A stretch of DNA of 64,000 nucleotides, from the IMG/VR virus record IMGVR_UViG_2926647115_000001; one strand, given 5' to 3'. Every line of letters begins with the position of its first letter. The stretch's first letter is position 1. Source of the DNA: a virus (taxonomy: Duplodnaviria > Caudoviricetes). Both the position numbers and the translations under genes were made by a program. This document shows positions 1-64,000 of this stretch, in pieces. A model generated the notes under the pieces. That model worked only from the letters and a program-made list of their open reading frames with translations, searched no databases and was not told where the DNA came from.

Positions 1-60
1 CGCCGCTCGCGCCGCCGCCGTGGCCGTCGAGCCCTTCCCCTTGCTGCAGTTGCACCCCAT
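1..60 (-). CDS. Small phage protein, 5' part only (MGCNCSKGK...)
   Basis: ATG at 60 overlaps the stop of the head fusion gene; GGGGGAG RBS upstream; runs off the window. Confidence 0.5.
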   Translation of the reverse strand, partial: MGCNCSKGKGSTATAAARAA

Positions 61-2798
61 CAGTTGCTCCCCCTCTTCGTGTATCGGTTGATCTCCCGGG
101 CAGTCGCGGCCACCTGGGCCTGCGCCACCACAGCCGTCGCGGCCTCCAACGCCTGGGCGCGCTGCTGCCGCGCCTCCAACGCCTCAACCGCCTTCTCGGC
201 GGCCCGCTCGGCGGCGCGCTCCACGATGTGCAGCGGATCCACCGGCCGGCGCGGGATGTGCGCCACCATCGCGCGCGCCAGGTCCGCCGAGGCCGTCACC
301 GCAACGGTTTCGGCGTCCAGCGGCGCCACCGGGAACCCGGGGTTGTCCACCCCGACGGCGGCCATGAGCTCCAGCGACACCGTGCGCCATTCCCCGGAGA
401 TGTGGCGCAGCTTCGCCACGTCCTCCACCGTCAGCCCCGGCACCAGCGACCCGGCCGCGACGATGCCGTGCTCGTCCTCGTAGAACCGCACGTTCGCCGC
501 CGGGGTGCACATGGCCTCGTGGTACTCCCGCGCGTCGCGGTACGGGGCGTTGTCGGCGGCGTGCGGGCAGCCCACGATCAGCTGCCCGGCCCGGATCTGT
601 GTCCCGTCCGCGGTGACGACGTCCTTGTGGTGCGCCAGTTCGTAGTCGATCGTGGAGCTGGGCGGCGGCGGCACGCACTCGCCCTCGAACCCGCGGTGGC
701 ACGAGTTCCACAGCGCGATGTGCCCGAACACCTGCCCCTCGGGCGTGACCGTGATCGGCGTGGCCGCGGTCAGGTGCTGGTCCTCGAACCACTCGGCTGG
801 CGGCGCCTCGGGCGCGTTCTCCACTGCCTGCGCCACGATCGCCACCGCATCCACCGCGGCCGCCGTCACGACCGGCGCCGCGGTCTCCGTGCTCGTTCCC
901 ACGGGCTCACCCCCAGTGTCATCGGCTCGCGCCGTAACGGTCTTCCCGGCGTCCCCCGCGGACGCCTCCAACAGGTCCTCGACGGTGTCGACTTCGTCCA
1001 GCTCGTCACGGTCCTCGTCGTCGATCTCCGGCGCGAGCTGGCCCACCAGCGGGTAGTCGACGTACTCGCCACCGAACGCGACGCGGATCCGGTCCAGCGT
1101 GATCGGCCCGACCCGCTCCACCAGCCGCGCCACGTCGCTGGTGCGGTACGTGGCGGTGCAGTGCGGGATCCACGGGTTGTGTTGCTCCGGCAGCGGCACG
1201 TCCCCCAGCTCGTGCACCCGTTCGCACACGGACTCGTGCATCGCGGACAGGGTGCCGGTGTTGTCCCCCACCAGGTACACCACGCACTCGTCGTCCGTGC
1301 CCGGGTTGAACGCCGCCGCGGCCCACGCGTTCCCCTCGATCACCGGACCGATCGCCGCGATGTCCGCGGCGAGCTGGTGCACCGCGGCCTGCTGCTCGCT
1401 GCCCCACTGCGCCGCCTCACCGAGGAACAGCAACGTCACGTGCAGCTCCTCCAGCGGCATCGGGGTGCCGTCGTCCTGCACCGCGTCCTCGAGCGCAAGC
1501 CGCTGCACGTCGGCCTCCGATGGGATGAGCGCGATCATCCCGCTGGTGTGCTCGGCCGTCACCACCTCGGCCGGCTCGGTGTCGTCGGTAGCCTCCACGG
1601 CCTCGCACGGGCACGCCATGCTGTCCCCCATCTCCCCGTCCGCGGCCATGCCGCGCTCGTTCGGCCACTTCCCGGTGGTGAGCTTGTGGAGGCGCGCACA
1701 GGCCCCCTTGCGTTCCGAGTCGTCGTGGATGTACTCGGCCAAGTACCGGTCGCACCTGGTGAAGTCACCCGGGGAGCCCCACGCGATCTTCGCCGCGCCT
1801 TCCCCAGCGGTCCAGTACTGCAACAGCTGCGGCGGCATCACCGCCTCCAGACTCGGCTGCGCCTCGTCGACATCGGCGGCCACCGACGCGCCGCGGAACT
1901 CTCGCTCCATCGCCTCCCGCTCCCGTTCGATCAACTCCGGAGACAGCCCGATCACCAGGTCCTCCGCAACGGCTACGGCCACGCAGCGGCAGTTGATCAC
2001 CTCGTCAGCGGGCCCGAGCGGATCGCCCGGGTACCGCAGCGGGAACCCTCCGACCCGGAACGGCTCCCCGGACTCCACGATCTGCCGGTGCGCGCGACGG
2101 TGGGTCGGCCGTGTGCGGTTGTCCTGCGTGGCGATCCACATGCGCCGAAGCCGCTCGCCCAGCTCGGTCTCCGCGGCGTCGAGCGCGCGGGCCTGCGCGT
2201 AGTTGAACGCCCCAGTCGTCTCGGTGCGGGCAATCCGTTCGGCCTCCGGCGCCCACTCCTGGGTGTCGAGCTGTTGCGCCACCCGCTCACGCAGCTCTTG
2301 CGGCGTCTCCCCGCGCTCGAACCCCTCGGCCAGCTGGTGCTGGACCTGCTCCCACACCTGGTCCGGCACGTTCACCAGCCGGTTGCCGGCCTCGCGCACG
2401 TAGTCCGCGGCCATCTCGTCCACCCGCGCGCGGGTGCCGTCGGGCAGCGGGCGCGGGCCCGGGACCTCCGGCACCCCGGGGACGACCGAATCCGGGTCCC
2501 GTGGGCCGGGCGTTGGTGACGTGCGGGGAAGCCTCTCCAACCGGCCGGTGATCAGCCGCGTAATCGCCCTGCGCAGCCACGCAAGGATCGCCTGCACGGC
2601 GCTGTCCCAAGCCTGCCGGGCCGCGGCCCGGATGCTCTCCGCGTTCGGGGTGCCGCCGCCGTTCGCGGCTGCACGGGCGGCGGCCACCATCTGCTCGACA
2701 GCGTCACGGACAACGTTCTCCGCCTCGACCTGCAGGGCCTCAACCTCACGGTGGGCCTGCTCGAACGCGCGCTCGACGTCGCGGTCACTCGGCGCCAT
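60..2798 (-). CDS. Head morphogenesis (MuF/SPP1 gp7-like) + 2H phosphoesterase + capsid maturation protease fusion
   Basis: RIARTE..WIATQDNRTRPTH..PGDP..EVINCRC (MuF); LHVTL and PHCTA (two HxT motifs); C-terminal GQVFGHIALWNSCH protease-like region; follows portal. Confidence 0.8.
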   Translation of the reverse strand: MAPSDRDVERAFEQAHREVEALQVEAENVVRDAVEQMVAAARAAANGGGTPNAESIRAAARQAWDSAVQAILAWLRRAITRLITGRLERLPRTSPTPGPRDPDSVVPGVPEVPGPRPLPDGTRARVDEMAADYVREAGNRLVNVPDQVWEQVQHQLAEGFERGETPQELRERVAQQLDTQEWAPEAERIARTETTGAFNYAQARALDAAETELGERLRRMWIATQDNRTRPTHRRAHRQIVESGEPFRVGGFPLRYPGDPLGPADEVINCRCVAVAVAEDLVIGLSPELIEREREAMEREFRGASVAADVDEAQPSLEAVMPPQLLQYWTAGEGAAKIAWGSPGDFTRCDRYLAEYIHDDSERKGACARLHKLTTGKWPNERGMAADGEMGDSMACPCEAVEATDDTEPAEVVTAEHTSGMIALIPSEADVQRLALEDAVQDDGTPMPLEELHVTLLFLGEAAQWGSEQQAAVHQLAADIAAIGPVIEGNAWAAAAFNPGTDDECVVYLVGDNTGTLSAMHESVCERVHELGDVPLPEQHNPWIPHCTATYRTSDVARLVERVGPITLDRIRVAFGGEYVDYPLVGQLAPEIDDEDRDELDEVDTVEDLLEASAGDAGKTVTARADDTGGEPVGTSTETAAPVVTAAAVDAVAIVAQAVENAPEAPPAEWFEDQHLTAATPITVTPEGQVFGHIALWNSCHRGFEGECVPPPPSSTIDYELAHHKDVVTADGTQIRAGQLIVGCPHAADNAPYRDAREYHEAMCTPAANVRFYEDEHGIVAAGSLVPGLTVEDVAKLRHISGEWRTVSLELMAAVGVDNPGFPVAPLDAETVAVTASADLARAMVAHIPRRPVDPLHIVERAAERAAEKAVEALEARQQRAQALEAATAVVAQAQVAATAREINRYTKRGSN

Positions 2799-4758
2799 CG
2801 ACGCAGCCCTCCACGACGTGGGTCAGCCGGTCGAGGTCGTGGGGGCGGCGGTCCACGATCAGCTCCGACACGTACCCGGCGAGGCTGGCTTGCAGGCATT
2901 CCGGGTTCGCGCCGTGCTTGGCCGCGATCCCCGGGACCTGCGGGAAGCTGCCGCCGAACATCGCCTCGGCGTGCTCGCGCGGCGTCTCGTGCGGTTCCCG
3001 GTCCGCGGTGAGGGAGTGCACCAGGTAGATGGCCTGGGTGTCCACGTCCCGGCATGCCGCCACCCGGGACCGCTTCCGCTTCCGCCATGCCGCGCCCGCG
3101 CGTCCAAGTGCGGAGCACACCACGACGTCGCACGCCGCCACCAGCGGCCGCACGTCCGGCCTAGCCGAGGCCGTCGCCGCCGGAGTAGCCGGTGGCTGCG
3201 GCGCGGCGGGAGCGGGTTCGCCGGGGTCGGCTGGCGCCTCGGTGGTGGTGTCGCTGGGCGCGGCAGGACCCTGCTCGCCCTGCCCGTCCTCGAGCTGCCG
3301 CGGTTCGTCCCGCTGTGTGGTGGACTCGACCCGGATGGTGTCCTTCAACCCGAGCAGCGGCGCCAGCTGGCCCCACAAGTCCGGGTGGTTCTTGAGCGCC
3401 TGGAACGCGAGGATCTTGACTCGCTCTGGCCCGTCCGGGGCCTCGCCGTCGCGCAGGCCGGTGAAGGTGCGCAGCCCGTCGCCGTTCAGCTCGCCCCGGT
3501 CATACAGCTGGATCGCGGCCTCAGTGCGGTCCGGCTTGATCTCCAGGTCCGAGAGGTCCCACCGCACCACGTGCGTGTCGTCCAGGGCGGGCACGATGAG
3601 GCCCTTGGTGAGTGCTGAGGCGATCGCCGCCACCCGCCGGACGACGTGGGTGCGGATGGACTCGGACTGGATGAACTCCGCGTTGGAGTACTTGACACCG
3701 GAAAAGCCGGTCATCGTCTCCGGGGCCATGTCCATCGACATCGCGACCCGCCGGAGGTTCATCTCCCGGAACTCGTTGACGATGCCGGTCAGCTCATAGT
3801 CGAGCTTGAGGTGTTCCAGCCGCGTGTCGGCCGGCATCTTCAGCAGCACCGGGAGGATCGCCGCGGCGGTGCCCGGGTTGGCGATGTTCGCTTGCCCGAC
3901 GGTGGCCAGCATGTGCATCAGCGGGTCCATGCCCTCCGGCACATTCGCACCAGGGGGCGCGATCGGCGCGGCCTCGGCCGGCACCTGGAGGATGCCCGCG
4001 ACGGCGATTCGGGAGAGCAGGGTGGCCTGCACGTACTGGTCCAGGCGGCACAGCTCCCGCAGGTACGGGATCGCGGGTCGAGTGGAGGAGTCGACCTGCC
4101 AGGCACGGCCGGGGTGCCGGTCCCACATGTGGATCACCAGCGTGCCCTTGGGGAGTCGTTCCTTGCGCGCCCCACCTCGGTCCACAAGGTACGGGGAGCC
4201 ACCCTTGTCGTTAGCCCGCTTCAGCTCTTGCTTGTCGAGCTTGAAGTCCTGGTCCGACCAGACGGCCCAGCCGTCGTCGTCGGACACGGTGATCAACGAC
4301 TGGCCGCTGATCATGCCCTGCACGCCGAGCGCCCACTTCAACTCCGCGGACATGGTTTCGCCGCCGAGCAGGTCCCGGGACAGCGCGGCCGCGTCTCCGG
4401 TCTCCACCTCGCGTGGCACACCGTCGTCGTCGTACTTCGCGACGAACAGGCGGGCCTGGGCCACCGAGCGGCCGTTCTGCCCGGCGACGTAATGCAGTTC
4501 ACCGACGCTGTCGTAGTACTGCCAACACTCCGTTTCCCAGCCCTCGGCGTTGTTGGGCCGGATCAGCCGGCCGGTCGGCGGGTCACCGATCCGGTAGGAC
4601 TCGGCGGTAGCGATGAGCGCGGGCGCGGCAGCCTTCTCCCACATCGCCCGCACCCGCTGCTGGGTCGCTTCGTCGGCGCCCATCTCCTGCGCCTTCTGGC
4701 CGGCGCGCTGAAGCTCCTCATCCACCCACCCGCTCACGGGTGGCCGCTTACCGCCCAC
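2785..4758 (-). CDS. Phage portal protein
   Basis: 657 aa between terL and MuF gene; WQYYDSVGELHY..SVAQARLFVA and SRIAVAGILQVP motifs resemble actinophage portals. Confidence 0.8.
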   Translation of the reverse strand: MGGKRPPVSGWVDEELQRAGQKAQEMGADEATQQRVRAMWEKAAAPALIATAESYRIGDPPTGRLIRPNNAEGWETECWQYYDSVGELHYVAGQNGRSVAQARLFVAKYDDDGVPREVETGDAAALSRDLLGGETMSAELKWALGVQGMISGQSLITVSDDDGWAVWSDQDFKLDKQELKRANDKGGSPYLVDRGGARKERLPKGTLVIHMWDRHPGRAWQVDSSTRPAIPYLRELCRLDQYVQATLLSRIAVAGILQVPAEAAPIAPPGANVPEGMDPLMHMLATVGQANIANPGTAAAILPVLLKMPADTRLEHLKLDYELTGIVNEFREMNLRRVAMSMDMAPETMTGFSGVKYSNAEFIQSESIRTHVVRRVAAIASALTKGLIVPALDDTHVVRWDLSDLEIKPDRTEAAIQLYDRGELNGDGLRTFTGLRDGEAPDGPERVKILAFQALKNHPDLWGQLAPLLGLKDTIRVESTTQRDEPRQLEDGQGEQGPAAPSDTTTEAPADPGEPAPAAPQPPATPAATASARPDVRPLVAACDVVVCSALGRAGAAWRKRKRSRVAACRDVDTQAIYLVHSLTADREPHETPREHAEAMFGGSFPQVPGIAAKHGANPECLQASLAGYVSELIVDRRPHDLDRLTHVVEGCVDGAE

Positions 4759-4788
4759 ACGCTCACCTCCCCCCGGTTCGCTTCCTGG

Positions 4789-5118
4789 TTAGGCGTGCAC
4801 GACCGCGGTGGACACGGCGAACGAGGAGGCCCACACCCCCGCGACGTACTGCCACCAGCGCTTCTCGCCCCACAGGTGCGCGCTGGTGACGGTGGCGGCG
4901 GTGATCCAGAACCCGATACACCACGGGCAGTTCACCAGCTGTGTGGCCCAGTGCGGGTCGTGCTCGGCATCGTCGGCTGTGTACTCCTCGCCGTGCTTGC
5001 GCACGTTGGCCCAGTGTTCGAGCTTCGCGCGCGGCACGTCCGTGATGGAGTCGCGCGTCACCAGCCGTGTGAGACGCGCCGCCGCACCGATCGCGAGCAG
5101 CGCCGTTCCCGGCCTCAT
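4789..5118 (-). CDS. DUF1360-like membrane protein
   Basis: AARLTRLVTRDSIT and LVNCPWCIGFW motifs; start placed at ATG 5118. Confidence 0.7.
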   Translation of the reverse strand: MRPGTALLAIGAAARLTRLVTRDSITDVPRAKLEHWANVRKHGEEYTADDAEHDPHWATQLVNCPWCIGFWITAATVTSAHLWGEKRWWQYVAGVWASSFAVSTAVVHA

Positions 5119-5191
5119 CCCCCAGTTCACCCCCCAGTGAAGAACCAGCCGCGGCCGGTTCGCCTTGATCGTACCGCTCCTGTTGCGCAAT

Positions 5192-6781
5192 TCATCCGAA
5201 CGGACGCCCGCCGGGTTGCGGACCGAAACCGCCACCGAAGCCGGGCAGCGTGCCGTACGGGTTGACCGCGCTGTACGGGTTGACCAGCTGTGACCCGCCC
5301 ATCGCCGGGTGCGCCACCACTTCCGCCGGCTCGTTGCGAATCGGGAGCAGCTCGTAGGCGAGGTACACGCTGGCGTCGATCCGGCCCGGCGATTCGGTGT
5401 CGCTGGGCCGCCACGAGTACCACTCGGACTCCAGCTCGGGCAGTTTCGCCCCGAGCCGCAACCGGTCCTCCACGAACTGTTGCGCGATCGGTTCGGCCCT
5501 CAACTGCTTGCCCTTGCGGGCCCGGACCGGCTTGACCTTCGGCGCGAGCCGCTGGAATCGCTCGTCGTCGGGCCGCTCACGTTGCAACGCCTCCCACGAC
5601 GACTTGATCACCACCTCGGCCTGGTCGCCGCCGAAGTTGTGCTCGTAGAGGACCACGTCGGCGTCGATGTCCGCCGCGAGCAGCGCTGCCGCCCGGCCCC
5701 ACTCGCGGGACGGGCCGGTGATGCTGGCGTCGTGGGTGATGTAGACCCGGTCGTCGGTGCCGAGGAAACCGCCGATGATGCCGGCCAGGTCCCGGCCGCC
5801 GCCGGACGGGTCGATCGCCACCGCGCTGCGACGCGGCGCGGCCGGGGGCGGCAGGTGCCACCGCTCCCGCAGCTGGTCCGCGGTGACGAGCGCGCCCGTC
5901 ATGGGCTTGGGGTCGCACATGTAGAGCGACACCCAGTCCCGGGCGGTGATCGAACGGCGCCGCCGTTCCCAGAACTCGCGCAGCGCCTCGACGTCGTCGC
6001 TCGGGATCTTCGGGTGCGTCAACGGCTCCCCAGGGGCCCGGCCGAGCTGGTCGTTGACGTCGGCGAACGCCGGGAGCTTCACGACCCGCCAGGTGCCGCC
6101 GTCCTCGACGCGTCCGTCTTGCTGGAGCACGCGGTGGGCGAGGTCGTCCGGGTGCCAGAGGGTCATGATCAGGATGACCGGTGCGCCCGGAGCGAGCCTG
6201 GACAGCATGTCGGCGGAGTACCAGTCCCACACCGCGTCCCGGTAGGCCTTCGACTCGGCCTCGGCTCGGGACTTATGCGGGTCGTCGATTATTAGCAGGT
6301 CGCCTGGAAGTCCGGTAACTCCTGCACCAACGCCGCGGCTGGCGCAACCACCTCCAGCAGTCAGCTGCCAGTCGTTGACCTGCCCGGAGCCCCACTCGAC
6401 GGCGATGTTGTACCGCCACCCCTGCGTCGCGACCAGCTTGCGCACCTGCTTCCCTCGCGCGGTGGCGAGGTTGCTCGAGTACGAGCCGATGATGATCCGC
6501 TCGGACGGCTGCCGGGCGAGCCACCAGAACGGCGTCCACACCGCCGCGAGCGTGGTTTTCCCGGTCTGCGGCGGCACCGCGATCAGGAGGCGGTCCCCGT
6601 CGCCGTTCCCAATCCGCGCGACCTCGCGGGAGATCAGATCGAGGTGCGGTCTCCTGTCGTAGCCGGGCGAGCAGAACTGGGCGAGCGCGGCCGGCTCGGC
6701 GAGCGCGGCCTGCGCCGCGCGCCGGTGCTGCTCGGCCAGTTCCGCCAGCGCCGACGGCGGCAGGTCGGCGACCGCGGTCAC
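5192..6781 (-). CDS. terL: Terminase large subunit
   Basis: Walker A PPQTGKT, Walker B LIIDDPHK, C-terminal nuclease AIDPS..SPGRIDA. Confidence 0.92.
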   Translation of the reverse strand: MTAVADLPPSALAELAEQHRRAAQAALAEPAALAQFCSPGYDRRPHLDLISREVARIGNGDGDRLLIAVPPQTGKTTLAAVWTPFWWLARQPSERIIIGSYSSNLATARGKQVRKLVATQGWRYNIAVEWGSGQVNDWQLTAGGGCASRGVGAGVTGLPGDLLIIDDPHKSRAEAESKAYRDAVWDWYSADMLSRLAPGAPVILIMTLWHPDDLAHRVLQQDGRVEDGGTWRVVKLPAFADVNDQLGRAPGEPLTHPKIPSDDVEALREFWERRRRSITARDWVSLYMCDPKPMTGALVTADQLRERWHLPPPAAPRRSAVAIDPSGGGRDLAGIIGGFLGTDDRVYITHDASITGPSREWGRAAALLAADIDADVVLYEHNFGGDQAEVVIKSSWEALQRERPDDERFQRLAPKVKPVRARKGKQLRAEPIAQQFVEDRLRLGAKLPELESEWYSWRPSDTESPGRIDASVYLAYELLPIRNEPAEVVAHPAMGGSQLVNPYSAVNPYGTLPGFGGGFGPQPGGRPFG

Positions 6782-7350
6782 GACGCCTTGCCGCCCTCGA
6801 CCACCCGCAGCACCGACCGCGCCATCTCCGCCGCCCGGTCACGCACCTGCTCGGGCGACAGGTCCTTGAACTCCTCCACCTGGATCGGGCCGCGGTCGGC
6901 GCCGGTCAGCTCGATGACCTGGTCCGGCTTGTCCAACGCCATCCGCCGGAACACCTCGACCATGCGCGCCCACCCCGGCATGTCCTTCGGGTCGAGCACG
7001 GTCTTGCGGTCGATGTGTTGCCGCACGCTGTGCGACAGCACCGCGGTGGCGGCGGTGGCGAGCATCATCTGGCGTTCGGCCAGCGAGATCTCCTGCTGCA
7101 TGATCGCGGCGCGCCGCTCGCGGGTGCGGTGCCCGTCCCACTGGGCGACCCGTTCCCGCCACCGGTACTTCTCCGCCGCGTCCGCCACCGTGGAGCGGTC
7201 CAGCCCGTACTTCTCCGCCACCGCGGCGAATGACCGCTTCCCCGGCTCCATCTCCAGGTAGTCGTTGAACCGCGCGAACTGCCGGTCGGACTCGCCGGGC
7301 TGTCGGTCCCACGGATCGCCCTGGTACGGGCCGTTGAGACGCTCCACCAT
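6778..7350 (-). CDS. Probable terminase small subunit (HTH)
   Basis: PWDRQPGES..F..YLEM..RS..WRERVAQWD motif; overlaps terL start. Confidence 0.7.
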   Translation of the reverse strand: MVERLNGPYQGDPWDRQPGESDRQFARFNDYLEMEPGKRSFAAVAEKYGLDRSTVADAAEKYRWRERVAQWDGHRTRERRAAIMQQEISLAERQMMLATAATAVLSHSVRQHIDRKTVLDPKDMPGWARMVEVFRRMALDKPDQVIELTGADRGPIQVEEFKDLSPEQVRDRAAEMARSVLRVVEGGKAS

Positions 7351-7378
7351 CCACCCCCCAGTGGTTTCGCGTGCCGCC

Positions 7379-7966
7379 CTATCGGGCGGCGTCGAGGAAT
7401 TCCGCGCGCGCCGCGGGCTCGGTGAGCAGCACCCCCCGCAGCGCCGTCGTGGTCATCTGCGCGCCCGGCTTCCGCACCCCCCGCACGGCCATGCACGAGT
7501 GCGTGGAGGTCACCTTCACCCCGACCCCGACCGGGGACAGGTGGGTGGCGATCGCGTCGGCGATCTGCTCGGTCAGCCGTTCCTGCACCTGTAAGCGGCG
7601 GGCGAAGTGGTCGACCAGCCGCGGCAGCTTCGAGAGCCCAACAACGTCCTGCCCGGCCGGGATGTAGGCGACCCAGGCGCGGCCGGTGAACGGCAACAGG
7701 TGGTGCTCGCACACGGAGTCGAACGGGATCGGCCCCACGGTGATCATCTGCCCCGAGCCGGTGCCCTCGCCGAACACCCGCGCCAGCAGCGCGGCCGGGT
7801 CTCCCGGCCGATCGGTCATGTCGATCAGCGCGTCGATCACCCGCCGGGGCGTGTCCTCGAGCCCGGCCCGGTCCGGGTCGTCCCCGGTGAGCGCGATCAT
7901 GGCGCGCACGCCCTCGGTGGCGATCTTCCGCAGCCGCGCGGTCTCCGCGGCGTCGGTGGCGTTCAT
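7379..7966 (-). CDS. folE: GTP cyclohydrolase I
   Basis: GLEDTPRRV, SVCEHHLLPF, GLSKLPR, RLQVQERLT, HSCMAVRG. Confidence 0.95.
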   Translation of the reverse strand: MNATDAAETARLRKIATEGVRAMIALTGDDPDRAGLEDTPRRVIDALIDMTDRPGDPAALLARVFGEGTGSGQMITVGPIPFDSVCEHHLLPFTGRAWVAYIPAGQDVVGLSKLPRLVDHFARRLQVQERLTEQIADAIATHLSPVGVGVKVTSTHSCMAVRGVRKPGAQMTTTALRGVLLTEPAARAEFLDAAR

Positions 7967-8712
7967 CGGCCCCGTTCCTCTCCCCACAGCAGCGTGTGCA
8001 AACGGCTGGTGGTGTTCCAGCCGCGCGCGATGACGCCGTCGACCAGGGCGCGGTGGGTGGTGAGCACCTGCTCGGGTGTGACGCCTTCCGGCATCACCCA
8101 CACCGCCCCGGCCGGCACCTGGTGCTCGTCCACCACGGCGGCGATCTCGTCCAGGTCCTCCCGGGTCGTGGCCACGAACTTGAAGCACGCCCGGCCGGTG
8201 GCGGCGATCTCCGCGAACCGGGCGAGCGCCTTGGGGCGGATGCGGCGCTTGGCCGTGTCGGCGCCGTTGTTCGCCAGCTTCGGCGACACCGTGAAGTGCG
8301 CGACCAGCTCGACCACCGACCCGGACGGCGGGATGGTCCCGTTGGTCTCGACGTGCACCTCACCGGCCGCGGTCAACCCGGCCAAGAGGGCGTCCATCGC
8401 GGGTTTGCGCTGGTGCATCAACGGTTCCCCGCCGGTGAGCACGAACAGCGGCACACCAAAGCTCGTGGCCTGCTCGACGATCGCGGCGACCTGGGTGTCC
8501 GGGATCTCCTCCGCAAGGTCGAACCGGGACGCGTCCCACGTGAACGCGCTGTCGCACCACCGACAGGCGAGGTTGCACAGACCGAGCCGCACGAACACCG
8601 CCTGCCGCCCGGTCGCCGGCCCTTCACCCTGGATCGTGCGGAAGCACTCGGCGAACGGCAGTTGCATCGACCGCTGCCCCAGCAGCCGCCCGAGGTGCAG
8701 CCCGGCCGTCAC
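7963..8712 (-). CDS. queE: 7-carboxy-7-deazaguanine synthase (radical SAM)
   Basis: TIQGEG, CNLACRWCD, LTGGEPL, ETNG, VSPKL; GTG start overlaps queD stop (alternative ATG 8667). Confidence 0.93.
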   Translation of the reverse strand: MTAGLHLGRLLGQRSMQLPFAECFRTIQGEGPATGRQAVFVRLGLCNLACRWCDSAFTWDASRFDLAEEIPDTQVAAIVEQATSFGVPLFVLTGGEPLMHQRKPAMDALLAGLTAAGEVHVETNGTIPPSGSVVELVAHFTVSPKLANNGADTAKRRIRPKALARFAEIAATGRACFKFVATTREDLDEIAAVVDEHQVPAGAVWVMPEGVTPEQVLTTHRALVDGVIARGWNTTSRLHTLLWGEERGR

Positions 8713-9149
8713 GGGGCCACCTCGGCGCGGTTGTTCTCGGTCTCCTGCACCACGACACGCGCCACCCGCAGCGGCGTGGTGTAGCCGCCGACGATCTCCG
8801 CCGCCACCCGGGACAGCAGCTCGGCGACCGCCTCCACCGTGGGCCACGACAGGTCGCGCGCCAGGCGGTGCTCGCCGAACCGGAACACCTTCAACCCGCC
8901 ATCGACGAGCCGGGCCGCCCACTCGTCTTCGGCGCCGAGCAGCATGCCGTGGTCGAGGTTCTGGTCAACCCACCGTTGCAGCGCGGCTTTCAGCTCCCCG
9001 AAGTCGACCACCACGTCCTGGTCGTTCATCGTCCCGGCGACGGTGATCCACCCCTGCCACGAGTGGCCGTGCAGGTTGTGGCACTTCCCGGGCAGCTGCG
9101 GGAGCCGGTGACCGGCCTCGAACCTGACCCGGATGGACACGTTCGTCAC
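8709..9149 (-). CDS. queD: 6-carboxytetrahydropterin synthase
   Basis: FEAGHRL..KCHNLHGHS, VVDFGELK, LDH, PTVE, VQET. Confidence 0.93.
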   Translation of the reverse strand: MTNVSIRVRFEAGHRLPQLPGKCHNLHGHSWQGWITVAGTMNDQDVVVDFGELKAALQRWVDQNLDHGMLLGAEDEWAARLVDGGLKVFRFGEHRLARDLSWPTVEAVAELLSRVAAEIVGGYTTPLRVARVVVQETENNRAEVAP

Positions 9150-9817
9150 GCGGCCACCTCGTACACGGTCGGGTCCGCCACCCCGGAGTCGGCGAACGCT
9201 TCGCGCCGCTCCACGCAGGTGCCGCACTGTCCGCAGTGGACCTCGCGGCCCTCGTAGCAGGACCACGTCAGGCCCACCGGCACGGCGAGGTCCCCAGCGC
9301 GGGCGGCGATCGCGGTCTTGGAGATGTGCACGAACGGCGCGTCGAGGGTGACGGCACCGTCGGTGCCCAGCTCGATGGTGCGGCGTGCGGCGTCGACGAA
9401 CTCGGGCCGGCAGTCCGGGTAGATGGGGTGGTCCCCGGCGTGCATCGCCGCCACGACGTGGGTGCAGCCGGTGGACAGCGCGACACCGGCGGCCGCCATG
9501 AGAAGGGTGGCGTTGCGGTTCGGCACGACCGTGGCGGCCATCGACGGCGCCGCGTAGTGCCCGTGCGGTACCGCCACGTCGGTGTCGGTGAGCGCGGACC
9601 CGGACAGGTGGGTGCCCCAGGAGGTCAGGTCCAGGACGCGGTGCTCGACACCGTAGTGCGCAGCGACCTCCGCGGCGGAGCGCAGCTCGCGGGCGTGCCG
9701 CTGCCCGTAGTTCACCGACAGCGCCACCCGGGCGGTGCCTTCGGCGTGCCGCAACCCGAGCGCGGTGGCGGAGTCCAGCCCGCCGGAGAGCAGGACAAGG
9801 TCGCGACGTTCGGTCAT
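9146..9817 (-). CDS. queC: 7-cyano-7-deazaguanine synthase
   Basis: LSGGLDS, YGQRH, VPNRN, YPDCRPEF, TWSCY..CGQCGTC. Confidence 0.95.
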   Translation of the reverse strand: MTERRDLVLLSGGLDSATALGLRHAEGTARVALSVNYGQRHARELRSAAEVAAHYGVEHRVLDLTSWGTHLSGSALTDTDVAVPHGHYAAPSMAATVVPNRNATLLMAAAGVALSTGCTHVVAAMHAGDHPIYPDCRPEFVDAARRTIELGTDGAVTLDAPFVHISKTAIAARAGDLAVPVGLTWSCYEGREVHCGQCGTCVERREAFADSGVADPTVYEVAA

Positions 9818-10719
9818 CGGGTGGTCTCCTTCGCTAGAACGGTGTCGCGGATGAGGGTGATGTCGGCGAGGTTCCCGGCGGCGAGGTAAACCTTGAGGCC
9901 GTCGCCGGTGGTGCTTCCCGACCGCGGGGCCGGCACGGTGCCGCGCCAGCCGCGGACGTGCGCCTCGTACCGGCGGAACGACTCGATCGTGGCGCGGTTC
10001 AGCCATTCGCGGTCCCTGCTGCCGCGCGGGCCGACCTCGCGCACGAGCGCGAACCCGGGTGTGGACACGTGCGTCGGGTTGCCGCCGTAGGCGCGGATGA
10101 GGTTGGCGTGCTGGGCCGCGCGTCGGTCACCGACGCGGAAGGTCTGGAAATGCCTGCCGTTCCACAGTGTCAAGGTGCCGGTGCGGGAAGCCGAGTTCCA
10201 GTAGGACGAGTCCACCGAGTACCACGGCAGGATGTGCGGGTACGGCGGCCGGGTCAGCCCGAACCCGTGCAGCCGGGTGTTGTAGTCGCGGGCGATCTGG
10301 TGGGCCTTGATCAGCCACCGCATCATCGCCATCTCCCGTTTCGCGAGGTGCACGGCGCCGCCGAGCGCCACATACGGGTGCTCCGCGCACAGCCGGTGCA
10401 GCTCAGGCCACGGGCTCCCGACGTGGAACGCGGGCATGATCGTGACCCGGCCGCCAGTGCGGGCCAGCAGCCGCTCGGTGTTGCGGGCCGTCGCCACCGG
10501 GTCGCCGATAACGTCGAGCGTGGCCGCGCAGTTGATCACCGCGGCGTGCTGGGTGAGCCAGTCGCCGTACTCGTCGATGTCCACCGATCCGCCTGTGGTG
10601 AAAGCGCTGAACGCGCCGCTGTCGGCGAAGAAGTCGACCCCGGGTCGCTTCTTCAGCTCCGCGGTGAGGTCGAGCTTGCGCAGGTAGAAGTACGACCCGA
10701 GGACGTGAACCGCGGTCAC
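9814..10719 (-). CDS. dpdA: DpdA-like DNA 7-deazaguanine transglycosylase (TGT fold)
   Basis: FFADSGAFS, LDVIGD, ALGG, LHGFG, WYSVDSSYW; coupled to queC. Confidence 0.75.
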   Translation of the reverse strand: MTAVHVLGSYFYLRKLDLTAELKKRPGVDFFADSGAFSAFTTGGSVDIDEYGDWLTQHAAVINCAATLDVIGDPVATARNTERLLARTGGRVTIMPAFHVGSPWPELHRLCAEHPYVALGGAVHLAKREMAMMRWLIKAHQIARDYNTRLHGFGLTRPPYPHILPWYSVDSSYWNSASRTGTLTLWNGRHFQTFRVGDRRAAQHANLIRAYGGNPTHVSTPGFALVREVGPRGSRDREWLNRATIESFRRYEAHVRGWRGTVPAPRSGSTTGDGLKVYLAAGNLADITLIRDTVLAKETTR

Positions 10720-11330
10720 AGCTCGGCCCGGTCGATGCCGAGCGCGGCGGCGAACGCCGCCACCTCGTCCCCAGTGTGCGTGTCGACGTGCGCCTTCCAC
10801 GCCGCCATCAGCATCGGCGGGATCGACAGCCGCAGCACCGGCCACAGCTCCGGGTCCGCCCCGTCGTCGTCGCTGGACCCGTACTCCTCCGCCAGCGAGT
10901 CCAGATCCGCGGGCTCGCCGAGCTGCTTGGACAGTTGCTCGAGGTCGGACTCGTCGTAGCCGGTGCCAGCCAGGTCCGGCAGCTCGGCCAACAGTTCGGC
11001 CAGCAGCCGATCGTCGTACCCGCTGCCCACCTCCGCGGTGCGGTTGTCCGCAAGCACGATGCGGCGGGCGCGTTCGTCATCGCAGGTGATCACGTCGCAC
11101 CGGATCGTCAGCCACCCCTCCTCGCGGGCCGCCAGGTAGGTGTGGTTCCCGGCCAGCACAGTGCCGCCGGCGCGCGGGTTGTCCGGGTCGTCGGCGCGGA
11201 CCACGATCGACCGGTACTGCTTGTTCTCCCGCAGCGACTCGCGGATGACCGCGAGGTTGCCCTGTCGCGGGTTGCCCGGGAACGGGCTGAGTGTGTCGAT
11301 CGGCAGCTCGAACGTGCCCAAGTAGTCCAA
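10716..11330 (-). CDS. ParB/Srx N-terminal domain protein
   Basis: PGNPRQG, VLAGNHT, IVLADNR; TTG start with GGGGGA RBS. Confidence 0.8.
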   Translation of the reverse strand: MDYLGTFELPIDTLSPFPGNPRQGNLAVIRESLRENKQYRSIVVRADDPDNPRAGGTVLAGNHTYLAAREEGWLTIRCDVITCDDERARRIVLADNRTAEVGSGYDDRLLAELLAELPDLAGTGYDESDLEQLSKQLGEPADLDSLAEEYGSSDDDGADPELWPVLRLSIPPMLMAAWKAHVDTHTGDEVAAFAAALGIDRAEL

Positions 11331-11590
11331 CGGATCCCCCCAGATACCCCCGGTCTTGCTGGTCGCGATTCTGCCACAGCTGTTGCGCAACTGTTTCGAT
11401 GACGCGCGGCGCGGGTACCCGCGGGAAAGAGGCGGCGGGGGCGTCCTGCGACCCCCCTCGATCCGCAGGACACCCCCGACAGTGGGGACCCGGAAAGCCG
11501 GGACAAGCAGCCGAAACGGTGCGTCACACGCGACTGTCGGGACCCCGTCTCCCCCCTCGTGGCGACATCCTAACCCCGTGATCGCTCCGG

Positions 11591-11619
11591 ACCGCAACAC
11601 CTGGCGTTAGTGTTGCGGT
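11591..11619. promoter_or_regulatory. Inverted-repeat operator ACCGCAACAC-N9-GTGTTGCGGT
   Basis: Perfect 10-bp inverted repeat between the divergent parB operon and mIHF gene. Confidence 0.55.
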
Positions 11620-11656
11620 CGCGCCGGTGAGGAGTCCGTTCTGAGGGGGTAGCTCG

Positions 11657-12010
11657 ATGCCGTCCACGCCTGTCCCGCAACGCAGCCCGGAGCAACGCCG
11701 TAGGGCTATCGAGGCCGCGTTGGCGTGCCGGCGTGAACGGGCCCGGCTGCGTCGCGCACTGCACACCGGGGAGATCACGCTCGCGGACTGGTTCACGCTG
11801 GCCGACCGCGACCCGGACGGTGTGGCGGCCAGGACACGACCGATCGACCTGGTACGGGCATGGCCCGGGCATCGGCGCACCGAGCGCGCCCAGGCGGTGC
11901 TGGACGCCCTCGGCATCGCGAAGGCCCGCCGCGTGCGCGGGCTCGGGAAACGACAGCGCGCCGCCCTCATCCGAGAGATGGACACCCGGATGGGACGGCG
12001 CGATGCCTAA
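11657..12010 (+). CDS. Actinobacterial integration host factor (mIHF/sIHF) homologue
   Basis: PEQRRRAIEAA..RRERARLR..LGIAKARRVRGLGKRQRAAL follows the mIHF pattern. Confidence 0.8.
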   Translation: MPSTPVPQRSPEQRRRAIEAALACRRERARLRRALHTGEITLADWFTLADRDPDGVAARTRPIDLVRAWPGHRRTERAQAVLDALGIAKARRVRGLGKRQRAALIREMDTRMGRRDA

Positions 12011-12168
12011 GAGGTCCCAATCAGGGCAGGCGAAACCCGCAGAACGGGTAGCGTCGAGCACGTCGACGCCTCCATCCTCGGAAGACCTCGCCGTCTATCC
12101 CGGGACCGACGGAGCTTAACCCACCGCAGGATGTTGGCGTCGCTTTCGGGGCTCGCGGCTGGTAGGGC

Positions 12169-13041
12169 TCAGGGCTGGATGCCGACGAGCGGGGCAGTTG
12201 TCTGCCAGAAGCGGTCGATGAGCGCTTCGTCGTGGACTTGCTTGTTGGTCTGCCGCGGTTTGGCGGGCTTCTGCTGGGAGTAGAAGCGGCCGGGTTCCCA
12301 GTCGATCCCAGGGGTGCCGGTGAGGAAGTGGGCGAGGTTCGATCCGCCCTTCTCGGGTGAGATCAACGCGACTCGTGACAAGGGGGTCCGGTACATCAGC
12401 CGGGTCATGATGTTGTTGTTCTCTGCGCCGAAGGCGGTCCGTACGTTGCCTGGATCGAACGCGACGGCGTTGATTCCGGCATCGTGGTAGCGGGCGTGAA
12501 GGCCCTGGGCGAACAGGATGTTCGCTAGCTTCGCATCGCCGTAGGCCCGCATCGGCGTGTAGCTCTTCTCGTGGTTCAGATCATCGACCTCGACCCGGCC
12601 GATGAGCCGGGCTGAGGCGCTCGAGGTGTTGATTACAACACCGTCCCCGGCCTGCAACCGGTCCAGGAGTAGGTGTGTGAGGAGAAACGGCGCGAGCAGG
12701 TTGACCTGGAACGTCTTCTCGTTGCCGTCGACGGTCACGGTGCGTTCGCCGAAAATGGCGCCGGCGTTGTTCGCGAGGGCGTCGACGCGGTCGAACGACT
12801 CCCGGATCTGCGATGCCAGACGTCGCACATCGTCAAGTCGGGTGTAGTCCGCGACGAAGTGTGCAGCGGCTCCGACCTCGCGGGCGGTGGCCGCCGTCTT
12901 CTCGACCGACCGACCCACGATCACCAACCGGCTTGCGGGCTGTGCCTGTGCGACCTGTCGCGCTGCCTCGGCACCGATCCCATCAGATCCGCCGGTGATG
13001 ACAACTACTCGTCCAGCCATATTCTCGCCTCTCTGTGACAT
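12169..13041 (-). CDS. SDR family oxidoreductase
   Basis: TGGSDGIG, NNAG, YGDAK (YxxxK). Confidence 0.92.
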   Translation of the reverse strand: MSQRGENMAGRVVVITGGSDGIGAEAARQVAQAQPASRLVIVGRSVEKTAATAREVGAAAHFVADYTRLDDVRRLASQIRESFDRVDALANNAGAIFGERTVTVDGNEKTFQVNLLAPFLLTHLLLDRLQAGDGVVINTSSASARLIGRVEVDDLNHEKSYTPMRAYGDAKLANILFAQGLHARYHDAGINAVAFDPGNVRTAFGAENNNIMTRLMYRTPLSRVALISPEKGGSNLAHFLTGTPGIDWEPGRFYSQQKPAKPRQTNKQVHDEALIDRFWQTTAPLVGIQP

Positions 13042-13100
13042 CTATGCGTCGAGACTGACACTACAGTGCCAGTGGTGTCTCAGGATGCTAGCCTGACGTC

Positions 13101-13712
13101 ATGGGTGCTGACCTGACGCTTCGACAGAGGACGCGGCGTGCGGTGCGCGCGGAGATCGTCGACGCTGCGATGAGCTTGTTCCTCAGCCAGGGTTTCGAGG
13201 CAACCACGATTGAGGAGATCGCCCGCGCTGCCGGGATCTCTCGGCGCAGCTACTTCCGTTACTTCGCAAACAAGGACGAGGCCCTCGCGGAGGCACTCGC
13301 TTCCATCGGCCAGACGATCGCTCAGGCACTCACCGAACGCCCCAAGGAAGAGGCACCATGGGATGCACTCCGGTTTGCCTTCGACCCTCTCGTCGAGCAG
13401 GCTAGCGCCCAGCCCAACGCTGAAGCCCTGGCCAAGCTCATGCTCGAACGCCCGTGCCTCCAGCAGGGCAAGAACACTGCTTGGCTGGCCGAAATCACCG
13501 CCGTGCTCGCACAGCGCCTCCCCGCCGATGAGGGCTCGCTTCGTGCGCGCGCTCTTGCTGCCGCAGCGATCACGTGCCTCCACACGGCACAGGAACAGTG
13601 GCTCGAACCAGGCGACAGCCGAGACCTCGGAGCGCTGCTCACCATCACCATGAGCGCCGTCCACCCATTCGCGGCAACCATCATCTCCACTCCCGCGATG
13701 ACCGACAGCTAA
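13101..13712 (+). CDS. TetR family regulator
   Basis: GFEATTIEEIARAAGISRRSYFRYFANK; divergent from SDR. Confidence 0.92.
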   Translation: MGADLTLRQRTRRAVRAEIVDAAMSLFLSQGFEATTIEEIARAAGISRRSYFRYFANKDEALAEALASIGQTIAQALTERPKEEAPWDALRFAFDPLVEQASAQPNAEALAKLMLERPCLQQGKNTAWLAEITAVLAQRLPADEGSLRARALAAAAITCLHTAQEQWLEPGDSRDLGALLTITMSAVHPFAATIISTPAMTDS

Positions 13713-13827
13713 CTCACGCCGCGTGCGGGGCGGAAGAATCAACTCCCTACAGATGCCATCGCTACACCCTCGATTGGGATGAGCCGCCAAAGCACTCGAC
13801 CGCGTCGTTGAACATGGTGGATCCGTC

Positions 13828-14076
13828 CTAACGGGCGGGGTTCTCGTCGTTGGGGATGATCATGGTGGCGTCGGGGTCGCCCTGTTCCCACGCCTTCGTC
13901 GCCGCCCACCGCCGTTGCGCCTGGCTCGGCCGATACAGCACGATGGGCCGGGGCTGGTTCACCCGGGCCGCCCGCACCCACAACGCCATCAGCGCGGCGA
14001 CGAGCACGAGCACGAGCATCCCCGCCGCTGCGGCGAGACCAACCCACAGGAAGCTCACTCCGGGTTCACCAGGCAT
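13828..14076 (-). CDS. Small membrane protein
   Basis: Single hydrophobic helix; GAGGGG RBS. Confidence 0.55.
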   Translation of the reverse strand: MPGEPGVSFLWVGLAAAAGMLVLVLVAALMALWVRAARVNQPRPIVLYRPSQAQRRWAATKAWEQGDPDATMIIPNDENPAR

Positions 14077-14212
14077 CGCACCCCCTCACACCTCGGACAG
14101 CGCAGCCCGGCGATGTAGACCCCGCACCCGGTGCACGAGTAGGTGCCCGCCTTCGGGTAGGTCCACACCGCCGGGAGCCGCGGCGGCCGCGGCTCCCGGC
14201 GGTCTGGTTCGG

Positions 14213-14722
14213 TCACTCTTCCCCCGACGCGTCGATCACCAGCGAAGGAACAGCCCACTCCGGACTGGTCACATCCGGCACGCACTCGCACCCGTCCACG
14301 CCGCACTCCAACTGGCTGTCCCGCGTCCGCACGTGCAGGATTTGCGGGTGGCGGCAGGTGCCACAGCGTGGCTTCTGGATCGCCGCCGCCTCGAACGCGG
14401 ACCGCGCCGCGAGCACCTTCTCCAAGGGGCCTTCGAGGTCGATCCGCCCGGTCGGCAGGTAGGCCGTCAGCTGGATCGTCTCTCCCTGCACCGGCTGCGC
14501 CACGCCCTCCCGCCGCCAACGGACGAGGTTCCGGCCGTACACCGCCCCGTAGACCCCCGCCGAGGCGATGAACCCCCACTGGCGGGTGGCGATCGCGTAC
14601 CCGATCCACAGCGCCTGCGCGGCGAGCCCGATCGCCCAGCCCGACGACGACTTCCGGCCGGCGAGCCACATCCCCGTGACCCCGACCGCCGTGAGAAGCC
14701 AAGACCACCACTCCGGGGCCAT
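14213..14722 (-). CDS. PnuC-like membrane domain fused to Cys/His-rich tail
   Basis: WSWLL..GMWLAGRK..GW.IGL..Q.LW..YA...QWGF pattern. Confidence 0.55.
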   Translation of the reverse strand: MAPEWWSWLLTAVGVTGMWLAGRKSSSGWAIGLAAQALWIGYAIATRQWGFIASAGVYGAVYGRNLVRWRREGVAQPVQGETIQLTAYLPTGRIDLEGPLEKVLAARSAFEAAAIQKPRCGTCRHPQILHVRTRDSQLECGVDGCECVPDVTSPEWAVPSLVIDASGEE

Positions 14723-15090
14723 CAGACCGGTCCTCCCGGTTGCGCGTCGGCCAGGGGCTCCACCGGCGCGGGCAGGTGGTCGAGCTGGTGCAGCAGCCCG
14801 GACCCGCTGCACTCGCGGCAGAGCACCAGGACGCCGGGCTCGCCGCCGTCGACGACCCTGTCCCCCGCCCGCGGCGCGCGTGGGTGGGTGTTGCGCTCGA
14901 GAGTGTCGGCGGCGTCGGAGAGCAGGTACACCCACTCGGCGTCGCCCATCTCCACCGCGCGCTGCCGCAGCGCGCGCACAGCGGCGATGGCCCCGCCCCG
15001 CGCGACCGCGTTCGGCTCGGTCCCGTCAGGGAGCCGGTCTGCGGCGCGGTCGGCGGCGTGGGCGATACCGAGGGCCAGTTCCACCGTCAC
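14722..15090 (-). CDS. Hypothetical protein
   Basis: GTG start overlapping upstream stop; GC3-rich frame. Confidence 0.5.
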   Translation of the reverse strand: MTVELALGIAHAADRAADRLPDGTEPNAVARGGAIAAVRALRQRAVEMGDAEWVYLLSDAADTLERNTHPRAPRAGDRVVDGGEPGVLVLCRECSGSGLLHQLDHLPAPVEPLADAQPGGPV

Positions 15091-15491
15091 TGGGCCACCG
15101 CCTTGTCGACGGAGAAGCGCAGGGTGCGGGTCGGGTCGTCGGTCAGGGTGTAGGTCTTGCCGCCGTCGGTGCTGAACGCGGCCGGGTTGCGGCGGGACTG
15201 GTACAGGCCGGGCTGCCCGGCCACGGCCTCGTCGTGCTCGAACCACTCGGCCGGGTCGGTGGTGAGCGGCGACAGCGGCTGGAAACGCGCGAGCGTGCTG
15301 AACACCTCCACGGTGTGCTCGGCACTGAATCCGGAGTGCCCACCGCCCGCGAACACGCGGATCAGGTCGAGGAGGTGGCCGCGCATCGGGTCTTCCTCGC
15401 CGATCAGGTCCAGCTCGCGGATCGCGTGCTGCACCAACGGGGACTCCGCCGTCGTGTCCTCGGGGTGGGTGGGCTGCTGAGGGTTGGTCAC
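15087..15491 (-). CDS. Conserved phage hypothetical protein
   Basis: HAIREL..F..GHSGFSA..PLSPLT..EW..QSRR..FS.DGG motif typical of phage proteins. Confidence 0.6.
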   Translation of the reverse strand: MTNPQQPTHPEDTTAESPLVQHAIRELDLIGEEDPMRGHLLDLIRVFAGGGHSGFSAEHTVEVFSTLARFQPLSPLTTDPAEWFEHDEAVAGQPGLYQSRRNPAAFSTDGGKTYTLTDDPTRTLRFSVDKAVAQ

Positions 15492-15565
15492 TTGTTCTCC
15501 CGTCGCAGGGGTTCGGTACCAGAGAGGGCGCGGCACCGCGCGGACTGGCGGAGCTGCGCGGGTAG

Positions 15566-15901
15566 TCACAGGAATTTGGTGCCGCCGCCGGACAGGCCGG
15601 GCGCGGTCTTGGACAGCTCGGCCTGGAGCTGCTTGACGATTCCGGCCGCGGTCTCGGGATCGAGGTCCGGGGTGTTGACGATGAACACGGCGGGTCGATC
15701 GATTCGCTCAGCCACGGCGAGTTGGGCGTAGCCCTGCCCGATCCGGGCTGCGGCATCCAGCAGCGCCGGCTGGTTGCCCGTGTGGTTCGCCAGCTGGTCG
15801 TGCAGCTCCGCTGCCTTGTCGAGGTACAGGCGGGCCGCGGTCATGCTGTCCAGTGGCTCGGCGTCGCTGGTGTCGACGGCTTCGGTGTTTTCGTTCTCCA
15901 T
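15566..15901 (-). CDS. Hypothetical protein
   Basis: AAGGGG RBS; coding-like composition. Confidence 0.55.
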   Translation of the reverse strand: MENENTEAVDTSDAEPLDSMTAARLYLDKAAELHDQLANHTGNQPALLDAAARIGQGYAQLAVAERIDRPAVFIVNTPDLDPETAAGIVKQLQAELSKTAPGLSGGGTKFL

Positions 15902-15944
15902 CAGGTGTTTCCCCCTTCTCGTTGTCGCAGGTGCGCTGGGCAGC

Positions 15945-16811
15945 TCACCCAGCTGGCCGTGCCCGTTCGATGGGCACGACCTGCATCACTGGGCCGGTAC
16001 GCTCGTCCTCAGACAGCTCGAACCCCAGGCTGGTCAACGCTTCGGCGATGCGGTGCGCCGCGAACACCGACGTCGACGACCGTCCGCCGGCGCGGAGCGG
16101 CACGGGAGCGGACGCCTCCAGGCCGGGGCCAGTGACGGTGACGGTGGTGTCTTCGGTGAGCTTCCCGCCGGCCAGGCCGTGCAAGGTGGCGATGTGGCCG
16201 CGCAAGACCTCCACAGTGGCGCTGCCGACAGACACGGCGCCCCAACCGCTGTACTTGCCGTCCGGCCACACCTTGCTGTGCTCGACGCGCCCGCTCGGGT
16301 ACGTCACGCGCACCCGGTGGCCCGGCGCCGGTGCCGCCGCGGTTGCTGGGACCTCGTTGGTCTCCCAGGGCGCGCGGTAGTCCGGGTGGTACTGGCTTCC
16401 GGGCTGGCCGGGTTCGTTGCTGCCGGTGCAGTCCCGGGTGTGGGAGGTGGCGTGCGGGCAGCGTTTGTTGCCGCAGTCCGGGCACACCACCATGTGTGTC
16501 TCGAACTCACCCCAGCTCGGGGCCAGGCACTCGTAGCACTGGCCGCACCCGCGATCCGGCGCCGAGGTGGCGCGGAGGCGCTGTTCGGCTTCCATCGCCA
16601 GGGTCAGGGCGGTGTGGTCACCGGTGACCGGCTCACCCTCGCCGCCCGGGTAGTCGGGGCCGCCAACGGGGTAGCCGAGCGCTAGCCCGAGGCGGTGTTC
16701 GATCTCGGCCAGCTCGGCGAGCGCGCCGCGTAGCTTGTGCTCCAGCGACTCGCGCGGCAGCCGCGCGATCCAGTCCGGTTCGGTAGCGAGCAGCTCGTCC
16801 TGGGCGGTCAT
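15945..16811 (-). CDS. Hypothetical protein with Zn-binding motif
   Basis: CPDCGNKRCPHA..C motif; ATG overlaps upstream stop. Confidence 0.55.
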   Translation of the reverse strand: MTAQDELLATEPDWIARLPRESLEHKLRGALAELAEIEHRLGLALGYPVGGPDYPGGEGEPVTGDHTALTLAMEAEQRLRATSAPDRGCGQCYECLAPSWGEFETHMVVCPDCGNKRCPHATSHTRDCTGSNEPGQPGSQYHPDYRAPWETNEVPATAAAPAPGHRVRVTYPSGRVEHSKVWPDGKYSGWGAVSVGSATVEVLRGHIATLHGLAGGKLTEDTTVTVTGPGLEASAPVPLRAGGRSSTSVFAAHRIAEALTSLGFELSEDERTGPVMQVVPIERARPAG

Positions 16812-17086
16812 CGCGTGCAGGTGGGGTCGTTTGGGACCACGCTGATCGACCCATACGAGGCGTCGCCGTGGTAGGCGACGGTGTAGCGGTTGCCGCGCAC
16901 GCACTTGGTGGCGAGGTTGGAGAACCCGTCGGGCATGGTGATGATGTCGGCCGGGCTGCTGTCGGTGAACTGGCTGCGCGGCGCGTCGTTGAACGGCTCG
17001 GTGATCTTGTCGGTGAAGTCGCACGCGGTGGTGGTGGCCACGACCGCGGCGAGCGCGGCGGCCAGCGCGAGGGTGCGTTTCTTCAA
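16808..17086 (-). CDS. Lipoprotein
   Basis: Signal peptide with lipobox TTAC; MPDGFSNLATKC. Confidence 0.65.
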   Translation of the reverse strand: MKKRTLALAAALAAVVATTTACDFTDKITEPFNDAPRSQFTDSSPADIITMPDGFSNLATKCVRGNRYTVAYHGDASYGSISVVPNDPTCTR

Positions 17087-17101
17087 GGGTGTCTCCTGTG
17101 G

Positions 17102-17389
17102 TCAGTGTTGGCGTTTCTTGAGCTTGCGGCGTTCGCGTTCGGACAGGCCGCCCCAGATGCCGAACCGCTCGTCGTTGTCGAGCGCGTATTGCAGGCATTC
17201 GCCCCTGACTTCGCAGCTGTGGCAGATGCGTTTGGCCTCCCGGGTGGAGCCACCCTTGTCCGGGAAGAACGCCTCGGGGTCGGTCTCCTTGCAGAGGGCG
17301 CGGTCCTGCCATGCGGGCTGTTCGTCTGCGTCGAAGGGTGCGACGAGATCGGCCAGGGTCAGGTTCTCGCTGGCGGTTGTGCGGGTCAC
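17102..17389 (-). CDS. whiB: WhiB family transcription factor (WhiB2-like)
   Basis: WQDRALC..DPEAFFP..C.SC...C..GIWGGLSERERR. Confidence 0.93.
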   Translation of the reverse strand: MTRTTASENLTLADLVAPFDADEQPAWQDRALCKETDPEAFFPDKGGSTREAKRICHSCEVRGECLQYALDNDERFGIWGGLSERERRKLKKRQH

Positions 17390-17467
17390 GGTGGTGGCCT
17401 CCTCCCCGGTGTCGTGGTCCGGAAATGGGTCCGCCGCGCCGGTATCGGGAACCGGCGCGGCGGGTGG

Positions 17468-17725
17468 CTACACGGGTGTGAGGTTGCGGCTCGCGGCCTG
17501 GCGGCGGGCGCTCCGGCGCTCGGCCGGGGTGGTGCCGCCGTAGATGCCGTTGTCGTCGCTCATGCCGTAGGCCAGGCACTCGGCCTGGACGGGGCAGTGG
17601 TGGCACACGGCCTTGGCGCGGGCGGCCTGCCGGTCGTAGCCGGGGGTGCCGGGCTCGCCGACCGGGAAGAACGTCTCGGGGTCCTCGGCCCGGCAGACGG
17701 CTCGGGTCTTCCAGTCGGCGGACAT
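17468..17725 (-). CDS. whiB: WhiB family transcription factor
   Basis: AVCRAEDPETFFP..CHHCPV..C..GIYGGTT. Confidence 0.9.
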   Translation of the reverse strand: MSADWKTRAVCRAEDPETFFPVGEPGTPGYDRQAARAKAVCHHCPVQAECLAYGMSDDNGIYGGTTPAERRSARRQAASRNLTPV

Positions 17726-17765
17726 GGTGGGGTCCCTCCTTTCGAGGCGGTTGCGGTGTGTTTGT

Positions 17766-17775
17766 GACTATACCC
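17766..17775 (-). promoter_or_regulatory. Recurrent promoter -10 GGGTATAGTC (also 34542+, 35120+, 51264-, 53816-, 53934+, 57769+)
   Basis: Seven exact 10-bp copies, each upstream of a gene in matching orientation; contains TATAGT. Confidence 0.7.
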
Positions 17776-17936
17776 CGCAGTGTTGCGGTGACGCCACCCT
17801 AAATCAGACCCGGAAAGCACAAGGCCCCCGTGCCAGTGACCTGCTCGATCTCCAGGTCCCAGACGCGGGGGCCACCCCCAGTTCCCGGCCACCCTAACCG
17901 CAACACCCCGCCACCGGAGCGCAACACGCGTACACG

Positions 17937-17978
17937 AAAAAGGGCGGGGGCCGTCCCGTCGCGGGACGGCCCCCGCCC
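17937..17978 (-). terminator. Intrinsic terminator after traB
   Basis: 17-bp perfect stem GGGCGGGGGCCGTCCCG with T-run on the minus strand. Confidence 0.75.
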
Positions 17979-17997
17979 AGGGGCTCCAGCAGTGGGG

Positions 17998-20565
17998 CTA
18001 CACGGTCACCCCTGCCGCACGGCGCAGCGCGCCGACGTTCACCGCGTTCCCGCTCGCCGTGCGCTTGAACGCGGTGTCCGGCAGGTTCCACGGCGCCTGC
18101 CGCAGCGACGTGCCGAACCGGCCCGCCTCCAACCGGGCCTGGGCCGCGTCCTCCGCAGTCACCGCCCCGGCCTCCCGGCCCAGCTCCCCGACCAGCTTCC
18201 ACTCGTCGTCGCCCAGCTCGTCGATCGCGGCGATCACCGGCGCCATCACCGCGATGTCGGCGCGGTCCGTCTCACGCGGAGCCGGGACACTGTCGCCGGC
18301 CTCCTCCCGCATGACCTGCCGGATGCGGGACTCAAGCACGTCACGCTGCCAACCCAGCTCGTCGCCGCGCCGCTCCGGCACCAGCTCGTACGGCTCGGCG
18401 GTGAAGTACGCGACCAGCTCGTCCCCGGCGGCGTCGATGTCGGCCCGCGGCGCGTCCCGGGCCACCAGGTGCGCGGCCAGGGCGAGCTTCCAGGCAGCGC
18501 AGAACGCGGGCGCGTTGCTGGCCTTGATCGCGCTGATCACCCCGGAGCGGATCGCCGACCGGCGCTTCCGCTCGGCCGCCATCCGCTCCAGGGCAGCCTC
18601 CATCGCGGCCGCCTCGCTGTTGAAGTCCAGGCTCCTGGTCATCGTCTCCTCCTGGGGTGTGTCCATGCCGTTGTTGGGCGTGGCCCATACCCCCTCGGGG
18701 TCTAGTGTCCCGTGATCAGGGGAAACAATCAACTCGCTTGGCGTTTCCGCTGGTCGCGGGTTGAGGTGTACCGCGCCCGTCACCTCGGGGGAAATCCGCG
18801 GGTACGGCAGGCCCTGGCTTTCCAGGAAGTCGGCCAAGTCCTTCTGCCGCTCCGGGTTCCACCGCTCGGTGTAGGACTCGCCCATCTCCCCCACCAGCCA
18901 CGCAGGCAGGGTCGGCCGGTGCGGCGTGTAGGCCACGGCCATCGCGCTGATCGCTCCCAGGTCCAGTTCCCCGTCGCGCACCAGCGAGTACGCCTTGGAC
19001 GGGATGACGCGCGCCTGCTCCCGGTTGGGCTGGACCATGAAGGTGTTGTTCCGCAGCTTGGTGGTGTCCACCGACTTGATGCCGTTCAGCGTCGCGGAAC
19101 CGTCGTGGTAGCTGTTGGTGCGGCCGGCGATGCGCACGTTGATGTTGCGCAGAGTGTTGGTGCCGTGGGGACCGAGGGCGTCGACCAATCCGAACTGGGT
19201 CAGGAAGAACACGCCGTAGCCCGCGGAGCGGGCCATGGAGCAGATCTCGTCGAGTAGTGCGGACGCGGTCCACACCCGGCCGTCGAACGTCTCGATCTTC
19301 GGTTCGGTGATCTTCGCCAGGGAGGTGGCCTCGTCGATGATCAGCACGAGGGCTGGGTCTTCGGGGGTGGGTTTGCGCTTGTCGACGAACCCGAGCCGCT
19401 TGTTCTGCAGGCTCGCGGCCATGTAGAAGTCCGCGAGCATCAGAAGGACTTCGTCGATGTTTTCGCCACCGATGCGCTGGATCACCGGACGGTCGGTGAG
19501 CCCGGTAAGCCACGGGTGCAGCCACGGCCCGACCAGCGGCATCATCTTCTTCACGCCGCAGCACCACAGCTCGAGGTCGTGGCGGCGCACGAACTCGGCG
19601 ATGAAGTTGTGCGCCAGGATCGACTTGCCCGACCCGGTACCGCCGACCACGACGGTGTGCTCACCGAGCATCGAGATCTCAATGGGCTCGCCGTCCTCAT
19701 AGATGCCGGGGTTGACCGGCTCCTTGATCGTGGTGACCGGCCGGATTCCGGGGTGGGGCACATCCTTCTTGAGCGGCTGCTTCGTGGAGACGTGCAGCAG
19801 CCACACGTGAGCCATGCTGGTTTCCTCGGCGCGGATGTCGTTGACGCCCAGCTCGATGCCTTGCTTGGCGTAGTGCTTCGAGGCGAGCACCGCCAGCGTG
19901 GGGATCGCATCGGTCAGGGCGGTGAACGTGGCCACCTGCCCGTCGGTGGGGTCGTCCGCGAGGGTGAGGGTGTACCCGGCTTTGGTGTCGGTGAAGTCGT
20001 CGACCACGACGCCGCCGAGCCTTTCGCACTTGGCCAGCCACGGTCCCCAGAGCTGCTGATAGGTGGAGGCGCGGAGGTGGCGTTCGTGCTCGGCGCGGCG
20101 TTCGGCGATCTCTTCCTTCTGCTCGGCGCGCTCGGCTTGGCGCTGGGGTTCCTTGGAGCGCCAGAGGGCGTAGGCGATACCGAAGGTGACGGTCCACAGC
20201 ACGAGCAGCCCGAGGGCGGTGGGGTTGGTGGGGTCACCGTCGGCGAACACCAGCCACCCGGTGGCCGCGAGGCCGGCGGCGATGGTGAGGCGTTTCGCGT
20301 GGGTCTCGTGCTTGGCGCCGAAGGTGTCCTCGTCCACCCACACGCGGGCGGTGATGACCGCGGCCGCGGTGAACGCGAGCCCGGTGGGGGCCATGACCCA
20401 GCCGGGGAGGTGCATCCAGTGGGGCAGGAACGCGAGCGCGTAGAGGGCGAGCGCGGCGAGCAACGGGTGGAACCACCGCTTGTCGGGGTCCCAGTCAGTT
20501 GGGATGGGGTCGAGGGTCGCGTCGACCACGGGGGGCGTGGTCTCCGCCTTCTCGGTCGTGGTCAC
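17998..20565 (-). CDS. traB: FtsK/SpoIIIE-family TraB-like conjugative DNA translocase
   Basis: N-terminal TM helices, Walker A GGTGSGKS, Walker B LIIDEA, ARSAG..LTQ. Confidence 0.75.
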   Translation of the reverse strand: MTTTEKAETTPPVVDATLDPIPTDWDPDKRWFHPLLAALALYALAFLPHWMHLPGWVMAPTGLAFTAAAVITARVWVDEDTFGAKHETHAKRLTIAAGLAATGWLVFADGDPTNPTALGLLVLWTVTFGIAYALWRSKEPQRQAERAEQKEEIAERRAEHERHLRASTYQQLWGPWLAKCERLGGVVVDDFTDTKAGYTLTLADDPTDGQVATFTALTDAIPTLAVLASKHYAKQGIELGVNDIRAEETSMAHVWLLHVSTKQPLKKDVPHPGIRPVTTIKEPVNPGIYEDGEPIEISMLGEHTVVVGGTGSGKSILAHNFIAEFVRRHDLELWCCGVKKMMPLVGPWLHPWLTGLTDRPVIQRIGGENIDEVLLMLADFYMAASLQNKRLGFVDKRKPTPEDPALVLIIDEATSLAKITEPKIETFDGRVWTASALLDEICSMARSAGYGVFFLTQFGLVDALGPHGTNTLRNINVRIAGRTNSYHDGSATLNGIKSVDTTKLRNNTFMVQPNREQARVIPSKAYSLVRDGELDLGAISAMAVAYTPHRPTLPAWLVGEMGESYTERWNPERQKDLADFLESQGLPYPRISPEVTGAVHLNPRPAETPSELIVSPDHGTLDPEGVWATPNNGMDTPQEETMTRSLDFNSEAAAMEAALERMAAERKRRSAIRSGVISAIKASNAPAFCAAWKLALAAHLVARDAPRADIDAAGDELVAYFTAEPYELVPERRGDELGWQRDVLESRIRQVMREEAGDSVPAPRETDRADIAVMAPVIAAIDELGDDEWKLVGELGREAGAVTAEDAAQARLEAGRFGTSLRQAPWNLPDTAFKRTASGNAVNVGALRRAAGVTV

Positions 20566-20831
20566 GGGTCCTCCGGGGGAATGCCGAGTCGGTGGGCTTG
20601 GTCGCGGGTGAGGATCACGTACCCGGCGTTGCGCAACAGCGCGACGAGGGCGTGGGGGTCGAGGTGGTCCAGCGGGTCAGGCTCGGCGACGTCGACGACG
20701 ATCGACCCGGATGGCAGCCGCCGGGCGTGGACGCCTTCGGGCAGCTTGTCCTGCTGGAACCAGCGGTAGGCCGTGGTCGGCGCAATGCCGTGCTGTCGGG
20801 CCCACTGTTTGAGGTAGATCGTCGTCGGCAT
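20562..20831 (-). CDS. IS607/MerR-like HTH protein (excisionase/regulator-like)
   Basis: LKQWARQHGIAPTTAYRWFQQDKLP; no resolvase domain. Confidence 0.7.
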   Translation of the reverse strand: MPTTIYLKQWARQHGIAPTTAYRWFQQDKLPEGVHARRLPSGSIVVDVAEPDPLDHLDPHALVALLRNAGYVILTRDQAHRLGIPPEDP

Positions 20832-20929
20832 GGCGCTGATAGTGCCAGGTGTACCGCTGTGGCCGGTCTAGCTGCGGGTTTCGTGGCGGGTGGTCGGGTT
20901 GTCGCTCATCGCGGTCCTCCTGTTGCGAA

Positions 20930-20967
20930 CGGTTGCGGTACCGATAGTCCCAACAGTACCGCAACCG
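20930..20967. promoter_or_regulatory. Inverted repeat CGGTTGCGGTAC-N14-GTACCGCAACCG
   Basis: Perfect 12-bp arms between the divergent HTH-traB and DUF2637 genes. Confidence 0.55.
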
Positions 20968-21018
20968 CTAGACTGTTGTGCAACACACCACCGGCCACAC
21001 CGCCCCCGAGGGAACACC

Positions 21019-22359
21019 GTGAACGACATCCCGCCCGCCACGTACAGCTGGTGGCACCGCTGGCGCCTCGGCTCGATCGAGGTCACCCGCGCCAAGCACG
21101 CCGCCGACGCCGAACGCAAGGCCGCCCAGGAACGCGACCGCAAGACCAAGCAGCGCGACACCGCCGCCGAGCGGCGAGCCCGCCGCATCCGCCGCCGCGA
21201 CTGGCTCGTCGAGCACCGCGCCCTGATCGCCACGGTCTCCGCCGTCACCGTCTCGGTCGCCGTCGCGATCCCCGCCCAGGCGCTCTGGTTCGTCCACGTC
21301 CTCGCCAGCGGCCAGCTCGGGCTCAACCCCGAAAGCCTCATCGCGCTCGCCTCCCCCGTGCTCATCGAGGGGCTGTGCTGGCTCGGCGCGTTCCTCTACG
21401 CCGACAGCCTCGGCCGCGACACGCCCGTGCGTGCCTACCGGCTCACCACGTTCCTGTTCGCCGGCATCGCCGCAGCGATCAACTTCGCCCACGGCTGCGG
21501 CATCAACCCGATCGTCGGCGTTGTGTTCGCGATCGCGTCCCTGATGGGCGTCGCGTCGTGGGAGCTCTACATGCACCGCACGCGGCACATCGCCACCGGG
21601 ATGACCGCGGACGAGATCCGGCTGTGGTTCAAGCGGCGTGTGTTCGACCGCAAGGTCTACCGGGAGATGCAGCGTCTCCGGCGCACGTTCGGGGCGCAGG
21701 TGCCGCTGGAGTCCGCGTGGCGCATGGGGTACCTCCGGGTGCACGGGGCGCCCACGGTTCCGGTTCCGGTTCCGCGGGACCTGCTGGACTGGTTCCGCAA
21801 GGACGGTTCCGCACGTGGTTCCGCGGACGGTTCCGACGGTTCCGGCACCGGTTCCACGCCCAGTTCCGAGGGCGGTTCCGGCTCGGGTTCCGTCGCGGTG
21901 CTCGACCGGTCCAAGGACGGTTCCACGGTGGAGGTCCCGGTGAACTGGGACCAGTTCCGCGACGTCGACTCCATCATCGCGGCGCACTGGCCGGAGCTGG
22001 ACCCCGCGAACCACCCGGACCCGTCACTGCACCAGGACGACGCCAAGCGCCGGCATCCCGCGTCCGGCCTGCACGTCGAGGAACCTGCCCCGGCGTCCAC
22101 CAGCGGCCCCGCCACCAGCGCGGCCCCGGAACAGGAACCCGAGCCGCGACCGCTGCCGGGACTCAACCGGGAGGAGCGGAACCTCGGCGTGACCGGCGGC
22201 GCCACCGCGGCGCTGCACCGGTACTTCGACCGGATCGCGTCCGAGGGGCACGACCCGGACGACGTGAACCGGCAGGAACTCGCCCGGGAGCTCGGGTGCT
22301 CGGCGCGGAACGTCGGCAAGGCGCTGGCGAAGTGGGCGAAGAACCGGAACCACGCGTGA
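21019..22359 (+). CDS. DUF2637-like (Spd/Kil-type) plasmid spread membrane protein with C-terminal HTH
   Basis: Coiled coil, four TM helices (AAAINFAHG), low-complexity linker, LARELGCSARNV HTH. Confidence 0.65.
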   Translation: MNDIPPATYSWWHRWRLGSIEVTRAKHAADAERKAAQERDRKTKQRDTAAERRARRIRRRDWLVEHRALIATVSAVTVSVAVAIPAQALWFVHVLASGQLGLNPESLIALASPVLIEGLCWLGAFLYADSLGRDTPVRAYRLTTFLFAGIAAAINFAHGCGINPIVGVVFAIASLMGVASWELYMHRTRHIATGMTADEIRLWFKRRVFDRKVYREMQRLRRTFGAQVPLESAWRMGYLRVHGAPTVPVPVPRDLLDWFRKDGSARGSADGSDGSGTGSTPSSEGGSGSGSVAVLDRSKDGSTVEVPVNWDQFRDVDSIIAAHWPELDPANHPDPSLHQDDAKRRHPASGLHVEEPAPASTSGPATSAAPEQEPEPRPLPGLNREERNLGVTGGATAALHRYFDRIASEGHDPDDVNRQELARELGCSARNVGKALAKWAKNRNHA

Positions 22360-22480
22360 CCTGGGGCGGGAACCACCGGAACCGGTCGGGAACCGCCGAG
22401 GAACCGGGGACGAACCGCCCCCGGTCCGCCACGGAACCGGCCACGGAACTGGTTCCGGACCACCACCGAAGGAGAACCGC
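21755..22480. repeat. Polarised GGTTCC/GGAACC short-repeat array (candidate clt)
   Basis: About 12 GGTTCC copies in 21755-21925, then GGAAC(C) copies from 22080 to 22480. Confidence 0.75.
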
Positions 22481-22822
22481 TTGGCCCCAACCCGCACCTC
22501 CGCCGCGCCCGTGCCGGCGACCGACGAGGACCGATCCCCCCGACCTGGCGACCGCGTCCTCGTCGCGATGCGGAACCAGGGCATCGTCGCGTCAGGCGGC
22601 GGCGTGTTCCACGTCGACGAGAACGGCGACTTCCCGAACAAGGACCTCGTCGCACGCGGCGAGGCCACCGTGCACGTGCTGCCGCCCGAGGTCCGCACGC
22701 TTCCGGTAACCCGGGAGGCGCTGGCCGAGTTCTTCGGCCCGATCCGGCTGCCCAACGGCGCGAACGTCACCGGCCACTTCGTGCAGCTCGCCCTGGCCCT
22801 GCACCGCGAAGCGCAGCGGTAG
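22481..22822 (+). CDS. Hypothetical protein
   Basis: AAGGAG RBS; TTG start. Confidence 0.55.
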   Translation: MAPTRTSAAPVPATDEDRSPRPGDRVLVAMRNQGIVASGGGVFHVDENGDFPNKDLVARGEATVHVLPPEVRTLPVTREALAEFFGPIRLPNGANVTGHFVQLALALHREAQR

Positions 22823-22901
22823 CGGCGTCGCGGACTGCCGGTTGCAGCAAGGGCCCGTCATCGACGAGATCGGTGACGGGCCCTTCGTCGTCCCTTGGCC
22901 A

Positions 22902-23203
22902 GTGGAACCCCTTGTGCTACCTCTGACCTGCGAAAACTCCGCGGGTGGAACGGGTGTGGAACGTCGGTGCGGCGGCTGGTTCCACTGGCCAAGGTCCGCC
23001 CTGGTCGGTGTGGAACAGGTGTGGAACCCGCACCGCGGATGCCCGTGCTACCGGTGAGCTGCTGCGATGCGCCGCCAGGCCGGCATGTGGAACGGTGTGG
23101 AACCGCTCCGCGCCGGAGGGGGGTGGGTGATCGTTTCCGCAGGTCATGATCGCGTACCCCATGTCGTGTCGTGTGTGGAACCTCGGGGTTCCACTGGTTC
23201 CAC
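22902..23203. repeat. GTGGAAC iteron-like cluster
   Basis: 8 direct and 3 inverted copies in an intergenic region. Confidence 0.75.
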
Positions 23204-23218
23204 CGCATGGATATGGGA

Positions 23219-23249
23219 AGGCCCCGACACCGCGAGGTGTCGGGGCCTC
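23219..23249. terminator. Hairpin terminator
   Basis: AGGCCCCGACACC-GCGA-GGTGTCGGGGCCT. Confidence 0.65.
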
Positions 23250-23260
23250 GGCGTGCAGTT

Positions 23261-23860
23261 TCAGTCGCGGGTGCGTCGGGTGACGTCGACGGCGCCGAGC
23301 CGGTCGAGCAGGTTGCGCAGCTGGTCGAGAGTGCGGGGCTGCTCGGCCGCGAGCGCGGCGAACAACTCGGGCACGTCGGTGAACGCGGCGAACGCGTCGT
23401 CGAACAGCGACACCTGCAGCGCGGGCCTCCCGGCGAGGTGGTGTTCCTGGACGGTGAAGTCCCATTTCACGCCGTCGCGGCCGGTGTCCGCGCTTGCGGA
23501 GATGTTGATGGCCGGTACCTCGCCCGCGTAGGCGGCGTCGGCGAACCACGCCTCCTGCTGCACGAAGTAGGTGAGCAGGCAGTCGTCGCCGATCCGGCGC
23601 GGCACCGCGGCAATCCCAGCGGGCGCGGGCCCGGTGTTCTTCCCGACCTGGCTCTCGTGCCAGGCCGCGGCCTCTCGCCACTTCCGGGTGCCTGTGGGGT
23701 GGTGCACGGTTCCGCGGGCCTCGTGGTCGTTGGCCCTACGGGCCAGTTCCCGGGCGGCCCACAGGTTGTAGGCGTCCCAGTCGGCTGGGGTGTACTCGGT
23801 GAACGGCTTGTTGCGGTGCTCGGCGGTGTTCCCGTAGGCGGTGAGGGCGGCGGTGTCCAT
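23261..23860 (-). CDS. Hypothetical protein
   Basis: AGGAG RBS; GC3 bias. Confidence 0.6.
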   Translation of the reverse strand: MDTAALTAYGNTAEHRNKPFTEYTPADWDAYNLWAARELARRANDHEARGTVHHPTGTRKWREAAAWHESQVGKNTGPAPAGIAAVPRRIGDDCLLTYFVQQEAWFADAAYAGEVPAINISASADTGRDGVKWDFTVQEHHLAGRPALQVSLFDDAFAAFTDVPELFAALAAEQPRTLDQLRNLLDRLGAVDVTRRTRD

Positions 23861-23923
23861 GGCGTACTCCTGTTCTCGGTGGGGGTGGTGCCGCCTCGCG
23901 TGGTGGCGGGGCGGCCGGGCGGG

Positions 23924-24793
23924 TCACTTCGCGGCGGCGGTCTCGCGGTCGTACTTGGCCTGGGCCTTGGCGAGGATCGCGTCCTGCTCGGTCTCGGGGG
24001 TGGTGCCGCGCTTGTGGGCGAGCGCGGCGGCGCACAGGCGGATCGTTTCGCGCATGGCGTCGGCGTAGCTCGAGTTCGGGTACAAGAGCAGATCTCCGGC
24101 GGCCTGGAGTGCGGCGCGGTGGGCGGCGGTCTCGGTCTTGAGGGTGCGGGTGCCGACGTAGTCGGGGATGACCAGCGGGGTGCCGTCGGGGTTGCTGATG
24201 GCCTTGGCGGCTGCTGCGGCGGCTTTCGCGGCCTTGGCGGCGGCCGCGGCTTCGCGCTCCTCGCGGGTCTTGCGTTGGTTGGGGCTTTGGATGCGGGAGG
24301 GGCGGCCGGACTCGATGATGGCGCGCTGGTCGGGGAAGCAGGTGAGGCAGGACAGCGACCCGGCGGCGTCGACGGCCTCGGCCGCGGTGGCGCCGGACAG
24401 CTCGGTGACCCAGTACCACTGGGTGCTGGCGTAGGTGTTGCGGCACCGCTGGGTGGTGTGGAGGTGGCCGTTGGTGTTGTCCACCAGGTAGTAGCGGGTC
24501 CAGCCGCCGCGGCGGTCGAACTCGTCGAGGAGGGGCCTGAGGTCACGGGCGCTGAGTTGCGCGGCATCGTCGTAGGCGCGGTCAATCCGGTGCTGCAACT
24601 CGGCGATGTTCTCCCGCTGGCGGGCGAGGGTGTCCGGGGTGACGAACTGGGCGCCGGCGTTCATGTGCTCGATGGCGCGTGCCTTCTCGCGCTGCGTCTG
24701 CTCGGCCTTGGCGTGGTGGGCGTAGATGGCGGCCGTGACGCGGGCGATCTCGGTGTCGATCTCGGCGGGGGTCTTGGTGGCGAGGCTGGTCAT
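23924..24793 (-). CDS. Conserved actinophage hypothetical protein
   Basis: GGWTRYYLV..GHLH....C....T.W..CLTCFP motif; GAGG RBS. Confidence 0.65.
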   Translation of the reverse strand: MTSLATKTPAEIDTEIARVTAAIYAHHAKAEQTQREKARAIEHMNAGAQFVTPDTLARQRENIAELQHRIDRAYDDAAQLSARDLRPLLDEFDRRGGWTRYYLVDNTNGHLHTTQRCRNTYASTQWYWVTELSGATAAEAVDAAGSLSCLTCFPDQRAIIESGRPSRIQSPNQRKTREEREAAAAAKAAKAAAAAAKAISNPDGTPLVIPDYVGTRTLKTETAAHRAALQAAGDLLLYPNSSYADAMRETIRLCAAALAHKRGTTPETEQDAILAKAQAKYDRETAAAK

Positions 24794-24823
24794 CGCGGTT
24801 CCTCTCGTCTCCCTGTTGCGCTT

Positions 24824-24846
24824 AACCTTACACAAGTTGCGCAACT
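24824..24846 (-). promoter_or_regulatory. 23-bp promoter/operator AACCTTACACAAGTTGCGCAACT (exact copies at 40484 and 49199; variants 26137, 49301)
   Basis: Minus-strand reading AGTTGCGCAACT palindrome + TGTGTAAGGT extended -10. Confidence 0.75.
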
Positions 24847-24894
24847 TTCACAACTGGGCGGAGGTGCGGTCCAGCACACCCCCGCCCCGGACCG

Positions 24895-26100
24895 CTACTC
24901 CTCGATCGCCTTGCAGCGGGTCAGCTGGGTCTCCTTCTGGCCGTTCCACTCCTTGTGCGCCTTGATCCAGCACTTGCGGAGGGTGAACCAGGTGTCGCCG
25001 GGCTCGTCGCCGAGCGCGTCCTTGGAGGCGAACCACTTGAACAGGTAGCCGTCGTCGGACACCAGGGTGTACACGGTGCTCGTGCCATAGGCGTTCTGGC
25101 TCCAGGACACGTTGCGCACCTGCACCCGCACCTCGACGTCCCGCTGCCCGACCGTGCCGTAGAACTCGTCCCGGACCTCGGCGCGCTCCCGCTGCCGGAT
25201 CAGGGTCTGCTCGTTGTGGCGTGCCCACGCCTGCGGCGCCGACACCGCCAGCCCCAGGTTCCAGGGGGACACGGCGTCGGCGGCGGCGATCGCCTTGAGG
25301 TTGCGCACGTACTCGCTGTCCCCGGGGAAGTCGTCGGACAGGATGAACTCGCGGATCTTGGCACCCATCCCGGCGGCCTCGGCGATCTCGGCCGCCATCT
25401 CCGCGGCCAGCTGGCGGGCGTTCTTGTTGCGCGGGTCGAGCAAGTCCCCGACCACAACCTTGGTGGGGACCCCGTTCCAGTCGTTGGCGCGGACGTAGCC
25501 GTACCGCTTGATCGCAGCCCACGCGGCGGCAAACACGGTGTCGGTGGTGAACTCGCGCGGGCAGTACCCACCGTCGCCCAGGAGCCCGTCGATCTCGTCG
25601 CGCAGGTCGTCGGCATAGACGAACACCGGGGTTGCGGTCCAGCCGAGGAAGTCCTTGATGCAGGTGGAGCCGACCTGGATCTGCTCGCCGGCTTCGTTGC
25701 GGAGCAGGTAGGTGGCCTTGCGGTGGCGGTGGGTGCGGCAGTGGCCGCACCAGCCTTCGTGCAGGCCGTCGCGATTGACGGTGTCGATGCCGGGGGCGGT
25801 GCGCACGATCAGTCCGGCGTTGGGGTCCCAGTCCAGGGTGGCGAGGAAGGTCCAGCCGTTGTAGCGCGGGGCGTCGCCGGTGATGCGGGTGTCGTAGACG
25901 ATCTCGGTGACCTGGAGCCCGCCGACCTCGCGAGTGGTTTCGCGGCGGGTGGCGTGGACCTCGATGCGGCCGGTGAAGCCGCGCTTTGCGGCGCGGGTGT
26001 TGATCTTGGCGATCTTGTTGCGGGTGGCCTCCAGCTCGTCGGCGGTGAGGTGCCAGGTGTGGGCCTGGGTCTCGGTGGTGGTGTCGAGCGTGGCGGTCAT
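24895..26100 (-). CDS. Conserved phage protein, Zn motif and probable C-terminal OB-like domain
   Basis: CGHC..R..QVGSTCIKDF; C-terminal KAHKEWNGQKETQLTRC. Confidence 0.65.
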   Translation of the reverse strand: MTATLDTTTETQAHTWHLTADELEATRNKIAKINTRAAKRGFTGRIEVHATRRETTREVGGLQVTEIVYDTRITGDAPRYNGWTFLATLDWDPNAGLIVRTAPGIDTVNRDGLHEGWCGHCRTHRHRKATYLLRNEAGEQIQVGSTCIKDFLGWTATPVFVYADDLRDEIDGLLGDGGYCPREFTTDTVFAAAWAAIKRYGYVRANDWNGVPTKVVVGDLLDPRNKNARQLAAEMAAEIAEAAGMGAKIREFILSDDFPGDSEYVRNLKAIAAADAVSPWNLGLAVSAPQAWARHNEQTLIRQRERAEVRDEFYGTVGQRDVEVRVQVRNVSWSQNAYGTSTVYTLVSDDGYLFKWFASKDALGDEPGDTWFTLRKCWIKAHKEWNGQKETQLTRCKAIEE

Positions 26101-26226
26101 CGGTGCCCCCTGGGGTCGGTCTCTCCGTACCCCACGAAACTAACACAAGTTGTCTAACTTGCGCAACTGTTGCGACAGCTGTTACGGTCGATCCCGCAAC
26201 CACACACCGCACCCGGGGGTATCACC

Positions 26227-26460
26227 GTGGACCTCGCTGAACAGCTCACGAGCACCTACCCCATCAGCCTCGGCGTCGCCGCCGCCCTCATCGACGAGGT
26301 CACCAGGGCACTCACCAGCACCGCAAACCCCGCACCAGAGCTGGAAGAGATCACCGCCGAGATGCGCTGGGCCGTCGGCCACGACATCGACTGGCCGTCC
26401 GCCATCCGCGACATCGCGACCGCGTTCGGAACCACCCTCCCCGACACCGCACAGCTGTAA
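26227..26460 (+). CDS. Hypothetical protein
   Basis: GGGGG RBS; GTG start. Confidence 0.5.
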   Translation: MDLAEQLTSTYPISLGVAAALIDEVTRALTSTANPAPELEEITAEMRWAVGHDIDWPSAIRDIATAFGTTLPDTAQL

Positions 26461-26486
26461 CCCCGCAACCGCAACAGGACACCGGC

Positions 26487-26663
26487 ATGCACATCGACTG
26501 GAAACGGCTCGCCTGGATCGCGCTGCTGATCGGCCTGGTCCTCTACGTGATCAGCCACCCCCAGCGCTCCGCCGACCTCGTGGGCGACGCCGTGAGCTGG
26601 CTCCGCCAGGCCGCGGAAGCGGTCATCACGTTCATCACCTCCGTGTTCAACCGGATCGTCTAG
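26487..26663 (+). CDS. Small membrane protein (58 aa, below ORF-track cut-off)
   Basis: MHIDWKRLAWIALLIGLVLYVISHPQRSADLV...; AGGA RBS. Confidence 0.6.
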   Translation: MHIDWKRLAWIALLIGLVLYVISHPQRSADLVGDAVSWLRQAAEAVITFITSVFNRIV

Positions 26664-26677
26664 GGACTCCGCACACC

Positions 26678-26995
26678 ATGACCACCACCGCAACCCCCAC
26701 GCCGAACGCTACGCGCGCTTCCCGCAACGGCTACTGGACCGACGAACGCCTCGCCATCTGGCGGCGGCTCACCCCGCAGCAGCGGGACTACGACCGCTTC
26801 CAGGGCTGGTACCCGCCCGGCCAGGGCACGTGCGAGACCGAAGGCGGCCGCCGCGCGATCGAGGAACGCGACGAAGCACGAGACGCCGCCACCGAGGACG
26901 AGCTGCACGTCTGCACCTGCCACGTCAACCCGCCCTGCACCCACTGCGTGGAGTGCACCGACTGCCCGGAGGCGCGCAGTGATCAGCGCGACTGA
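26678..26995 (+). CDS. Hypothetical Cys-rich protein
   Basis: CTCHVNPPCTHC. Confidence 0.55.
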   Translation: MTTTATPTPNATRASRNGYWTDERLAIWRRLTPQQRDYDRFQGWYPPGQGTCETEGGRRAIEERDEARDAATEDELHVCTCHVNPPCTHCVECTDCPEARSDQRD

Positions 26996-27935
26996 CCTGT
27001 TCGGTGGTGGCGGCGGTGCATCCGAGGGGTTGCGCCAGGCCGGCCTGCATGTGGCGGTCGCCGCGAACCACCTGCCGATCGCGATCGCAACACACAAGCT
27101 CAACCACCCGGAGACGGAGCACCGCACCGAGAATCTGCTCGAGGTGGACTGGCGCACCTTCCCCTGGACCGAGGTGCTGTGGGCATCACCGTCGTGCGTG
27201 TGGCACGCCCGCTCCGGTGGCCGCAAACGCCCCCCGGCCGAGGTCGAGTTGAAGCGCGCCGACCCGGGAGCGATCGACCGGGCGACCGCGTTCGCCGTGA
27301 TCGCGGCGGCCGAGGTGCACCGCTACCCCGTGATCGTGGTCGAGAACGTCACCGAGTTCCTGGCCTGGTCGCTGTACCGGTGGTGGCTGGATGGGCTCCG
27401 CGCGCTGGGCTACACGGTGGAAACGCTCGTGCTGGACGCCGCGGACTTCGGGCACGCGCAGAACCGGCCGCGGCTGTTCATCGTCGCCACCCGCGGTATC
27501 AAGCTGGACCTCACTCTGCCGGACATCGCGCCGGTGACGGCCGCGGACATCCTCGACCCCGACCTGGGCCGCCCGGTCACCCGCCGCCTGTACGTGTCGG
27601 ACCAGATCGAGCAGATCGACACCGAGGGCGTGACGCACCTGGTCACGTACCGGCGCAACGCGAAACCCCTGCGCGCGGACCGGCACCAGCTCGCCACCAT
27701 CACCGCCGGGGGCAATCACCACGCGATCGCCACGATCGTCGACGGCGTCCCGCACCACCGGATGCTGTCCAACCGGGAATGCGCACGTGCCCAGGGTTTC
27801 CCCGACACGTACCAGTTCCTCGGCAACAGCAAGGACGTGAAGAAGCTGATCGGGAACGCCGTCCCGGTCGGTATCGCCCGGTGGTTCGGCGAACGCGCCG
27901 CCGCCGCGCTTGACCCGTACGACCTGGCCGCGTGA
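26979..27935 (+). CDS. DNA (cytosine-5)-methyltransferase
   Basis: DLFGGGGG, ASPSC, ENV, Q.R.RLF, RAQGFP, IGNAV. Confidence 0.92.
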   Translation: MISATDLFGGGGGASEGLRQAGLHVAVAANHLPIAIATHKLNHPETEHRTENLLEVDWRTFPWTEVLWASPSCVWHARSGGRKRPPAEVELKRADPGAIDRATAFAVIAAAEVHRYPVIVVENVTEFLAWSLYRWWLDGLRALGYTVETLVLDAADFGHAQNRPRLFIVATRGIKLDLTLPDIAPVTAADILDPDLGRPVTRRLYVSDQIEQIDTEGVTHLVTYRRNAKPLRADRHQLATITAGGNHHAIATIVDGVPHHRMLSNRECARAQGFPDTYQFLGNSKDVKKLIGNAVPVGIARWFGERAAAALDPYDLAA

Positions 27936-27970
27936 CGGCCAAACCACCACCAACGAAGGGAAGTGCCCCC

Positions 27971-28273
27971 GTGCTCAAGATCTACGGCGCAAGCGACGAC
28001 CTGATCGAGGTCGAGGGAGACGTGCGCGAGGAGTTCGACGCCCTTGCCACGCACAGGCTCGTGGCCGTGTCCAACGGCGTGCTGCTGCGCGTCGAGTACG
28101 ACCAGGACGGGGTGTGGCGGATCAAGCCGCTCGCCGGCGCGGACCGCGTCCACGTCGTCCAGGCCCCGGCGGGCGACGAGGACAACTACAGCGACGTCGC
28201 CACGATCGACGAGGACGTCGAGTGGGTTGCGTGCGGCGGCCAGTGGGCGGCCCGGAAGGACGGCCGCCGGTGA
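27971..28273 (+). CDS. Phage hypothetical protein
   Basis: IYGASDDLIEVEG motif. Confidence 0.6.
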   Translation: MLKIYGASDDLIEVEGDVREEFDALATHRLVAVSNGVLLRVEYDQDGVWRIKPLAGADRVHVVQAPAGDEDNYSDVATIDEDVEWVACGGQWAARKDGRR

Positions 28274-28683
28274 ACCGGACGTTCCCGAACCTCGCGAGCA
28301 CCGTCGAGGAGATGCGCAAGTCCATGCAGGAGCACTACGGCGTGTGGGTGTGCTTCGTCGGCGACGACGGCGACTTGGTGGCTCTCGGCCACCACGAGCC
28401 GAAGCGTGTGCTCGCGGCTTTCAACCGCTACTGCCGGATCGAGCTGAGCATGCGAAACGTCGCGGACGACCGGGACGTGTCCTACAAGGAAGCCGCGGAG
28501 ATCCTGCGGTGGCGGCACGGGCGGTTGATCACCGCGTGTGAGTCACCTGACCACGACGATGAAATCCGGATGGGTCACAGCTGCCACCAGTGCGCACTGC
28601 TCGGCGGCGGCGGCGAGTGGTGGCTCGACTGGTCGAACCCGGAGCACCCGGACGCGTTCCCCATCACGATGTGGCAGGTGTGA
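28270..28683 (+). CDS. Hypothetical protein
   Basis: GTGA-coupled ORF. Confidence 0.55.
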   Translation: MNRTFPNLASTVEEMRKSMQEHYGVWVCFVGDDGDLVALGHHEPKRVLAAFNRYCRIELSMRNVADDRDVSYKEAAEILRWRHGRLITACESPDHDDEIRMGHSCHQCALLGGGGEWWLDWSNPEHPDAFPITMWQV

Positions 28684-29192
28684 TCGTGGTCGATCCCGAG
28701 AAGACGCGGGCTGCGGTGGACACGGTTGCCCGCCGGGTGCTGGCCGACGCTGCGCGGACCGCGCTGGAGTCCGGGCGCGTCGGCTGGGAGGACTACCCGG
28801 AGCTGGACGAACGGGACTGGATCGCTGTCACCGAACGGGCCCGGAAGCTCGCCGCCACGCTGCAGCACTCCGAGGCCATGTACGCCGAGGCGTACCGGTA
28901 CCTCGCTGCGCAGGCCGAGCCCGACGGGCATGTCACCAGGCCCGACCCGGGGGATTTCCGGGACCGGTTCATCTACGCCGTGCAGCTCGTGACCTCGCGT
29001 CAGTTCGGCGCGAAGTCGATGGTGGCGCGGAAGTTGGGCACGGGGTGGAACGAGACGGTGCGGCTGTTCGAGCTTCTGGAGGGTTGGGGCGTGGTCGCGC
29101 CGACCGTCGGGTCGATGGCCCACAAGGTGTTGATGTCCGAGGCTGACGGGCGGGCGCTCGTCGCCGAGTTGCAGAAGGGGGAACGGGCGTGA
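28680..29192 (+). CDS. Protein with stand-alone FtsK gamma winged-helix domain
   Basis: AVQLVTSRQFGAKSMVARKLGTGWNETVRLFELLEGWGVVAP..GS...VL follows the FtsK-gamma consensus. Confidence 0.7.
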   Translation: MIVVDPEKTRAAVDTVARRVLADAARTALESGRVGWEDYPELDERDWIAVTERARKLAATLQHSEAMYAEAYRYLAAQAEPDGHVTRPDPGDFRDRFIYAVQLVTSRQFGAKSMVARKLGTGWNETVRLFELLEGWGVVAPTVGSMAHKVLMSEADGRALVAELQKGERA

Positions 29193-29776
29193 CGGAGGAC
29201 CGGCCGTACGTCGTGGCGGAGGTCCACGAGGGGCCGATGGACTACGCCGTGCGCCACGGGGACCGGGACGTGAAGCAGTTCCATGGCCCGAGCGCGTGGA
29301 TGCGGGCGACGACGTTGGCGAACCTGCTCAACGACGAGCTCGCCGCGCGGGCGGAGCGCACCTACGAGGACTGGGGTGTCCGGCACCGCAGCGAGGGCGC
29401 CGAGACCGTCGAGGTGCGCGACGACCGCCAGCACGCCCAGGAGTGGATCGTCGGCGGGTTCTTCGGTCCGTCGGCGGAGCTGGTGTGCCGCACCGTGTTC
29501 GTGGGGCCCTGGCGCCCCGCGCCGCCCGACACCGCGGCCGCGCCGGCCGAGGGGAAGCCACAGCCTTGCGCGGACGGATTCCACTGGGTCGGCCAGTCCT
29601 TCGACACCTGCGAACGGTGCGGCCTGCCCGCGTGGGAGCACGCGGGCGAAGCTCGGCTCGCCGACGGATCTCCGTTCACGGACGGCGGGTTTGTGCTGCG
29701 GCCGTGGGAGCCGGGCGAGGCCGACGCGATCCGCCGCAAGTGGGACCCGAGCTACGAGGGGGAACGGAACCAGTGA
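29189..29776 (+). CDS. Hypothetical protein
   Basis: Coupled ORF. Confidence 0.55.
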   Translation: MTEDRPYVVAEVHEGPMDYAVRHGDRDVKQFHGPSAWMRATTLANLLNDELAARAERTYEDWGVRHRSEGAETVEVRDDRQHAQEWIVGGFFGPSAELVCRTVFVGPWRPAPPDTAAAPAEGKPQPCADGFHWVGQSFDTCERCGLPAWEHAGEARLADGSPFTDGGFVLRPWEPGEADAIRRKWDPSYEGERNQ

Positions 29777-30216
29777 ACGAGCAAACGGCACCCGAACTGC
29801 TGCACCGGTTGCGTGCCCAGCTGAACGGCTTGCTGGGGGCGCTGATCGGCCAGGGCAACCGGGTGTGCGACGAGATGCGGGACGCGATCGCCTACCTGGA
29901 CACCGAGGTACGGCCCGCGGTGGTCGCAGCGGCCCGGGCCCGCGCCGAGTTGGAGTTCGTGGCCGAGCGGTACCGGCGCGACGGCTCCGGGGTCCGGTTC
30001 TCCAAGGACCGGTGCACCGGGGTGTCCTCCGACGCGCTGGCCTGGTTCGCGGCCGGCGCGCGGCCGGAGCCGGAGCGGCACGAGTACCCAGCGGACCGCA
30101 GCGACCTCGCCGCGTGCGAGCGGACCTTCCACATGGCGCCGCCCCACCTGCAGGAGCGCATGTTGCCGGTGCTCGAGCGGTACCGCGCGGCGGTCGCCAA
30201 GGAGATCGGCCAGTGA
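29773..30216 (+). CDS. Hypothetical protein
   Basis: Coupled ORF; YPADRSDLAAC motif. Confidence 0.55.
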   Translation: MNEQTAPELLHRLRAQLNGLLGALIGQGNRVCDEMRDAIAYLDTEVRPAVVAAARARAELEFVAERYRRDGSGVRFSKDRCTGVSSDALAWFAAGARPEPERHEYPADRSDLAACERTFHMAPPHLQERMLPVLERYRAAVAKEIGQ

Positions 30217-30695
30217 CGGCGCGGGCGACGGTGATCCAGTCCGCGCATCCGGCGGACACGCTCAAGATGATCCGGGAGACGCTGTGCGTGGCGCAGGCCG
30301 CGCTGACCCACGGCGCGCGCGCCGCCGGGCAGCGGGCGGCCGAGCACTCCGCGCGGCTGGGGCGCCTGATCGACGACATCGACCGGCAGCGCCCGCTGGG
30401 CCCGGACGGCAAGCACGGCAACCGGCACACCGGGACCTGCGGATGCGAAGACGTCGAACCCCCACGGCACAACGAGGTCACCACCTACGACGAGGTGCGG
30501 CTCACCGGGTGCCCGGGCGCCCCGTTCCCGCACTACGACTTCACCGCCCGCACCGAGGAGCACGTGCAGGCCCTGTACCGGCTCTACGCGCACGCGCTCG
30601 GCGAGGGGAACTGGACGAACCCGCAGCTGAAGCGCCGCACTGTCACGGTGATCGGCACCCCGTGGGTGGATGACGCCCCGGAGAGAGGCGACTGA
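30213..30695 (+). CDS. Hypothetical protein
   Basis: RPLGPDGKHGNRHT.TCGC motif. Confidence 0.55.
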   Translation: MTARATVIQSAHPADTLKMIRETLCVAQAALTHGARAAGQRAAEHSARLGRLIDDIDRQRPLGPDGKHGNRHTGTCGCEDVEPPRHNEVTTYDEVRLTGCPGAPFPHYDFTARTEEHVQALYRLYAHALGEGNWTNPQLKRRTVTVIGTPWVDDAPERGD

Positions 30696-31126
30696 TGGAC
30701 AGCCGATGGATGGGGCGGGGTCCGGCGCTCGGGTACGTGTCCGCGGTTGCGGCACTGTTCCTGGCTGGTTGTGACGCCGCCCCGCCGCCGGACGCCCAGT
30801 ACGGGGCCGTGTGCGTCGATCAAGCGACTGGGAACCGGCTCGACGACGACGCGTGCGGCGACTGGGACGACACCGGTCACACCAGCCACCCGGGCATGTT
30901 CTTCCTGTGGGTGCCGATGTCCAACGGCGCCACGGTGATCCCGCCGGTCGGGCAGCGGGTACCGGGCAACGTGGGCATCCGCCGTGTGCCGTCCGGGGCG
31001 CCTGTTGCGAAGGGGATGCCGAAGACCGGCGGCACCGTTTCGCAGATCCAGCGCGGTGGTTTCGGCGTGAAGTCCGGTGTGTCGGGTGGGGCCGGTGCGA
31101 AGGCCGGCGGGAGCGCTGGGTCATGA
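30695..31126 (+). CDS. Lipoprotein with Gly-rich tail
   Basis: Lipobox LAGC; RGGFG tail. Confidence 0.65.
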   Translation: MDSRWMGRGPALGYVSAVAALFLAGCDAAPPPDAQYGAVCVDQATGNRLDDDACGDWDDTGHTSHPGMFFLWVPMSNGATVIPPVGQRVPGNVGIRRVPSGAPVAKGMPKTGGTVSQIQRGGFGVKSGVSGGAGAKAGGSAGS

Positions 31127-31152
31127 TCGAGGTTCGTAACAAGGGGGAACGG

Positions 31153-31614
31153 ATGGACAACGTGGACATCATCGAGCGGATCGACCACGCGATCGGCTGC
31201 CACTACTGCGGCGGCCCGCTCGGCGACAGCCCGTCCGAGGATTTCTGCACCTACGGGCACCAGCGGCGGTGGAACGACCTGTACCGGCGGTTGGGCAGTG
31301 TGGAGGCGGTGGCGGAGGAGTTGCGCGAGGAGCAGCGCCGCCACCGGGAGGCCGCCGAGCATGCGGCCGCGATGCAGCGGAAGATCACCGCGACGATGTC
31401 CGAACTGGAGACGGCATTCGGGCGCATCATCGCCGCGTTCCGCCCGTTCGCGCTGGCCGCCGCGACGACGTCGCAGGTGCTCGCCGAGGCCGGTCTCCTG
31501 CCAGACCGCGCGCCCGAGGATCCGGCGCGGCGAGCGCTGTGGTTGCGCCGCCACCGCAACACCGGACCGAAACCGGGACGGCCGCGTCCCCCGCGCACCC
31601 TGAACAGGCGGTGA
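31153..31614 (+). CDS. Hypothetical protein
   Basis: CHYC..SPSEDFC motif; start may be 31123. Confidence 0.55.
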   Translation: MDNVDIIERIDHAIGCHYCGGPLGDSPSEDFCTYGHQRRWNDLYRRLGSVEAVAEELREEQRRHREAAEHAAAMQRKITATMSELETAFGRIIAAFRPFALAAATTSQVLAEAGLLPDRAPEDPARRALWLRRHRNTGPKPGRPRPPRTLNRR

Positions 31615-31619
31615 CCGAC

Positions 31620-31904
31620 ATGCGTTCGATCTGGAAGTTCCCGCTGGACATCACCGACCGTCAACCCGTCAACATGCCAGCGGGCTCGGACATCCTCGAC
31701 GCCCAGTTCCAGCACGGCGTGCTGTGCGTGTGGGCCGCCGTCGAGCGGGAGAACCCTGTGGAGCCGCGGACGCTCGTGATCGTCGGCACCGGCAACCCGA
31801 TGCCGGACGGGAAGCTGCAGCACATCGCCACCGTGCAGCACCCGGACCTGGGGCTGGTGTGGCACGTGTTCGAGGACCAGACCCCAGCGGAGGTGAAGGT
31901 GTGA
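31620..31904 (+). CDS. Conserved phage hypothetical protein
   Basis: IWKFPL..GTG..VWHVFE motif. Confidence 0.65.
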   Translation: MRSIWKFPLDITDRQPVNMPAGSDILDAQFQHGVLCVWAAVERENPVEPRTLVIVGTGNPMPDGKLQHIATVQHPDLGLVWHVFEDQTPAEVKV

Positions 31905-32251
31905 TGGACCCGCTGGGCTGGTTCATCGCGATCATGGTCGTGCTGTGGATCGCGGTGCTTGTGTGGGCGCTGTTCACCCGCGACCGCGGGAACAACGAGC
32001 CGTACGGGCCGACCGGCCCGGGCGAGTGGATGCTGGCCTCCCGCGATCCGGACACCGGGCTCGAGGTGTGGCACCGCGACGGCGTACCGTGGCTCGACTC
32101 GCCGCTCCCGGCGATCGGGCACGAGTGCTGGCCGCAGACGCGCGGAATTGAGGGCCACGAGGAGACCGAGCGGTGCCCGTGCGGCGCGATCCGAATCGGC
32201 GGAGGCCGGTGGCTGGAGCGAAACACCCGCACCCCGGGACAGGAGTCGTGA
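31904..32251 (+). CDS. Membrane-anchored hypothetical protein
   Basis: N-terminal TM; CPCGA motif. Confidence 0.5.
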   Translation: MDPLGWFIAIMVVLWIAVLVWALFTRDRGNNEPYGPTGPGEWMLASRDPDTGLEVWHRDGVPWLDSPLPAIGHECWPQTRGIEGHEETERCPCGAIRIGGGRWLERNTRTPGQES

Positions 32252-32976
32252 TGCGCGCTGTGACCTGGACCCCGCTGATCACCGGCACCGTGGGCTCCCA
32301 CGCCTATGGGCTGGCCACCCCCACCTCCGACATGGACACGCTCGGCGTCGCCGCAGCCCCGACAGAGGCGTTCCACGGGCTGCACGCCCCGACCGGGAAG
32401 GCCGCCACCCAGGTCTCGACCGACCCGGACGTCGCTGTGCACGAGGCCGGCAAGTTCGTGTCCCTGTGCCTGTCGGCGAACCCGACCGTCACGGAGCTGC
32501 TGTGGCTGCCGGAGGACTGCTACCAGGAGGTGCACCCGCTCGGACGGGAGCTGATCGCGCTCCGCGGGTCGCTGCTCGGTGCCGAGCGGGTCCGGAACGC
32601 GTACCTGGGGTATGCGACGCAGCAGTTCCGGCGGCTGCGTGACCGGGGCACGTCGTTCTCCTCGAACACCGCGAAGCGCACCGAGAAGCACGCCCGGCAC
32701 CTGCTGCGCCTGGTGCGCGCCGGCATGTCGCTGTACCTCGCCGGTGAGCTGCCGGTGCGGGTCGACGACCCGCAGGAGTACCACGACTTCGGCCGCACCG
32801 TCGCCGAGGACGCGGAGCGTGGTCTCGCGCTCGCGGAGGCGACGTTGGCCGCGGCCGGGATGGCGATGGACTCCAAACCATCCGCGCTGCCGGACGAGCC
32901 CGACAAGCGGGCGGCGGAGGCGTGGCTCCTGCGCGTGCGGGCGCACTTCTTCCAGACCGCGGGGGTGGCGGCGTGA
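32251..32976 (+). CDS. Pol-beta superfamily nucleotidyltransferase (RlaP/YcgL-like)
   Basis: VGSHAYGLATPTSDMD, NP..ELL, KHARHLLRL. Confidence 0.88.
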   Translation: MRAVTWTPLITGTVGSHAYGLATPTSDMDTLGVAAAPTEAFHGLHAPTGKAATQVSTDPDVAVHEAGKFVSLCLSANPTVTELLWLPEDCYQEVHPLGRELIALRGSLLGAERVRNAYLGYATQQFRRLRDRGTSFSSNTAKRTEKHARHLLRLVRAGMSLYLAGELPVRVDDPQEYHDFGRTVAEDAERGLALAEATLAAAGMAMDSKPSALPDEPDKRAAEAWLLRVRAHFFQTAGVAA

Positions 32977-33548
32977 CCGGCAGTGTGTGGTTCACCTCCG
33001 ACACGCACTTCGACCACAAGCTGGTGTCCGGGCTCCGCGGCTTCGACTCGCCGACCGAGCACGACGCCGCGATCGTCGAGACGTGGAACAGCTTGGTGCG
33101 ACCCGGCGACACGGTGTGGCACCTGGGGGACGTCGGCATGGGCAGGTTGTCGCGGTTCGCGCACCACGTCGAGCAGCTGCACGGCACGATCCACCTGGTC
33201 ACCGGCAACCACGATGAGTGCTCCCCGATCCACCGTGGCGCGCACCTCAAGCAGCGGGAGTGGTTGGGCGTGTTCGCGTCGGTGCAGGCGTTCGCCCGGA
33301 TCAAGCTCGTGCACGGCCGCAGGGTGCTGCTGTCGCACTTCCCCTACACGGGGGACCACGGACAGGACCGGTTCACCCAGTACCGGTTGCGGGACGAGGG
33401 TATGCCGTTGCTGCACGGGCACACCCACAGCTCGGAGCGCGGCGACGGGCGCCAGGTGCATGTCGGGCTCGACGCGTGGGAGCTGCGGCCGGTGCGGACT
33501 GAGGAGGTCGCCGAGCTGCTCGGCGTTCCGGGTCCGGCGGCGGGGTAG
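32973..33548 (+). CDS. Calcineurin-like metallophosphoesterase
   Basis: SDTHFDH, LGDV, GNHD, LSHFP, HGHTH. Confidence 0.9.
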   Translation: MTGSVWFTSDTHFDHKLVSGLRGFDSPTEHDAAIVETWNSLVRPGDTVWHLGDVGMGRLSRFAHHVEQLHGTIHLVTGNHDECSPIHRGAHLKQREWLGVFASVQAFARIKLVHGRRVLLSHFPYTGDHGQDRFTQYRLRDEGMPLLHGHTHSSERGDGRQVHVGLDAWELRPVRTEEVAELLGVPGPAAG

Positions 33549-33583
33549 CGTGCAGGGCGGAGCACAACACGGAGGCACGAGGG

Positions 33584-33766
33584 ATGAGCGACACCAGGGC
33601 GACGTTGGCGGACTGGCCGGATTGCGAGACCGAGGGGTGCGACGGGAAGATCCTGCTGCGCCCGGAGGGCGAGAACAAGCGGACGAAGTGCGCCCGGTGC
33701 GAGATGGCCGGGCTCGCCCCGCGGACCGAGCTGCCGCCGCTGCCGGAGCCCTACGCGGCTAAGTGA
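33584..33766 (+). CDS. Small Cys-containing hypothetical protein
   Basis: GGAGG/GAGG RBS; CxxxxC..CxxC. Confidence 0.4.
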   Translation: MSDTRATLADWPDCETEGCDGKILLRPEGENKRTKCARCEMAGLAPRTELPPLPEPYAAK

Positions 33767-33779
33767 CCAGCCAGCAGTG

Positions 33780-33815
33780 AAACGGCCCCGCACCGAGTTG
33801 GTGCGGGGCCGTTTT
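33780..33815. terminator. Bidirectional intrinsic terminator
   Basis: AAACGGCCCCGCACC-GAGTT-GGTGCGGGGCCGTTTT. Confidence 0.75.
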
Positions 33816-34028
33816 CGTGTCGGCACCCCAGCCGCACGCCTGTAGGGAAGCGGCCCCCGCGCCGGTCCCCGGCCGGAGGAGCGCGCGCGGCGGCCGCTTG
33901 CCGTCCGGCCTCCCACGGCCCCTGGGACCAGCCAGGACTGGTAGGCGTGTCCCCAGCTTCGTCGCCTGCGCAGGGCGACCCTGTTTCCGGGTGTTGCGGC
34001 GGCTGCTGCGCCGGCCGCCGCACCGGAG

Positions 34029-34099
34029 AGGTGATGGCGGGAATCGAACCCGCGTGGACGGCTTTGCAGGCCGTTGCCTAGCCACTCGGCCACACCACC
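34029..34099 (-). tRNA. tRNA-Cys(GCA), CCA not encoded
   Basis: Acceptor GGTGGTG/CATCACC, D-loop GAGTGG, anticodon arm CGGC-CTGCAAA-GCCG, GGTTCGATTCC, discriminator U. Confidence 0.93.
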
Positions 34100-34125
34100 T
34101 GGCGCGCTGTTGCGCGCCGTCGAGC

Positions 34126-34446
34126 CTACGCGTCAGCGCCGAACGCGGAGTCCCTGGCGCGCCGGAGCGCGCGGATCATGCGGTTGCAGCCATCACGGTC
34201 GAGGGTGATGGCGAACCCGGTGCAAGGCTCGCCGTGGTCCAGGCCCCACAGGGTCTCGCCGGTGTTGCCCTCCGCGCTGATGCGCCGCTCGGGGAATCGG
34301 GCTGGGCTGTCAGGGTCTTCGGTCATGACCTGGACGTATCCGGGTTCCGGGTCGTGGTAGGCGTGCGCGGTGTTGCCCGCGGGCTTCCAGATCACCTGGG
34401 CGCGGTTGTGCTGGCCGTCGATGCCTTGGATGTTCTCGTGCGGCAT
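34126..34446 (-). CDS. Hypothetical phage protein
   Basis: GGAGG RBS; LDRDGCNRMIRALRRARDSAFGADA. Confidence 0.6.
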   Translation of the reverse strand: MPHENIQGIDGQHNRAQVIWKPAGNTAHAYHDPEPGYVQVMTEDPDSPARFPERRISAEGNTGETLWGLDHGEPCTGFAITLDRDGCNRMIRALRRARDSAFGADA

Positions 34447-34724
34447 GATGCCGCCCCCCTCCAGTTGTTCTCCCATCACGGGGTCCCATCGCGGGACGGG
34501 TTGATGCTACGCCCGCCGACACGTGAGATCGCAACACTGGCGGGTATAGTCGTGTACAACTAGATCTCTGCTCACTGACACGACCACCGGGAGGTGTCGA
34601 TGCTGCGCATACTGGGCCAGCTCCTCGACGAACTGGCCGACCGCGCCGACGAGGACGCGGCGATGTTCCGCCGCGCCGCGGGCTGGCTCACCGAGATCGA
34701 CCGCAAGGCCAATCGGAAGCCCGC

Positions 34725-35093
34725 ATGACCAGCATGGAACTGAACGAACGGGACGTGTTCGCTGCGATCCTGCCGGCCGAGCTGCGCGAGGACTTCGCGT
34801 TCTGGCTGCGGACACGCGCGCATTCGATGGGCGAGATGCCCAGCGACAGCAACGTAAAGACCTACCTCGCCCGCCCCACCATCACGGCCGTGCGCGACGA
34901 GAGTTTGACGCCGCGGGAGCTGCAGGTGCTCCGCGGGATCGCCGACGGCAAAACAGATCGGACGATAGGCCGCGAGCTGTACCTGTCCGCGGACACGGTG
35001 AAGGCCACAGCGGCGCGGATATACCGCAAGCTGGGAGTGGCGAACCGCACGGAGGCCGCGGTCGCGGCGGTGCGGCGACGGTTGATTCCGTAG
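34725..35093 (+). CDS. LuxR-type HTH regulator
   Basis: LTPRELQVLRGIADG...IGRELYLSADTVK..IYRKLGV. Confidence 0.88.
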   Translation: MTSMELNERDVFAAILPAELREDFAFWLRTRAHSMGEMPSDSNVKTYLARPTITAVRDESLTPRELQVLRGIADGKTDRTIGRELYLSADTVKATAARIYRKLGVANRTEAAVAAVRRRLIP

Positions 35094-35135
35094 CAACCCT
35101 TCTCTACCGCAACAGTCGCGGGTATAGTCGTTTAC

Positions 35136-35381
35136 ATGCCGCATCGTTGGATCGACGACACCGCACCGCACGAACTTCACGCCGCCGTCACCCATGCCGG
35201 CCCCGTCACGGTGCGCCGCGCCTACTTCGCCGACGGCACCGGCGCGGTCTCGATGCAACACCACTGCACCGGCCACGTGCGCGGCGTACGGACCCCGACG
35301 CACCGCGCGGCGCGGGAGCTCGCCGAACAGTTCGCCGATCGCGTCGCCAGCCGCCTGCCCGAACCCGCAGACGCGGCATAG
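35136..35381 (+). CDS. Hypothetical protein (probably leaderless)
   Basis: ATG 7 nt after TATAGT. Confidence 0.5.
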   Translation: MPHRWIDDTAPHELHAAVTHAGPVTVRRAYFADGTGAVSMQHHCTGHVRGVRTPTHRAARELAEQFADRVASRLPEPADAA

Positions 35382-35458
35382 ACCGCCGGCCGGGGCGCGG
35401 TGACCGCCCCTTCGCCCCGGCCGGTCTCCAATCGACCCACCACACGCCCTGGGGAATC

Positions 35459-35659
35459 ATGTCCGCAGACCGCGACAGCCTCGCTCGCCACCGCGCCTAC
35501 AGCCTGCTGATGATCACCGTCCTCCTGCTGACGGCGGCGCTGCTGCTGATGCTGATCACCCCTGCCGCGCCTGGTGTCACGTTCGGCACCGCCGTTGCTG
35601 CCGGGGCTGCGCTCGTCACCGCCGCCACCGTGCGCCCGAGGGGCGGCGGTCGCAGATGA
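35459..35659 (+). CDS. Small two-TM membrane protein
   Basis: GGGGA RBS; hydrophobic. Confidence 0.5.
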   Translation: MSADRDSLARHRAYSLLMITVLLLTAALLLMLITPAAPGVTFGTAVAAGAALVTAATVRPRGGGRR

Positions 35660-36438
35660 TGGGCCGCACCCACGCGCTCACCGGCTGGTGCGCCGGGTTA
35701 GCGCTCGCGCCCGCGCTCGGCGCCGGTTCGCTGCATGAGGCCGTGGTGTTCGGCGCCACGACCGCCGGGTTCGCACTCCTGCCGGACCTCGACCACCCGG
35801 AGGCACGCGCATCACGGTCCCTCGGCCCCATCACCGGCGGCGCGTCGTGGGCGCTGCGCGCCGCCTCGAGCGTGCTGTACCGGGCGACGATGGGGCCGCG
35901 CGACGAGCAGTGGCGCACCGGCGAGCACCGGCACCTCTCGCACACCGTGCTATTCGCCGTCGCGCTCGGGTTCGCCACCGCCGCGGCCACCGCTGTCGGG
36001 GGCGCGGCCGTCGTCGGGGTAGTGGTGTGGTTCGCGCTCCTGCTCGCCGCTGGGGCGCTCGGCCGGTGGATCTGGTTGGTCGGGGGCGGTGCCGCGGTAG
36101 TGTGGCTCGCCCAGGCCGGCGGTGACGTCGCAGGCCAGCTCGACCAGCTCGCCGGGTCGCTCGGGATCGCCGTCACTGTTGGGTGCTTCGTGCACTGCCT
36201 GGGGGACGCGCTCACCGAGTCCGGGTGCCCGTTCCTGTTCCCCATACCGATCCGCGGCGAGACCTGGTACGAGATCCGACCCCCGGCGTTCCTGCGGTTC
36301 CACACCGGCTCCGCGTTCGAGGAGAACATCGTGTTCTCCGTGTTCGCAGTGCTCGGGATCGTGCTGGTGCCCGGGGTGTGGCCCGTACTCACCGAGATCT
36401 ACACCAACGTCGGGAACACCGTGGAGGCCCTGTCATGA
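35656..36438 (+). CDS. YdjM-like membrane metal-dependent hydrolase
   Basis: MGRTH, LLPDLDH, HRHLSH, HCLGDALT.SG.P. Confidence 0.85.
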   Translation: MMGRTHALTGWCAGLALAPALGAGSLHEAVVFGATTAGFALLPDLDHPEARASRSLGPITGGASWALRAASSVLYRATMGPRDEQWRTGEHRHLSHTVLFAVALGFATAAATAVGGAAVVGVVVWFALLLAAGALGRWIWLVGGGAAVVWLAQAGGDVAGQLDQLAGSLGIAVTVGCFVHCLGDALTESGCPFLFPIPIRGETWYEIRPPAFLRFHTGSAFEENIVFSVFAVLGIVLVPGVWPVLTEIYTNVGNTVEALS

Positions 36439-36698
36439 CGTGGATCGACTGGGCATTCATCATCATGGTTCTGGCCGCGCTGATCGCGTTCGTCCTGTTC
36501 AAACACGTCGAGGACCGGCGTAGCGCTCGCGCCCGGGCCGAGCTGGCGGCCGCGGTGCGACGCGAGTTCACCTGCCACGCCTCGACTGTGCGCGGCGGCC
36601 GGCACACGATCTGCGGGGCACGGCTGCCGTGGCCGGGTCAGCCCTGCCCAGCCGGTCACCTCCACACCGACAACCCGCCCGGGAGCGACGCCGCCTGA
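36435..36698 (+). CDS. Small membrane protein
   Basis: N-terminal TM, Cys/His tail; GGAGG RBS. Confidence 0.5.
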   Translation: MTWIDWAFIIMVLAALIAFVLFKHVEDRRSARARAELAAAVRREFTCHASTVRGGRHTICGARLPWPGQPCPAGHLHTDNPPGSDAA

Positions 36699-36716
36699 TC
36701 AACAACGCCCGGCCGC

Positions 36717-37070
36717 TCACCGTGGCCGGTGGCGCGCCTTGCGCTGCTCCAGGCCCATCGCGCGGAGCAGGTTCAGCGCGGCGCGGCGGATGTCTCGCCC
36801 GTCGCCGTGGCCGCCGATCACCCACAGCAGCTCCGCCAGCGCGACGCCGGCGTCCTTCTGCAGCCGGTCGAGGTAGCGCGCGATCTCTGGTGCCCAGCGG
36901 CCGTGCAGGGTGGCGACGGGTTCACCGTCGGCGAACTGCTCACGGAGCACGATGTCGCCGCGGTCGGTGTGCTCGACGACCAGGAACGGCAGGCGCCCGG
37001 AGATCTTGCGCCACTGGTCGGCGAGTTCAGCGATGCGCGCGCGTTCGGCGCGGCCCTGGTCGTCACCCAC
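36717..37070 (-). CDS. Hypothetical protein, probably SOS-regulated
   Basis: LexA box immediately upstream. Confidence 0.55.
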   Translation of the reverse strand: MGDDQGRAERARIAELADQWRKISGRLPFLVVEHTDRGDIVLREQFADGEPVATLHGRWAPEIARYLDRLQKDAGVALAELLWVIGGHGDGRDIRRAALNLLRAMGLEQRKARHRPR

Positions 37071-37078
37071 CCCTTGAG

Positions 37079-37094
37079 TAGAACATGTGTTCGA
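37079..37094. promoter_or_regulatory. LexA (SOS) box
   Basis: TAGAAC-ATGT-GTTCGA vs actinobacterial TCGAAC-N4-GTTCGA. Confidence 0.75.
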
Positions 37095-37124
37095 CTTGAT
37101 CGCCAGATGGGTGGGAGCGAGCTG

Positions 37125-37772
37125 TCAGCCGGCCGCGCCTGCTCCCTCGCGGCGCTCGCGGCGAGCCTGTCGTCGGGCCTCTAACCGGGCCGGGGCTTGG
37201 TAGACCTCCTCAAGCACCTCGCCCATGAGCTCGAGAATCTCGGCCGACTCTTCCTCGAATACCGGCTCGACGAAATCTCCGTGGGCCATGTCGTTGCCCA
37301 AGAACCGAACCTCGTGGGCCTGTTCCCGCACCAACTCGCGAATGAGACCGCGGGTGTGCAGCTCGTTGATCTTGCTGTCCAGATTCCCGCCGGTAATGCC
37401 CTTGTCCTTTGCGGTCGCCTCGATCACGGAGCGGGCGAGCAACACCGCGGATCGGAACGATCCGATGCTGTGGTCGGCGTGAGCCTCTGAGGCGGCGCTT
37501 GCGATATGGTCCGGAACGTCCGGAAAGTCGCGGCCGATCGGGTGTCTCGGTAGCCAGATGACCGGGATCTCTCCGCGATGCATCTGCGCGAGAATCGACC
37601 TACCGACACCGGAGTTTGTGAACTTTTGTGCCGTCCGCGCGATGGAGAGCTGGCCGCATTCGTCGCAGGCAAAGACCGCACTCCACGTATCGTCTACAGC
37701 CCGCCTTGCCTCATCGCCGCGAGGCGTCTGGTGGGCCGAAACGCCGCAATGCCAACACACCCGGTTTGCCAT
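37125..37772 (-). CDS. DUF4145 (HEPN-like) domain protein with Zn ribbon
   Basis: CWHC..CDEC; LARSVIE; VRFLGNDMAH. Confidence 0.75.
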   Translation of the reverse strand: MANRVCWHCGVSAHQTPRGDEARRAVDDTWSAVFACDECGQLSIARTAQKFTNSGVGRSILAQMHRGEIPVIWLPRHPIGRDFPDVPDHIASAASEAHADHSIGSFRSAVLLARSVIEATAKDKGITGGNLDSKINELHTRGLIRELVREQAHEVRFLGNDMAHGDFVEPVFEEESAEILELMGEVLEEVYQAPARLEARRQARRERREGAGAAG

Positions 37773-37841
37773 CCGCAGGATCTTAGCGGGGACGTACGAC
37801 GGTGCCCGCATGCCGGACCCACTGCGCGGGCAGGACTAGAC

Positions 37842-37896
37842 ACGAGAAAGCCCCAGCGGGGTTGGTATCCATCCCGGCCCGCTGGGGCTCTCTCGT
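37842..37896 (-). terminator. Terminator downstream of candidate ncRNA
   Basis: AGCCCCAGCGGG / CCCGCTGGGGCT stem. Confidence 0.65.
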
Positions 37897-37907
37897 CGTC
37901 AATGGCT

Positions 37908-37972
37908 GGAGGAGTGGAGAGGGCTACAGTCACATCCGAAGTGTTTGAGAAGGAAGTCCTCTCGATGCCTCC
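37908..37972 (-). ncRNA. Candidate small structured RNA linked to the TerD-domain gene
   Basis: GGAGG/CCTCC and GAGAGG/CCTCTC stems, ACTTCCTTCT loop, TACAAT -10 upstream, terminator downstream. Confidence 0.55.
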
Positions 37973-37999
37973 GTGAACCATTGTAGCGCAACAGTTTCG

Positions 38000-40153
38000 C
38001 TACTCCGGGATCAGGTCCGCCAGGTTGTCCACCGTGATCACCCGCGTCGACTCAGGCAGCCCCTCCGGCCGCTCCCAGCCGATGAAGGTGACCGGGCCGT
38101 CGACGTGCTGCCCGTGCCACGGCTCCACCTTGGAGTGCTGGCCGGCCATGCCGATCAGGTAGCCGACGTTCAGGTACTCGCGGTCGATGATGCCGCGCGC
38201 CAGCGTCCCGGCGGTGGCCCTGGTGTGCTCAACCTGGTTGAGCTGGGCCCGGCCGCTGGTGTAGAGGTGCAGCCACTTGGCCCACCACGCGCCGTCGTCG
38301 TCGCGCAGGAACAGCACTGGGAACGCGACCCGGCCGCGGCCGGTCAGGTCGGACTTCGCGCGCACTGTGCGGGGCTCGTAGGGCTGGCCCTTCTGGGCGC
38401 GGTCGCGGGTCATGTACCCGAAGAACGCCTCCGCGGCCTTGATGAACGACTCCCCGGCGAACAGGAGCACCTGCGGCATCACGTACCGGGCGTCGACGCT
38501 GCCGTGGGGGACGTCGATGATCTCGGTGGCGCCGTCGCGGGCGTCGGTGATGTCGCCGGAGTGCACGATCTCCCCGTGCCGAAGCGCGGTGTAGGAGACG
38601 TGCCCGGCCTCGCGGAACCCGTCGGCGTACAGCTGCACGGACAGGTCGTAGTCGGTGCGGCGCTCGTTCTGCCGCCAGTGGATGAAGAACGACAGCACGT
38701 CCCCGCTGATGCGCTGCATGGAGCCGCGGGGCACGACGCCCATGCCGCGTGGGGCGGTCTTGCCGGACAGTGGGAGCGCGATCCGCAGGAAATCGGGGTC
38801 GAACAGCACGGTGCCCTCCACCCGGTCGGCGAGGCGGGCGGTGATCTCGCTGTCGATGGCGGCGCACAGCTCGTGCACGAGGCCGTGCGGCAGCGGCAGG
38901 CGGTTGTCCTCGGTGACCCAGGCCTTGCCCTTGCGGTTGGTGAACACCCGGGGCGTGCCGTCGCGCTCCGCGACCCGGTTGATCAGGTGCTCACGCACCG
39001 ACAGCAGCACCCGCGCCGACACCTTGCCGCGGACGGCGTGCACGGCGTCCAGGATCGCGCTGTGCGCGTCCGGCCCCGCCGCGCGGGCAACCCGGTCCAG
39101 GGAGCGCATCAACAGCCCCGGCGCGGCCTGCAGGACCCGCACGGCGCCTGGCACGTCCCCGACGCCGAGGGCGGCGTCGACGCGGGCAGCGATCGACGGC
39201 ACGTAGTCATCGCCGCGAGCGACGGTGAACACCCGGGCGGCGTTTGGGTACCGGTCCGCGTAGTCCTCGGCGTGGAGCCCGCCGGCCAGCCGCACCCAGG
39301 CGCGGGCGTGGGCCTTGACGTCGCCCAGCTTGGCGGGATTGGCGGCGACCGTGTCGAGCGCGGCGAGCAGCGCGCGCCGGTCTTTCCGGGACAGGCCGCG
39401 GAACCGAGTCGCGGTCTCGAGCGTGACGTCCCCGCCGGACAGCGCCGCGGCGAGCCGGAGCACGTCGGTCACGGTGTCCACCAGCAGCGGCCGGTGGTGG
39501 GCGAACCGCACCCGGTTGATGACCGCGCGGTTCTCGCGCGCGGGGATCGTGTCGGGCTGGGTGTTGTCGGCGCAGAACACGGCCAGGGTCTCGAACAGGG
39601 CGCGGTCGTGCTCCGGCAGCGGCACCGTGGAGGAGGCGAGCTGCAGGTAGAGGCGGTGGGCTTCATCCTGCAACGTGCCGCCGAGGTGCAGCACCGTGAC
39701 CCTGTCGCCCGCGGCGGCGATCAGCTCTTCGTGGGCGGCCAGCATCTCGTAGTAGGTGTGCTGGTACCGGCCGTACGTGGGCAGGTCCACCAGGTTGATG
39801 GTGCCGAAGCTGGACAGCGTCACCTGCCCGTCGGCGGGGGCGAGCTGGCCGAGGCACTGGAGCCAGAACGTGATGGTGTCCGGCACGCCCTGCGGGAACC
39901 GCTTGAAGTACACGTTGTGCTGGACGTGGTCGCCGGCCAGTTCGCGCACGGCGCCGAGCACCGACACGCCGAGGTCGATCACCACGCCCGGGGACATGGC
40001 GGACAGCTGCCGCAGCAGCTCGCCGGACAGCTTGAATCCGACGTCCATGAGGGCGGCGTCGAGCTGGCGGGCGACGGTGGCGCCGTCTCCGGAGGGGCCG
40101 GTCGGGATCGGCACCCGCTTGGTGCGCTGCACGAGCAGCGTGGTCAACGACAT
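38000..40153 (-). CDS. Large helical (TROVE-like?) protein with C-terminal TerD-like domain
   Basis: TVTDVLRLA..SGGDVTL, PGLLMRSLD, PRGS, FFIHW..DYDLS..HSGDITDA..GATE.ID. Confidence 0.7.
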   Translation of the reverse strand: MSLTTLLVQRTKRVPIPTGPSGDGATVARQLDAALMDVGFKLSGELLRQLSAMSPGVVIDLGVSVLGAVRELAGDHVQHNVYFKRFPQGVPDTITFWLQCLGQLAPADGQVTLSSFGTINLVDLPTYGRYQHTYYEMLAAHEELIAAAGDRVTVLHLGGTLQDEAHRLYLQLASSTVPLPEHDRALFETLAVFCADNTQPDTIPARENRAVINRVRFAHHRPLLVDTVTDVLRLAAALSGGDVTLETATRFRGLSRKDRRALLAALDTVAANPAKLGDVKAHARAWVRLAGGLHAEDYADRYPNAARVFTVARGDDYVPSIAARVDAALGVGDVPGAVRVLQAAPGLLMRSLDRVARAAGPDAHSAILDAVHAVRGKVSARVLLSVREHLINRVAERDGTPRVFTNRKGKAWVTEDNRLPLPHGLVHELCAAIDSEITARLADRVEGTVLFDPDFLRIALPLSGKTAPRGMGVVPRGSMQRISGDVLSFFIHWRQNERRTDYDLSVQLYADGFREAGHVSYTALRHGEIVHSGDITDARDGATEIIDVPHGSVDARYVMPQVLLFAGESFIKAAEAFFGYMTRDRAQKGQPYEPRTVRAKSDLTGRGRVAFPVLFLRDDDGAWWAKWLHLYTSGRAQLNQVEHTRATAGTLARGIIDREYLNVGYLIGMAGQHSKVEPWHGQHVDGPVTFIGWERPEGLPESTRVITVDNLADLIPE

Positions 40154-40261
40154 GTGGTTCCCCCTAGCTGTTGCGGTTGATCGTGCCATTCCCGGCGGGG
40201 CTGGCCGAAACGGTTATGCGTGGGCGGTGGTGTGCGCGTCCTCGCGGCGCAGGCTTCCGGG

Positions 40262-40447
40262 TCAGGGCAGGAGGGTCCAGTGCCCGGCGGGGAGCTGGGC
40301 GCGGACGTCGGCGTAGTAGCCGGTGGCATCGTGCTGGCGGGTGCCGTCGGTGAAGATCCAGGAGCCGTAGCCCTGGGGCTGTTTGCCGTGGGTGTCGATG
40401 TAGTCGCTGGTGTCGACGGTGCGGCGGCGGGCGCGGTTGGTGTTCAT
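40262..40447 (-). CDS. Small phage protein
   Basis: HGKQPQGYGSWIF motif; downstream of the 40484 promoter. Confidence 0.55.
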   Translation of the reverse strand: MNTNRARRRTVDTSDYIDTHGKQPQGYGSWIFTDGTRQHDATGYYADVRAQLPAGHWTLLP

Positions 40448-40985
40448 GGTTACCCCCGGTGGTGTTGTGGTCCGTACCCCATGAACCTTACACAAGTTGC
40501 GCAACTGCGGCAATTCAGTGCGACCGGTCCATGAGAGGGCGCGCACCACACCGCTCATCCCCACCGGGTTTTCCGGGTCGATCGCCGCTCCCCCTCACTG
40601 CTGTTGCGTTTCGCGGTCGGGCTCGGATGGCACCCGAACCGGCCGCGGGCGTGGCAGTCCGGGCAGCTGCACACCGAGTACGACGGGTGAATCGCGCCAG
40701 CAACGCCGCCCGCGTCGCCGACCGGCACATGAAGATCATGTCTCGCTACGAGGACGCCGGGGTGTGCCCGTCCTGCCGGGAGCCGGTGACGCAGCGGCAG
40801 AAGTCGTTGACGTTCCACACGAACCTGGAGATCTCGGGCGGCCCGCCGGTGACATTCCACGTTGGCCGCGGCGGGTGCCGCCGCGATGCCGCCCGCCACG
40901 AGGAGCGGTGGGTTGCGGCGGACCCGAAGCGCCGCAAGACCACGCTCTCGTGCACCGGGCACGTCACGAACCACAACGACGGCAC

Positions 40986-41202
40986 CTACGACTGCCCCCA
41001 GCTCGGCGACTGCCCGGGCCCTGCGTTCGCGGCCTCGGTGCGGGCGGTGCGGTCCTCCCAGAGGTGCGACAGGCCGGCATCACGTGCGACGTTGTAGATC
41101 GTGCCCTTCGACACGCCAAACTGCTCGGCGAGCGCCCGGTGTGAGGGCGGGCCGTCGTCGGCGAGGATCGCGGCGCGCTGGTCTTCGGGGATGGTGGGCA
41201 CG
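40986..41202 (-). pseudogene. Remnant of HTH protein
   Basis: IPEDQRAAILAD..RALAEQFGVSKGTIYNVARDAGL, then degenerates and overlaps a convergent fragment. Confidence 0.35.
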
Positions 41203-41570
41203 TCCGCAGCGTGCGCGGGTCGTGTCACGGACAGGCTGGCGTTATCCGTGGGTGCGGCGGGCGACCTTCTTCGGTGATCGGCGGCGGTAGTCGGGGTTGT
41301 GGCCGGGCGTGCCGGGCAGGCGGCCTTGGTCGTCTGGGAGGACTTCGGGGGGCCCGCCCCAACTGCCATCCGCACCAGGGGATGAGTTCCCAGTCCTCGA
41401 TGTCGTCCCTGAGCACTCGGCGGGCGTGGTCCTCGTTCTCGAAGTACCGCATCTCGCCGGTCTGCTTGTGCTTGGCGTTCATGGTGGTGATCGACGCCAA
41501 CCCTGCTGCCCTCCGGCGTGACTGCGCTGGTCCGGGAGCTTCCCCCTCCCGAACCAGCGCATCCCAACGG

Positions 41571-41586
41571 TAGAACACGTGTTCGA
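41571..41586. promoter_or_regulatory. LexA (SOS) box
   Basis: TAGAAC-ACGT-GTTCGA. Confidence 0.75.
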
Positions 41587-41604
41587 TCGGAGCAAGTCGT
41601 CTGC

Positions 41605-42204
41605 TCACCCAAGCCGAACCGGCGGCTCGGTTCCATGACGGGACCATCGCCCGCCCTGTAGGTCCTCGAACTCGATCTCCAGCACCAAGTCAGGCCGTAT
41701 GGTGTGCATTGCCGCCTCGATCAACTGGGCAATGTCATCGACCCCGGCTGGCCTCCAATCGGAAAAGACGACCTCTTCCTCGGGGAGCAGTACCTCACGC
41801 TCGGGAACATCGACCAATAGCAGGCCGCGACCGGGGATGAAGATGGACACCAGCTTCACGTTGAGCACAGGCTCTGGGCCGCGGTTCCTTACCGCGGGGT
41901 CTTTCGTTACGCCGGAGAGTTTCCTGACCTCGCCTTGGCGGGACACCATCTCCGGCAGGATGAAGTGAGCGTTCGCGCGCTGCCGGCGGGCTTCGTCGGC
42001 GCGGCGATGTGCGGTCTCCTGCTGTGCGGCCCACAGCGCGACCCCGGCGGCGACGAGCGCACCGCCGCCCCCTACCCACTGGCCGAGGCCTGCCCACACG
42101 TCGTGGTCGTCGATGAGGAACCATGCGATCAGCCCTCCGGCGACGGAGACGGCCGCTGGCAGGATCAGCCACCAGGCGCGCCGCGGGCGCAGCACCTCTC
42201 TCAT
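41605..42204 (-). CDS. Membrane protein
   Basis: Two N-terminal TMs; FEDLQGGRWSR tail. Confidence 0.6.
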   Translation of the reverse strand: MREVLRPRRAWWLILPAAVSVAGGLIAWFLIDDHDVWAGLGQWVGGGGALVAAGVALWAAQQETAHRRADEARRQRANAHFILPEMVSRQGEVRKLSGVTKDPAVRNRGPEPVLNVKLVSIFIPGRGLLLVDVPEREVLLPEEEVVFSDWRPAGVDDIAQLIEAAMHTIRPDLVLEIEFEDLQGGRWSRHGTEPPVRLG

Positions 42205-42344
42205 TCTGACCCCCAGGTGTGTCGATCTCCATCGAGCACGGTAGCTCGCATTCGTCGACTCGTGGTGCAGGTGGCCCCGCCGCAGGGGGAGTGGCGCCGG
42301 GCCATCACGTTAAGCCCGTATGTTGGAGCACGTTGTCCTTCGAT

Positions 42345-43445
42345 CTAAGGCTTTTCGGTGGGCTTCGCTGCCTTTAGCGTGTCAGCGATGCTGGAGAACA
42401 ATCGGCCCACGTCGCCGACAACCGACGGGCTGCCTGGATCGTCATCGTGCTGCTCCAGGGAGGCGGCAAATACCCGCTCGCCAAGTTGCTCTCGCATCTT
42501 CTGCTTCGAGTCATCGGGCAGTGGTGCGATGTACGCCTCGAGAGTTAGAAGTTGAATCTCAAATCGCTTACCCCACTCCGCATTCCGTCGATGCTTCCCC
42601 GCTTCACGTGCAAGATAAGCCGCAAGGGCGGCGACAGGGATAGACAGGGCCAGGTGTGGTATTTGTGGTACGAATGCGGATGCATTCGACGGCGGCCCGG
42701 ACAGTGCTATTCCGGCCATAACCACGATGGCAACGATAAGAATGACGGTAGTCAATCGCAGCAGGTTAGCTGCCCTGTATTCTGAATGAGCGTACGCGGC
42801 GAAGTGAATCGCCAGCTGGTTGGAGCCGGTTATTCCGGCGGCTTGCTTGCTGATCTCGAGTACACGCTGCGTTTCGTCTCTCGCTCGGTTAGTATCGAGT
42901 CTCGCTAGCCGTGCTTCGATCGCGTCAGTCGCCCTATCTAGGGACCTGTTGAGTCGGTCAACTTCTCGGCGCGGTAGGTAATTCGAGAGGACATGCGCTT
43001 GGGCGACTGCGTGGGCGAGTTCTTGAAGTAGTGACCTTTGAAGTGATTCTACCTCTTCATCAATGTTTGAAAGCTCCTCCGAGGTGGTATCCTCTAGTGC
43101 TGCCAGGATCATCCGCGGCTGTTTAAGTGATCTTTCAATTCTTCGGGCGCGTCCATAAATCCTGTCGACATCGTGGACCGCGATGGGTCGTTTCGTCTCG
43201 ACAATTTGGCGCATCGCAGTCTTGATCGGATCCAAAACCTGGACGGAGATGTCGAATATTTCTCGCAGACTTCGAAGGGTGGAGGTGGACGGTAGATAGC
43301 CTTTTTTAACGTCCTCAACCTTTTTATTCTCGTCGAGAGCAGTCCGAACTTTGGTAATGTCAGTTTCCAGGTCCTCCTGTAGCGTTGCGAGAAAGTCGAC
43401 GAGGTCAAGTAGGGGACTGTGATTCTCCGCTACCTGGTCCGTCAC
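42345..43445 (-). CDS. Lower-GC coiled-coil membrane protein (moron-like)
   Basis: Coiled coil, two TMs, LEAYIAPL motif; AT-richer codons. Confidence 0.7.
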   Translation of the reverse strand: MTDQVAENHSPLLDLVDFLATLQEDLETDITKVRTALDENKKVEDVKKGYLPSTSTLRSLREIFDISVQVLDPIKTAMRQIVETKRPIAVHDVDRIYGRARRIERSLKQPRMILAALEDTTSEELSNIDEEVESLQRSLLQELAHAVAQAHVLSNYLPRREVDRLNRSLDRATDAIEARLARLDTNRARDETQRVLEISKQAAGITGSNQLAIHFAAYAHSEYRAANLLRLTTVILIVAIVVMAGIALSGPPSNASAFVPQIPHLALSIPVAALAAYLAREAGKHRRNAEWGKRFEIQLLTLEAYIAPLPDDSKQKMREQLGERVFAASLEQHDDDPGSPSVVGDVGRLFSSIADTLKAAKPTEKP

Positions 43446-43540
43446 CGTTCGCCTCCGTGTCTTTTGGCAGCTTGCTTGAGTGCTACGTCGCAGTAAGTAT
43501 GCGTGCCGTTACGAATGATGCCTCCGCTGGAATACGTCGG

Positions 43541-44099
43541 TCACGCGACAGCTTGGGACGTAGTGCGCCGATCGACAGGTGCGGTGCTCACCGGACGGCG
43601 CGGACGGGTTGACCCCGTCCTCAAGGGCAAGAGGTACTGTCCGGGGCCGACCCACCTGCGGCCGACCTTCACTGGCGCGGCGACTGGCCGCTGCCACACC
43701 TCGCGCTGCTCGGCCTTCCGCCGCGCGCGGGCGCGCCGCTCCCGCTCGTAGATGGTGTGCGCCTTCCGGCACTCCGCGCAGGTGCAGCCCCACTTCGCGT
43801 ACCGGCTGTTCGTGCCGTGGTCCGGGACGACGGCCGGTCGGGGGAACCCGTACTCGCGGGCCAGGGCGGTGCGGTCCTTGCGGTCGAGGCTGCCCCAGAT
43901 GCCCCACGGTCGCCGCGGCGCAGCGCGTCTTCAGCGCAGAGCATGCGGACGGGGCAGGCGGCGCAGATGACGCGGCACGCCGCTGCCTGCGCGCCGTTCG
44001 CTTGGATGAAGTCGAGCTCGGGGAAGATCTGGCACTTCCCCTGCGCGTGCCAGTCGGGGACCTCGCGGGGAGGCGGGGCGGTTCGGCGACGGCGGTCAT
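43541..44099 (-). pseudogene. WhiB-family regulator with Zn-finger tail, two apparent 1-nt deletions
   Basis: DWHAQGKC..CRVICAACPVRMLC..WGIWG..HGTNSRY..GCTCAEC split across frames at about 44068 and 43908. Confidence 0.7.
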
Positions 44100-44300
44100 C
44101 GGTCCTTCCACAGCATCAGGCCGGCCGCGGCGATGAGCGCGGCGACGAGTAGGCCGGGGTCGGCGGTTCGTTCGAGGATCACGGTGCACCGTCCGGAGGC
44201 TGGAGGTCGTAGACCGCGAACACCGGCGCGCCGGTGGCGTGGGCGGCCTGCTTCGGGCTGCGTGGAACCGACCACCGGCGCAAGATCGTGTGCCGGTTCC

Positions 44301-44714
44301 TCACTCCTGCGGTCCTTCCTCGACGGCGTTGAGGAGCTGTTCAAGTCGGCTCGGTGTGCGGTTCGGGTCTTCGGGGAGCGGCGGCAGCACCCCGGAGAAC
44401 CAGGTGCCGCAGTGGGTGCAGAACCCGGAGCCGTTGCGGTACTTGCGCCGCTCGAACGGGCCGTGGTCGGGGTGTGCGGGGCAGGCGGCGAGCCGCTGGT
44501 ACTTCCGCCACGCGGCGTCCTCGGCCTCGGCGACGGTGGCGCCCTCGCCGCGCAGGAACGTGCCGGCCGGGAACGCTTCGACGAACGCGGTTCGGTAGGT
44601 GCCGTCGCCCTTGAACACCAGGCCGGAGCGGCCGCCTTGGAGGAACACGTCGGCGGGCCAGGGGTGGCGGGTGAGTTCGCCGGTGCGCTGGATCTCGCGT
44701 GCCTGGTGGGTCAC
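44301..44714 (-). CDS. Hypothetical protein
   Basis: AFVEAFP..FLRGEG..YRNG.GFC..CG. Confidence 0.6.
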   Translation of the reverse strand: MTHQAREIQRTGELTRHPWPADVFLQGGRSGLVFKGDGTYRTAFVEAFPAGTFLRGEGATVAEAEDAAWRKYQRLAACPAHPDHGPFERRKYRNGSGFCTHCGTWFSGVLPPLPEDPNRTPSRLEQLLNAVEEGPQE

Positions 44715-45727
44715 TGCTGCGCTCCTTCCGGTCGGGGCACCTCGGTCAGGGATGTGCCGCCCTGGGGGGCGTTCTCGGCGTTGATCTGCCACCACGAGTA
44801 GGCGCGGCCGTCGCCGCCGCTCGCGGTCGTTGCGACCCATGCCTGAGGCGCGGGGAACGCCTTGCGGCACTGGAAGACGACGCCGTTCTGGTCGCTGCGG
44901 ACGGCCTCGACGTCGTCGGGCTCGGGCGAGCCGATCGGGAAGCGGCGCGGCTCGGGCGCGGGTTGTGGTTGGGAGACCCGGGAGAGCTCCTGACGAATGC
45001 GGTCCGCCTGCAGCGTGACCGCGCCGCAGGCGTCCCAGTTGTCGATGAGCGACAGCACCTCGTTGATGCCGGTCTGGAGGGCGTCGCGGTCGCGGCGTGT
45101 GGCCATGAGCTGGCTGTGGTACTCGGCCGCCTCCTGCCGGTGCTGGAGGCAGTTCGCGTGCAGCCGGTCGTTCTCGGCGCGGAGTCGAGCGGGCCCGTCG
45201 GCTGCGGCCCCCGTGGTGGCACAGCGCGGACAGGTCGGGTGGCAGTCGCCCGGCTCGCCGTCCGAATCCATCGTGACGCGGTGCGGCTCGTCGTCTGCGG
45301 CCCCCTGCCCGGTCTCGCCGGCGAACCGCTCGTGCGGGTCGTAGGCCTTGAGCGCGGCGTCCAGCGCGTGCTGGTGGTGGGCGGTGAAGAACGCCCGCCA
45401 CTGCGGCACGTCGCGCTGGAACTGGTCGTACGCCTCGTAGTAGGCCTTCCAGGCATCGCTGCGGCGGGCTTCGAGGGCAAGGGCGTGGGAGTCGTCGGCA
45501 CGCGCGTCGGCATCCAGGTCTGGGGCCCCCTGCTTCCGCCAGCCGGCCCGGTCGAGCGCAGCAAACAGCCGGTTTGCCACGCCAACCGCGTGGATCGCAT
45601 GGTCCTCGTCGCGGTTCTGGTAGAGGTCCACTTCGTCCAGGAGCGCGTCCGCGAGCAGGGTGACTCCCTCCCGCAACTCGGCGCCCTCGCGGGCCAGTTC
45701 TTCGCGCTGTTCGTCGTGGGTGGTCAC
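44711..45727 (-). CDS. Mosaic hypothetical protein
   Basis: Shares modules with 58694-59464. Confidence 0.55.
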   Translation of the reverse strand: MTTHDEQREELAREGAELREGVTLLADALLDEVDLYQNRDEDHAIHAVGVANRLFAALDRAGWRKQGAPDLDADARADDSHALALEARRSDAWKAYYEAYDQFQRDVPQWRAFFTAHHQHALDAALKAYDPHERFAGETGQGAADDEPHRVTMDSDGEPGDCHPTCPRCATTGAAADGPARLRAENDRLHANCLQHRQEAAEYHSQLMATRRDRDALQTGINEVLSLIDNWDACGAVTLQADRIRQELSRVSQPQPAPEPRRFPIGSPEPDDVEAVRSDQNGVVFQCRKAFPAPQAWVATTASGGDGRAYSWWQINAENAPQGGTSLTEVPRPEGAQQ

Positions 45728-46008
45728 AGGTGGGCTCCGTTCGGGTAGCAGCGGCGGCAGGTGCGGGACCAGGCGAAGTTGCGGCGGTCGGCGGGGACGC
45801 CGGACTTGCCGCACTTGGTGCGGACCTCCACACGGGTGCTGCTGTTGCGGTTCCACAGCACGGCCTGGCATTCGACGGCGAGGTGGAGGATCGAGCGGGC
45901 GGTGAACGCTGGCACGACGGGGTAGGGCACGTCCCGGTAGGACACGTCGAGACCGTCCTCGATGCGCTCGGGCGGCTCGCGCACGACCGGCTCAGCGTGG
46001 GTGGTCAT
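45724..46008 (-). CDS. Hypothetical protein
   Basis: Coupled ORF. Confidence 0.5.
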   Translation of the reverse strand: MTTHAEPVVREPPERIEDGLDVSYRDVPYPVVPAFTARSILHLAVECQAVLWNRNSSTRVEVRTKCGKSGVPADRRNFAWSRTCRRCYPNGAHL

Positions 46009-46310
46009 CGGGCCCCCTCGCCAGCGCCGTCCCACCACCACTGGGCGACGCGGACGATGGCCTCCTGGTACGGCCGGTCCAGCTCCTGGGTGCGCTTGTC
46101 GAGCTTGTCGAACAAGACGATGGACGGGTGATCGGGCCGGGTCTGGTCCCGCCAGATCGCCCACGCGTCGTGGACGTGTTCGAGGGTGGTGTTCACGCCT
46201 TCGGTGAGCACGAGGAGCGCGTAGAAGCGGATGAGGTCGGGTTCGCAGTCGTCCAGTTCGGTGGTGAGCCGGTCGATGATGCGTTGGACGTAGGTGGGTG
46301 AATCAGCCAC
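46005..46310 (-). CDS. Conserved phage hypothetical protein
   Basis: YALLVL..TLEHVHDAW..HPS.V.FD.L...Q..D.PY. Confidence 0.6.
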   Translation of the reverse strand: MADSPTYVQRIIDRLTTELDDCEPDLIRFYALLVLTEGVNTTLEHVHDAWAIWRDQTRPDHPSIVLFDKLDKRTQELDRPYQEAIVRVAQWWWDGAGEGAR

Positions 46311-47025
46311 GGCGGGTCTCCTCGGTGTCGGTGGTGGCGGGCCCGGACAGGGCGGCGATGACGGCCTCGATGTTGACCAGCTCGGGTCCGGACACCAGTT
46401 GCTCGCGCATCTCGCGGGCGCGGGCGAGCGCCTTCTCGATGCTGGCGTAGAGGTCGCGAGTCTTCGCCTGGGCCTCGTCTCGTTGGTGGCGATAATCGCG
46501 GGCCGCGAGAACGGCCCGCTCGAACCAATCGCGGGGCACCTGGTCCTGTCCGTCGGCCGGCAGACCAGCAGCGGGGATCGCGTCGGCAGCGTCGCGCAGG
46601 AGCCGGACGACGGTCGCCCGGAGGTTGCTGCCGAACGGGCGGTAGAAGCTCTCCAGCCTGTCAGCGGCGTCGCGCAGGAAGTCCGCGTCCGCCTCGTCCT
46701 TGTTGATGCCCTCAGGGCCATACGGGACGTGCGGACGGGGGACGGTGATCACGTCTCTGCACGGGGCCTGGCGGGCGGAGGCGTCAGGATGCTCGGTCAG
46801 CTTGGCCACGATCTGCCCAGCCACCTCGTCTGGCGTCCACGAGCCCTCCAGCTCGCGCAGCACCTCGGCGACCAGGGCGCGCGAGTTCGCGGGCATCGTG
46901 GGCTGCAGCCGCAGCCGGTCGCTGAGCCGCCAGATGACGCCCTGGAGCCGCTCGATCGTCTGCTCGGGCTGCTCAGTCTTGTCGCGGTCGGGTCGGTCTT
47001 GTGGGGTGGCGGCCTCGGTGGTCAC
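46303..47025 (-). CDS. Hypothetical protein
   Basis: Coupled ORF. Confidence 0.55.
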   Translation of the reverse strand: MTTEAATPQDRPDRDKTEQPEQTIERLQGVIWRLSDRLRLQPTMPANSRALVAEVLRELEGSWTPDEVAGQIVAKLTEHPDASARQAPCRDVITVPRPHVPYGPEGINKDEADADFLRDAADRLESFYRPFGSNLRATVVRLLRDAADAIPAAGLPADGQDQVPRDWFERAVLAARDYRHQRDEAQAKTRDLYASIEKALARAREMREQLVSGPELVNIEAVIAALSGPATTDTEETRRG

Positions 47026-47028
47026 AGG

Positions 47029-47355
47029 TCAGGCCTCCCCGAGGGCGACGGCCAGCGGCGCGGACAACGCCTTCATGCCGGTAACCATGAGGCCGGGGAA
47101 GTCGCGGCGGGCGGTCTCCACGCAGCTGGAGCACGGGGTGTGCACCATGCCGGGCCCGGTGACTCCGCCGCCGACGGACCAGCCGGGTGCGTCCGGCGCG
47201 AAGCGGTCGATGCCGCACAGGGTCGGGCCCGGAGTGCCGCGCTCGGTGCCGCGCACGAGGTGCACGAGGTCGTCGACCGGTGTGGCGTCGAAGAGGCCGC
47301 CCCAGGCGAACTGGAGCGTCGTCAGGTGCGTGATGGGCTGTTCGGCGGTGGTCAC
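47029..47355 (-). CDS. Hypothetical protein flanked by direct repeats
   Basis: TPGPTLCGIDRF; repeats at 47016 and 47346. Confidence 0.55.
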   Translation of the reverse strand: MTTAEQPITHLTTLQFAWGGLFDATPVDDLVHLVRGTERGTPGPTLCGIDRFAPDAPGWSVGGGVTGPGMVHTPCSSCVETARRDFPGLMVTGMKALSAPLAVALGEA

Positions 47356-47358
47356 AGG

Positions 47359-47844
47359 TCATGCCTCTCCGCGCTCGGCACGGGCACGGGCGACCTCGGC
47401 TGCGTAGTCCACCGTGACCTCGACGAGCGGGCCGAAGTTGCCGTTGTCCCACTCCTCGCCGTCGTCGTCGAACGAGTCCGGGTGCACGTCGCCGTTCTGG
47501 TCCATCACCTTGACACCGGCGGGGATGGTGTCGCCGTTGAAGAACACGCGCGGCTTCCGGGCGTGGTCGTCCTGGGCGGCGCCGTCGAGGAGGTCTGCGA
47601 TCTTGCGGGCCAGGGCGGCGCTGATGTCGACGCCGTTCGGGTCGTAGGCGTGGTTGATGCGGATCTCGATCTCCGCGCCCTCACCCGCGCCCGGTTCGTG
47701 CTCGGCAAGGACGTACCAGCCCTCGGGGATGTTCTCGCTGGGCTCGTCCGGGTACGGCGTGCCGGGCTCGACGTGGGTGGGGATGAACCGCTCGGGCAGA
47801 TGCTCGCGGTCGAGGTCGGTCACGGTGGTCTCCTTGGTGGTCAT
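47359..47844 (-). CDS. Hypothetical protein
   Basis: GGAG RBS; acidic. Confidence 0.55.
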   Translation of the reverse strand: MTTKETTVTDLDREHLPERFIPTHVEPGTPYPDEPSENIPEGWYVLAEHEPGAGEGAEIEIRINHAYDPNGVDISAALARKIADLLDGAAQDDHARKPRVFFNGDTIPAGVKVMDQNGDVHPDSFDDDGEEWDNGNFGPLVEVTVDYAAEVARARAERGEA

Positions 47845-48091
47845 GGGTTCTCCAGGAGTGGGGTTCGGCGAAGGGTCAGAAGAGGGTGAGCGGTTCGGGT
47901 TCGGCGGCGGCCTCGGTGAGTTCACCGCGTTGGGCGAGGAGCAAGTCCCACATGACGATCCGGCCGCCCTTCGGGGTGGGGAACCAGAAGTGGCCGTACT
48001 CGCTGCGGTACCAGGTGTGGCCGGTGCGGTCGCTGACGGCGCGGACATGTTTGGGGGGGTGGGTCGCCGGCGGTCCAGGTGCGGGGCGCTG

Positions 48092-48571
48092 TCATGGGAT
48101 GCGCACTCCGCGGTGGGCGAGGGACGTCACGAGGTCGGTGAGCGGGATGGTGGCGTGGTTGCCGCGGCGGCCGGAGCTGGTGCGTGTCCAGTCGACGGTG
48201 ATGCCGGGCATGGCGCGGCCGTTGTCGTCGCGGGGGATCCAGCCGTGGATGCGCCAGGTGAGGCCGTCCCGGTCGGTGGTGGCGTGGAAGCACACGTCGG
48301 AGGGGCGGCGTTCGACGTGAATGGTGGTGACGTCGAGCGCGCGGCACCAGCGGACGAATTCCGCGGTGTCGGGCGGGAAGAGCCCGAGTTCCGGCAGGAC
48401 GGGTCGGGTGTAGTCCTCGGTCTTGGGGTCCCAGCGTTTCGCGCCGGGCTGGGCGGGCTTGATGTGTGTGGTGCGGAGCTGGAGGTGGTGTTCGCGCGCG
48501 ACCGCGTCGAGGGTGGCCATGGCGTGCATGACCTCGGTGGTGTGCGTGTCCAGCAGGGCGGTAGTCGTCAT
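48092..48571 (-). CDS. Hypothetical protein
   Basis: GGAGG RBS. Confidence 0.55.
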   Translation of the reverse strand: MTTTALLDTHTTEVMHAMATLDAVAREHHLQLRTTHIKPAQPGAKRWDPKTEDYTRPVLPELGLFPPDTAEFVRWCRALDVTTIHVERRPSDVCFHATTDRDGLTWRIHGWIPRDDNGRAMPGITVDWTRTSSGRRGNHATIPLTDLVTSLAHRGVRIP

Positions 48572-48900
48572 GCGGGTCGGGCCTCCGGCGTGATGGCGGG
48601 TTGGGTGAAGGCGGAGCGGGGGTTGCGGACGAGTTCGAGCGCGCGCCGCAGCGGGACGAAATGGTCGCGAGCTTCGACCCAGGGGGCGCTGGCGATCCGG
48701 ACGATGGGCTGGCCGCTGGTGGCGGTGATGAACAGGTGGCGCTTGTACTGGGGTTCGGGCCACTGCCGTGGTGACACCCACCCCGGTGTCGGCAGTGTTT
48801 CGGTCCAGCGCACGGTGTTGCCGTCGAGGACGGTCCAGGCGTCGGTGTTGGCGGCGGCGCGGAGCGCGGTGTGGAACTCGTCGCGGATGCGGGACGGCAT
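48568..48900 (-). CDS. Hypothetical protein
   Basis: GGGGAG RBS. Confidence 0.55.
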   Translation of the reverse strand: MPSRIRDEFHTALRAAANTDAWTVLDGNTVRWTETLPTPGWVSPRQWPEPQYKRHLFITATSGQPIVRIASAPWVEARDHFVPLRRALELVRNPRSAFTQPAITPEARPA

Positions 48901-48956
48901 GGTCTCTCCCCCAGGATCTGGAGCCCCCGGCTGGGTGCCGGGGGCGGGCTGCTGGT

Positions 48957-49160
48957 TCAGCAGCCGTGGAACACGGTCAGCTCGGTTCCCCAGGGGAACG
49001 AGAGCGCCCGGACGGCGCCGTCGTGGGCGCGGACGGCCACCACGCGCTCCACCTGGTCGCCGAGGTAGAGGGTGGAGAAGTGCTCCACCACCCCTTCGTC
49101 GAGCTGCATGCCGATCAGCAGCGACTGGACGGGGACCTCGGTGGTGGTGATGGTGGCCAT
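48957..49160 (-). CDS. Small hypothetical protein
   Basis: AGGAGG RBS; first gene after the 49199 promoter. Confidence 0.6.
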   Translation of the reverse strand: MATITTTEVPVQSLLIGMQLDEGVVEHFSTLYLGDQVERVVAVRAHDGAVRALSFPWGTELTVFHGC

Positions 49161-49322
49161 GGGGGCCTCCTTTGTGGTTGGGGTGGTTGGATACCTCGAA
49201 CCTTACACAAGTTGCGCAACTGACGCAACAGTTCAAGCCCCCACCGTGCTCCAGAGCACCTCAAACCGGGTCCCGAAGCGTCACCGTTGGCACACTCCGG
49301 CAAGTTGTGTAAGGTTGGGCGC

Positions 49323-49805
49323 ATGACAGCGCAACAGGGCATCGCCGAGATCAGCGCACAGGAACTCCGTACCCGCAAGGCCGGCAGCGACGAGTCCGCC
49401 TGGTCCGACGTGCTCAACGACGCCGAGATCCGCAACACCGCCACCTACGTGCGGCGGCGCGGACGGCTGATGATGCTCGCGCTGAACCCGACCACCTACG
49501 CCCGACTCTCCGGCCTCGTCGACGGCGCGAACGCTCCGGCTCCACAGCGGATCGTGTCTCCGCCGCGCCCGGTGAACGGCAGCGAGCGGCTGGACCTCTC
49601 GCACATCACCGACCCGAACGCGCGGGTCATCATGGACTCGCGGCTGGCGTTCCGGGAGCTGGCGCAGATCCAGCCGCGCGTGGAGAACGGCTGGCATGTG
49701 ACGGTGGTGCGGTGGGATCGCCCGGCCGCGGTGTTCGTGCCGCCGTCATGGGCGCCGCAGCACGCCCTGGAGGCCGCGTTGGAGATGGCCCACTCGGGGG
49801 ACTAA
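49323..49805 (+). CDS. Tandem Phd/YefM-like domain protein (orphan antitoxin-like regulator)
   Basis: EISAQELR..TYVRRRGRLMMLALNP and MDSRLAFREL..HVTVVRWDRPAAVFVP; leaderless after TAAGGT. Confidence 0.6.
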   Translation: MTAQQGIAEISAQELRTRKAGSDESAWSDVLNDAEIRNTATYVRRRGRLMMLALNPTTYARLSGLVDGANAPAPQRIVSPPRPVNGSERLDLSHITDPNARVIMDSRLAFRELAQIQPRVENGWHVTVVRWDRPAAVFVPPSWAPQHALEAALEMAHSGD

Positions 49806-50055
49806 CCCTCAAGTTCGTAACACCCGGGCGCGCCTGTTGCGATACCCCGACCGTGAGCAGGTCGAGGGGAACCACATGGCAGTCACAACGCACCAACTGG
49901 CGACCAACAGCGCAACCCGTGCGCACCGCCGCCGACCGCACGCCCTGTCCCGGATGTCACAAGCCTGTCCGCTACTACGACAACCGGCCGGAAACCCACC
50001 TCACCCCGAAAGACCGGCGCGGCCGGCGCGCCAACTGCCCAGGCCGCGCCGCTGC

Positions 50056-50631
50056 CTAGCGGGCGAACCACTCGAACCGCTCGTGCGCGCGTGACGGCGT
50101 CGGCCCGGCCTGCCCCTGGTACCGCGAGCCCGCCTCCGCCGACCCGTACGGGTGCTCGGCCGGGGACTCCAGCCGGAACAGGCACAGCTGCCCCACCTTC
50201 ATGCCCGGCCACAGAGCGATTGGCAGGTTCGCCACATTCGACAGCTCCAGCGTGATGGTGCCGGTGAACCCGGGGTCGATGAACCCGGCCGTCGAGTGCG
50301 TCAGCAGCCCGAGCCGCCCGAGTGACGACTTGCCTTCCAGCCGCCCGGCGAGGTCATCGGGCAGGGCGAACCGCTCGAACGTCGAAGCCAGCACGAACTC
50401 CCCGGGGTGCAGCATGAACGGCTCCCCCACTTCCGGCTCGACCAGTGTGGTCAGCTCGTCCTGGTGCTCGGCCGGGTCGATGTGCGAGTACCGGTGGTTG
50501 TTGAACACCCGGAACCCGCGATCCAGGCGCACGTCGATGCTGGCAGGCTGGAGCATCGCGGTATCCCAGGGCTCGACCCCGAATCGGCCGGCTGCGAGTT
50601 CTTTGCGGAGGTCGCGGTCGCTGAGCAGCAC
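50056..50631 (-). CDS. dcd: dCTP deaminase
   Basis: [32 protein letters not shown]. Confidence 0.95.
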
Positions 50632-50993
50632 CCGGACACGATACGCGGGGGCGATCCGGCTTGCGTCCGCCCTTCGGTCGTCAGCGGAACACTACGAGCG
50701 GAGTAGCGATCGCGTTCTCACACCCGGGTGTGTGCGCGCGGCCGTAGCGGGCGGGCCCGATGTGCGGGCGGAGAGCTTCCAGGGCGGCACAGTGTTCCGG
50801 GGAGCCAGAGCCGTGGGCTTCGCGGGCGGCGGTGGCGGCGTCGTTGACGGTGCAGTACTCGCAGCGGGTGGCGGACACGGGCGCCTCCTCGGGCGTCGGG
50901 GCCCGGGCTGGTGCCCCCCGGGCCGGGGTCGGTTCGCTCGTGTCCTGGCGGTCGCCGGGGCTGCCCCGGTTGGGGCGGCCCCGGCCTTCGCGG

Positions 50994-51230
50994 TTAGGCG
51001 TGGCTGTTGCGGTGCTTGTCGGCCTCGTACTTGGCGAACGTCAGGGTCGGCTCGATGAAGTACTTGTTGGTGAGGCGTTCACCGCCCGGCAGGTAGACGG
51101 CCCAGCCGCGGCCTTCCCGGCGGATCTGGTAGCCCTCGTAGTTTTCGTAGGTGTTGCGATCTTTGCGGACCCATGCGCCGGTCTGGAGGTCGTGGCGGTG
51201 CTGGTTGTTCTGGGCGACCGTGGGGTGCAT
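50994..51230 (-). CDS. Small hypothetical protein
   Basis: GAGGAGG RBS downstream of a GGGTATAGTC promoter. Confidence 0.55.
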   Translation of the reverse strand: MHPTVAQNNQHRHDLQTGAWVRKDRNTYENYEGYQIRREGRGWAVYLPGGERLTNKYFIEPTLTFAKYEADKHRNSHA

Positions 51231-51367
51231 GGTTCCTCCTCGTTTCCCCTGCTCTCTGTTAACGACTATACCCCAGAGGGTGGGGTGGGACCACAACTCC
51301 GCAGGTGCTCCCCAGCACAGCAGTCGGGGCGGCAGCAACCGCCACCGCCCCGCTCACCCATCCGCCT

Positions 51368-51900
51368 CTACGCGGCCGCGCCCCCCGCCGATCGCGCCCA
51401 CGCCGCCACCGTCGCGAAGTCCTCGTCGACCAGCCCGACCTTCGCTGACACCTCGTGCAGCAGGGTCGGCGTCCCGGCCCGCGCCCGCTCGAACCCCTCC
51501 CGCGGCTTCGGGTACTCGCCGAAGTCGTCATCCAGCCACACCAGCGGCCGCCCTGCGCGTACTCGAGCACCGGCCCGAACTTCCACGATGGGCCGCGGCC
51601 CTTCTCGACGTCGATCACCGGCAGCGCGGGCAGCCCGATCCGCGGGCCGATCCAGGTGTTCGCGTCGTGCTCCCACGTGGTGCACCACACCAGTTCGTAG
51701 CCGGTCTGCGCGGCGAGCGCGAGCAGCCGCGCCCCGTGGTCGGGGTGCAGCCACACCCGCAGCGCGTCCGGCCCGTCCCACGACCGCGGGTTCATCCGGT
51801 GCTTGCGGTACCCGGCCCGCAACCGGGGCTTGTTCGTGCCGGCGAAGGGGTTCAGGGGGCCATCGACGTCGAGCAGGAGCAGGCCCGTGGCCATGCGCAT
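51368..51900 (-). pseudogene. HAD phosphatase (Swiss-army-knife RNA repair type), apparent 1-nt frameshift at about 51552
   Basis: LLDVDGPLN, VWCTTWE, WK..V, then GRPLVWLDD in another frame. Confidence 0.75.
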
Positions 51901-51911
51901 GTCCTTCCTGA

Positions 51912-52364
51912 TCAGAACGGGGGCTCGTCGGTGAACTGGCCGGCCGGTGCCGGGGCCGAGCCCCACGGTTCGTCGCTCGCCGCGGCTCCGCCGCTGCCGC
52001 GGCTGACCTTGTTCACCTTCGCGGTGGCGTAGCGCAGGGAGGGGCCGATCTCGTCGACCTCCAGTTCCACCACGGTGCGTTTCTCGCCTTCCTTGGTCTC
52101 GAACGACCGCTGCTTGAGGCGGCCCTGCACGATCACCCGCGTGCCCCGGGTCAGGGACTCGGCGACGTTCTCGGCGGCCTGCCGCCACAGGTTGCAGCGC
52201 AGGAACAGCGCCTCGCCGTCCTTCCACTCCCCCGTGGCTTTGTCGAAGGTGCGCGGGGTGGACGCCACGGTGAAGTTCGCGACGGCCGCGCCCGACGGCG
52301 TGAACCGCAACTCGGGATCGCTCGTGAGGTTCCCGACGACGGTGATGACGGTGTCTCCAGCCAT
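51912..52364 (-). CDS. ssb: Single-stranded DNA-binding protein
   Basis: [35 protein letters not shown]. Confidence 0.95.
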
Positions 52365-52467
52365 GTTGCCTCGCTCTCTCGTTCGCGCTCGTGCGTATCG
52401 TCCCGCCCGCCACCGACGATTTCTGTGGTGTGCCGTCCCGGCGCAGGGGGCCGGGACGGCACACCAT

Positions 52468-52878
52468 TCAGTGGGTCGGCTTGTGCTCCTCGACGTAGTC
52501 CCGCATGAGCTGCAGCAGCTCGACGCCAGTGGGCAGGTCGGTGTACCCGGCACGCTTCACGTGCTGCCTGCACTCCTCGGTGTCCCCGCAATCGCAGGTG
52601 AAGTTGCTGGGCCCGCTGTCCCATTCATCCAGCGCCCCACCGTCGAACGTAGCGGAGTCGATGACCCAGCGGCCATCGACGAACCGCACGTACACGTGGA
52701 GACCGTTATCGATGATGTGGTCGCCGGTGGGTGCGTTGCGCAGCACCCAGTTGTCGCCATCGAGCCACATGAGGTCTTGGCCGCAGCCACGGCAGGGTTT
52801 GATGCGGTCAAAGCGGTCAGGGTCGTCGTCGGGCCGGTGGCCTTCGGTGGCGCAGCGCGGTTCGGTGGCGGTCACCAC
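52468..52878 (-). CDS. Hypothetical protein
   Basis: Coupled ORF. Confidence 0.5.
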
Positions 52879-53153
52879 TGCACCTCCGCGAGGTGCTTCG
52901 CGAGCCCGGCCGCGATGGTTTCGATGACGGCGAAGCGGGTGTGCAAGGGCTGGTCGATGGTGGCGAGCTGTCCGTCGGCGGCGAAGGAGATGCGGTACCC
53001 GCTGGGGGTGATCGCGACGGTGACGCCGGTGGGGTGGTTGAGGATCGCGTTGTCCTCGTTGGGCCGGGTGAATCCGTGTTCGCGGAGGAGGGCGTCGAGC
53101 GCTTGGGCGGCGGCCTCGACGGCTTCGCCGAGGAGCGGGTGCGTGGACTGCAC
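52872..53153 (-). CDS. Hypothetical protein
   Basis: AAGGA RBS; GTG start. Confidence 0.5.
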   Translation of the reverse strand: MQSTHPLLGEAVEAAAQALDALLREHGFTRPNEDNAILNHPTGVTVAITPSGYRISFAADGQLATIDQPLHTRFAVIETIAAGLAKHLAEVQW

Positions 53154-53208
53154 GGGCTGTTCCTTTCCGGTCGGGCGCGGTGGTGGCCGCGCCCGACCTG
53201 GTTGGGGG

Positions 53209-53775
53209 TTAGGCGTTGCGGGGGGTTTTGACGGATGCGCGGTAGATGCCGTCGCTGACGGTGTCGTACCGGCCGTACTGGTAGGGGCCGCCGCGCAGCT
53301 GCTCGTGCTCGGGCGCGTCGGCGGGGAGGCCGGACTTGCGGGCGACGAGGGCGCGCAGTTCCTCGCGGAACTCTGGCGAGATGCGGCGTTGGCGGTTGAT
53401 GTAGTCGGAGAGGAACTGGACCAGCTCGGCGTTGGCGCAGCAGCGGGAGTCGTGGACACCGTTGCGATCGCGGCTGTCGGCGCCGTAGGTCTCGGCGACG
53501 CGGGCGCCGTGCTCGGGGCAGTACCAGGAGCTGGCGTTGTAGGCGCAGTCGGTGCGGCCGTCGAACCGCTCGCCGGCGAACGCGCCGGTGATCTGCTGGA
53601 CCTGGTCCTCGGTGGGGCCGTCGGTCCAGGTGATGTCGACGGAGGCGCCGCCGCTGTAGCGGCTGGTTCGGACGGAGAACTTGACGCCGGGGAACGTGGC
53701 CTTGAGGTGCTTGCGGATGAGCTTCGCGGCTTCGGCGCTGTCGATGTAGCGGGCCGGTGCGGCGGTGGTCTCCAT
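53209..53775 (-). CDS. LPD29 (polyvalent-protein) domain protein
   Basis: AKLIRKHLKATFPGVKFSVR..YSGGAS.DI.WTDGP. Confidence 0.75.
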   Translation of the reverse strand: METTAAPARYIDSAEAAKLIRKHLKATFPGVKFSVRTSRYSGGASVDITWTDGPTEDQVQQITGAFAGERFDGRTDCAYNASSWYCPEHGARVAETYGADSRDRNGVHDSRCCANAELVQFLSDYINRQRRISPEFREELRALVARKSGLPADAPEHEQLRGGPYQYGRYDTVSDGIYRASVKTPRNA

Positions 53776-53979
53776 GGTGTTTCCCCCTTCGGTCGGTGTC
53801 CGTCCTGACGTAAATGACTATACCCCTACTGTTGGGGATCGCAACACCGTGTCCGCGTGCTCAGCAGCACACCCGTAACGCCTCTGATCAGCAAAGATTC
53901 CCCGCAGGCCCTCTAGCCTGTTGCGACTCTTGTGGGTATAGTCGTTTACATCGCAACCGCAACACCCGAGGGGGACACC

Positions 53980-54465
53980 GTGGAAACCATCACCGCGCCG
54001 ATCAACATCGACAAGCTCCAAGCCGCCTACGACGAGGCCGTCGCCACCACCGACCGCCTCCAGAACGAGGAAGCCGCCGCCCTCGACCGCCTGGACACCC
54101 GCGAAGCCGCGCGGCTCCACGTGCTGGCAGCCGCCTCCCGCGCCGGCTCCAACTTCCTGGCCGCGCTGATCCAGCTCGACCGGTTCCGCAGCGCCGAGCG
54201 CCTGGAGTGGAAGCGGCACACCGTGTTCCAGCCGCACCGCGTGGACGACGGCAACCTGATCGCCCACCTGCCCGGCGGCGGCGAGCCGCTGTCGTTCCCG
54301 CTGGACTCCACCCTTCCGACCGAGCGCTACGACTCGCCGGTCGTGATCGACCCCGGCATGGGTGTTGTGCCCGTGGACGCCGCGAGCCTGGACGACCTGC
54401 ACGGCGCGGTGCGCGCCTGGGCGCGGGTGTTCATCGGCCGTGACGACATCGAGTTCCCCGCCTGA
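53980..54465 (+). CDS. Hypothetical protein
   Basis: GAGGGG RBS after a GGGTATAGTC promoter. Confidence 0.55.
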   Translation: METITAPINIDKLQAAYDEAVATTDRLQNEEAAALDRLDTREAARLHVLAAASRAGSNFLAALIQLDRFRSAERLEWKRHTVFQPHRVDDGNLIAHLPGGGEPLSFPLDSTLPTERYDSPVVIDPGMGVVPVDAASLDDLHGAVRAWARVFIGRDDIEFPA

Positions 54466-54738
54466 TCCACCTCTCCCCCCGATCCCCGGGGGCCCGCCTG
54501 TTGTCGCCCACTCCCGGCGGGCCCCCGGACCCACCACACCACCCCAAGGAGACCCCCATGTCCGACAACCCGTGGCGCGACGACGTCGACAGCGAGCCCG
54601 TTGACCCCGACTTCGACCGGCGAGTGCTCGACCGACTGCGCGACCAGGAAAGCCGCTGACCGCCCGGCCCGCCCCGTGACCACACCGGGGCGGGCCGGGA
54701 CACCACCACCTCAACCCGCGACAGGAAGGAACCCCGCG

Positions 54739-55194
54739 ATGTCCGACGAGATCGGGCGCTTGGATCACCTCGGGATCAACGTGGTCGTCTACGAGCGGCC
54801 GGACGGCAAGATCCAGGTCACCGTGGACACCTCCGGCCGCCCGGAGCAGGAGGACGACCCGCGCGTCGGGCCGATCAACCTGCGGGTGTCCCTCAATGAC
54901 GGGGACCTGTGGGACAACGGCCCCGTGGACCACGCCGTGATGGAGCTGGCCGAGCCCCAGGCGTTGCCGCTGGTGCGCATCGAGACCGGCGGCAACCTGG
55001 TGTGCCCCCGCTGCGGCGAGGTCAACCGCATCGTCGAGTTCGACCAAGCGTGCCGGATCAACACGCTGTCCGTCGAGGACGGCGCGGTGAAGGCCACGAC
55101 CGGTCAGGGCGACTGGGACCACGACCACTTCGCCTGCCAGGCATGCGGAAAGCGCGTCGAGCTCCCCGATGGCGTCGAGATCCACCACTCCTGA
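54739..55194 (+). CDS. Zn-ribbon hypothetical protein
   Basis: CPRC..CQAC. Confidence 0.55.
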   Translation: MSDEIGRLDHLGINVVVYERPDGKIQVTVDTSGRPEQEDDPRVGPINLRVSLNDGDLWDNGPVDHAVMELAEPQALPLVRIETGGNLVCPRCGEVNRIVEFDQACRINTLSVEDGAVKATTGQGDWDHDHFACQACGKRVELPDGVEIHHS

Positions 55195-55227
55195 CCGCAC
55201 CGAAACGACACCGCGAACGGGGAAACG

Positions 55228-56139
55228 ATGAGCATCACGATCACGCACACCTACGCCGACGGCACCCTGCTGGACGGCACGAGCCGGGAGCAGGGCCGCC
55301 GGGGAGAACCGGTCCGGGCGGTGCTTGACCGCCACGGGTGGCGGTGGGGCCGCACCATCGGGTGCTGGTATCAGCGCAACAGCCGCGACCGGCCCGCCGA
55401 TCCCGGGCGGATCGAGGCCACCGCGCGGGAGCTGCGGTCGCTGGGGCTCGAGGTCACGGTGGAGGTGGACAACACCCCGCGCGACATGGCGGCGGCTGAG
55501 GCTGACCGCGCCGAGCGCATGGAGGACCGGGCGGCCGCGTTGCAGGCGAAGGCGTCCCGGCGCGCCAACGCAGCGGCGGCGCGCGAGGCTGCCGCGAGCC
55601 GGGTGCTGGACGGCATCCCGATGGGTCAGCCGTTGCTGGTGGACCACTACAGCTACCGCGCCGACCGGAACCGGCGGGAGCGGGCGTTCAGCAACCTGGA
55701 CAAGGCCTTGAAGCTGTCGCGAGAGGCTGATCACCACGCCGAGCGCGCCGCGACGGCGGCCCGCCACATGGACCACCGGTACAACCCGGTGACGGTGGCC
55801 AACCGGATCGTGGACCTGGAGGCCAAGTTGCGGCGCCGTTCGCTCAACGAGGAGTACCGGGCGAAGTACGAGAACGAGCTGGCCTACTGGCGCGGGGTGC
55901 GGGAGCAGCAGATCGCCGCCGGTGAGGTGGTCGAGTACGGGCCGCACAACGTCGCCGTGGACGGCTGGGTGAAGGGCTGGGCCGGGTCCGGCTGGTTCCG
56001 GGTGGTGCGGGTCAACAAGACCACGGTCACGCTCGCCACGACGCGCAGCGCGATCGATGAGACGAAGTGGCTGACCAACACGCTGCCCTATCACCGCATC
56101 ACGGGGTACCGGGCGCCCGAGGAGGTGGAGGCACGGTGA
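55228..56139 (+). CDS. DUF3560 domain protein
   Basis: IPMGQPLLVDHYS..R..RER; LEAKLRR. Confidence 0.8.
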   Translation: MSITITHTYADGTLLDGTSREQGRRGEPVRAVLDRHGWRWGRTIGCWYQRNSRDRPADPGRIEATARELRSLGLEVTVEVDNTPRDMAAAEADRAERMEDRAAALQAKASRRANAAAAREAAASRVLDGIPMGQPLLVDHYSYRADRNRRERAFSNLDKALKLSREADHHAERAATAARHMDHRYNPVTVANRIVDLEAKLRRRSLNEEYRAKYENELAYWRGVREQQIAAGEVVEYGPHNVAVDGWVKGWAGSGWFRVVRVNKTTVTLATTRSAIDETKWLTNTLPYHRITGYRAPEEVEAR

Positions 56140-56218
56140 TCACGACCGACTTGCCCGGCGGGTTCGACCAGGGGTTCTTCGGGGAGCGGGAGGGGTTCAC
56201 CCTTCCGCCGGTGTTCTG

Positions 56219-56533
56219 ATGGGCGGCCGGGAGGCGCCGGCGGTGGGGGTGCGCTCGTGCCGCCGGTGCGGTGGCCGGTTCACGCGGGAACGGCCGTTGG
56301 TGTGTCGGGGGTTGCACGGCCAGTGCTACGACCACGCGCGTGCGGTGGGTGAGCTGCATCGGTATCCGGTGACGCGGCGCACGATCGATCGGGAGGAGAT
56401 GGCCCGGTTGGAGGCTGCGGGGTTGTCGACTGGGGAGATCGCGGAGCGGTTCAGGGTGTCGCCGGGGGCGGTGCGGGTGGCGCGGCATCGGCTGCGGCGT
56501 GGGGGTGCCGTCGTGCCTGGGGGCGGATCGTAG
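56219..56533 (+). CDS. Zn-finger + HTH protein
   Basis: CRRC..RGLHGQCY; GLSTGEIAERFRVS. Confidence 0.55.
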   Translation: MGGREAPAVGVRSCRRCGGRFTRERPLVCRGLHGQCYDHARAVGELHRYPVTRRTIDREEMARLEAAGLSTGEIAERFRVSPGAVRVARHRLRRGGAVVPGGGS

Positions 56534-56655
56534 GCTGTCCTCCCCCGGCGCTGCCGCTGTGAGCGGTCCGTGGCGGGTGTTCCCGCAGGTCAAAACCCTT
56601 GACTATGTTCAGGGTTTTGGATTAACCTTGCGATACCGCAAGGGAAAGGCGCATA

Positions 56656-56910
56656 ATGGGACGCGAGGACGAGCTGGAGAAGCTGATCGCCTGGGCCGAG
56701 TCCCAGGGCTGGACGGTCAAGACCGACAAGAAGGGGTACCGCCACTTCTACAACCCGGCCGGCGACTGGGTTGTCCGCCACCCCGCCACACCCGGCAACC
56801 CGCGTCGACGACTGGCCGAGGTCCAGACCGCGCTCAAACGCAACGGCCTGGAGGTCCCGCCGCCCAGCAGGGCAGAACAGCGACGCCGCGCCCGCAAGGA
56901 GGCCGACTGA
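56656..56910 (+). CDS. HicA-like toxin
   Basis: LIAWAESQGWTV...GYRHFYNP.G..HPATP..LKRNGL; TTGACT..TAACCT promoter upstream. Confidence 0.6.
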   Translation: MGREDELEKLIAWAESQGWTVKTDKKGYRHFYNPAGDWVVRHPATPGNPRRRLAEVQTALKRNGLEVPPPSRAEQRRRARKEAD

Positions 56911-57629
56911 TGAAGAACTGGACCGTGGAGGTGCTTGTCCGGGTCCAGGGCAAGCAGCTCGACAACGACGACCTGATCGCCCTCGCGGACCTGGCCGACG
57001 AGCAGCACGAGTGGACCCTGGCCCGGTGGGAGCTGGGCAACGGGTTCTGGATCATCGGCGACGCTGACGCAGTGACGACGGCCGAGGCCGCCGACAAGCT
57101 GTACCAGGCCGTCGCCGCGTGGATCGACCCGCTGCCGCTGAACGCGTCGGTGGCGAGCGTGCGTGCGGTGGACCCGGACGTGTTCGAGATGGAGACCGAG
57201 CAGTCGACGGTGCCGGAGCTGGTGTCGTCGGTGGAGGCTGCGGAGATCCTGGGCGTGACCAGGCAGCGGGTGAACCAGCTGGCCGACCGGCCCGACTTCC
57301 CGGCGCCGCTGTACCGCCTCAAGACCGGGCCGTTGTGGACGCGGATGTCGGTCGAGGCGTTCGGTAAGCGGTGGGTGCGCAAGCCGGGTAGGCCGCGGAA
57401 GGCTGAGCCGGATGGTGGCGACGAGCTGCGTCAGGCTCTCGGCACCGTGACATCGATGGTGGGCCGGGCGACGCGGTCGGCGGTGACCGGCAAGTTCACG
57501 TCGAAGACGACACCCAAGAACGGGGTGGTCCGGGCCACCAAGGCCGCGGCGAGGCTCGGTGGCGCGGTGGCCGGCCGGTCGACGGCGGCGCGGCAGATGC
57601 CGGGCGCGAAGAAGCGCGGGAACGCGTGA
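56910..57629 (+). CDS. HicB-like antitoxin with AlpA/Xis-type HTH and basic tail
   Basis: Coupled to toxin; ELVSSVEAAEILGVTRQRVNQL..PDFPAP..GPLW. Confidence 0.6.
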   Translation: MKNWTVEVLVRVQGKQLDNDDLIALADLADEQHEWTLARWELGNGFWIIGDADAVTTAEAADKLYQAVAAWIDPLPLNASVASVRAVDPDVFEMETEQSTVPELVSSVEAAEILGVTRQRVNQLADRPDFPAPLYRLKTGPLWTRMSVEAFGKRWVRKPGRPRKAEPDGGDELRQALGTVTSMVGRATRSAVTGKFTSKTTPKNGVVRATKAAARLGGAVAGRSTAARQMPGAKKRGNA

Positions 57630-57945
57630 CGGTGGTGCACGTCGAGAGCTGAATACCTGCCCTGACGGGCGCGAGCAGGCCCCCGGGACCGTTTGGTCTC
57701 GGGGGCCTGTTGCGTGTCACGGGACTCTGCGGATGTTGCGGTCGGCGTTGCCTCCTCGAACCCGTTACGGGTATAGTCGTTAACAACAGCGGATGGCCGC
57801 AACACCCGGAGGGCCCGTGACCGACACTCTGACCACCCCCGACCACCACGTCGAGGGTGTCGAGTGCGTCGGCGGCGACACGGTGTGCGACTACCGCCGC
57901 ATCCACGGCTGACCGCTACCCGTTCCGCAACCACAAGGAGACCCC

Positions 57946-58485
57946 GTGCGCACCGCGCGCCGCTTCCTCGCCGCCGCGATCCTCGCCGCAACCGCCATCA
58001 CCGCCAACGCGACCCCGGCGGCAGCCGCGAACCCCACTCACATGCCCGTCCCCGCCAAGGGCCGCGGCTGCGACTACCAGACCACCCTGCAGACCACGCT
58101 TCGGGCGCTGCACGAGGACCCTGCCGACTGGTCCGTGGTGGACATGGCCGACGACCCGACCATCGCGGGCGTCACCCGCTACCCCGAGAACACCGTCCGC
58201 ATGAACGCGGCGCTGCCGTGCGACCTGATCGCCGACGTCGCCCGCCACGAGCACATCCACCGTGTGCAGTGGGCCGTGTTTGGCCGCAGCGACGCCAAGA
58301 CCCCGCTGGAAGACGCGTTCGGCGGCGACGAAGAGGTCGAACGCGTCGCTGACTGCGGCGCGATCCAGCTTGGGGCTGAGTACACGTACTACCTCGGCAG
58401 CGACCCCACGCTGTGCACGTCGCGGGAGAACCACGCCGCTCGGCTTCTGAACGACTGGTGGACCGCTCACCAGGCCGGCGCCTGA
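57946..58485 (+). CDS. Secreted zincin-like metalloprotease
   Basis: Signal peptide, RHEHIH (HExxH), ERVADC. Confidence 0.65.
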   Translation: MRTARRFLAAAILAATAITANATPAAAANPTHMPVPAKGRGCDYQTTLQTTLRALHEDPADWSVVDMADDPTIAGVTRYPENTVRMNAALPCDLIADVARHEHIHRVQWAVFGRSDAKTPLEDAFGGDEEVERVADCGAIQLGAEYTYYLGSDPTLCTSRENHAARLLNDWWTAHQAGA

Positions 58486-58517
58486 CCCTTCGCCCGACCC
58501 CACCCCTGGAGAACCCC

Positions 58518-58697
58518 ATGGATCGCCGAAAAGCTGCCCGAGAAGCACGATTCCGGGCCGGACTTTTCATCGAGACTGCGCTCGCCGGAGTCGAGTGGGA
58601 TCGCACCGATCTCAGCGAGGACGACGCCGAGAAGGTCGAGCGTGAGATGACGAAGATCGCGAAGCGGCTCATCCGCTCGTCCGGACGGGAGGCGTGA
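58518..58697 (+). CDS. Small hypothetical protein
   Basis: GGAG RBS. Confidence 0.45.
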   Translation: MDRRKAAREARFRAGLFIETALAGVEWDRTDLSEDDAEKVEREMTKIAKRLIRSSGREA

Positions 58698-59464
58698 TGA
58701 CCACCCACGACGAACAGCGCGTAGAACTGGCCCGGGACCTGGACACCGCGGTGAACACCGTGCCGTGGGAACGCGACGACCTCGCCCGCTACCTGGTCGA
58801 GCAGGGCTGGCGGAAGCAGGGGGCCGCAGACCCGGAGCTTCCTCAGCGCGTCGCTGACGACATCGAGAACCTGCTGCACGAGTTCGACGGTGTCGCCGTG
58901 AAGCGGATCATCGCCGACGAAATCGTCAACCGGATCGTGTGGCGCTACCTCGGCCAGAGGGCCGCAGCCGACGACACCGCCGGATCTCGCGCCGAGCCTG
59001 ATCGGGTGCGCGCCGAGCGTGATGCGTTCGTCAAGGCCGGGCGGGCACTCGTGCGGGAACACGACTGGCTCAAGGGCCAGCGCGACGACCTCCAGGCCCG
59101 CAACGACGCAGCACGAGGCATCGCGGAGGAGATGCGCTCGCAGCTCGTCAACGGTCCGGAGCTGAACGACGTCCTCCGCATCCTCGCCGCTCTTGGAGGA
59201 GGTGGAGATCTTTCCGGCGGGTTGGGGGTGGACCAGCCCAACCCCCCGAACCCGCCCGCCGGGACGCGCGTGAAGGTCACAGCCCGCCAGTGGAGGGGCT
59301 GGACGGGTGAGCTGGTGGAAGCGAGGGACGCCGAGGCCGCTGAGCGGTGGCCGTTCTGGTTCCTCCCGGACAACGGGCACGCGCGGATCGGGCTACGTCG
59401 TGAGGAGTTCGTGGTCTGTCCGGCTTCGGAGACCAGCGGCCCGCAGGAAGGACAGCGGCGGTGA
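58694..59464 (+). CDS. Mosaic hypothetical protein
   Basis: Shares modules with 44711-45727 and 46303-47025. Confidence 0.55.
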   Translation: MMTTHDEQRVELARDLDTAVNTVPWERDDLARYLVEQGWRKQGAADPELPQRVADDIENLLHEFDGVAVKRIIADEIVNRIVWRYLGQRAAADDTAGSRAEPDRVRAERDAFVKAGRALVREHDWLKGQRDDLQARNDAARGIAEEMRSQLVNGPELNDVLRILAALGGGGDLSGGLGVDQPNPPNPPAGTRVKVTARQWRGWTGELVEARDAEAAERWPFWFLPDNGHARIGLRREEFVVCPASETSGPQEGQRR

Positions 59465-60267
59465 CCGCGCGCGAACTCACCCCTCACGAGGTCGAGGCCC
59501 TTGCCCGCGCCGAGCGGCTCGGCCACCACGTCGAGTACGACCCGCCCGCCGGGATGACCGCTGCTCGACGCTGGACCTGCACGCGCTGCGGATCGGGCGT
59601 CCTCGTCCGGGGTGCTGTGGTCTACGGGTCCGCGACGGAACAGCCCTGCGAGGCCGTCGAGGCTCCTCGAACCGACCCCCTTCCGGCCGAGCGTGCCGCG
59701 TGCACGGACGTGCGCTGCTCCCGCATCGACGGCCGCTGTGTGGGCTACCACTGTGCCCACTGCGGCCAGCCTTCCAGCATGCTCGGGCACCCCGAGTGCC
59801 GCGAGCGTGCCCGCGTGACGTCCCCCGCGGCCCCGGATGCGGCGAACACCGGTCCTGGCCCGGTTCAGGTGCCGGGAGGTGTCGCTACCGCGTCTACGGC
59901 CCGCTCAGGGCCGAAGCGGATTCAGCGTCGCCGCACCAAGGGGTGGCGTATGCCCGAAGGGGCGGTGTACGTCGGCCGCCCGACACGGTGGGGCAACCCG
60001 TGCGACTGGCGCGCCTACCCCACCATGCACCACGACGCCGAAGGCGAAGCGTGGCCGATCTCCGACGCCGAGCGGCGCCGGTTCGCGGTCTCCGACTTCG
60101 AGGCCGAGGTGGTATACGGGGCGGGCAGGCGAGCCAGCTATCCGAGCGATGAGGAGATCCGGCGCGAGCTGCGCGGCCGGCACCTCGTGTGCTGGTGCCC
60201 GCTCGACCAGCCGTGCCACGCGGACCTGCTCCTGCGCATCGCCAACAGTCCGGAGGGTCTGCGGTGA
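59461..60267 (+). CDS. DUF4326 domain protein
   Basis: RIQRRRTKGWRMP..YVGRPTRWGNP..LRG..L.CWC...CHAD.L. Confidence 0.8.
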   Translation: MTARELTPHEVEALARAERLGHHVEYDPPAGMTAARRWTCTRCGSGVLVRGAVVYGSATEQPCEAVEAPRTDPLPAERAACTDVRCSRIDGRCVGYHCAHCGQPSSMLGHPECRERARVTSPAAPDAANTGPGPVQVPGGVATASTARSGPKRIQRRRTKGWRMPEGAVYVGRPTRWGNPCDWRAYPTMHHDAEGEAWPISDAERRRFAVSDFEAEVVYGAGRRASYPSDEEIRRELRGRHLVCWCPLDQPCHADLLLRIANSPEGLR

Positions 60268-61085
60268 GCAGGCCGCCGTTCACGTACTTCGGCGGGAAGA
60301 CCCGGTTGGCTGATCGGATCGTGGCCGCGTTCCCGCCCCACGAGCACTACGTCGAGCCGTTCGCAGGGTCGCTCGCCGTGTTGCTCGCGAAGGCGCCGAG
60401 TCGCATGGAGACGGTCAACGACTTGGACCGGGAGCTGATGACGTTCTGGCGGGTGCTGCGTGACCAGCCCGCCGAGCTGGCGCGCGTGTGCGCGTTGACG
60501 CCGCACTCCCGTGCCGAGCACCTGGAAGCCTACGACCGGCCGGACACCCTCGACGACCTCGAGCGGGCGCGGCGGGTGTGGGTGTGTCTCACCCAGGGCC
60601 GCGCCGGGGTGCTGCGCAAGACCGGGTGGCGGCATCACGTCAACCCGTCCGGGCACAGCTTCGGGATGCCGGGGTACCTCGAGGCCTACGTCGAGCGGAT
60701 CCTCGACGCGGCCGAGCGGATCTCGCGGGTCTCGCTCGAGTGCCGGCCCGCGCTGGACGTGATCGCCGACTACGGCAGTCACCCGGGCGTGCTGCTGTAC
60801 GTGGACCCGCCGTACCTCGGTTCGGCGCGGGTGTGGGGCAACAACTACCGGCACGAGCTGCGCGGCGAGACCGAGCACCGCGAGCTTGCGGAGGCGCTGC
60901 TGTCCTGCAAGGCGTCGGTGGTGCTGTCCGGCTACGACTCGTCGCTGTACGCCGAGCTGTACGACGGGTGGCACGTCACCCGCATGGACGCCACAACGAG
61001 CCAGGGCGGCGCGAACAGTGCCCGCACCGAGGTGCTGTGGTCCAACCGGCTGCCGGAGCCTGACCTGTTTGGAGCGATCGCGTGA
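60264..61085 (+). CDS. DNA adenine methyltransferase (Dam/D12 class)
   Basis: YFGGK, YVEPFAGS, YVDPPY, EVLWSN. Confidence 0.92.
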   Translation: MSRPPFTYFGGKTRLADRIVAAFPPHEHYVEPFAGSLAVLLAKAPSRMETVNDLDRELMTFWRVLRDQPAELARVCALTPHSRAEHLEAYDRPDTLDDLERARRVWVCLTQGRAGVLRKTGWRHHVNPSGHSFGMPGYLEAYVERILDAAERISRVSLECRPALDVIADYGSHPGVLLYVDPPYLGSARVWGNNYRHELRGETEHRELAEALLSCKASVVLSGYDSSLYAELYDGWHVTRMDATTSQGGANSARTEVLWSNRLPEPDLFGAIA

Positions 61086-61444
61086 CCACCGAGGAAGAGT
61101 TCACCGCCGAGCAGCAGGCGTGGGCCGCAGCCGGCGAGCGGCGCCACGCCGTCGACCAGCTCCCGGAGCGGCCAGCGGACGCGGTGTGCGAGGCGGTCGG
61201 GGACGCGGTGGCCGAAGCGCTCGCCACAGGCGCGTTCGACGAGCACCTGCGCGGGAAAGGGTGGGTGCTGGTGCACGTCGGTGACGGCACCTGCCCCGAG
61301 CCCCCAACCACGTGGCTGCACGAGGGCCTGGATCTGACCGAGCCCGGCGGGCTGGTCGACCCGATCGGGCACCTCGCGGCGATGTGGCGCGAGGCGTGGG
61401 AGGCCGGCAACCGCGTCGGACGTGCCAACGGTGGCGTGTCATGA
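61082..61444 (+). CDS. Hypothetical protein
   Basis: Coupled ORF. Confidence 0.5.
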   Translation: MTTEEEFTAEQQAWAAAGERRHAVDQLPERPADAVCEAVGDAVAEALATGAFDEHLRGKGWVLVHVGDGTCPEPPTTWLHEGLDLTEPGGLVDPIGHLAAMWREAWEAGNRVGRANGGVS

Positions 61445-61492
61445 CCGGCTCCGCCTACGCGGTCGCCTTCGGGCAGCGGGCAGGATGACCTC

Positions 61493-61726
61493 ATGTTCAA
61501 ACGCAAGAAGCCCACTCCGCCCCCGCCCGGACAGTTCGTGGCGAAGTACGACGGGGAATGCGCCGCATGCGGGGCTGGCATCAAAGCCGGGGACCAGGTG
61601 GGGCGAGTGTTCATGGCGCGACGCCGGATCGGTGGCGGCATCGCTGACGACCCCCGCAACCGTGTCTGCTGCGCTCGCTGTCACGCCGACGCTGCAGTCA
61701 AAGGCGACCCGTCACTGAGGTGGTGA
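61493..61726 (+). CDS. Small Zn-binding protein
   Basis: AKYDGECAACG..I..G..CARC. Confidence 0.5.
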   Translation: MFKRKKPTPPPPGQFVAKYDGECAACGAGIKAGDQVGRVFMARRRIGGGIADDPRNRVCCARCHADAAVKGDPSLRW

Positions 61727-61995
61727 CCGGGGACAGTCGTTGATACGACCGTGGTAAAACGGCGCACCCCACGGTGCGGCCCGGCATCCGGCTGGCGGGC
61801 AGTGCCGGGTTCCGCCGCGGGGATCGCTCACGTCCGGCGGGCGGTGGCCTGGTCCGGGTCGCGGTAGCTGAACGAACCGAGCCCGGCGGCGGGTGCAGTC
61901 ACGAATACAGCCACGAGAATCGCCGCTCTCAGCGGCACGACAAAGGCCCGCCACCGCGAAGGTGACGGGCCTCCGTGTCGCCCTCCCCAAGGGAC

Positions 61996-63618
61996 CTACC
62001 GCTGATTCGCGGCGATGTCCCAAGCCTGCTCACGCTGCCGATCCTCACCCGTGGACTCCAGCCGCGCCCAATCCTGCTCGTGCGTCCGCCGGAACTCCGT
62101 CTGCGACTCGCCGATCTGCTCAGCCACACCGTTCGCCAGCGTGCCGAACCGGTCCACAACCTCCATCATCGCGGGCTCCAGCCGCACCGACCCCTTCGCC
62201 GCCTCCGAGAACCGGCGGAACAGACCACCGATCGCCTGGCTGGCCTGCGCCGCGCCGCCGAGCTCGTCGTACAGCTCCGACGCCGACCGGAAGTGATCGA
62301 TCGGGGTGCCGGCGGCCTCGACCAGCGGCGCGAACCGGGTGTTGCCCGCGGCGGCCGCGCCGACACCGCCAGCCGCCGCGGCGGCCTCGTTGGCGCGGAC
62401 GACCCGCGCGCGGTGCTTTCCTCCGCTCATCGTCCCTCCTGGGGTGTCTCGCGGGATCCGCTGGCCGGGCTTCTGGGGGAGTTTCCGGAAGTCGCTCGGG
62501 CCGTTGATGTCGCGGGGTCCCTTGGGTTTCGGTGGTGTTGCGGTGGGCTTGGGGTTGCCCATGGTGGTGTTGCGCTTCCGGTTGCGAAGTTTAGCAGCTT
62601 GGGCAAGTTTCGACGTGAACTGTTTGAGGCCGAGTGGGTTTTTTCCTGTGGCGTGTCGGGGTTTGCGGGGGTTGTTGCGAGCCCCGGGGGTGGGGGTTTT
62701 CCGGGGGCGGTTGGGGTTGTGGGTGCGGCCCCTGCCGCCGAGGAGGCCGCGGGCACGGCTGCGGCCCGGGTTGTTGCGGCGCCCGGCGAGGATGCCTTTA
62801 CCGCGGCCTGGGGTGCGCCCGTGGCTGGGGCTGCTGCGGTGACCGCGGCGGCCGCTGGTGGCGGCGCCGCCGCGTTTGCTGCGTTTGGTGCCGGTGTGGC
62901 CGCTGCTGCGGGTGCCGGTGGTCTTGGTGCTCTTGCCGGTCGCGGTGCGGCGGGTGGGGCGGGTGTTGGCGGGGCGTTTGCTGGCGAGGCGGGCGGCGAC
63001 GCTGTTGGGGTTGCGGCGTGCGGTGCGGGCGGCGAGGGGGTTGGTGCGGCCCCGGGCGGTGCGGGTGGCGCGGCTGCGGCGGCCGAGGCCGGGGATGCCG
63101 AGGCGGGAGCGGCCGGGGCCGCGGCCGCGGGTGTTGCTGCGTCCAGGGCCGGAGCGGCCGAAGCCCGGGCCACCCTTGGAGCCGGTGGGACGACCGCGGC
63201 GGCCGAGGCCGAGTCCCTGACTGCCAGGGCGGGCCGCGCCGCGTCGGCGGGCGCCGGTGGTGCCGGGGTGGGAGAGGCTGGCCAGGCGGCGTCGGGCGCG
63301 GGCTGTTCCGGCCGGGCTGGTGGCGCGGGCGCCGCGGGTGCCGTTGCCGGCGCGGCGCGGGTCGGGTGTGCGGAGTCCGAGGCGTGCGGCGATGGTGGGG
63401 CCGAGCTTGCGGGCGCCGTAGCTGACGGCGACTGCGCCACCGGCGGCGGCGCTGGTGATGGCGAGGCCGGTGGGGCCGAAGTGCATGCCGATGGTTTGGG
63501 CTCCGCCTGCGGCGGCGAGGGTTTCGGCGGCGAGCGCGGGTTTCGACGTGAGGCGGCGGGGCTTGGGCTGGTCGGCCAGTTCGGTGTCCGGGGCCGGGGT
63601 CTTGGGCTTGCCGGTCAT
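61996..63618 (-). CDS. Arg/Gly-rich protein with helical C-terminal domain, resembling the tra-associated genes of actinomycete conjugative elements
   Basis: N-terminal hydrophobic segment, basic low-complexity linker, FRRTHEQDWARLE..REQAWD C-terminus. Confidence 0.5.
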   Translation of the reverse strand: MTGKPKTPAPDTELADQPKPRRLTSKPALAAETLAAAGGAQTIGMHFGPTGLAITSAAAGGAVAVSYGARKLGPTIAARLGLRTPDPRRAGNGTRGARATSPAGTARARRRLASLSHPGTTGARRRGAARPGSQGLGLGRRGRPTGSKGGPGFGRSGPGRSNTRGRGPGRSRLGIPGLGRRSRATRTARGRTNPLAARTARRNPNSVAARLASKRPANTRPTRRTATGKSTKTTGTRSSGHTGTKRSKRGGAATSGRRGHRSSPSHGRTPGRGKGILAGRRNNPGRSRARGLLGGRGRTHNPNRPRKTPTPGARNNPRKPRHATGKNPLGLKQFTSKLAQAAKLRNRKRNTTMGNPKPTATPPKPKGPRDINGPSDFRKLPQKPGQRIPRDTPGGTMSGGKHRARVVRANEAAAAAGGVGAAAAGNTRFAPLVEAAGTPIDHFRSASELYDELGGAAQASQAIGGLFRRFSEAAKGSVRLEPAMMEVVDRFGTLANGVAEQIGESQTEFRRTHEQDWARLESTGEDRQREQAWDIAANQR

Positions 63619-63655
63619 CCTCGGTTCCTCCTCGGTTCCTCCTCGCCGAGGAGGT

Positions 63656-64000
63656 CTACTGCGGCTGGTAGTGGGGGTGGTTGGGGTAGCTGGAGGCGAG
63701 CTGCTGTTGGCGGGCGGCGGCCTGCTGGTCCTCGAAGGACTTCTGCATGAGCATGCCGACGACGAGGTTGATGGCGTCTTTGGCGTCCTGGAGGGCGGGG
63801 AGGATGACGCCGTACTTGAGGTGGCGGGTGACGCCGGTGTCGTCGGCTTGGTAGGTGGGGTCGTCGTCGGGGTCGGTGTCGGTGTCGGGTTCGGGTTCGG
63901 TGGCGCGGATGGGTGCGGTGTAGGTGTCGAAGTCGCGGATGCGGGTGTTGAGGGCGCTGGCGAGGTGTGCCCAGTCGGCGGCGAGGGTTTCTGCGCTGGT
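63656..64000 (-). CDS. Hypothetical protein, 3' part
   Basis: Open frame from window end to TAG at 63656-63658. Confidence 0.55.
   Translation of the reverse strand, partial: TSAETLAADWAHLASALNTRIRDFDTYTAPIRATEPEPDTDTDPDDDPTYQADDTGVTRHLKYGVILPALQDAKDAINLVVGMLMQKSFEDQQAAARQQQLASSYPNHPHYQPQ

Follow-up and report, generated by a model that had tools for sequence, protein, structure and literature searches.

A tailed prophage of a filamentous actinomycete was found to carry, at a single site, approximately 40 GGAAC cores and 30 full GGAACC hexamers within ~1.5 kb, distributed over two coding arms inside the gene for a DUF2637-type membrane protein and two non-coding arrays (I and II) beyond it. 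These words are selected as DNA, and the locus is very probably a protein-binding cis element of some kind. We tentatively read it as a single-copy docking array resembling clt or sps, whose reader would probably be the membrane protein encoded by the surrounding gene and which would serve the adjacent TraB-like DNA pump; we give this reading slightly less than an even chance. Positions are those of the window, i.e., the whole stretch of 64,000 nucleotides that was analysed.

An oriented, helically phased word array at one site of an integrated prophage

The window corresponds to positions 532,631–596,630 of a single 7.3-Mb chromosome and has a G+C content of 70%. The sole related record in the phage collection was the temperate Saccharomonospora phage PIS 136 (94.9 kb, with an encoded integrase), and tblastx synteny with this phage placed the prophage at ~516–618 kb, an extent of roughly 100 kb. 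The window encodes a large terminase and a Mu-F-like head protein, as well as a FolE/QueD/QueE/QueC 7-deazaguanine set, a Tad3 anti-Thoeris protein, WhiB and a C5 methylase. An earlier note, made from the letters of this DNA, had not recognised a prophage; the terminase, the head protein and the synteny with PIS 136 identify the element as an integrated prophage and not a plasmid.

Inside the membrane-protein gene, GGTTCC occurred 12 times within 169 bp (21756–21924), in agreement with the dozen or so copies in 170 bp that had first drawn attention to the locus. The GTTCC core was present 16 times up to 21954 and not once in the opposite orientation. This left arm (21756..21959), which reads as GGAACC on the minus strand, runs through the segment encoding a TVPVPVP strand and the first disordered linker of the protein. 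From 22080 the orientation was GGAAC(C) in 14 of the 15 copies to 22445, a run that includes the last codons of the gene; its coding part (22080..22359, plus strand) covers the second linker, the helix-turn-helix (HTH) domain and those last codons. The two runs were non-random (16/16, P ~3e-5; at least 14/15, P ~1e-3), and the flip in orientation that the earlier note had described, continuing through the 3′ end of the gene and into the spacer, was thus confirmed, with seven copies in the spacer itself. Many of the coding copies are spaced 12 bp apart in the GS-rich linker.

The seven spacer copies (sGGAACCg) constitute array I (22346..22460, plus strand, non-coding), which is phased at 11 bp (R 0.92) and terminates in the palindrome GGAACTGGTTCC. 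Array II (22893–23203, non-coding, not assigned to a strand), a third array absent from the earlier note, comprises 11 GTGGAAC/GTTCCAC words, mostly in direct pairs 10–11 bp apart (phase 11 bp, R 0.89), and also contains two inverted repeats, one of 17 bp that is perfect and one, TGACCTGCGnAAAC, that is conserved. It is bracketed by G+C-rich hairpins at 22849–22885 and 23219–23248, from both of which T-tracts are absent. A scan of 20400–23400 for sigma-70 promoter and intrinsic-terminator consensus sequences gave no match, an Rfam search of the locus returned no family and a single sub-threshold sar match on a hairpin, and comparison of array II DNA with plasmids gave no meaningful match.

The hexamer was found 78 times in the 64-kb window, compared to 41 ± 6 in shuffled sequences, with 30 of these copies inside 1.45 kb, and the array locus was its densest 500-bp bin in the 7.3-Mb genome, for which the background was 0.37 hexamers/kb/strand; the remaining prophage had ~0.9 hexamers/kb with both strands summed. 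Other GGAACC-rich bins of the chromosome (at ~1.998, 1.938 and 5.862 Mb) were set aside as unrelated long-period tandem repeats. In PIS 136, genes for the pump, the small HTH protein and the membrane protein are likewise present, the last being followed by a 1.3-kb unannotated spacer. Its 39–41 kb interval contained 19 GGTTCC and 23 GGAACC with background levels elsewhere, so that enrichment was confined to one site in the 95-kb PIS 136 genome as it was in the 7.3-Mb genome. The PIS 136 counterpart of array I has 10 copies (R 0.90 at 10.5 bp), and the words and layout of array II also recur there (L001 7640–7950). The earlier note had drawn a parallel with the oriented KOPS sites read by FtsK. 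Counted over the replicon, the word showed no KOPS-like skew outside the array: for the prophage, GGAACC/GGTTCC counts were 16/17 on the left side and 26/35 on the right, and the corresponding PIS 136 counts were 18/26 and 29/38.

The surrounding membrane protein and its neighbours

The gene for the 446-aa membrane protein was placed at 21019..22359 (plus strand) by third-position G+C (GC3) frame analysis; its longest open reading frame starts at 20890. The protein combines a helical membrane domain of the DUF2637 type with two disordered linkers and, at its C-terminus, a 4-helix HTH (residues ~384–445); in an AF2 model, the conserved TVPVP and VEVPVNW segments also make up a small sheet. A six-frame genome search with the DUF2637 profile (PF10935) scored 28.6 bits against a cut-off of 22.8 over 21238–21591; hmmscan of the called 446-aa protein listed no DUF2637, a result discordant with the six-frame search. 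The same profile was matched by 11 of 15 relatives, and tblastn linked the gene to plasmid genes of Streptomyces and Streptosporangium that are annotated as DUF2637 (E down to 4e-18). Judged from these similarities, the membrane domain is homologous to proteins of plasmid tra operons. Homologues of the protein are rare, with ~16 found among 5.8 billion proteins. Foldseek gave no significant match to the membrane protein, its C-terminal domain showing a CRP/FNR/DeoR-type HTH resemblance through weak matches, and a PDB sequence search with the membrane protein and the pump returned no match for either.

The pump gene lies on the minus strand (17998–20565), divergent from the membrane-protein gene, and encodes an 855-aa protein predicted to be an FtsK/TraB-type double-stranded DNA translocase based on its fold and on weak profile matches (Pfam FtsK_SpoIIIE and PHROG FtsK/SpoIIIE-like). 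Walker A and Walker B motifs are present. Its AF2 model (pLDDT 88) comprises membrane helices (hydrophobic helices at 29–137), an FtsK-like motor and, after a disordered linker, two winged-helix-like C-terminal units, each a strand-helix-helix-hairpin, at 681–855. The best Foldseek matches were to the FtsK motor (2iut, 2ius and 6t8b; E 8e-12, TM ~0.6 over ~430 columns), followed by TcpA and EccC. The earlier note had called this neighbour TraB; the predicted fold upholds an FtsK/TraB-type pump, but the NCBIfam plasmid_TraB model (NF041214) scored it at 32.4 bits over 84 residues, far below the cut-off of 800. A word search restricted to the region encoding the pump C-terminus returned that region alone. 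An FtsK-like gene was located within ~4 kb of the membrane-protein gene in 6/6 loci with enough flanking sequence, and the array cluster begins 1.2 kb from the pump gene here, which places short direct and inverted repeats beside a tra-type gene as at clt loci.

Upstream of the pump gene and translationally coupled to it is a gene for a small protein of 89 aa with weak HTH matches (20562–20831, minus strand), homologues of which occur in PIS 136 (50% identity) and in the related locus L006 (38%). Between arrays I and II, a 113-aa open reading frame (22481–22822, plus strand) has a good ribosome-binding site and is followed by 440 bp of non-coding DNA; PIS 136 lacks it at the corresponding position and has a weak match elsewhere in its genome, and the open reading frame is probably an insertion rather than a reader of the arrays. 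Three genes to the right of array II (23261–26100, minus strand) belong to PHROGs of unknown function; they have no Pfam domains, their homologues were exclusively hypothetical proteins on large plasmids, and Atlas gave nothing informative on them. Further along, at 28680–29192, is a gene for a stand-alone FtsK-gamma protein, a counterpart of which is absent from PIS 136.

These features bear on two roles that do not involve the pump. The words could be iterons for a phage initiator, partly intragenic as in lambda O/ori or pSLA2 rep1, with array II as the core of a replication origin. The repeats of the non-coding arrays, direct as well as inverted, are indeed in helical phase and set off by insulating hairpins, the locus is near the major divergence of transcription, and the experimentally defined origin of pWTY27 has GTGGGAAC/TTCCCAC iterons (PMC3583192), a likeness to array II for which we keep this role at a low probability. 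However, no A+T-rich unwinding stretch was seen (minimum GC 0.64 within the arrays), neither an initiator nor a helicase loader was found among the neighbouring genes, nor Rep/Prim-Pol in the prophage, and the DnaB homologue is ~48 kb away. The cumulative GC skew of neither phage changes direction at the array, and the gene hosting the words encodes a membrane protein of a plasmid tra-operon family.

The same phasing would also suit a centromere, i.e., a parC- or ram-like site that positions or partitions excised or replicating phage genomes in hyphae independently of the pump. Numerous sites, clustered once in the genome with a phase of 10.5–11 bp (R ~0.9) and accompanied by a membrane-anchored candidate binder, are analogous in logic to ParR/parC or RacA/ram. 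Nevertheless, we consider this distinctly unlikely: no ParA, ParM or TubZ-type NTPase was detected in the neighbouring genes scanned, several of which could not be annotated, the phage is integrated in the chromosome here and PIS 136 encodes an integrase, and the constant partner of the array is an FtsK-type pump.

Evidence for selection on the DNA words

The peptide reported for the left arm, TVPVPVP followed by a GS-rich stretch, was correct, and its codons are unusual. In the first linker, GGT was used for 8/11 glycines compared to a background of 7.9%, and GTT for 3/8 valines compared to 3.2%. Translation of the hexamer yields GS, (T/P)VP and WFR from one strand and EEP, QEP, RNL and RNH from the opposite one, and overall it occurs in all three frames, on both strands and in at least eight peptide contexts. 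When synonymous codons were permuted within the gene, the hexamer was expected 8.8 ± 2.1 times (maximum 16), whereas 24 copies were observed. The commonest 6-/7-mer was used as an unbiased statistic and compared with the same statistic after synonymous permutation; for the 3′ half of the gene it exceeded permuted sequences by z = 5.7–6.3 here and by 9–10 in PIS 136, while synonymous permutation revealed no word enrichment in the 5′ half, which encodes the membrane domain. Across the family, word counts exceeded those of all synonymous permutations in 7/9 loci (z 5–11). Pairwise alignment of this phage with PIS 136 showed that hexamers were kept while the intervening bases had diverged. We conclude that the words are under selection at the DNA level because they use rare codons, occupy three frames and both strands, exceed synonymous permutations and are retained between diverged spacers.

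The coding arrays map to residues 264–300 and 331–376, which had pLDDT values <50 in the AF2 model and are presumably disordered linkers. The suggestion that the protein linker was shaped by the DNA signal gained support from the rare codons, the three frames and the permutation excess. The contrary view, that the array has no DNA function and is a low-complexity, GS-linker coding sequence made by slippage plus chance, is barely credible. In its favour is the 12-bp spacing of many copies in the GS-rich linker, which is disordered, but this view does not account for words in three frames, on both strands and in two non-coding arrays, for their retention in PIS 136 while spacers diverged, or for counts above every synonymous permutation. 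Relatives also have words where the peptides differ: homologues that kept the peptide repeats and lost the hexamer had been named as the pattern that would speak against a DNA signal, and the opposite was found.

Lineage-specific words in related loci

DNA of the relatives was taken from IMG/VR, one metagenome-assembled genome and metagenomes. The 3′ halves of the membrane-protein genes at four loci (L005, L009, L010 and L013) contained 13–16 CGGAAC(T) each, and that of L006 contained 14–17 GCGAAC(A). All five were beyond every synonymous permutation (z 5–11) with unenriched 5′ halves, and k-mer counts showed CGGAAC(T) enrichment in L011 and L012 as well. The peptides that these words encode differ widely. 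By synonymous permutation, no significant array was present in L004 and L014, and 30 chromosomal DUF2637 genes from the same order had no such arrays, indicating that the arrays are a trait of particular phage and plasmid lineages rather than of DUF2637 genes overall. More distant relatives had mixed orientations, and the clean switch from minus to plus was common to this phage and PIS 136 alone; the idea that the switch marks a point of bidirectional loading or resolution thus found no comparative support.

The word classes followed the sequence of the C-terminal recognition helix: CGGAACC was paired with S[AT]RNV[GS]KA, CGGAACT with SDR[QH]VRN, and GCGAACA with SLRYAQIA, while the plasmid pSROS01 provided a fourth pair, CCGTACGG with SWCEKAVREA. 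This covariation is to be read in the light of its basis, i.e., 3–4 word classes from related sequences, with words chosen after inspection. In the DUF2637 gene of pSROS01, two sets of 8 palindromic CCGTACGG words flank a small C-terminal HTH-like domain. In both pFP1 and pSROS01 the DUF2637 gene is in an operon downstream of a GntR (Kor-like) regulator, the arrangement of a transfer or spread region, and these operons also contain an FtsK-like or TraB-homologous gene; the TraB homologue of pSROS01 scored 219 bits over its full length (NCBIfam NF041214).

Candidate readers of the word

Conservation between phages that share a word was used to compare the possible readers. The HTH of the membrane protein is ~70% identical between this phage and PIS 136 (hand count), with 9/12 positions of the recognition helix retained. 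In contrast, identity was 25% and 45% for the two winged helices of the pump, whose putative recognition helices share 3/16 and 7/16 positions. For L006 and L009, the C-terminal part of the pump could not be aligned to that of this phage, and yet L009 has a near-identical word. Since the HTH is better conserved than the pump winged helices where the word is shared, and since the word covaries with the HTH, the sequence comparison favours the membrane protein's own C-terminal HTH as the reader. The TraB-like C-terminal winged helices of the pump, as modelled, could also read the word, and the 89-aa HTH protein is a further candidate. The stand-alone FtsK-gamma protein and the 113-aa open reading frame were rejected as readers because they are missing from the PIS 136 locus.

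Reading by the pump would make the locus a classical clt, at which the pump binds the arrays through its winged helices, assembles there and pumps the phage genome, leaving the membrane protein as a Spd-like accessory. The pump as modelled has a TraB-like architecture, with a putative membrane anchor, an FtsK motor and winged-helix-like C-terminal units, its gene is linked to the array gene at every locus with enough flank, and array II uses an 8-mer-like word, GTGGAACs, in clustered direct and inverted copies, as published clt loci do (PMC3583192). We nonetheless regard a classical clt as unlikely, given the poor conservation of the winged helices (25% and 45%) between phages sharing a word and their non-alignable sequence in L009. 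Furthermore, the arrays are in and after the membrane-protein gene instead of where the pump gene ends, and no oriented skew extends genome-wide.

A possible role in docking DNA at the pump

A clt-like cis site is a reasonable reading of these sequences, since the word is maintained at the DNA level, an FtsK/TraB-type pump is adjacent and homologues keep the words. Under the docking arrangement that we tentatively prefer, the ~40 sites would be bound by a sequence-specific DNA-binding domain encoded by the element, most probably the C-terminal HTH of the DUF2637-type membrane protein, the sites being in its own gene and 3′ flank. If many membrane-anchored copies bound along a single face of the DNA, this part of the phage genome would be tethered to the membrane close to the pump. 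In this way the locus would play the part that clt has in actinomycete conjugative plasmids, or sps/SpdA2 in pIJ101, and double-stranded phage DNA captured there might be translocated across hyphal septa or into neighbouring hyphae. We infer the identity of the binder, the membrane tethering and the transfer of DNA; what leads us to this arrangement is the extreme, single-site enrichment, the position of the arrays in linkers and non-coding DNA with a 10.5–11 bp phase, the linked pump gene, and the occurrence of plasmid DUF2637 genes in GntR-controlled tra operons. Against it count the two family loci (L004 and L014) and 30 chromosomal DUF2637 genes that have no array, the score of the pump below the TraB cut-off, and the likeness of array II to the pWTY27 iterons. 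We know of no demonstrated conjugation-like spread by integrated tailed prophages.

A more far-reaching version is that the membrane protein is a self-contained membrane DNA anchor that reads words in its own linker-coding sequence, fastens the phage chromosome to the membrane and passes it to the pump, allowing an integrating tailed phage to move through the mycelium virion-free, as naked double-stranded DNA, with word and reader matched in each lineage; we regard it as possible but rather doubtful. Should the docking reading hold, temperate phages of filamentous actinomycetes would own working plasmid-type machinery for double-stranded DNA transfer together with its docking site, which would blur the boundary between phages and conjugative elements and open a capsid-free route through the mycelium. 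The locus would also be a natural case of a dense protein-binding code laid over coding sequence and tolerated since the peptide is a disordered linker, an overlap that bears on the evolution of overlapping codes and on gene annotation. Matched pairs of word and HTH would be orthogonal parts for tethering DNA to membranes, and they would give a direct handle on the Spd/DUF2637 proteins, which take part in actinomycete conjugation and are poorly understood. A literature search on DUF2637 returned incidental mentions alone, with no description of DUF2637 arrays.

Comparison with known systems

KOPS and SRS are dispersed and skewed across the whole replicon. The present locus resembles FtsK/KOPS and SpoIIIE/SRS in combining an FtsK-type motor with short oriented words, but differs in having no skew outside one ~1.5-kb cluster. 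Lambda O/ori offers a precedent for binding-site repeats in the linker-coding part of a gene. At the pWTY27 origin, RepA binds GTGGGAAC iterons that resemble the GTGGAAC of array II (PMC3583192). The prophage locus differs from both of these origins in that it has no A+T-rich element, initiator or replication genes nearby.

Published clt loci span 50–180 bp with 4–9 short repeats, and TraB/TraA bind clustered 7–9-bp clt repeats through a C-terminal winged helix, sometimes overlapping tra coding sequence (PMC3583192, PMC4170104). The array is similar to clt of pSVH1, pJV1, pIJ101 and pWTY27 in consisting of short (5–9 bp) direct and inverted repeats by an FtsK-type pump, predicted here to be membrane-anchored with winged-helix-like C-terminal units, and in its partial overlap with coding sequence, with cis action being presumed here (PMC3583192, PMC4170104). 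However, it is considerably larger (~40 copies in ~1.5 kb, compared to 4–9 copies in 50–180 bp), it is in and after a DUF2637 gene on an integrated tailed prophage instead of at the end of a pump gene, and its word covaries with the HTH of the membrane protein rather than with the pump. SpdA2, encoded by pIJ101, recognises the palindrome sps within its own gene (PMC4170104), and the logic matches that proposed here in that a spread-region protein recognises a DNA motif in its own coding region; however, pIJ101 has one short palindrome for a small soluble protein concerned with segregational stability, whereas dozens of sites and a membrane protein are involved here.

The layout is shared with pSROS01 (NC_013596, Streptosporangium roseum), which has a homologous membrane domain, two one-word arrays in linker-coding DNA around an HTH-like domain, and a TraB homologue in the operon with the DUF2637 gene; no description of this array system was found in a literature search. 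It differs in being a plasmid and not a phage, in its different, palindromic word, and in that no non-coding arrays were seen. Overall, the present locus differs from the known clt and sps sites in scale, position, likely reader and host element.

Other repeated words in array II and the chromosome

Array II, the non-coding GTGGAAC/GTTCCAC array, carries a further word, TGACCTGCGnAAAC, which is distinct from the GTGGAAC words and is kept in array II of both the window's prophage and the related temperate Saccharomonospora phage PIS 136. Within the window, TGACCTGCGnAAAC and its reverse complement were found at 22923-22937 and 23133-23147, and in array II of PIS 136 one or the other occurs at about 7667, 7790 and 7870 of L001 (a DNA locus of that phage). 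This word may represent an additional protein site or, alternatively, part of a promoter. Past array II, an A+T-richer, ~70-bp repeat (AAGAAGACCAA-type) occurs twice in the unannotated spacer of PIS 136 (L001 8040-8130 and 8350-8430), and no counterpart of it was present in the window.

The chromosome's other GGAACC/GGTTCC-rich bins, which lie outside the window, are explained by tandem repeats with a long period of about 100-300 bp (G000:C1, about 1,998,100-1,998,900 and 5,862,400-5,862,900) in DNA that is apparently non-coding.

Additional FtsK-related and accessory genes

Besides the main FtsK/TraB-type pump, the window encodes a stand-alone 170-aa FtsK_gamma protein (28680-29192, + strand), in which the FtsK_gamma winged helix scored 32 bits, over the cut-off, and DUF2742 gave a weak match. 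No homologue of this protein was found in PIS 136; plasmid pFP1 contains a segment resembling it at the start of an FtsK-like gene (L016 7493-7705). In PIS 136, a second FtsK-like paralogue, PIS_039 (L002, another of its loci, 33968-35002), is shorter and shares 41% identity with the main-pump motor; no second paralogue of this type was seen in the window's prophage.

Chained genes for FolE, a QueE-like radical SAM protein, QueD/PTPS and QueC (window 7379-10719, - strand) adjoin the terminase genes and, in this temperate phage, constitute a set for 7-deazaguanine DNA modification. A 134-aa protein (15087-15491, - strand) matched Pfam Tad3, a Thoeris inhibitor, with an E-value of 9e-30. The prophage also includes a tRNA-Cys gene (34028-34099, - strand), as does PIS 136.

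DUF2637 genes in other elements

A second DUF2637 gene of the same genome, outside the window (L018; G000:C1 4,363,181-4,366,606), has a tyrosine integrase at a distance of 2.5 kb and probably belongs to an AICE; no word array was detected in it (z about 1). Within the DUF2637 gene of Streptosporangium roseum plasmid pSROS01 (L017, NC_013596), the palindromic word CCGTACGG occurs in two sets of eight (6708-7144), which give rise to RT(E/D) repeats in the peptide, one set on either side of a small HTH-like domain. This gene shares its operon with a TraB homologue and a gene of the SsgA family.
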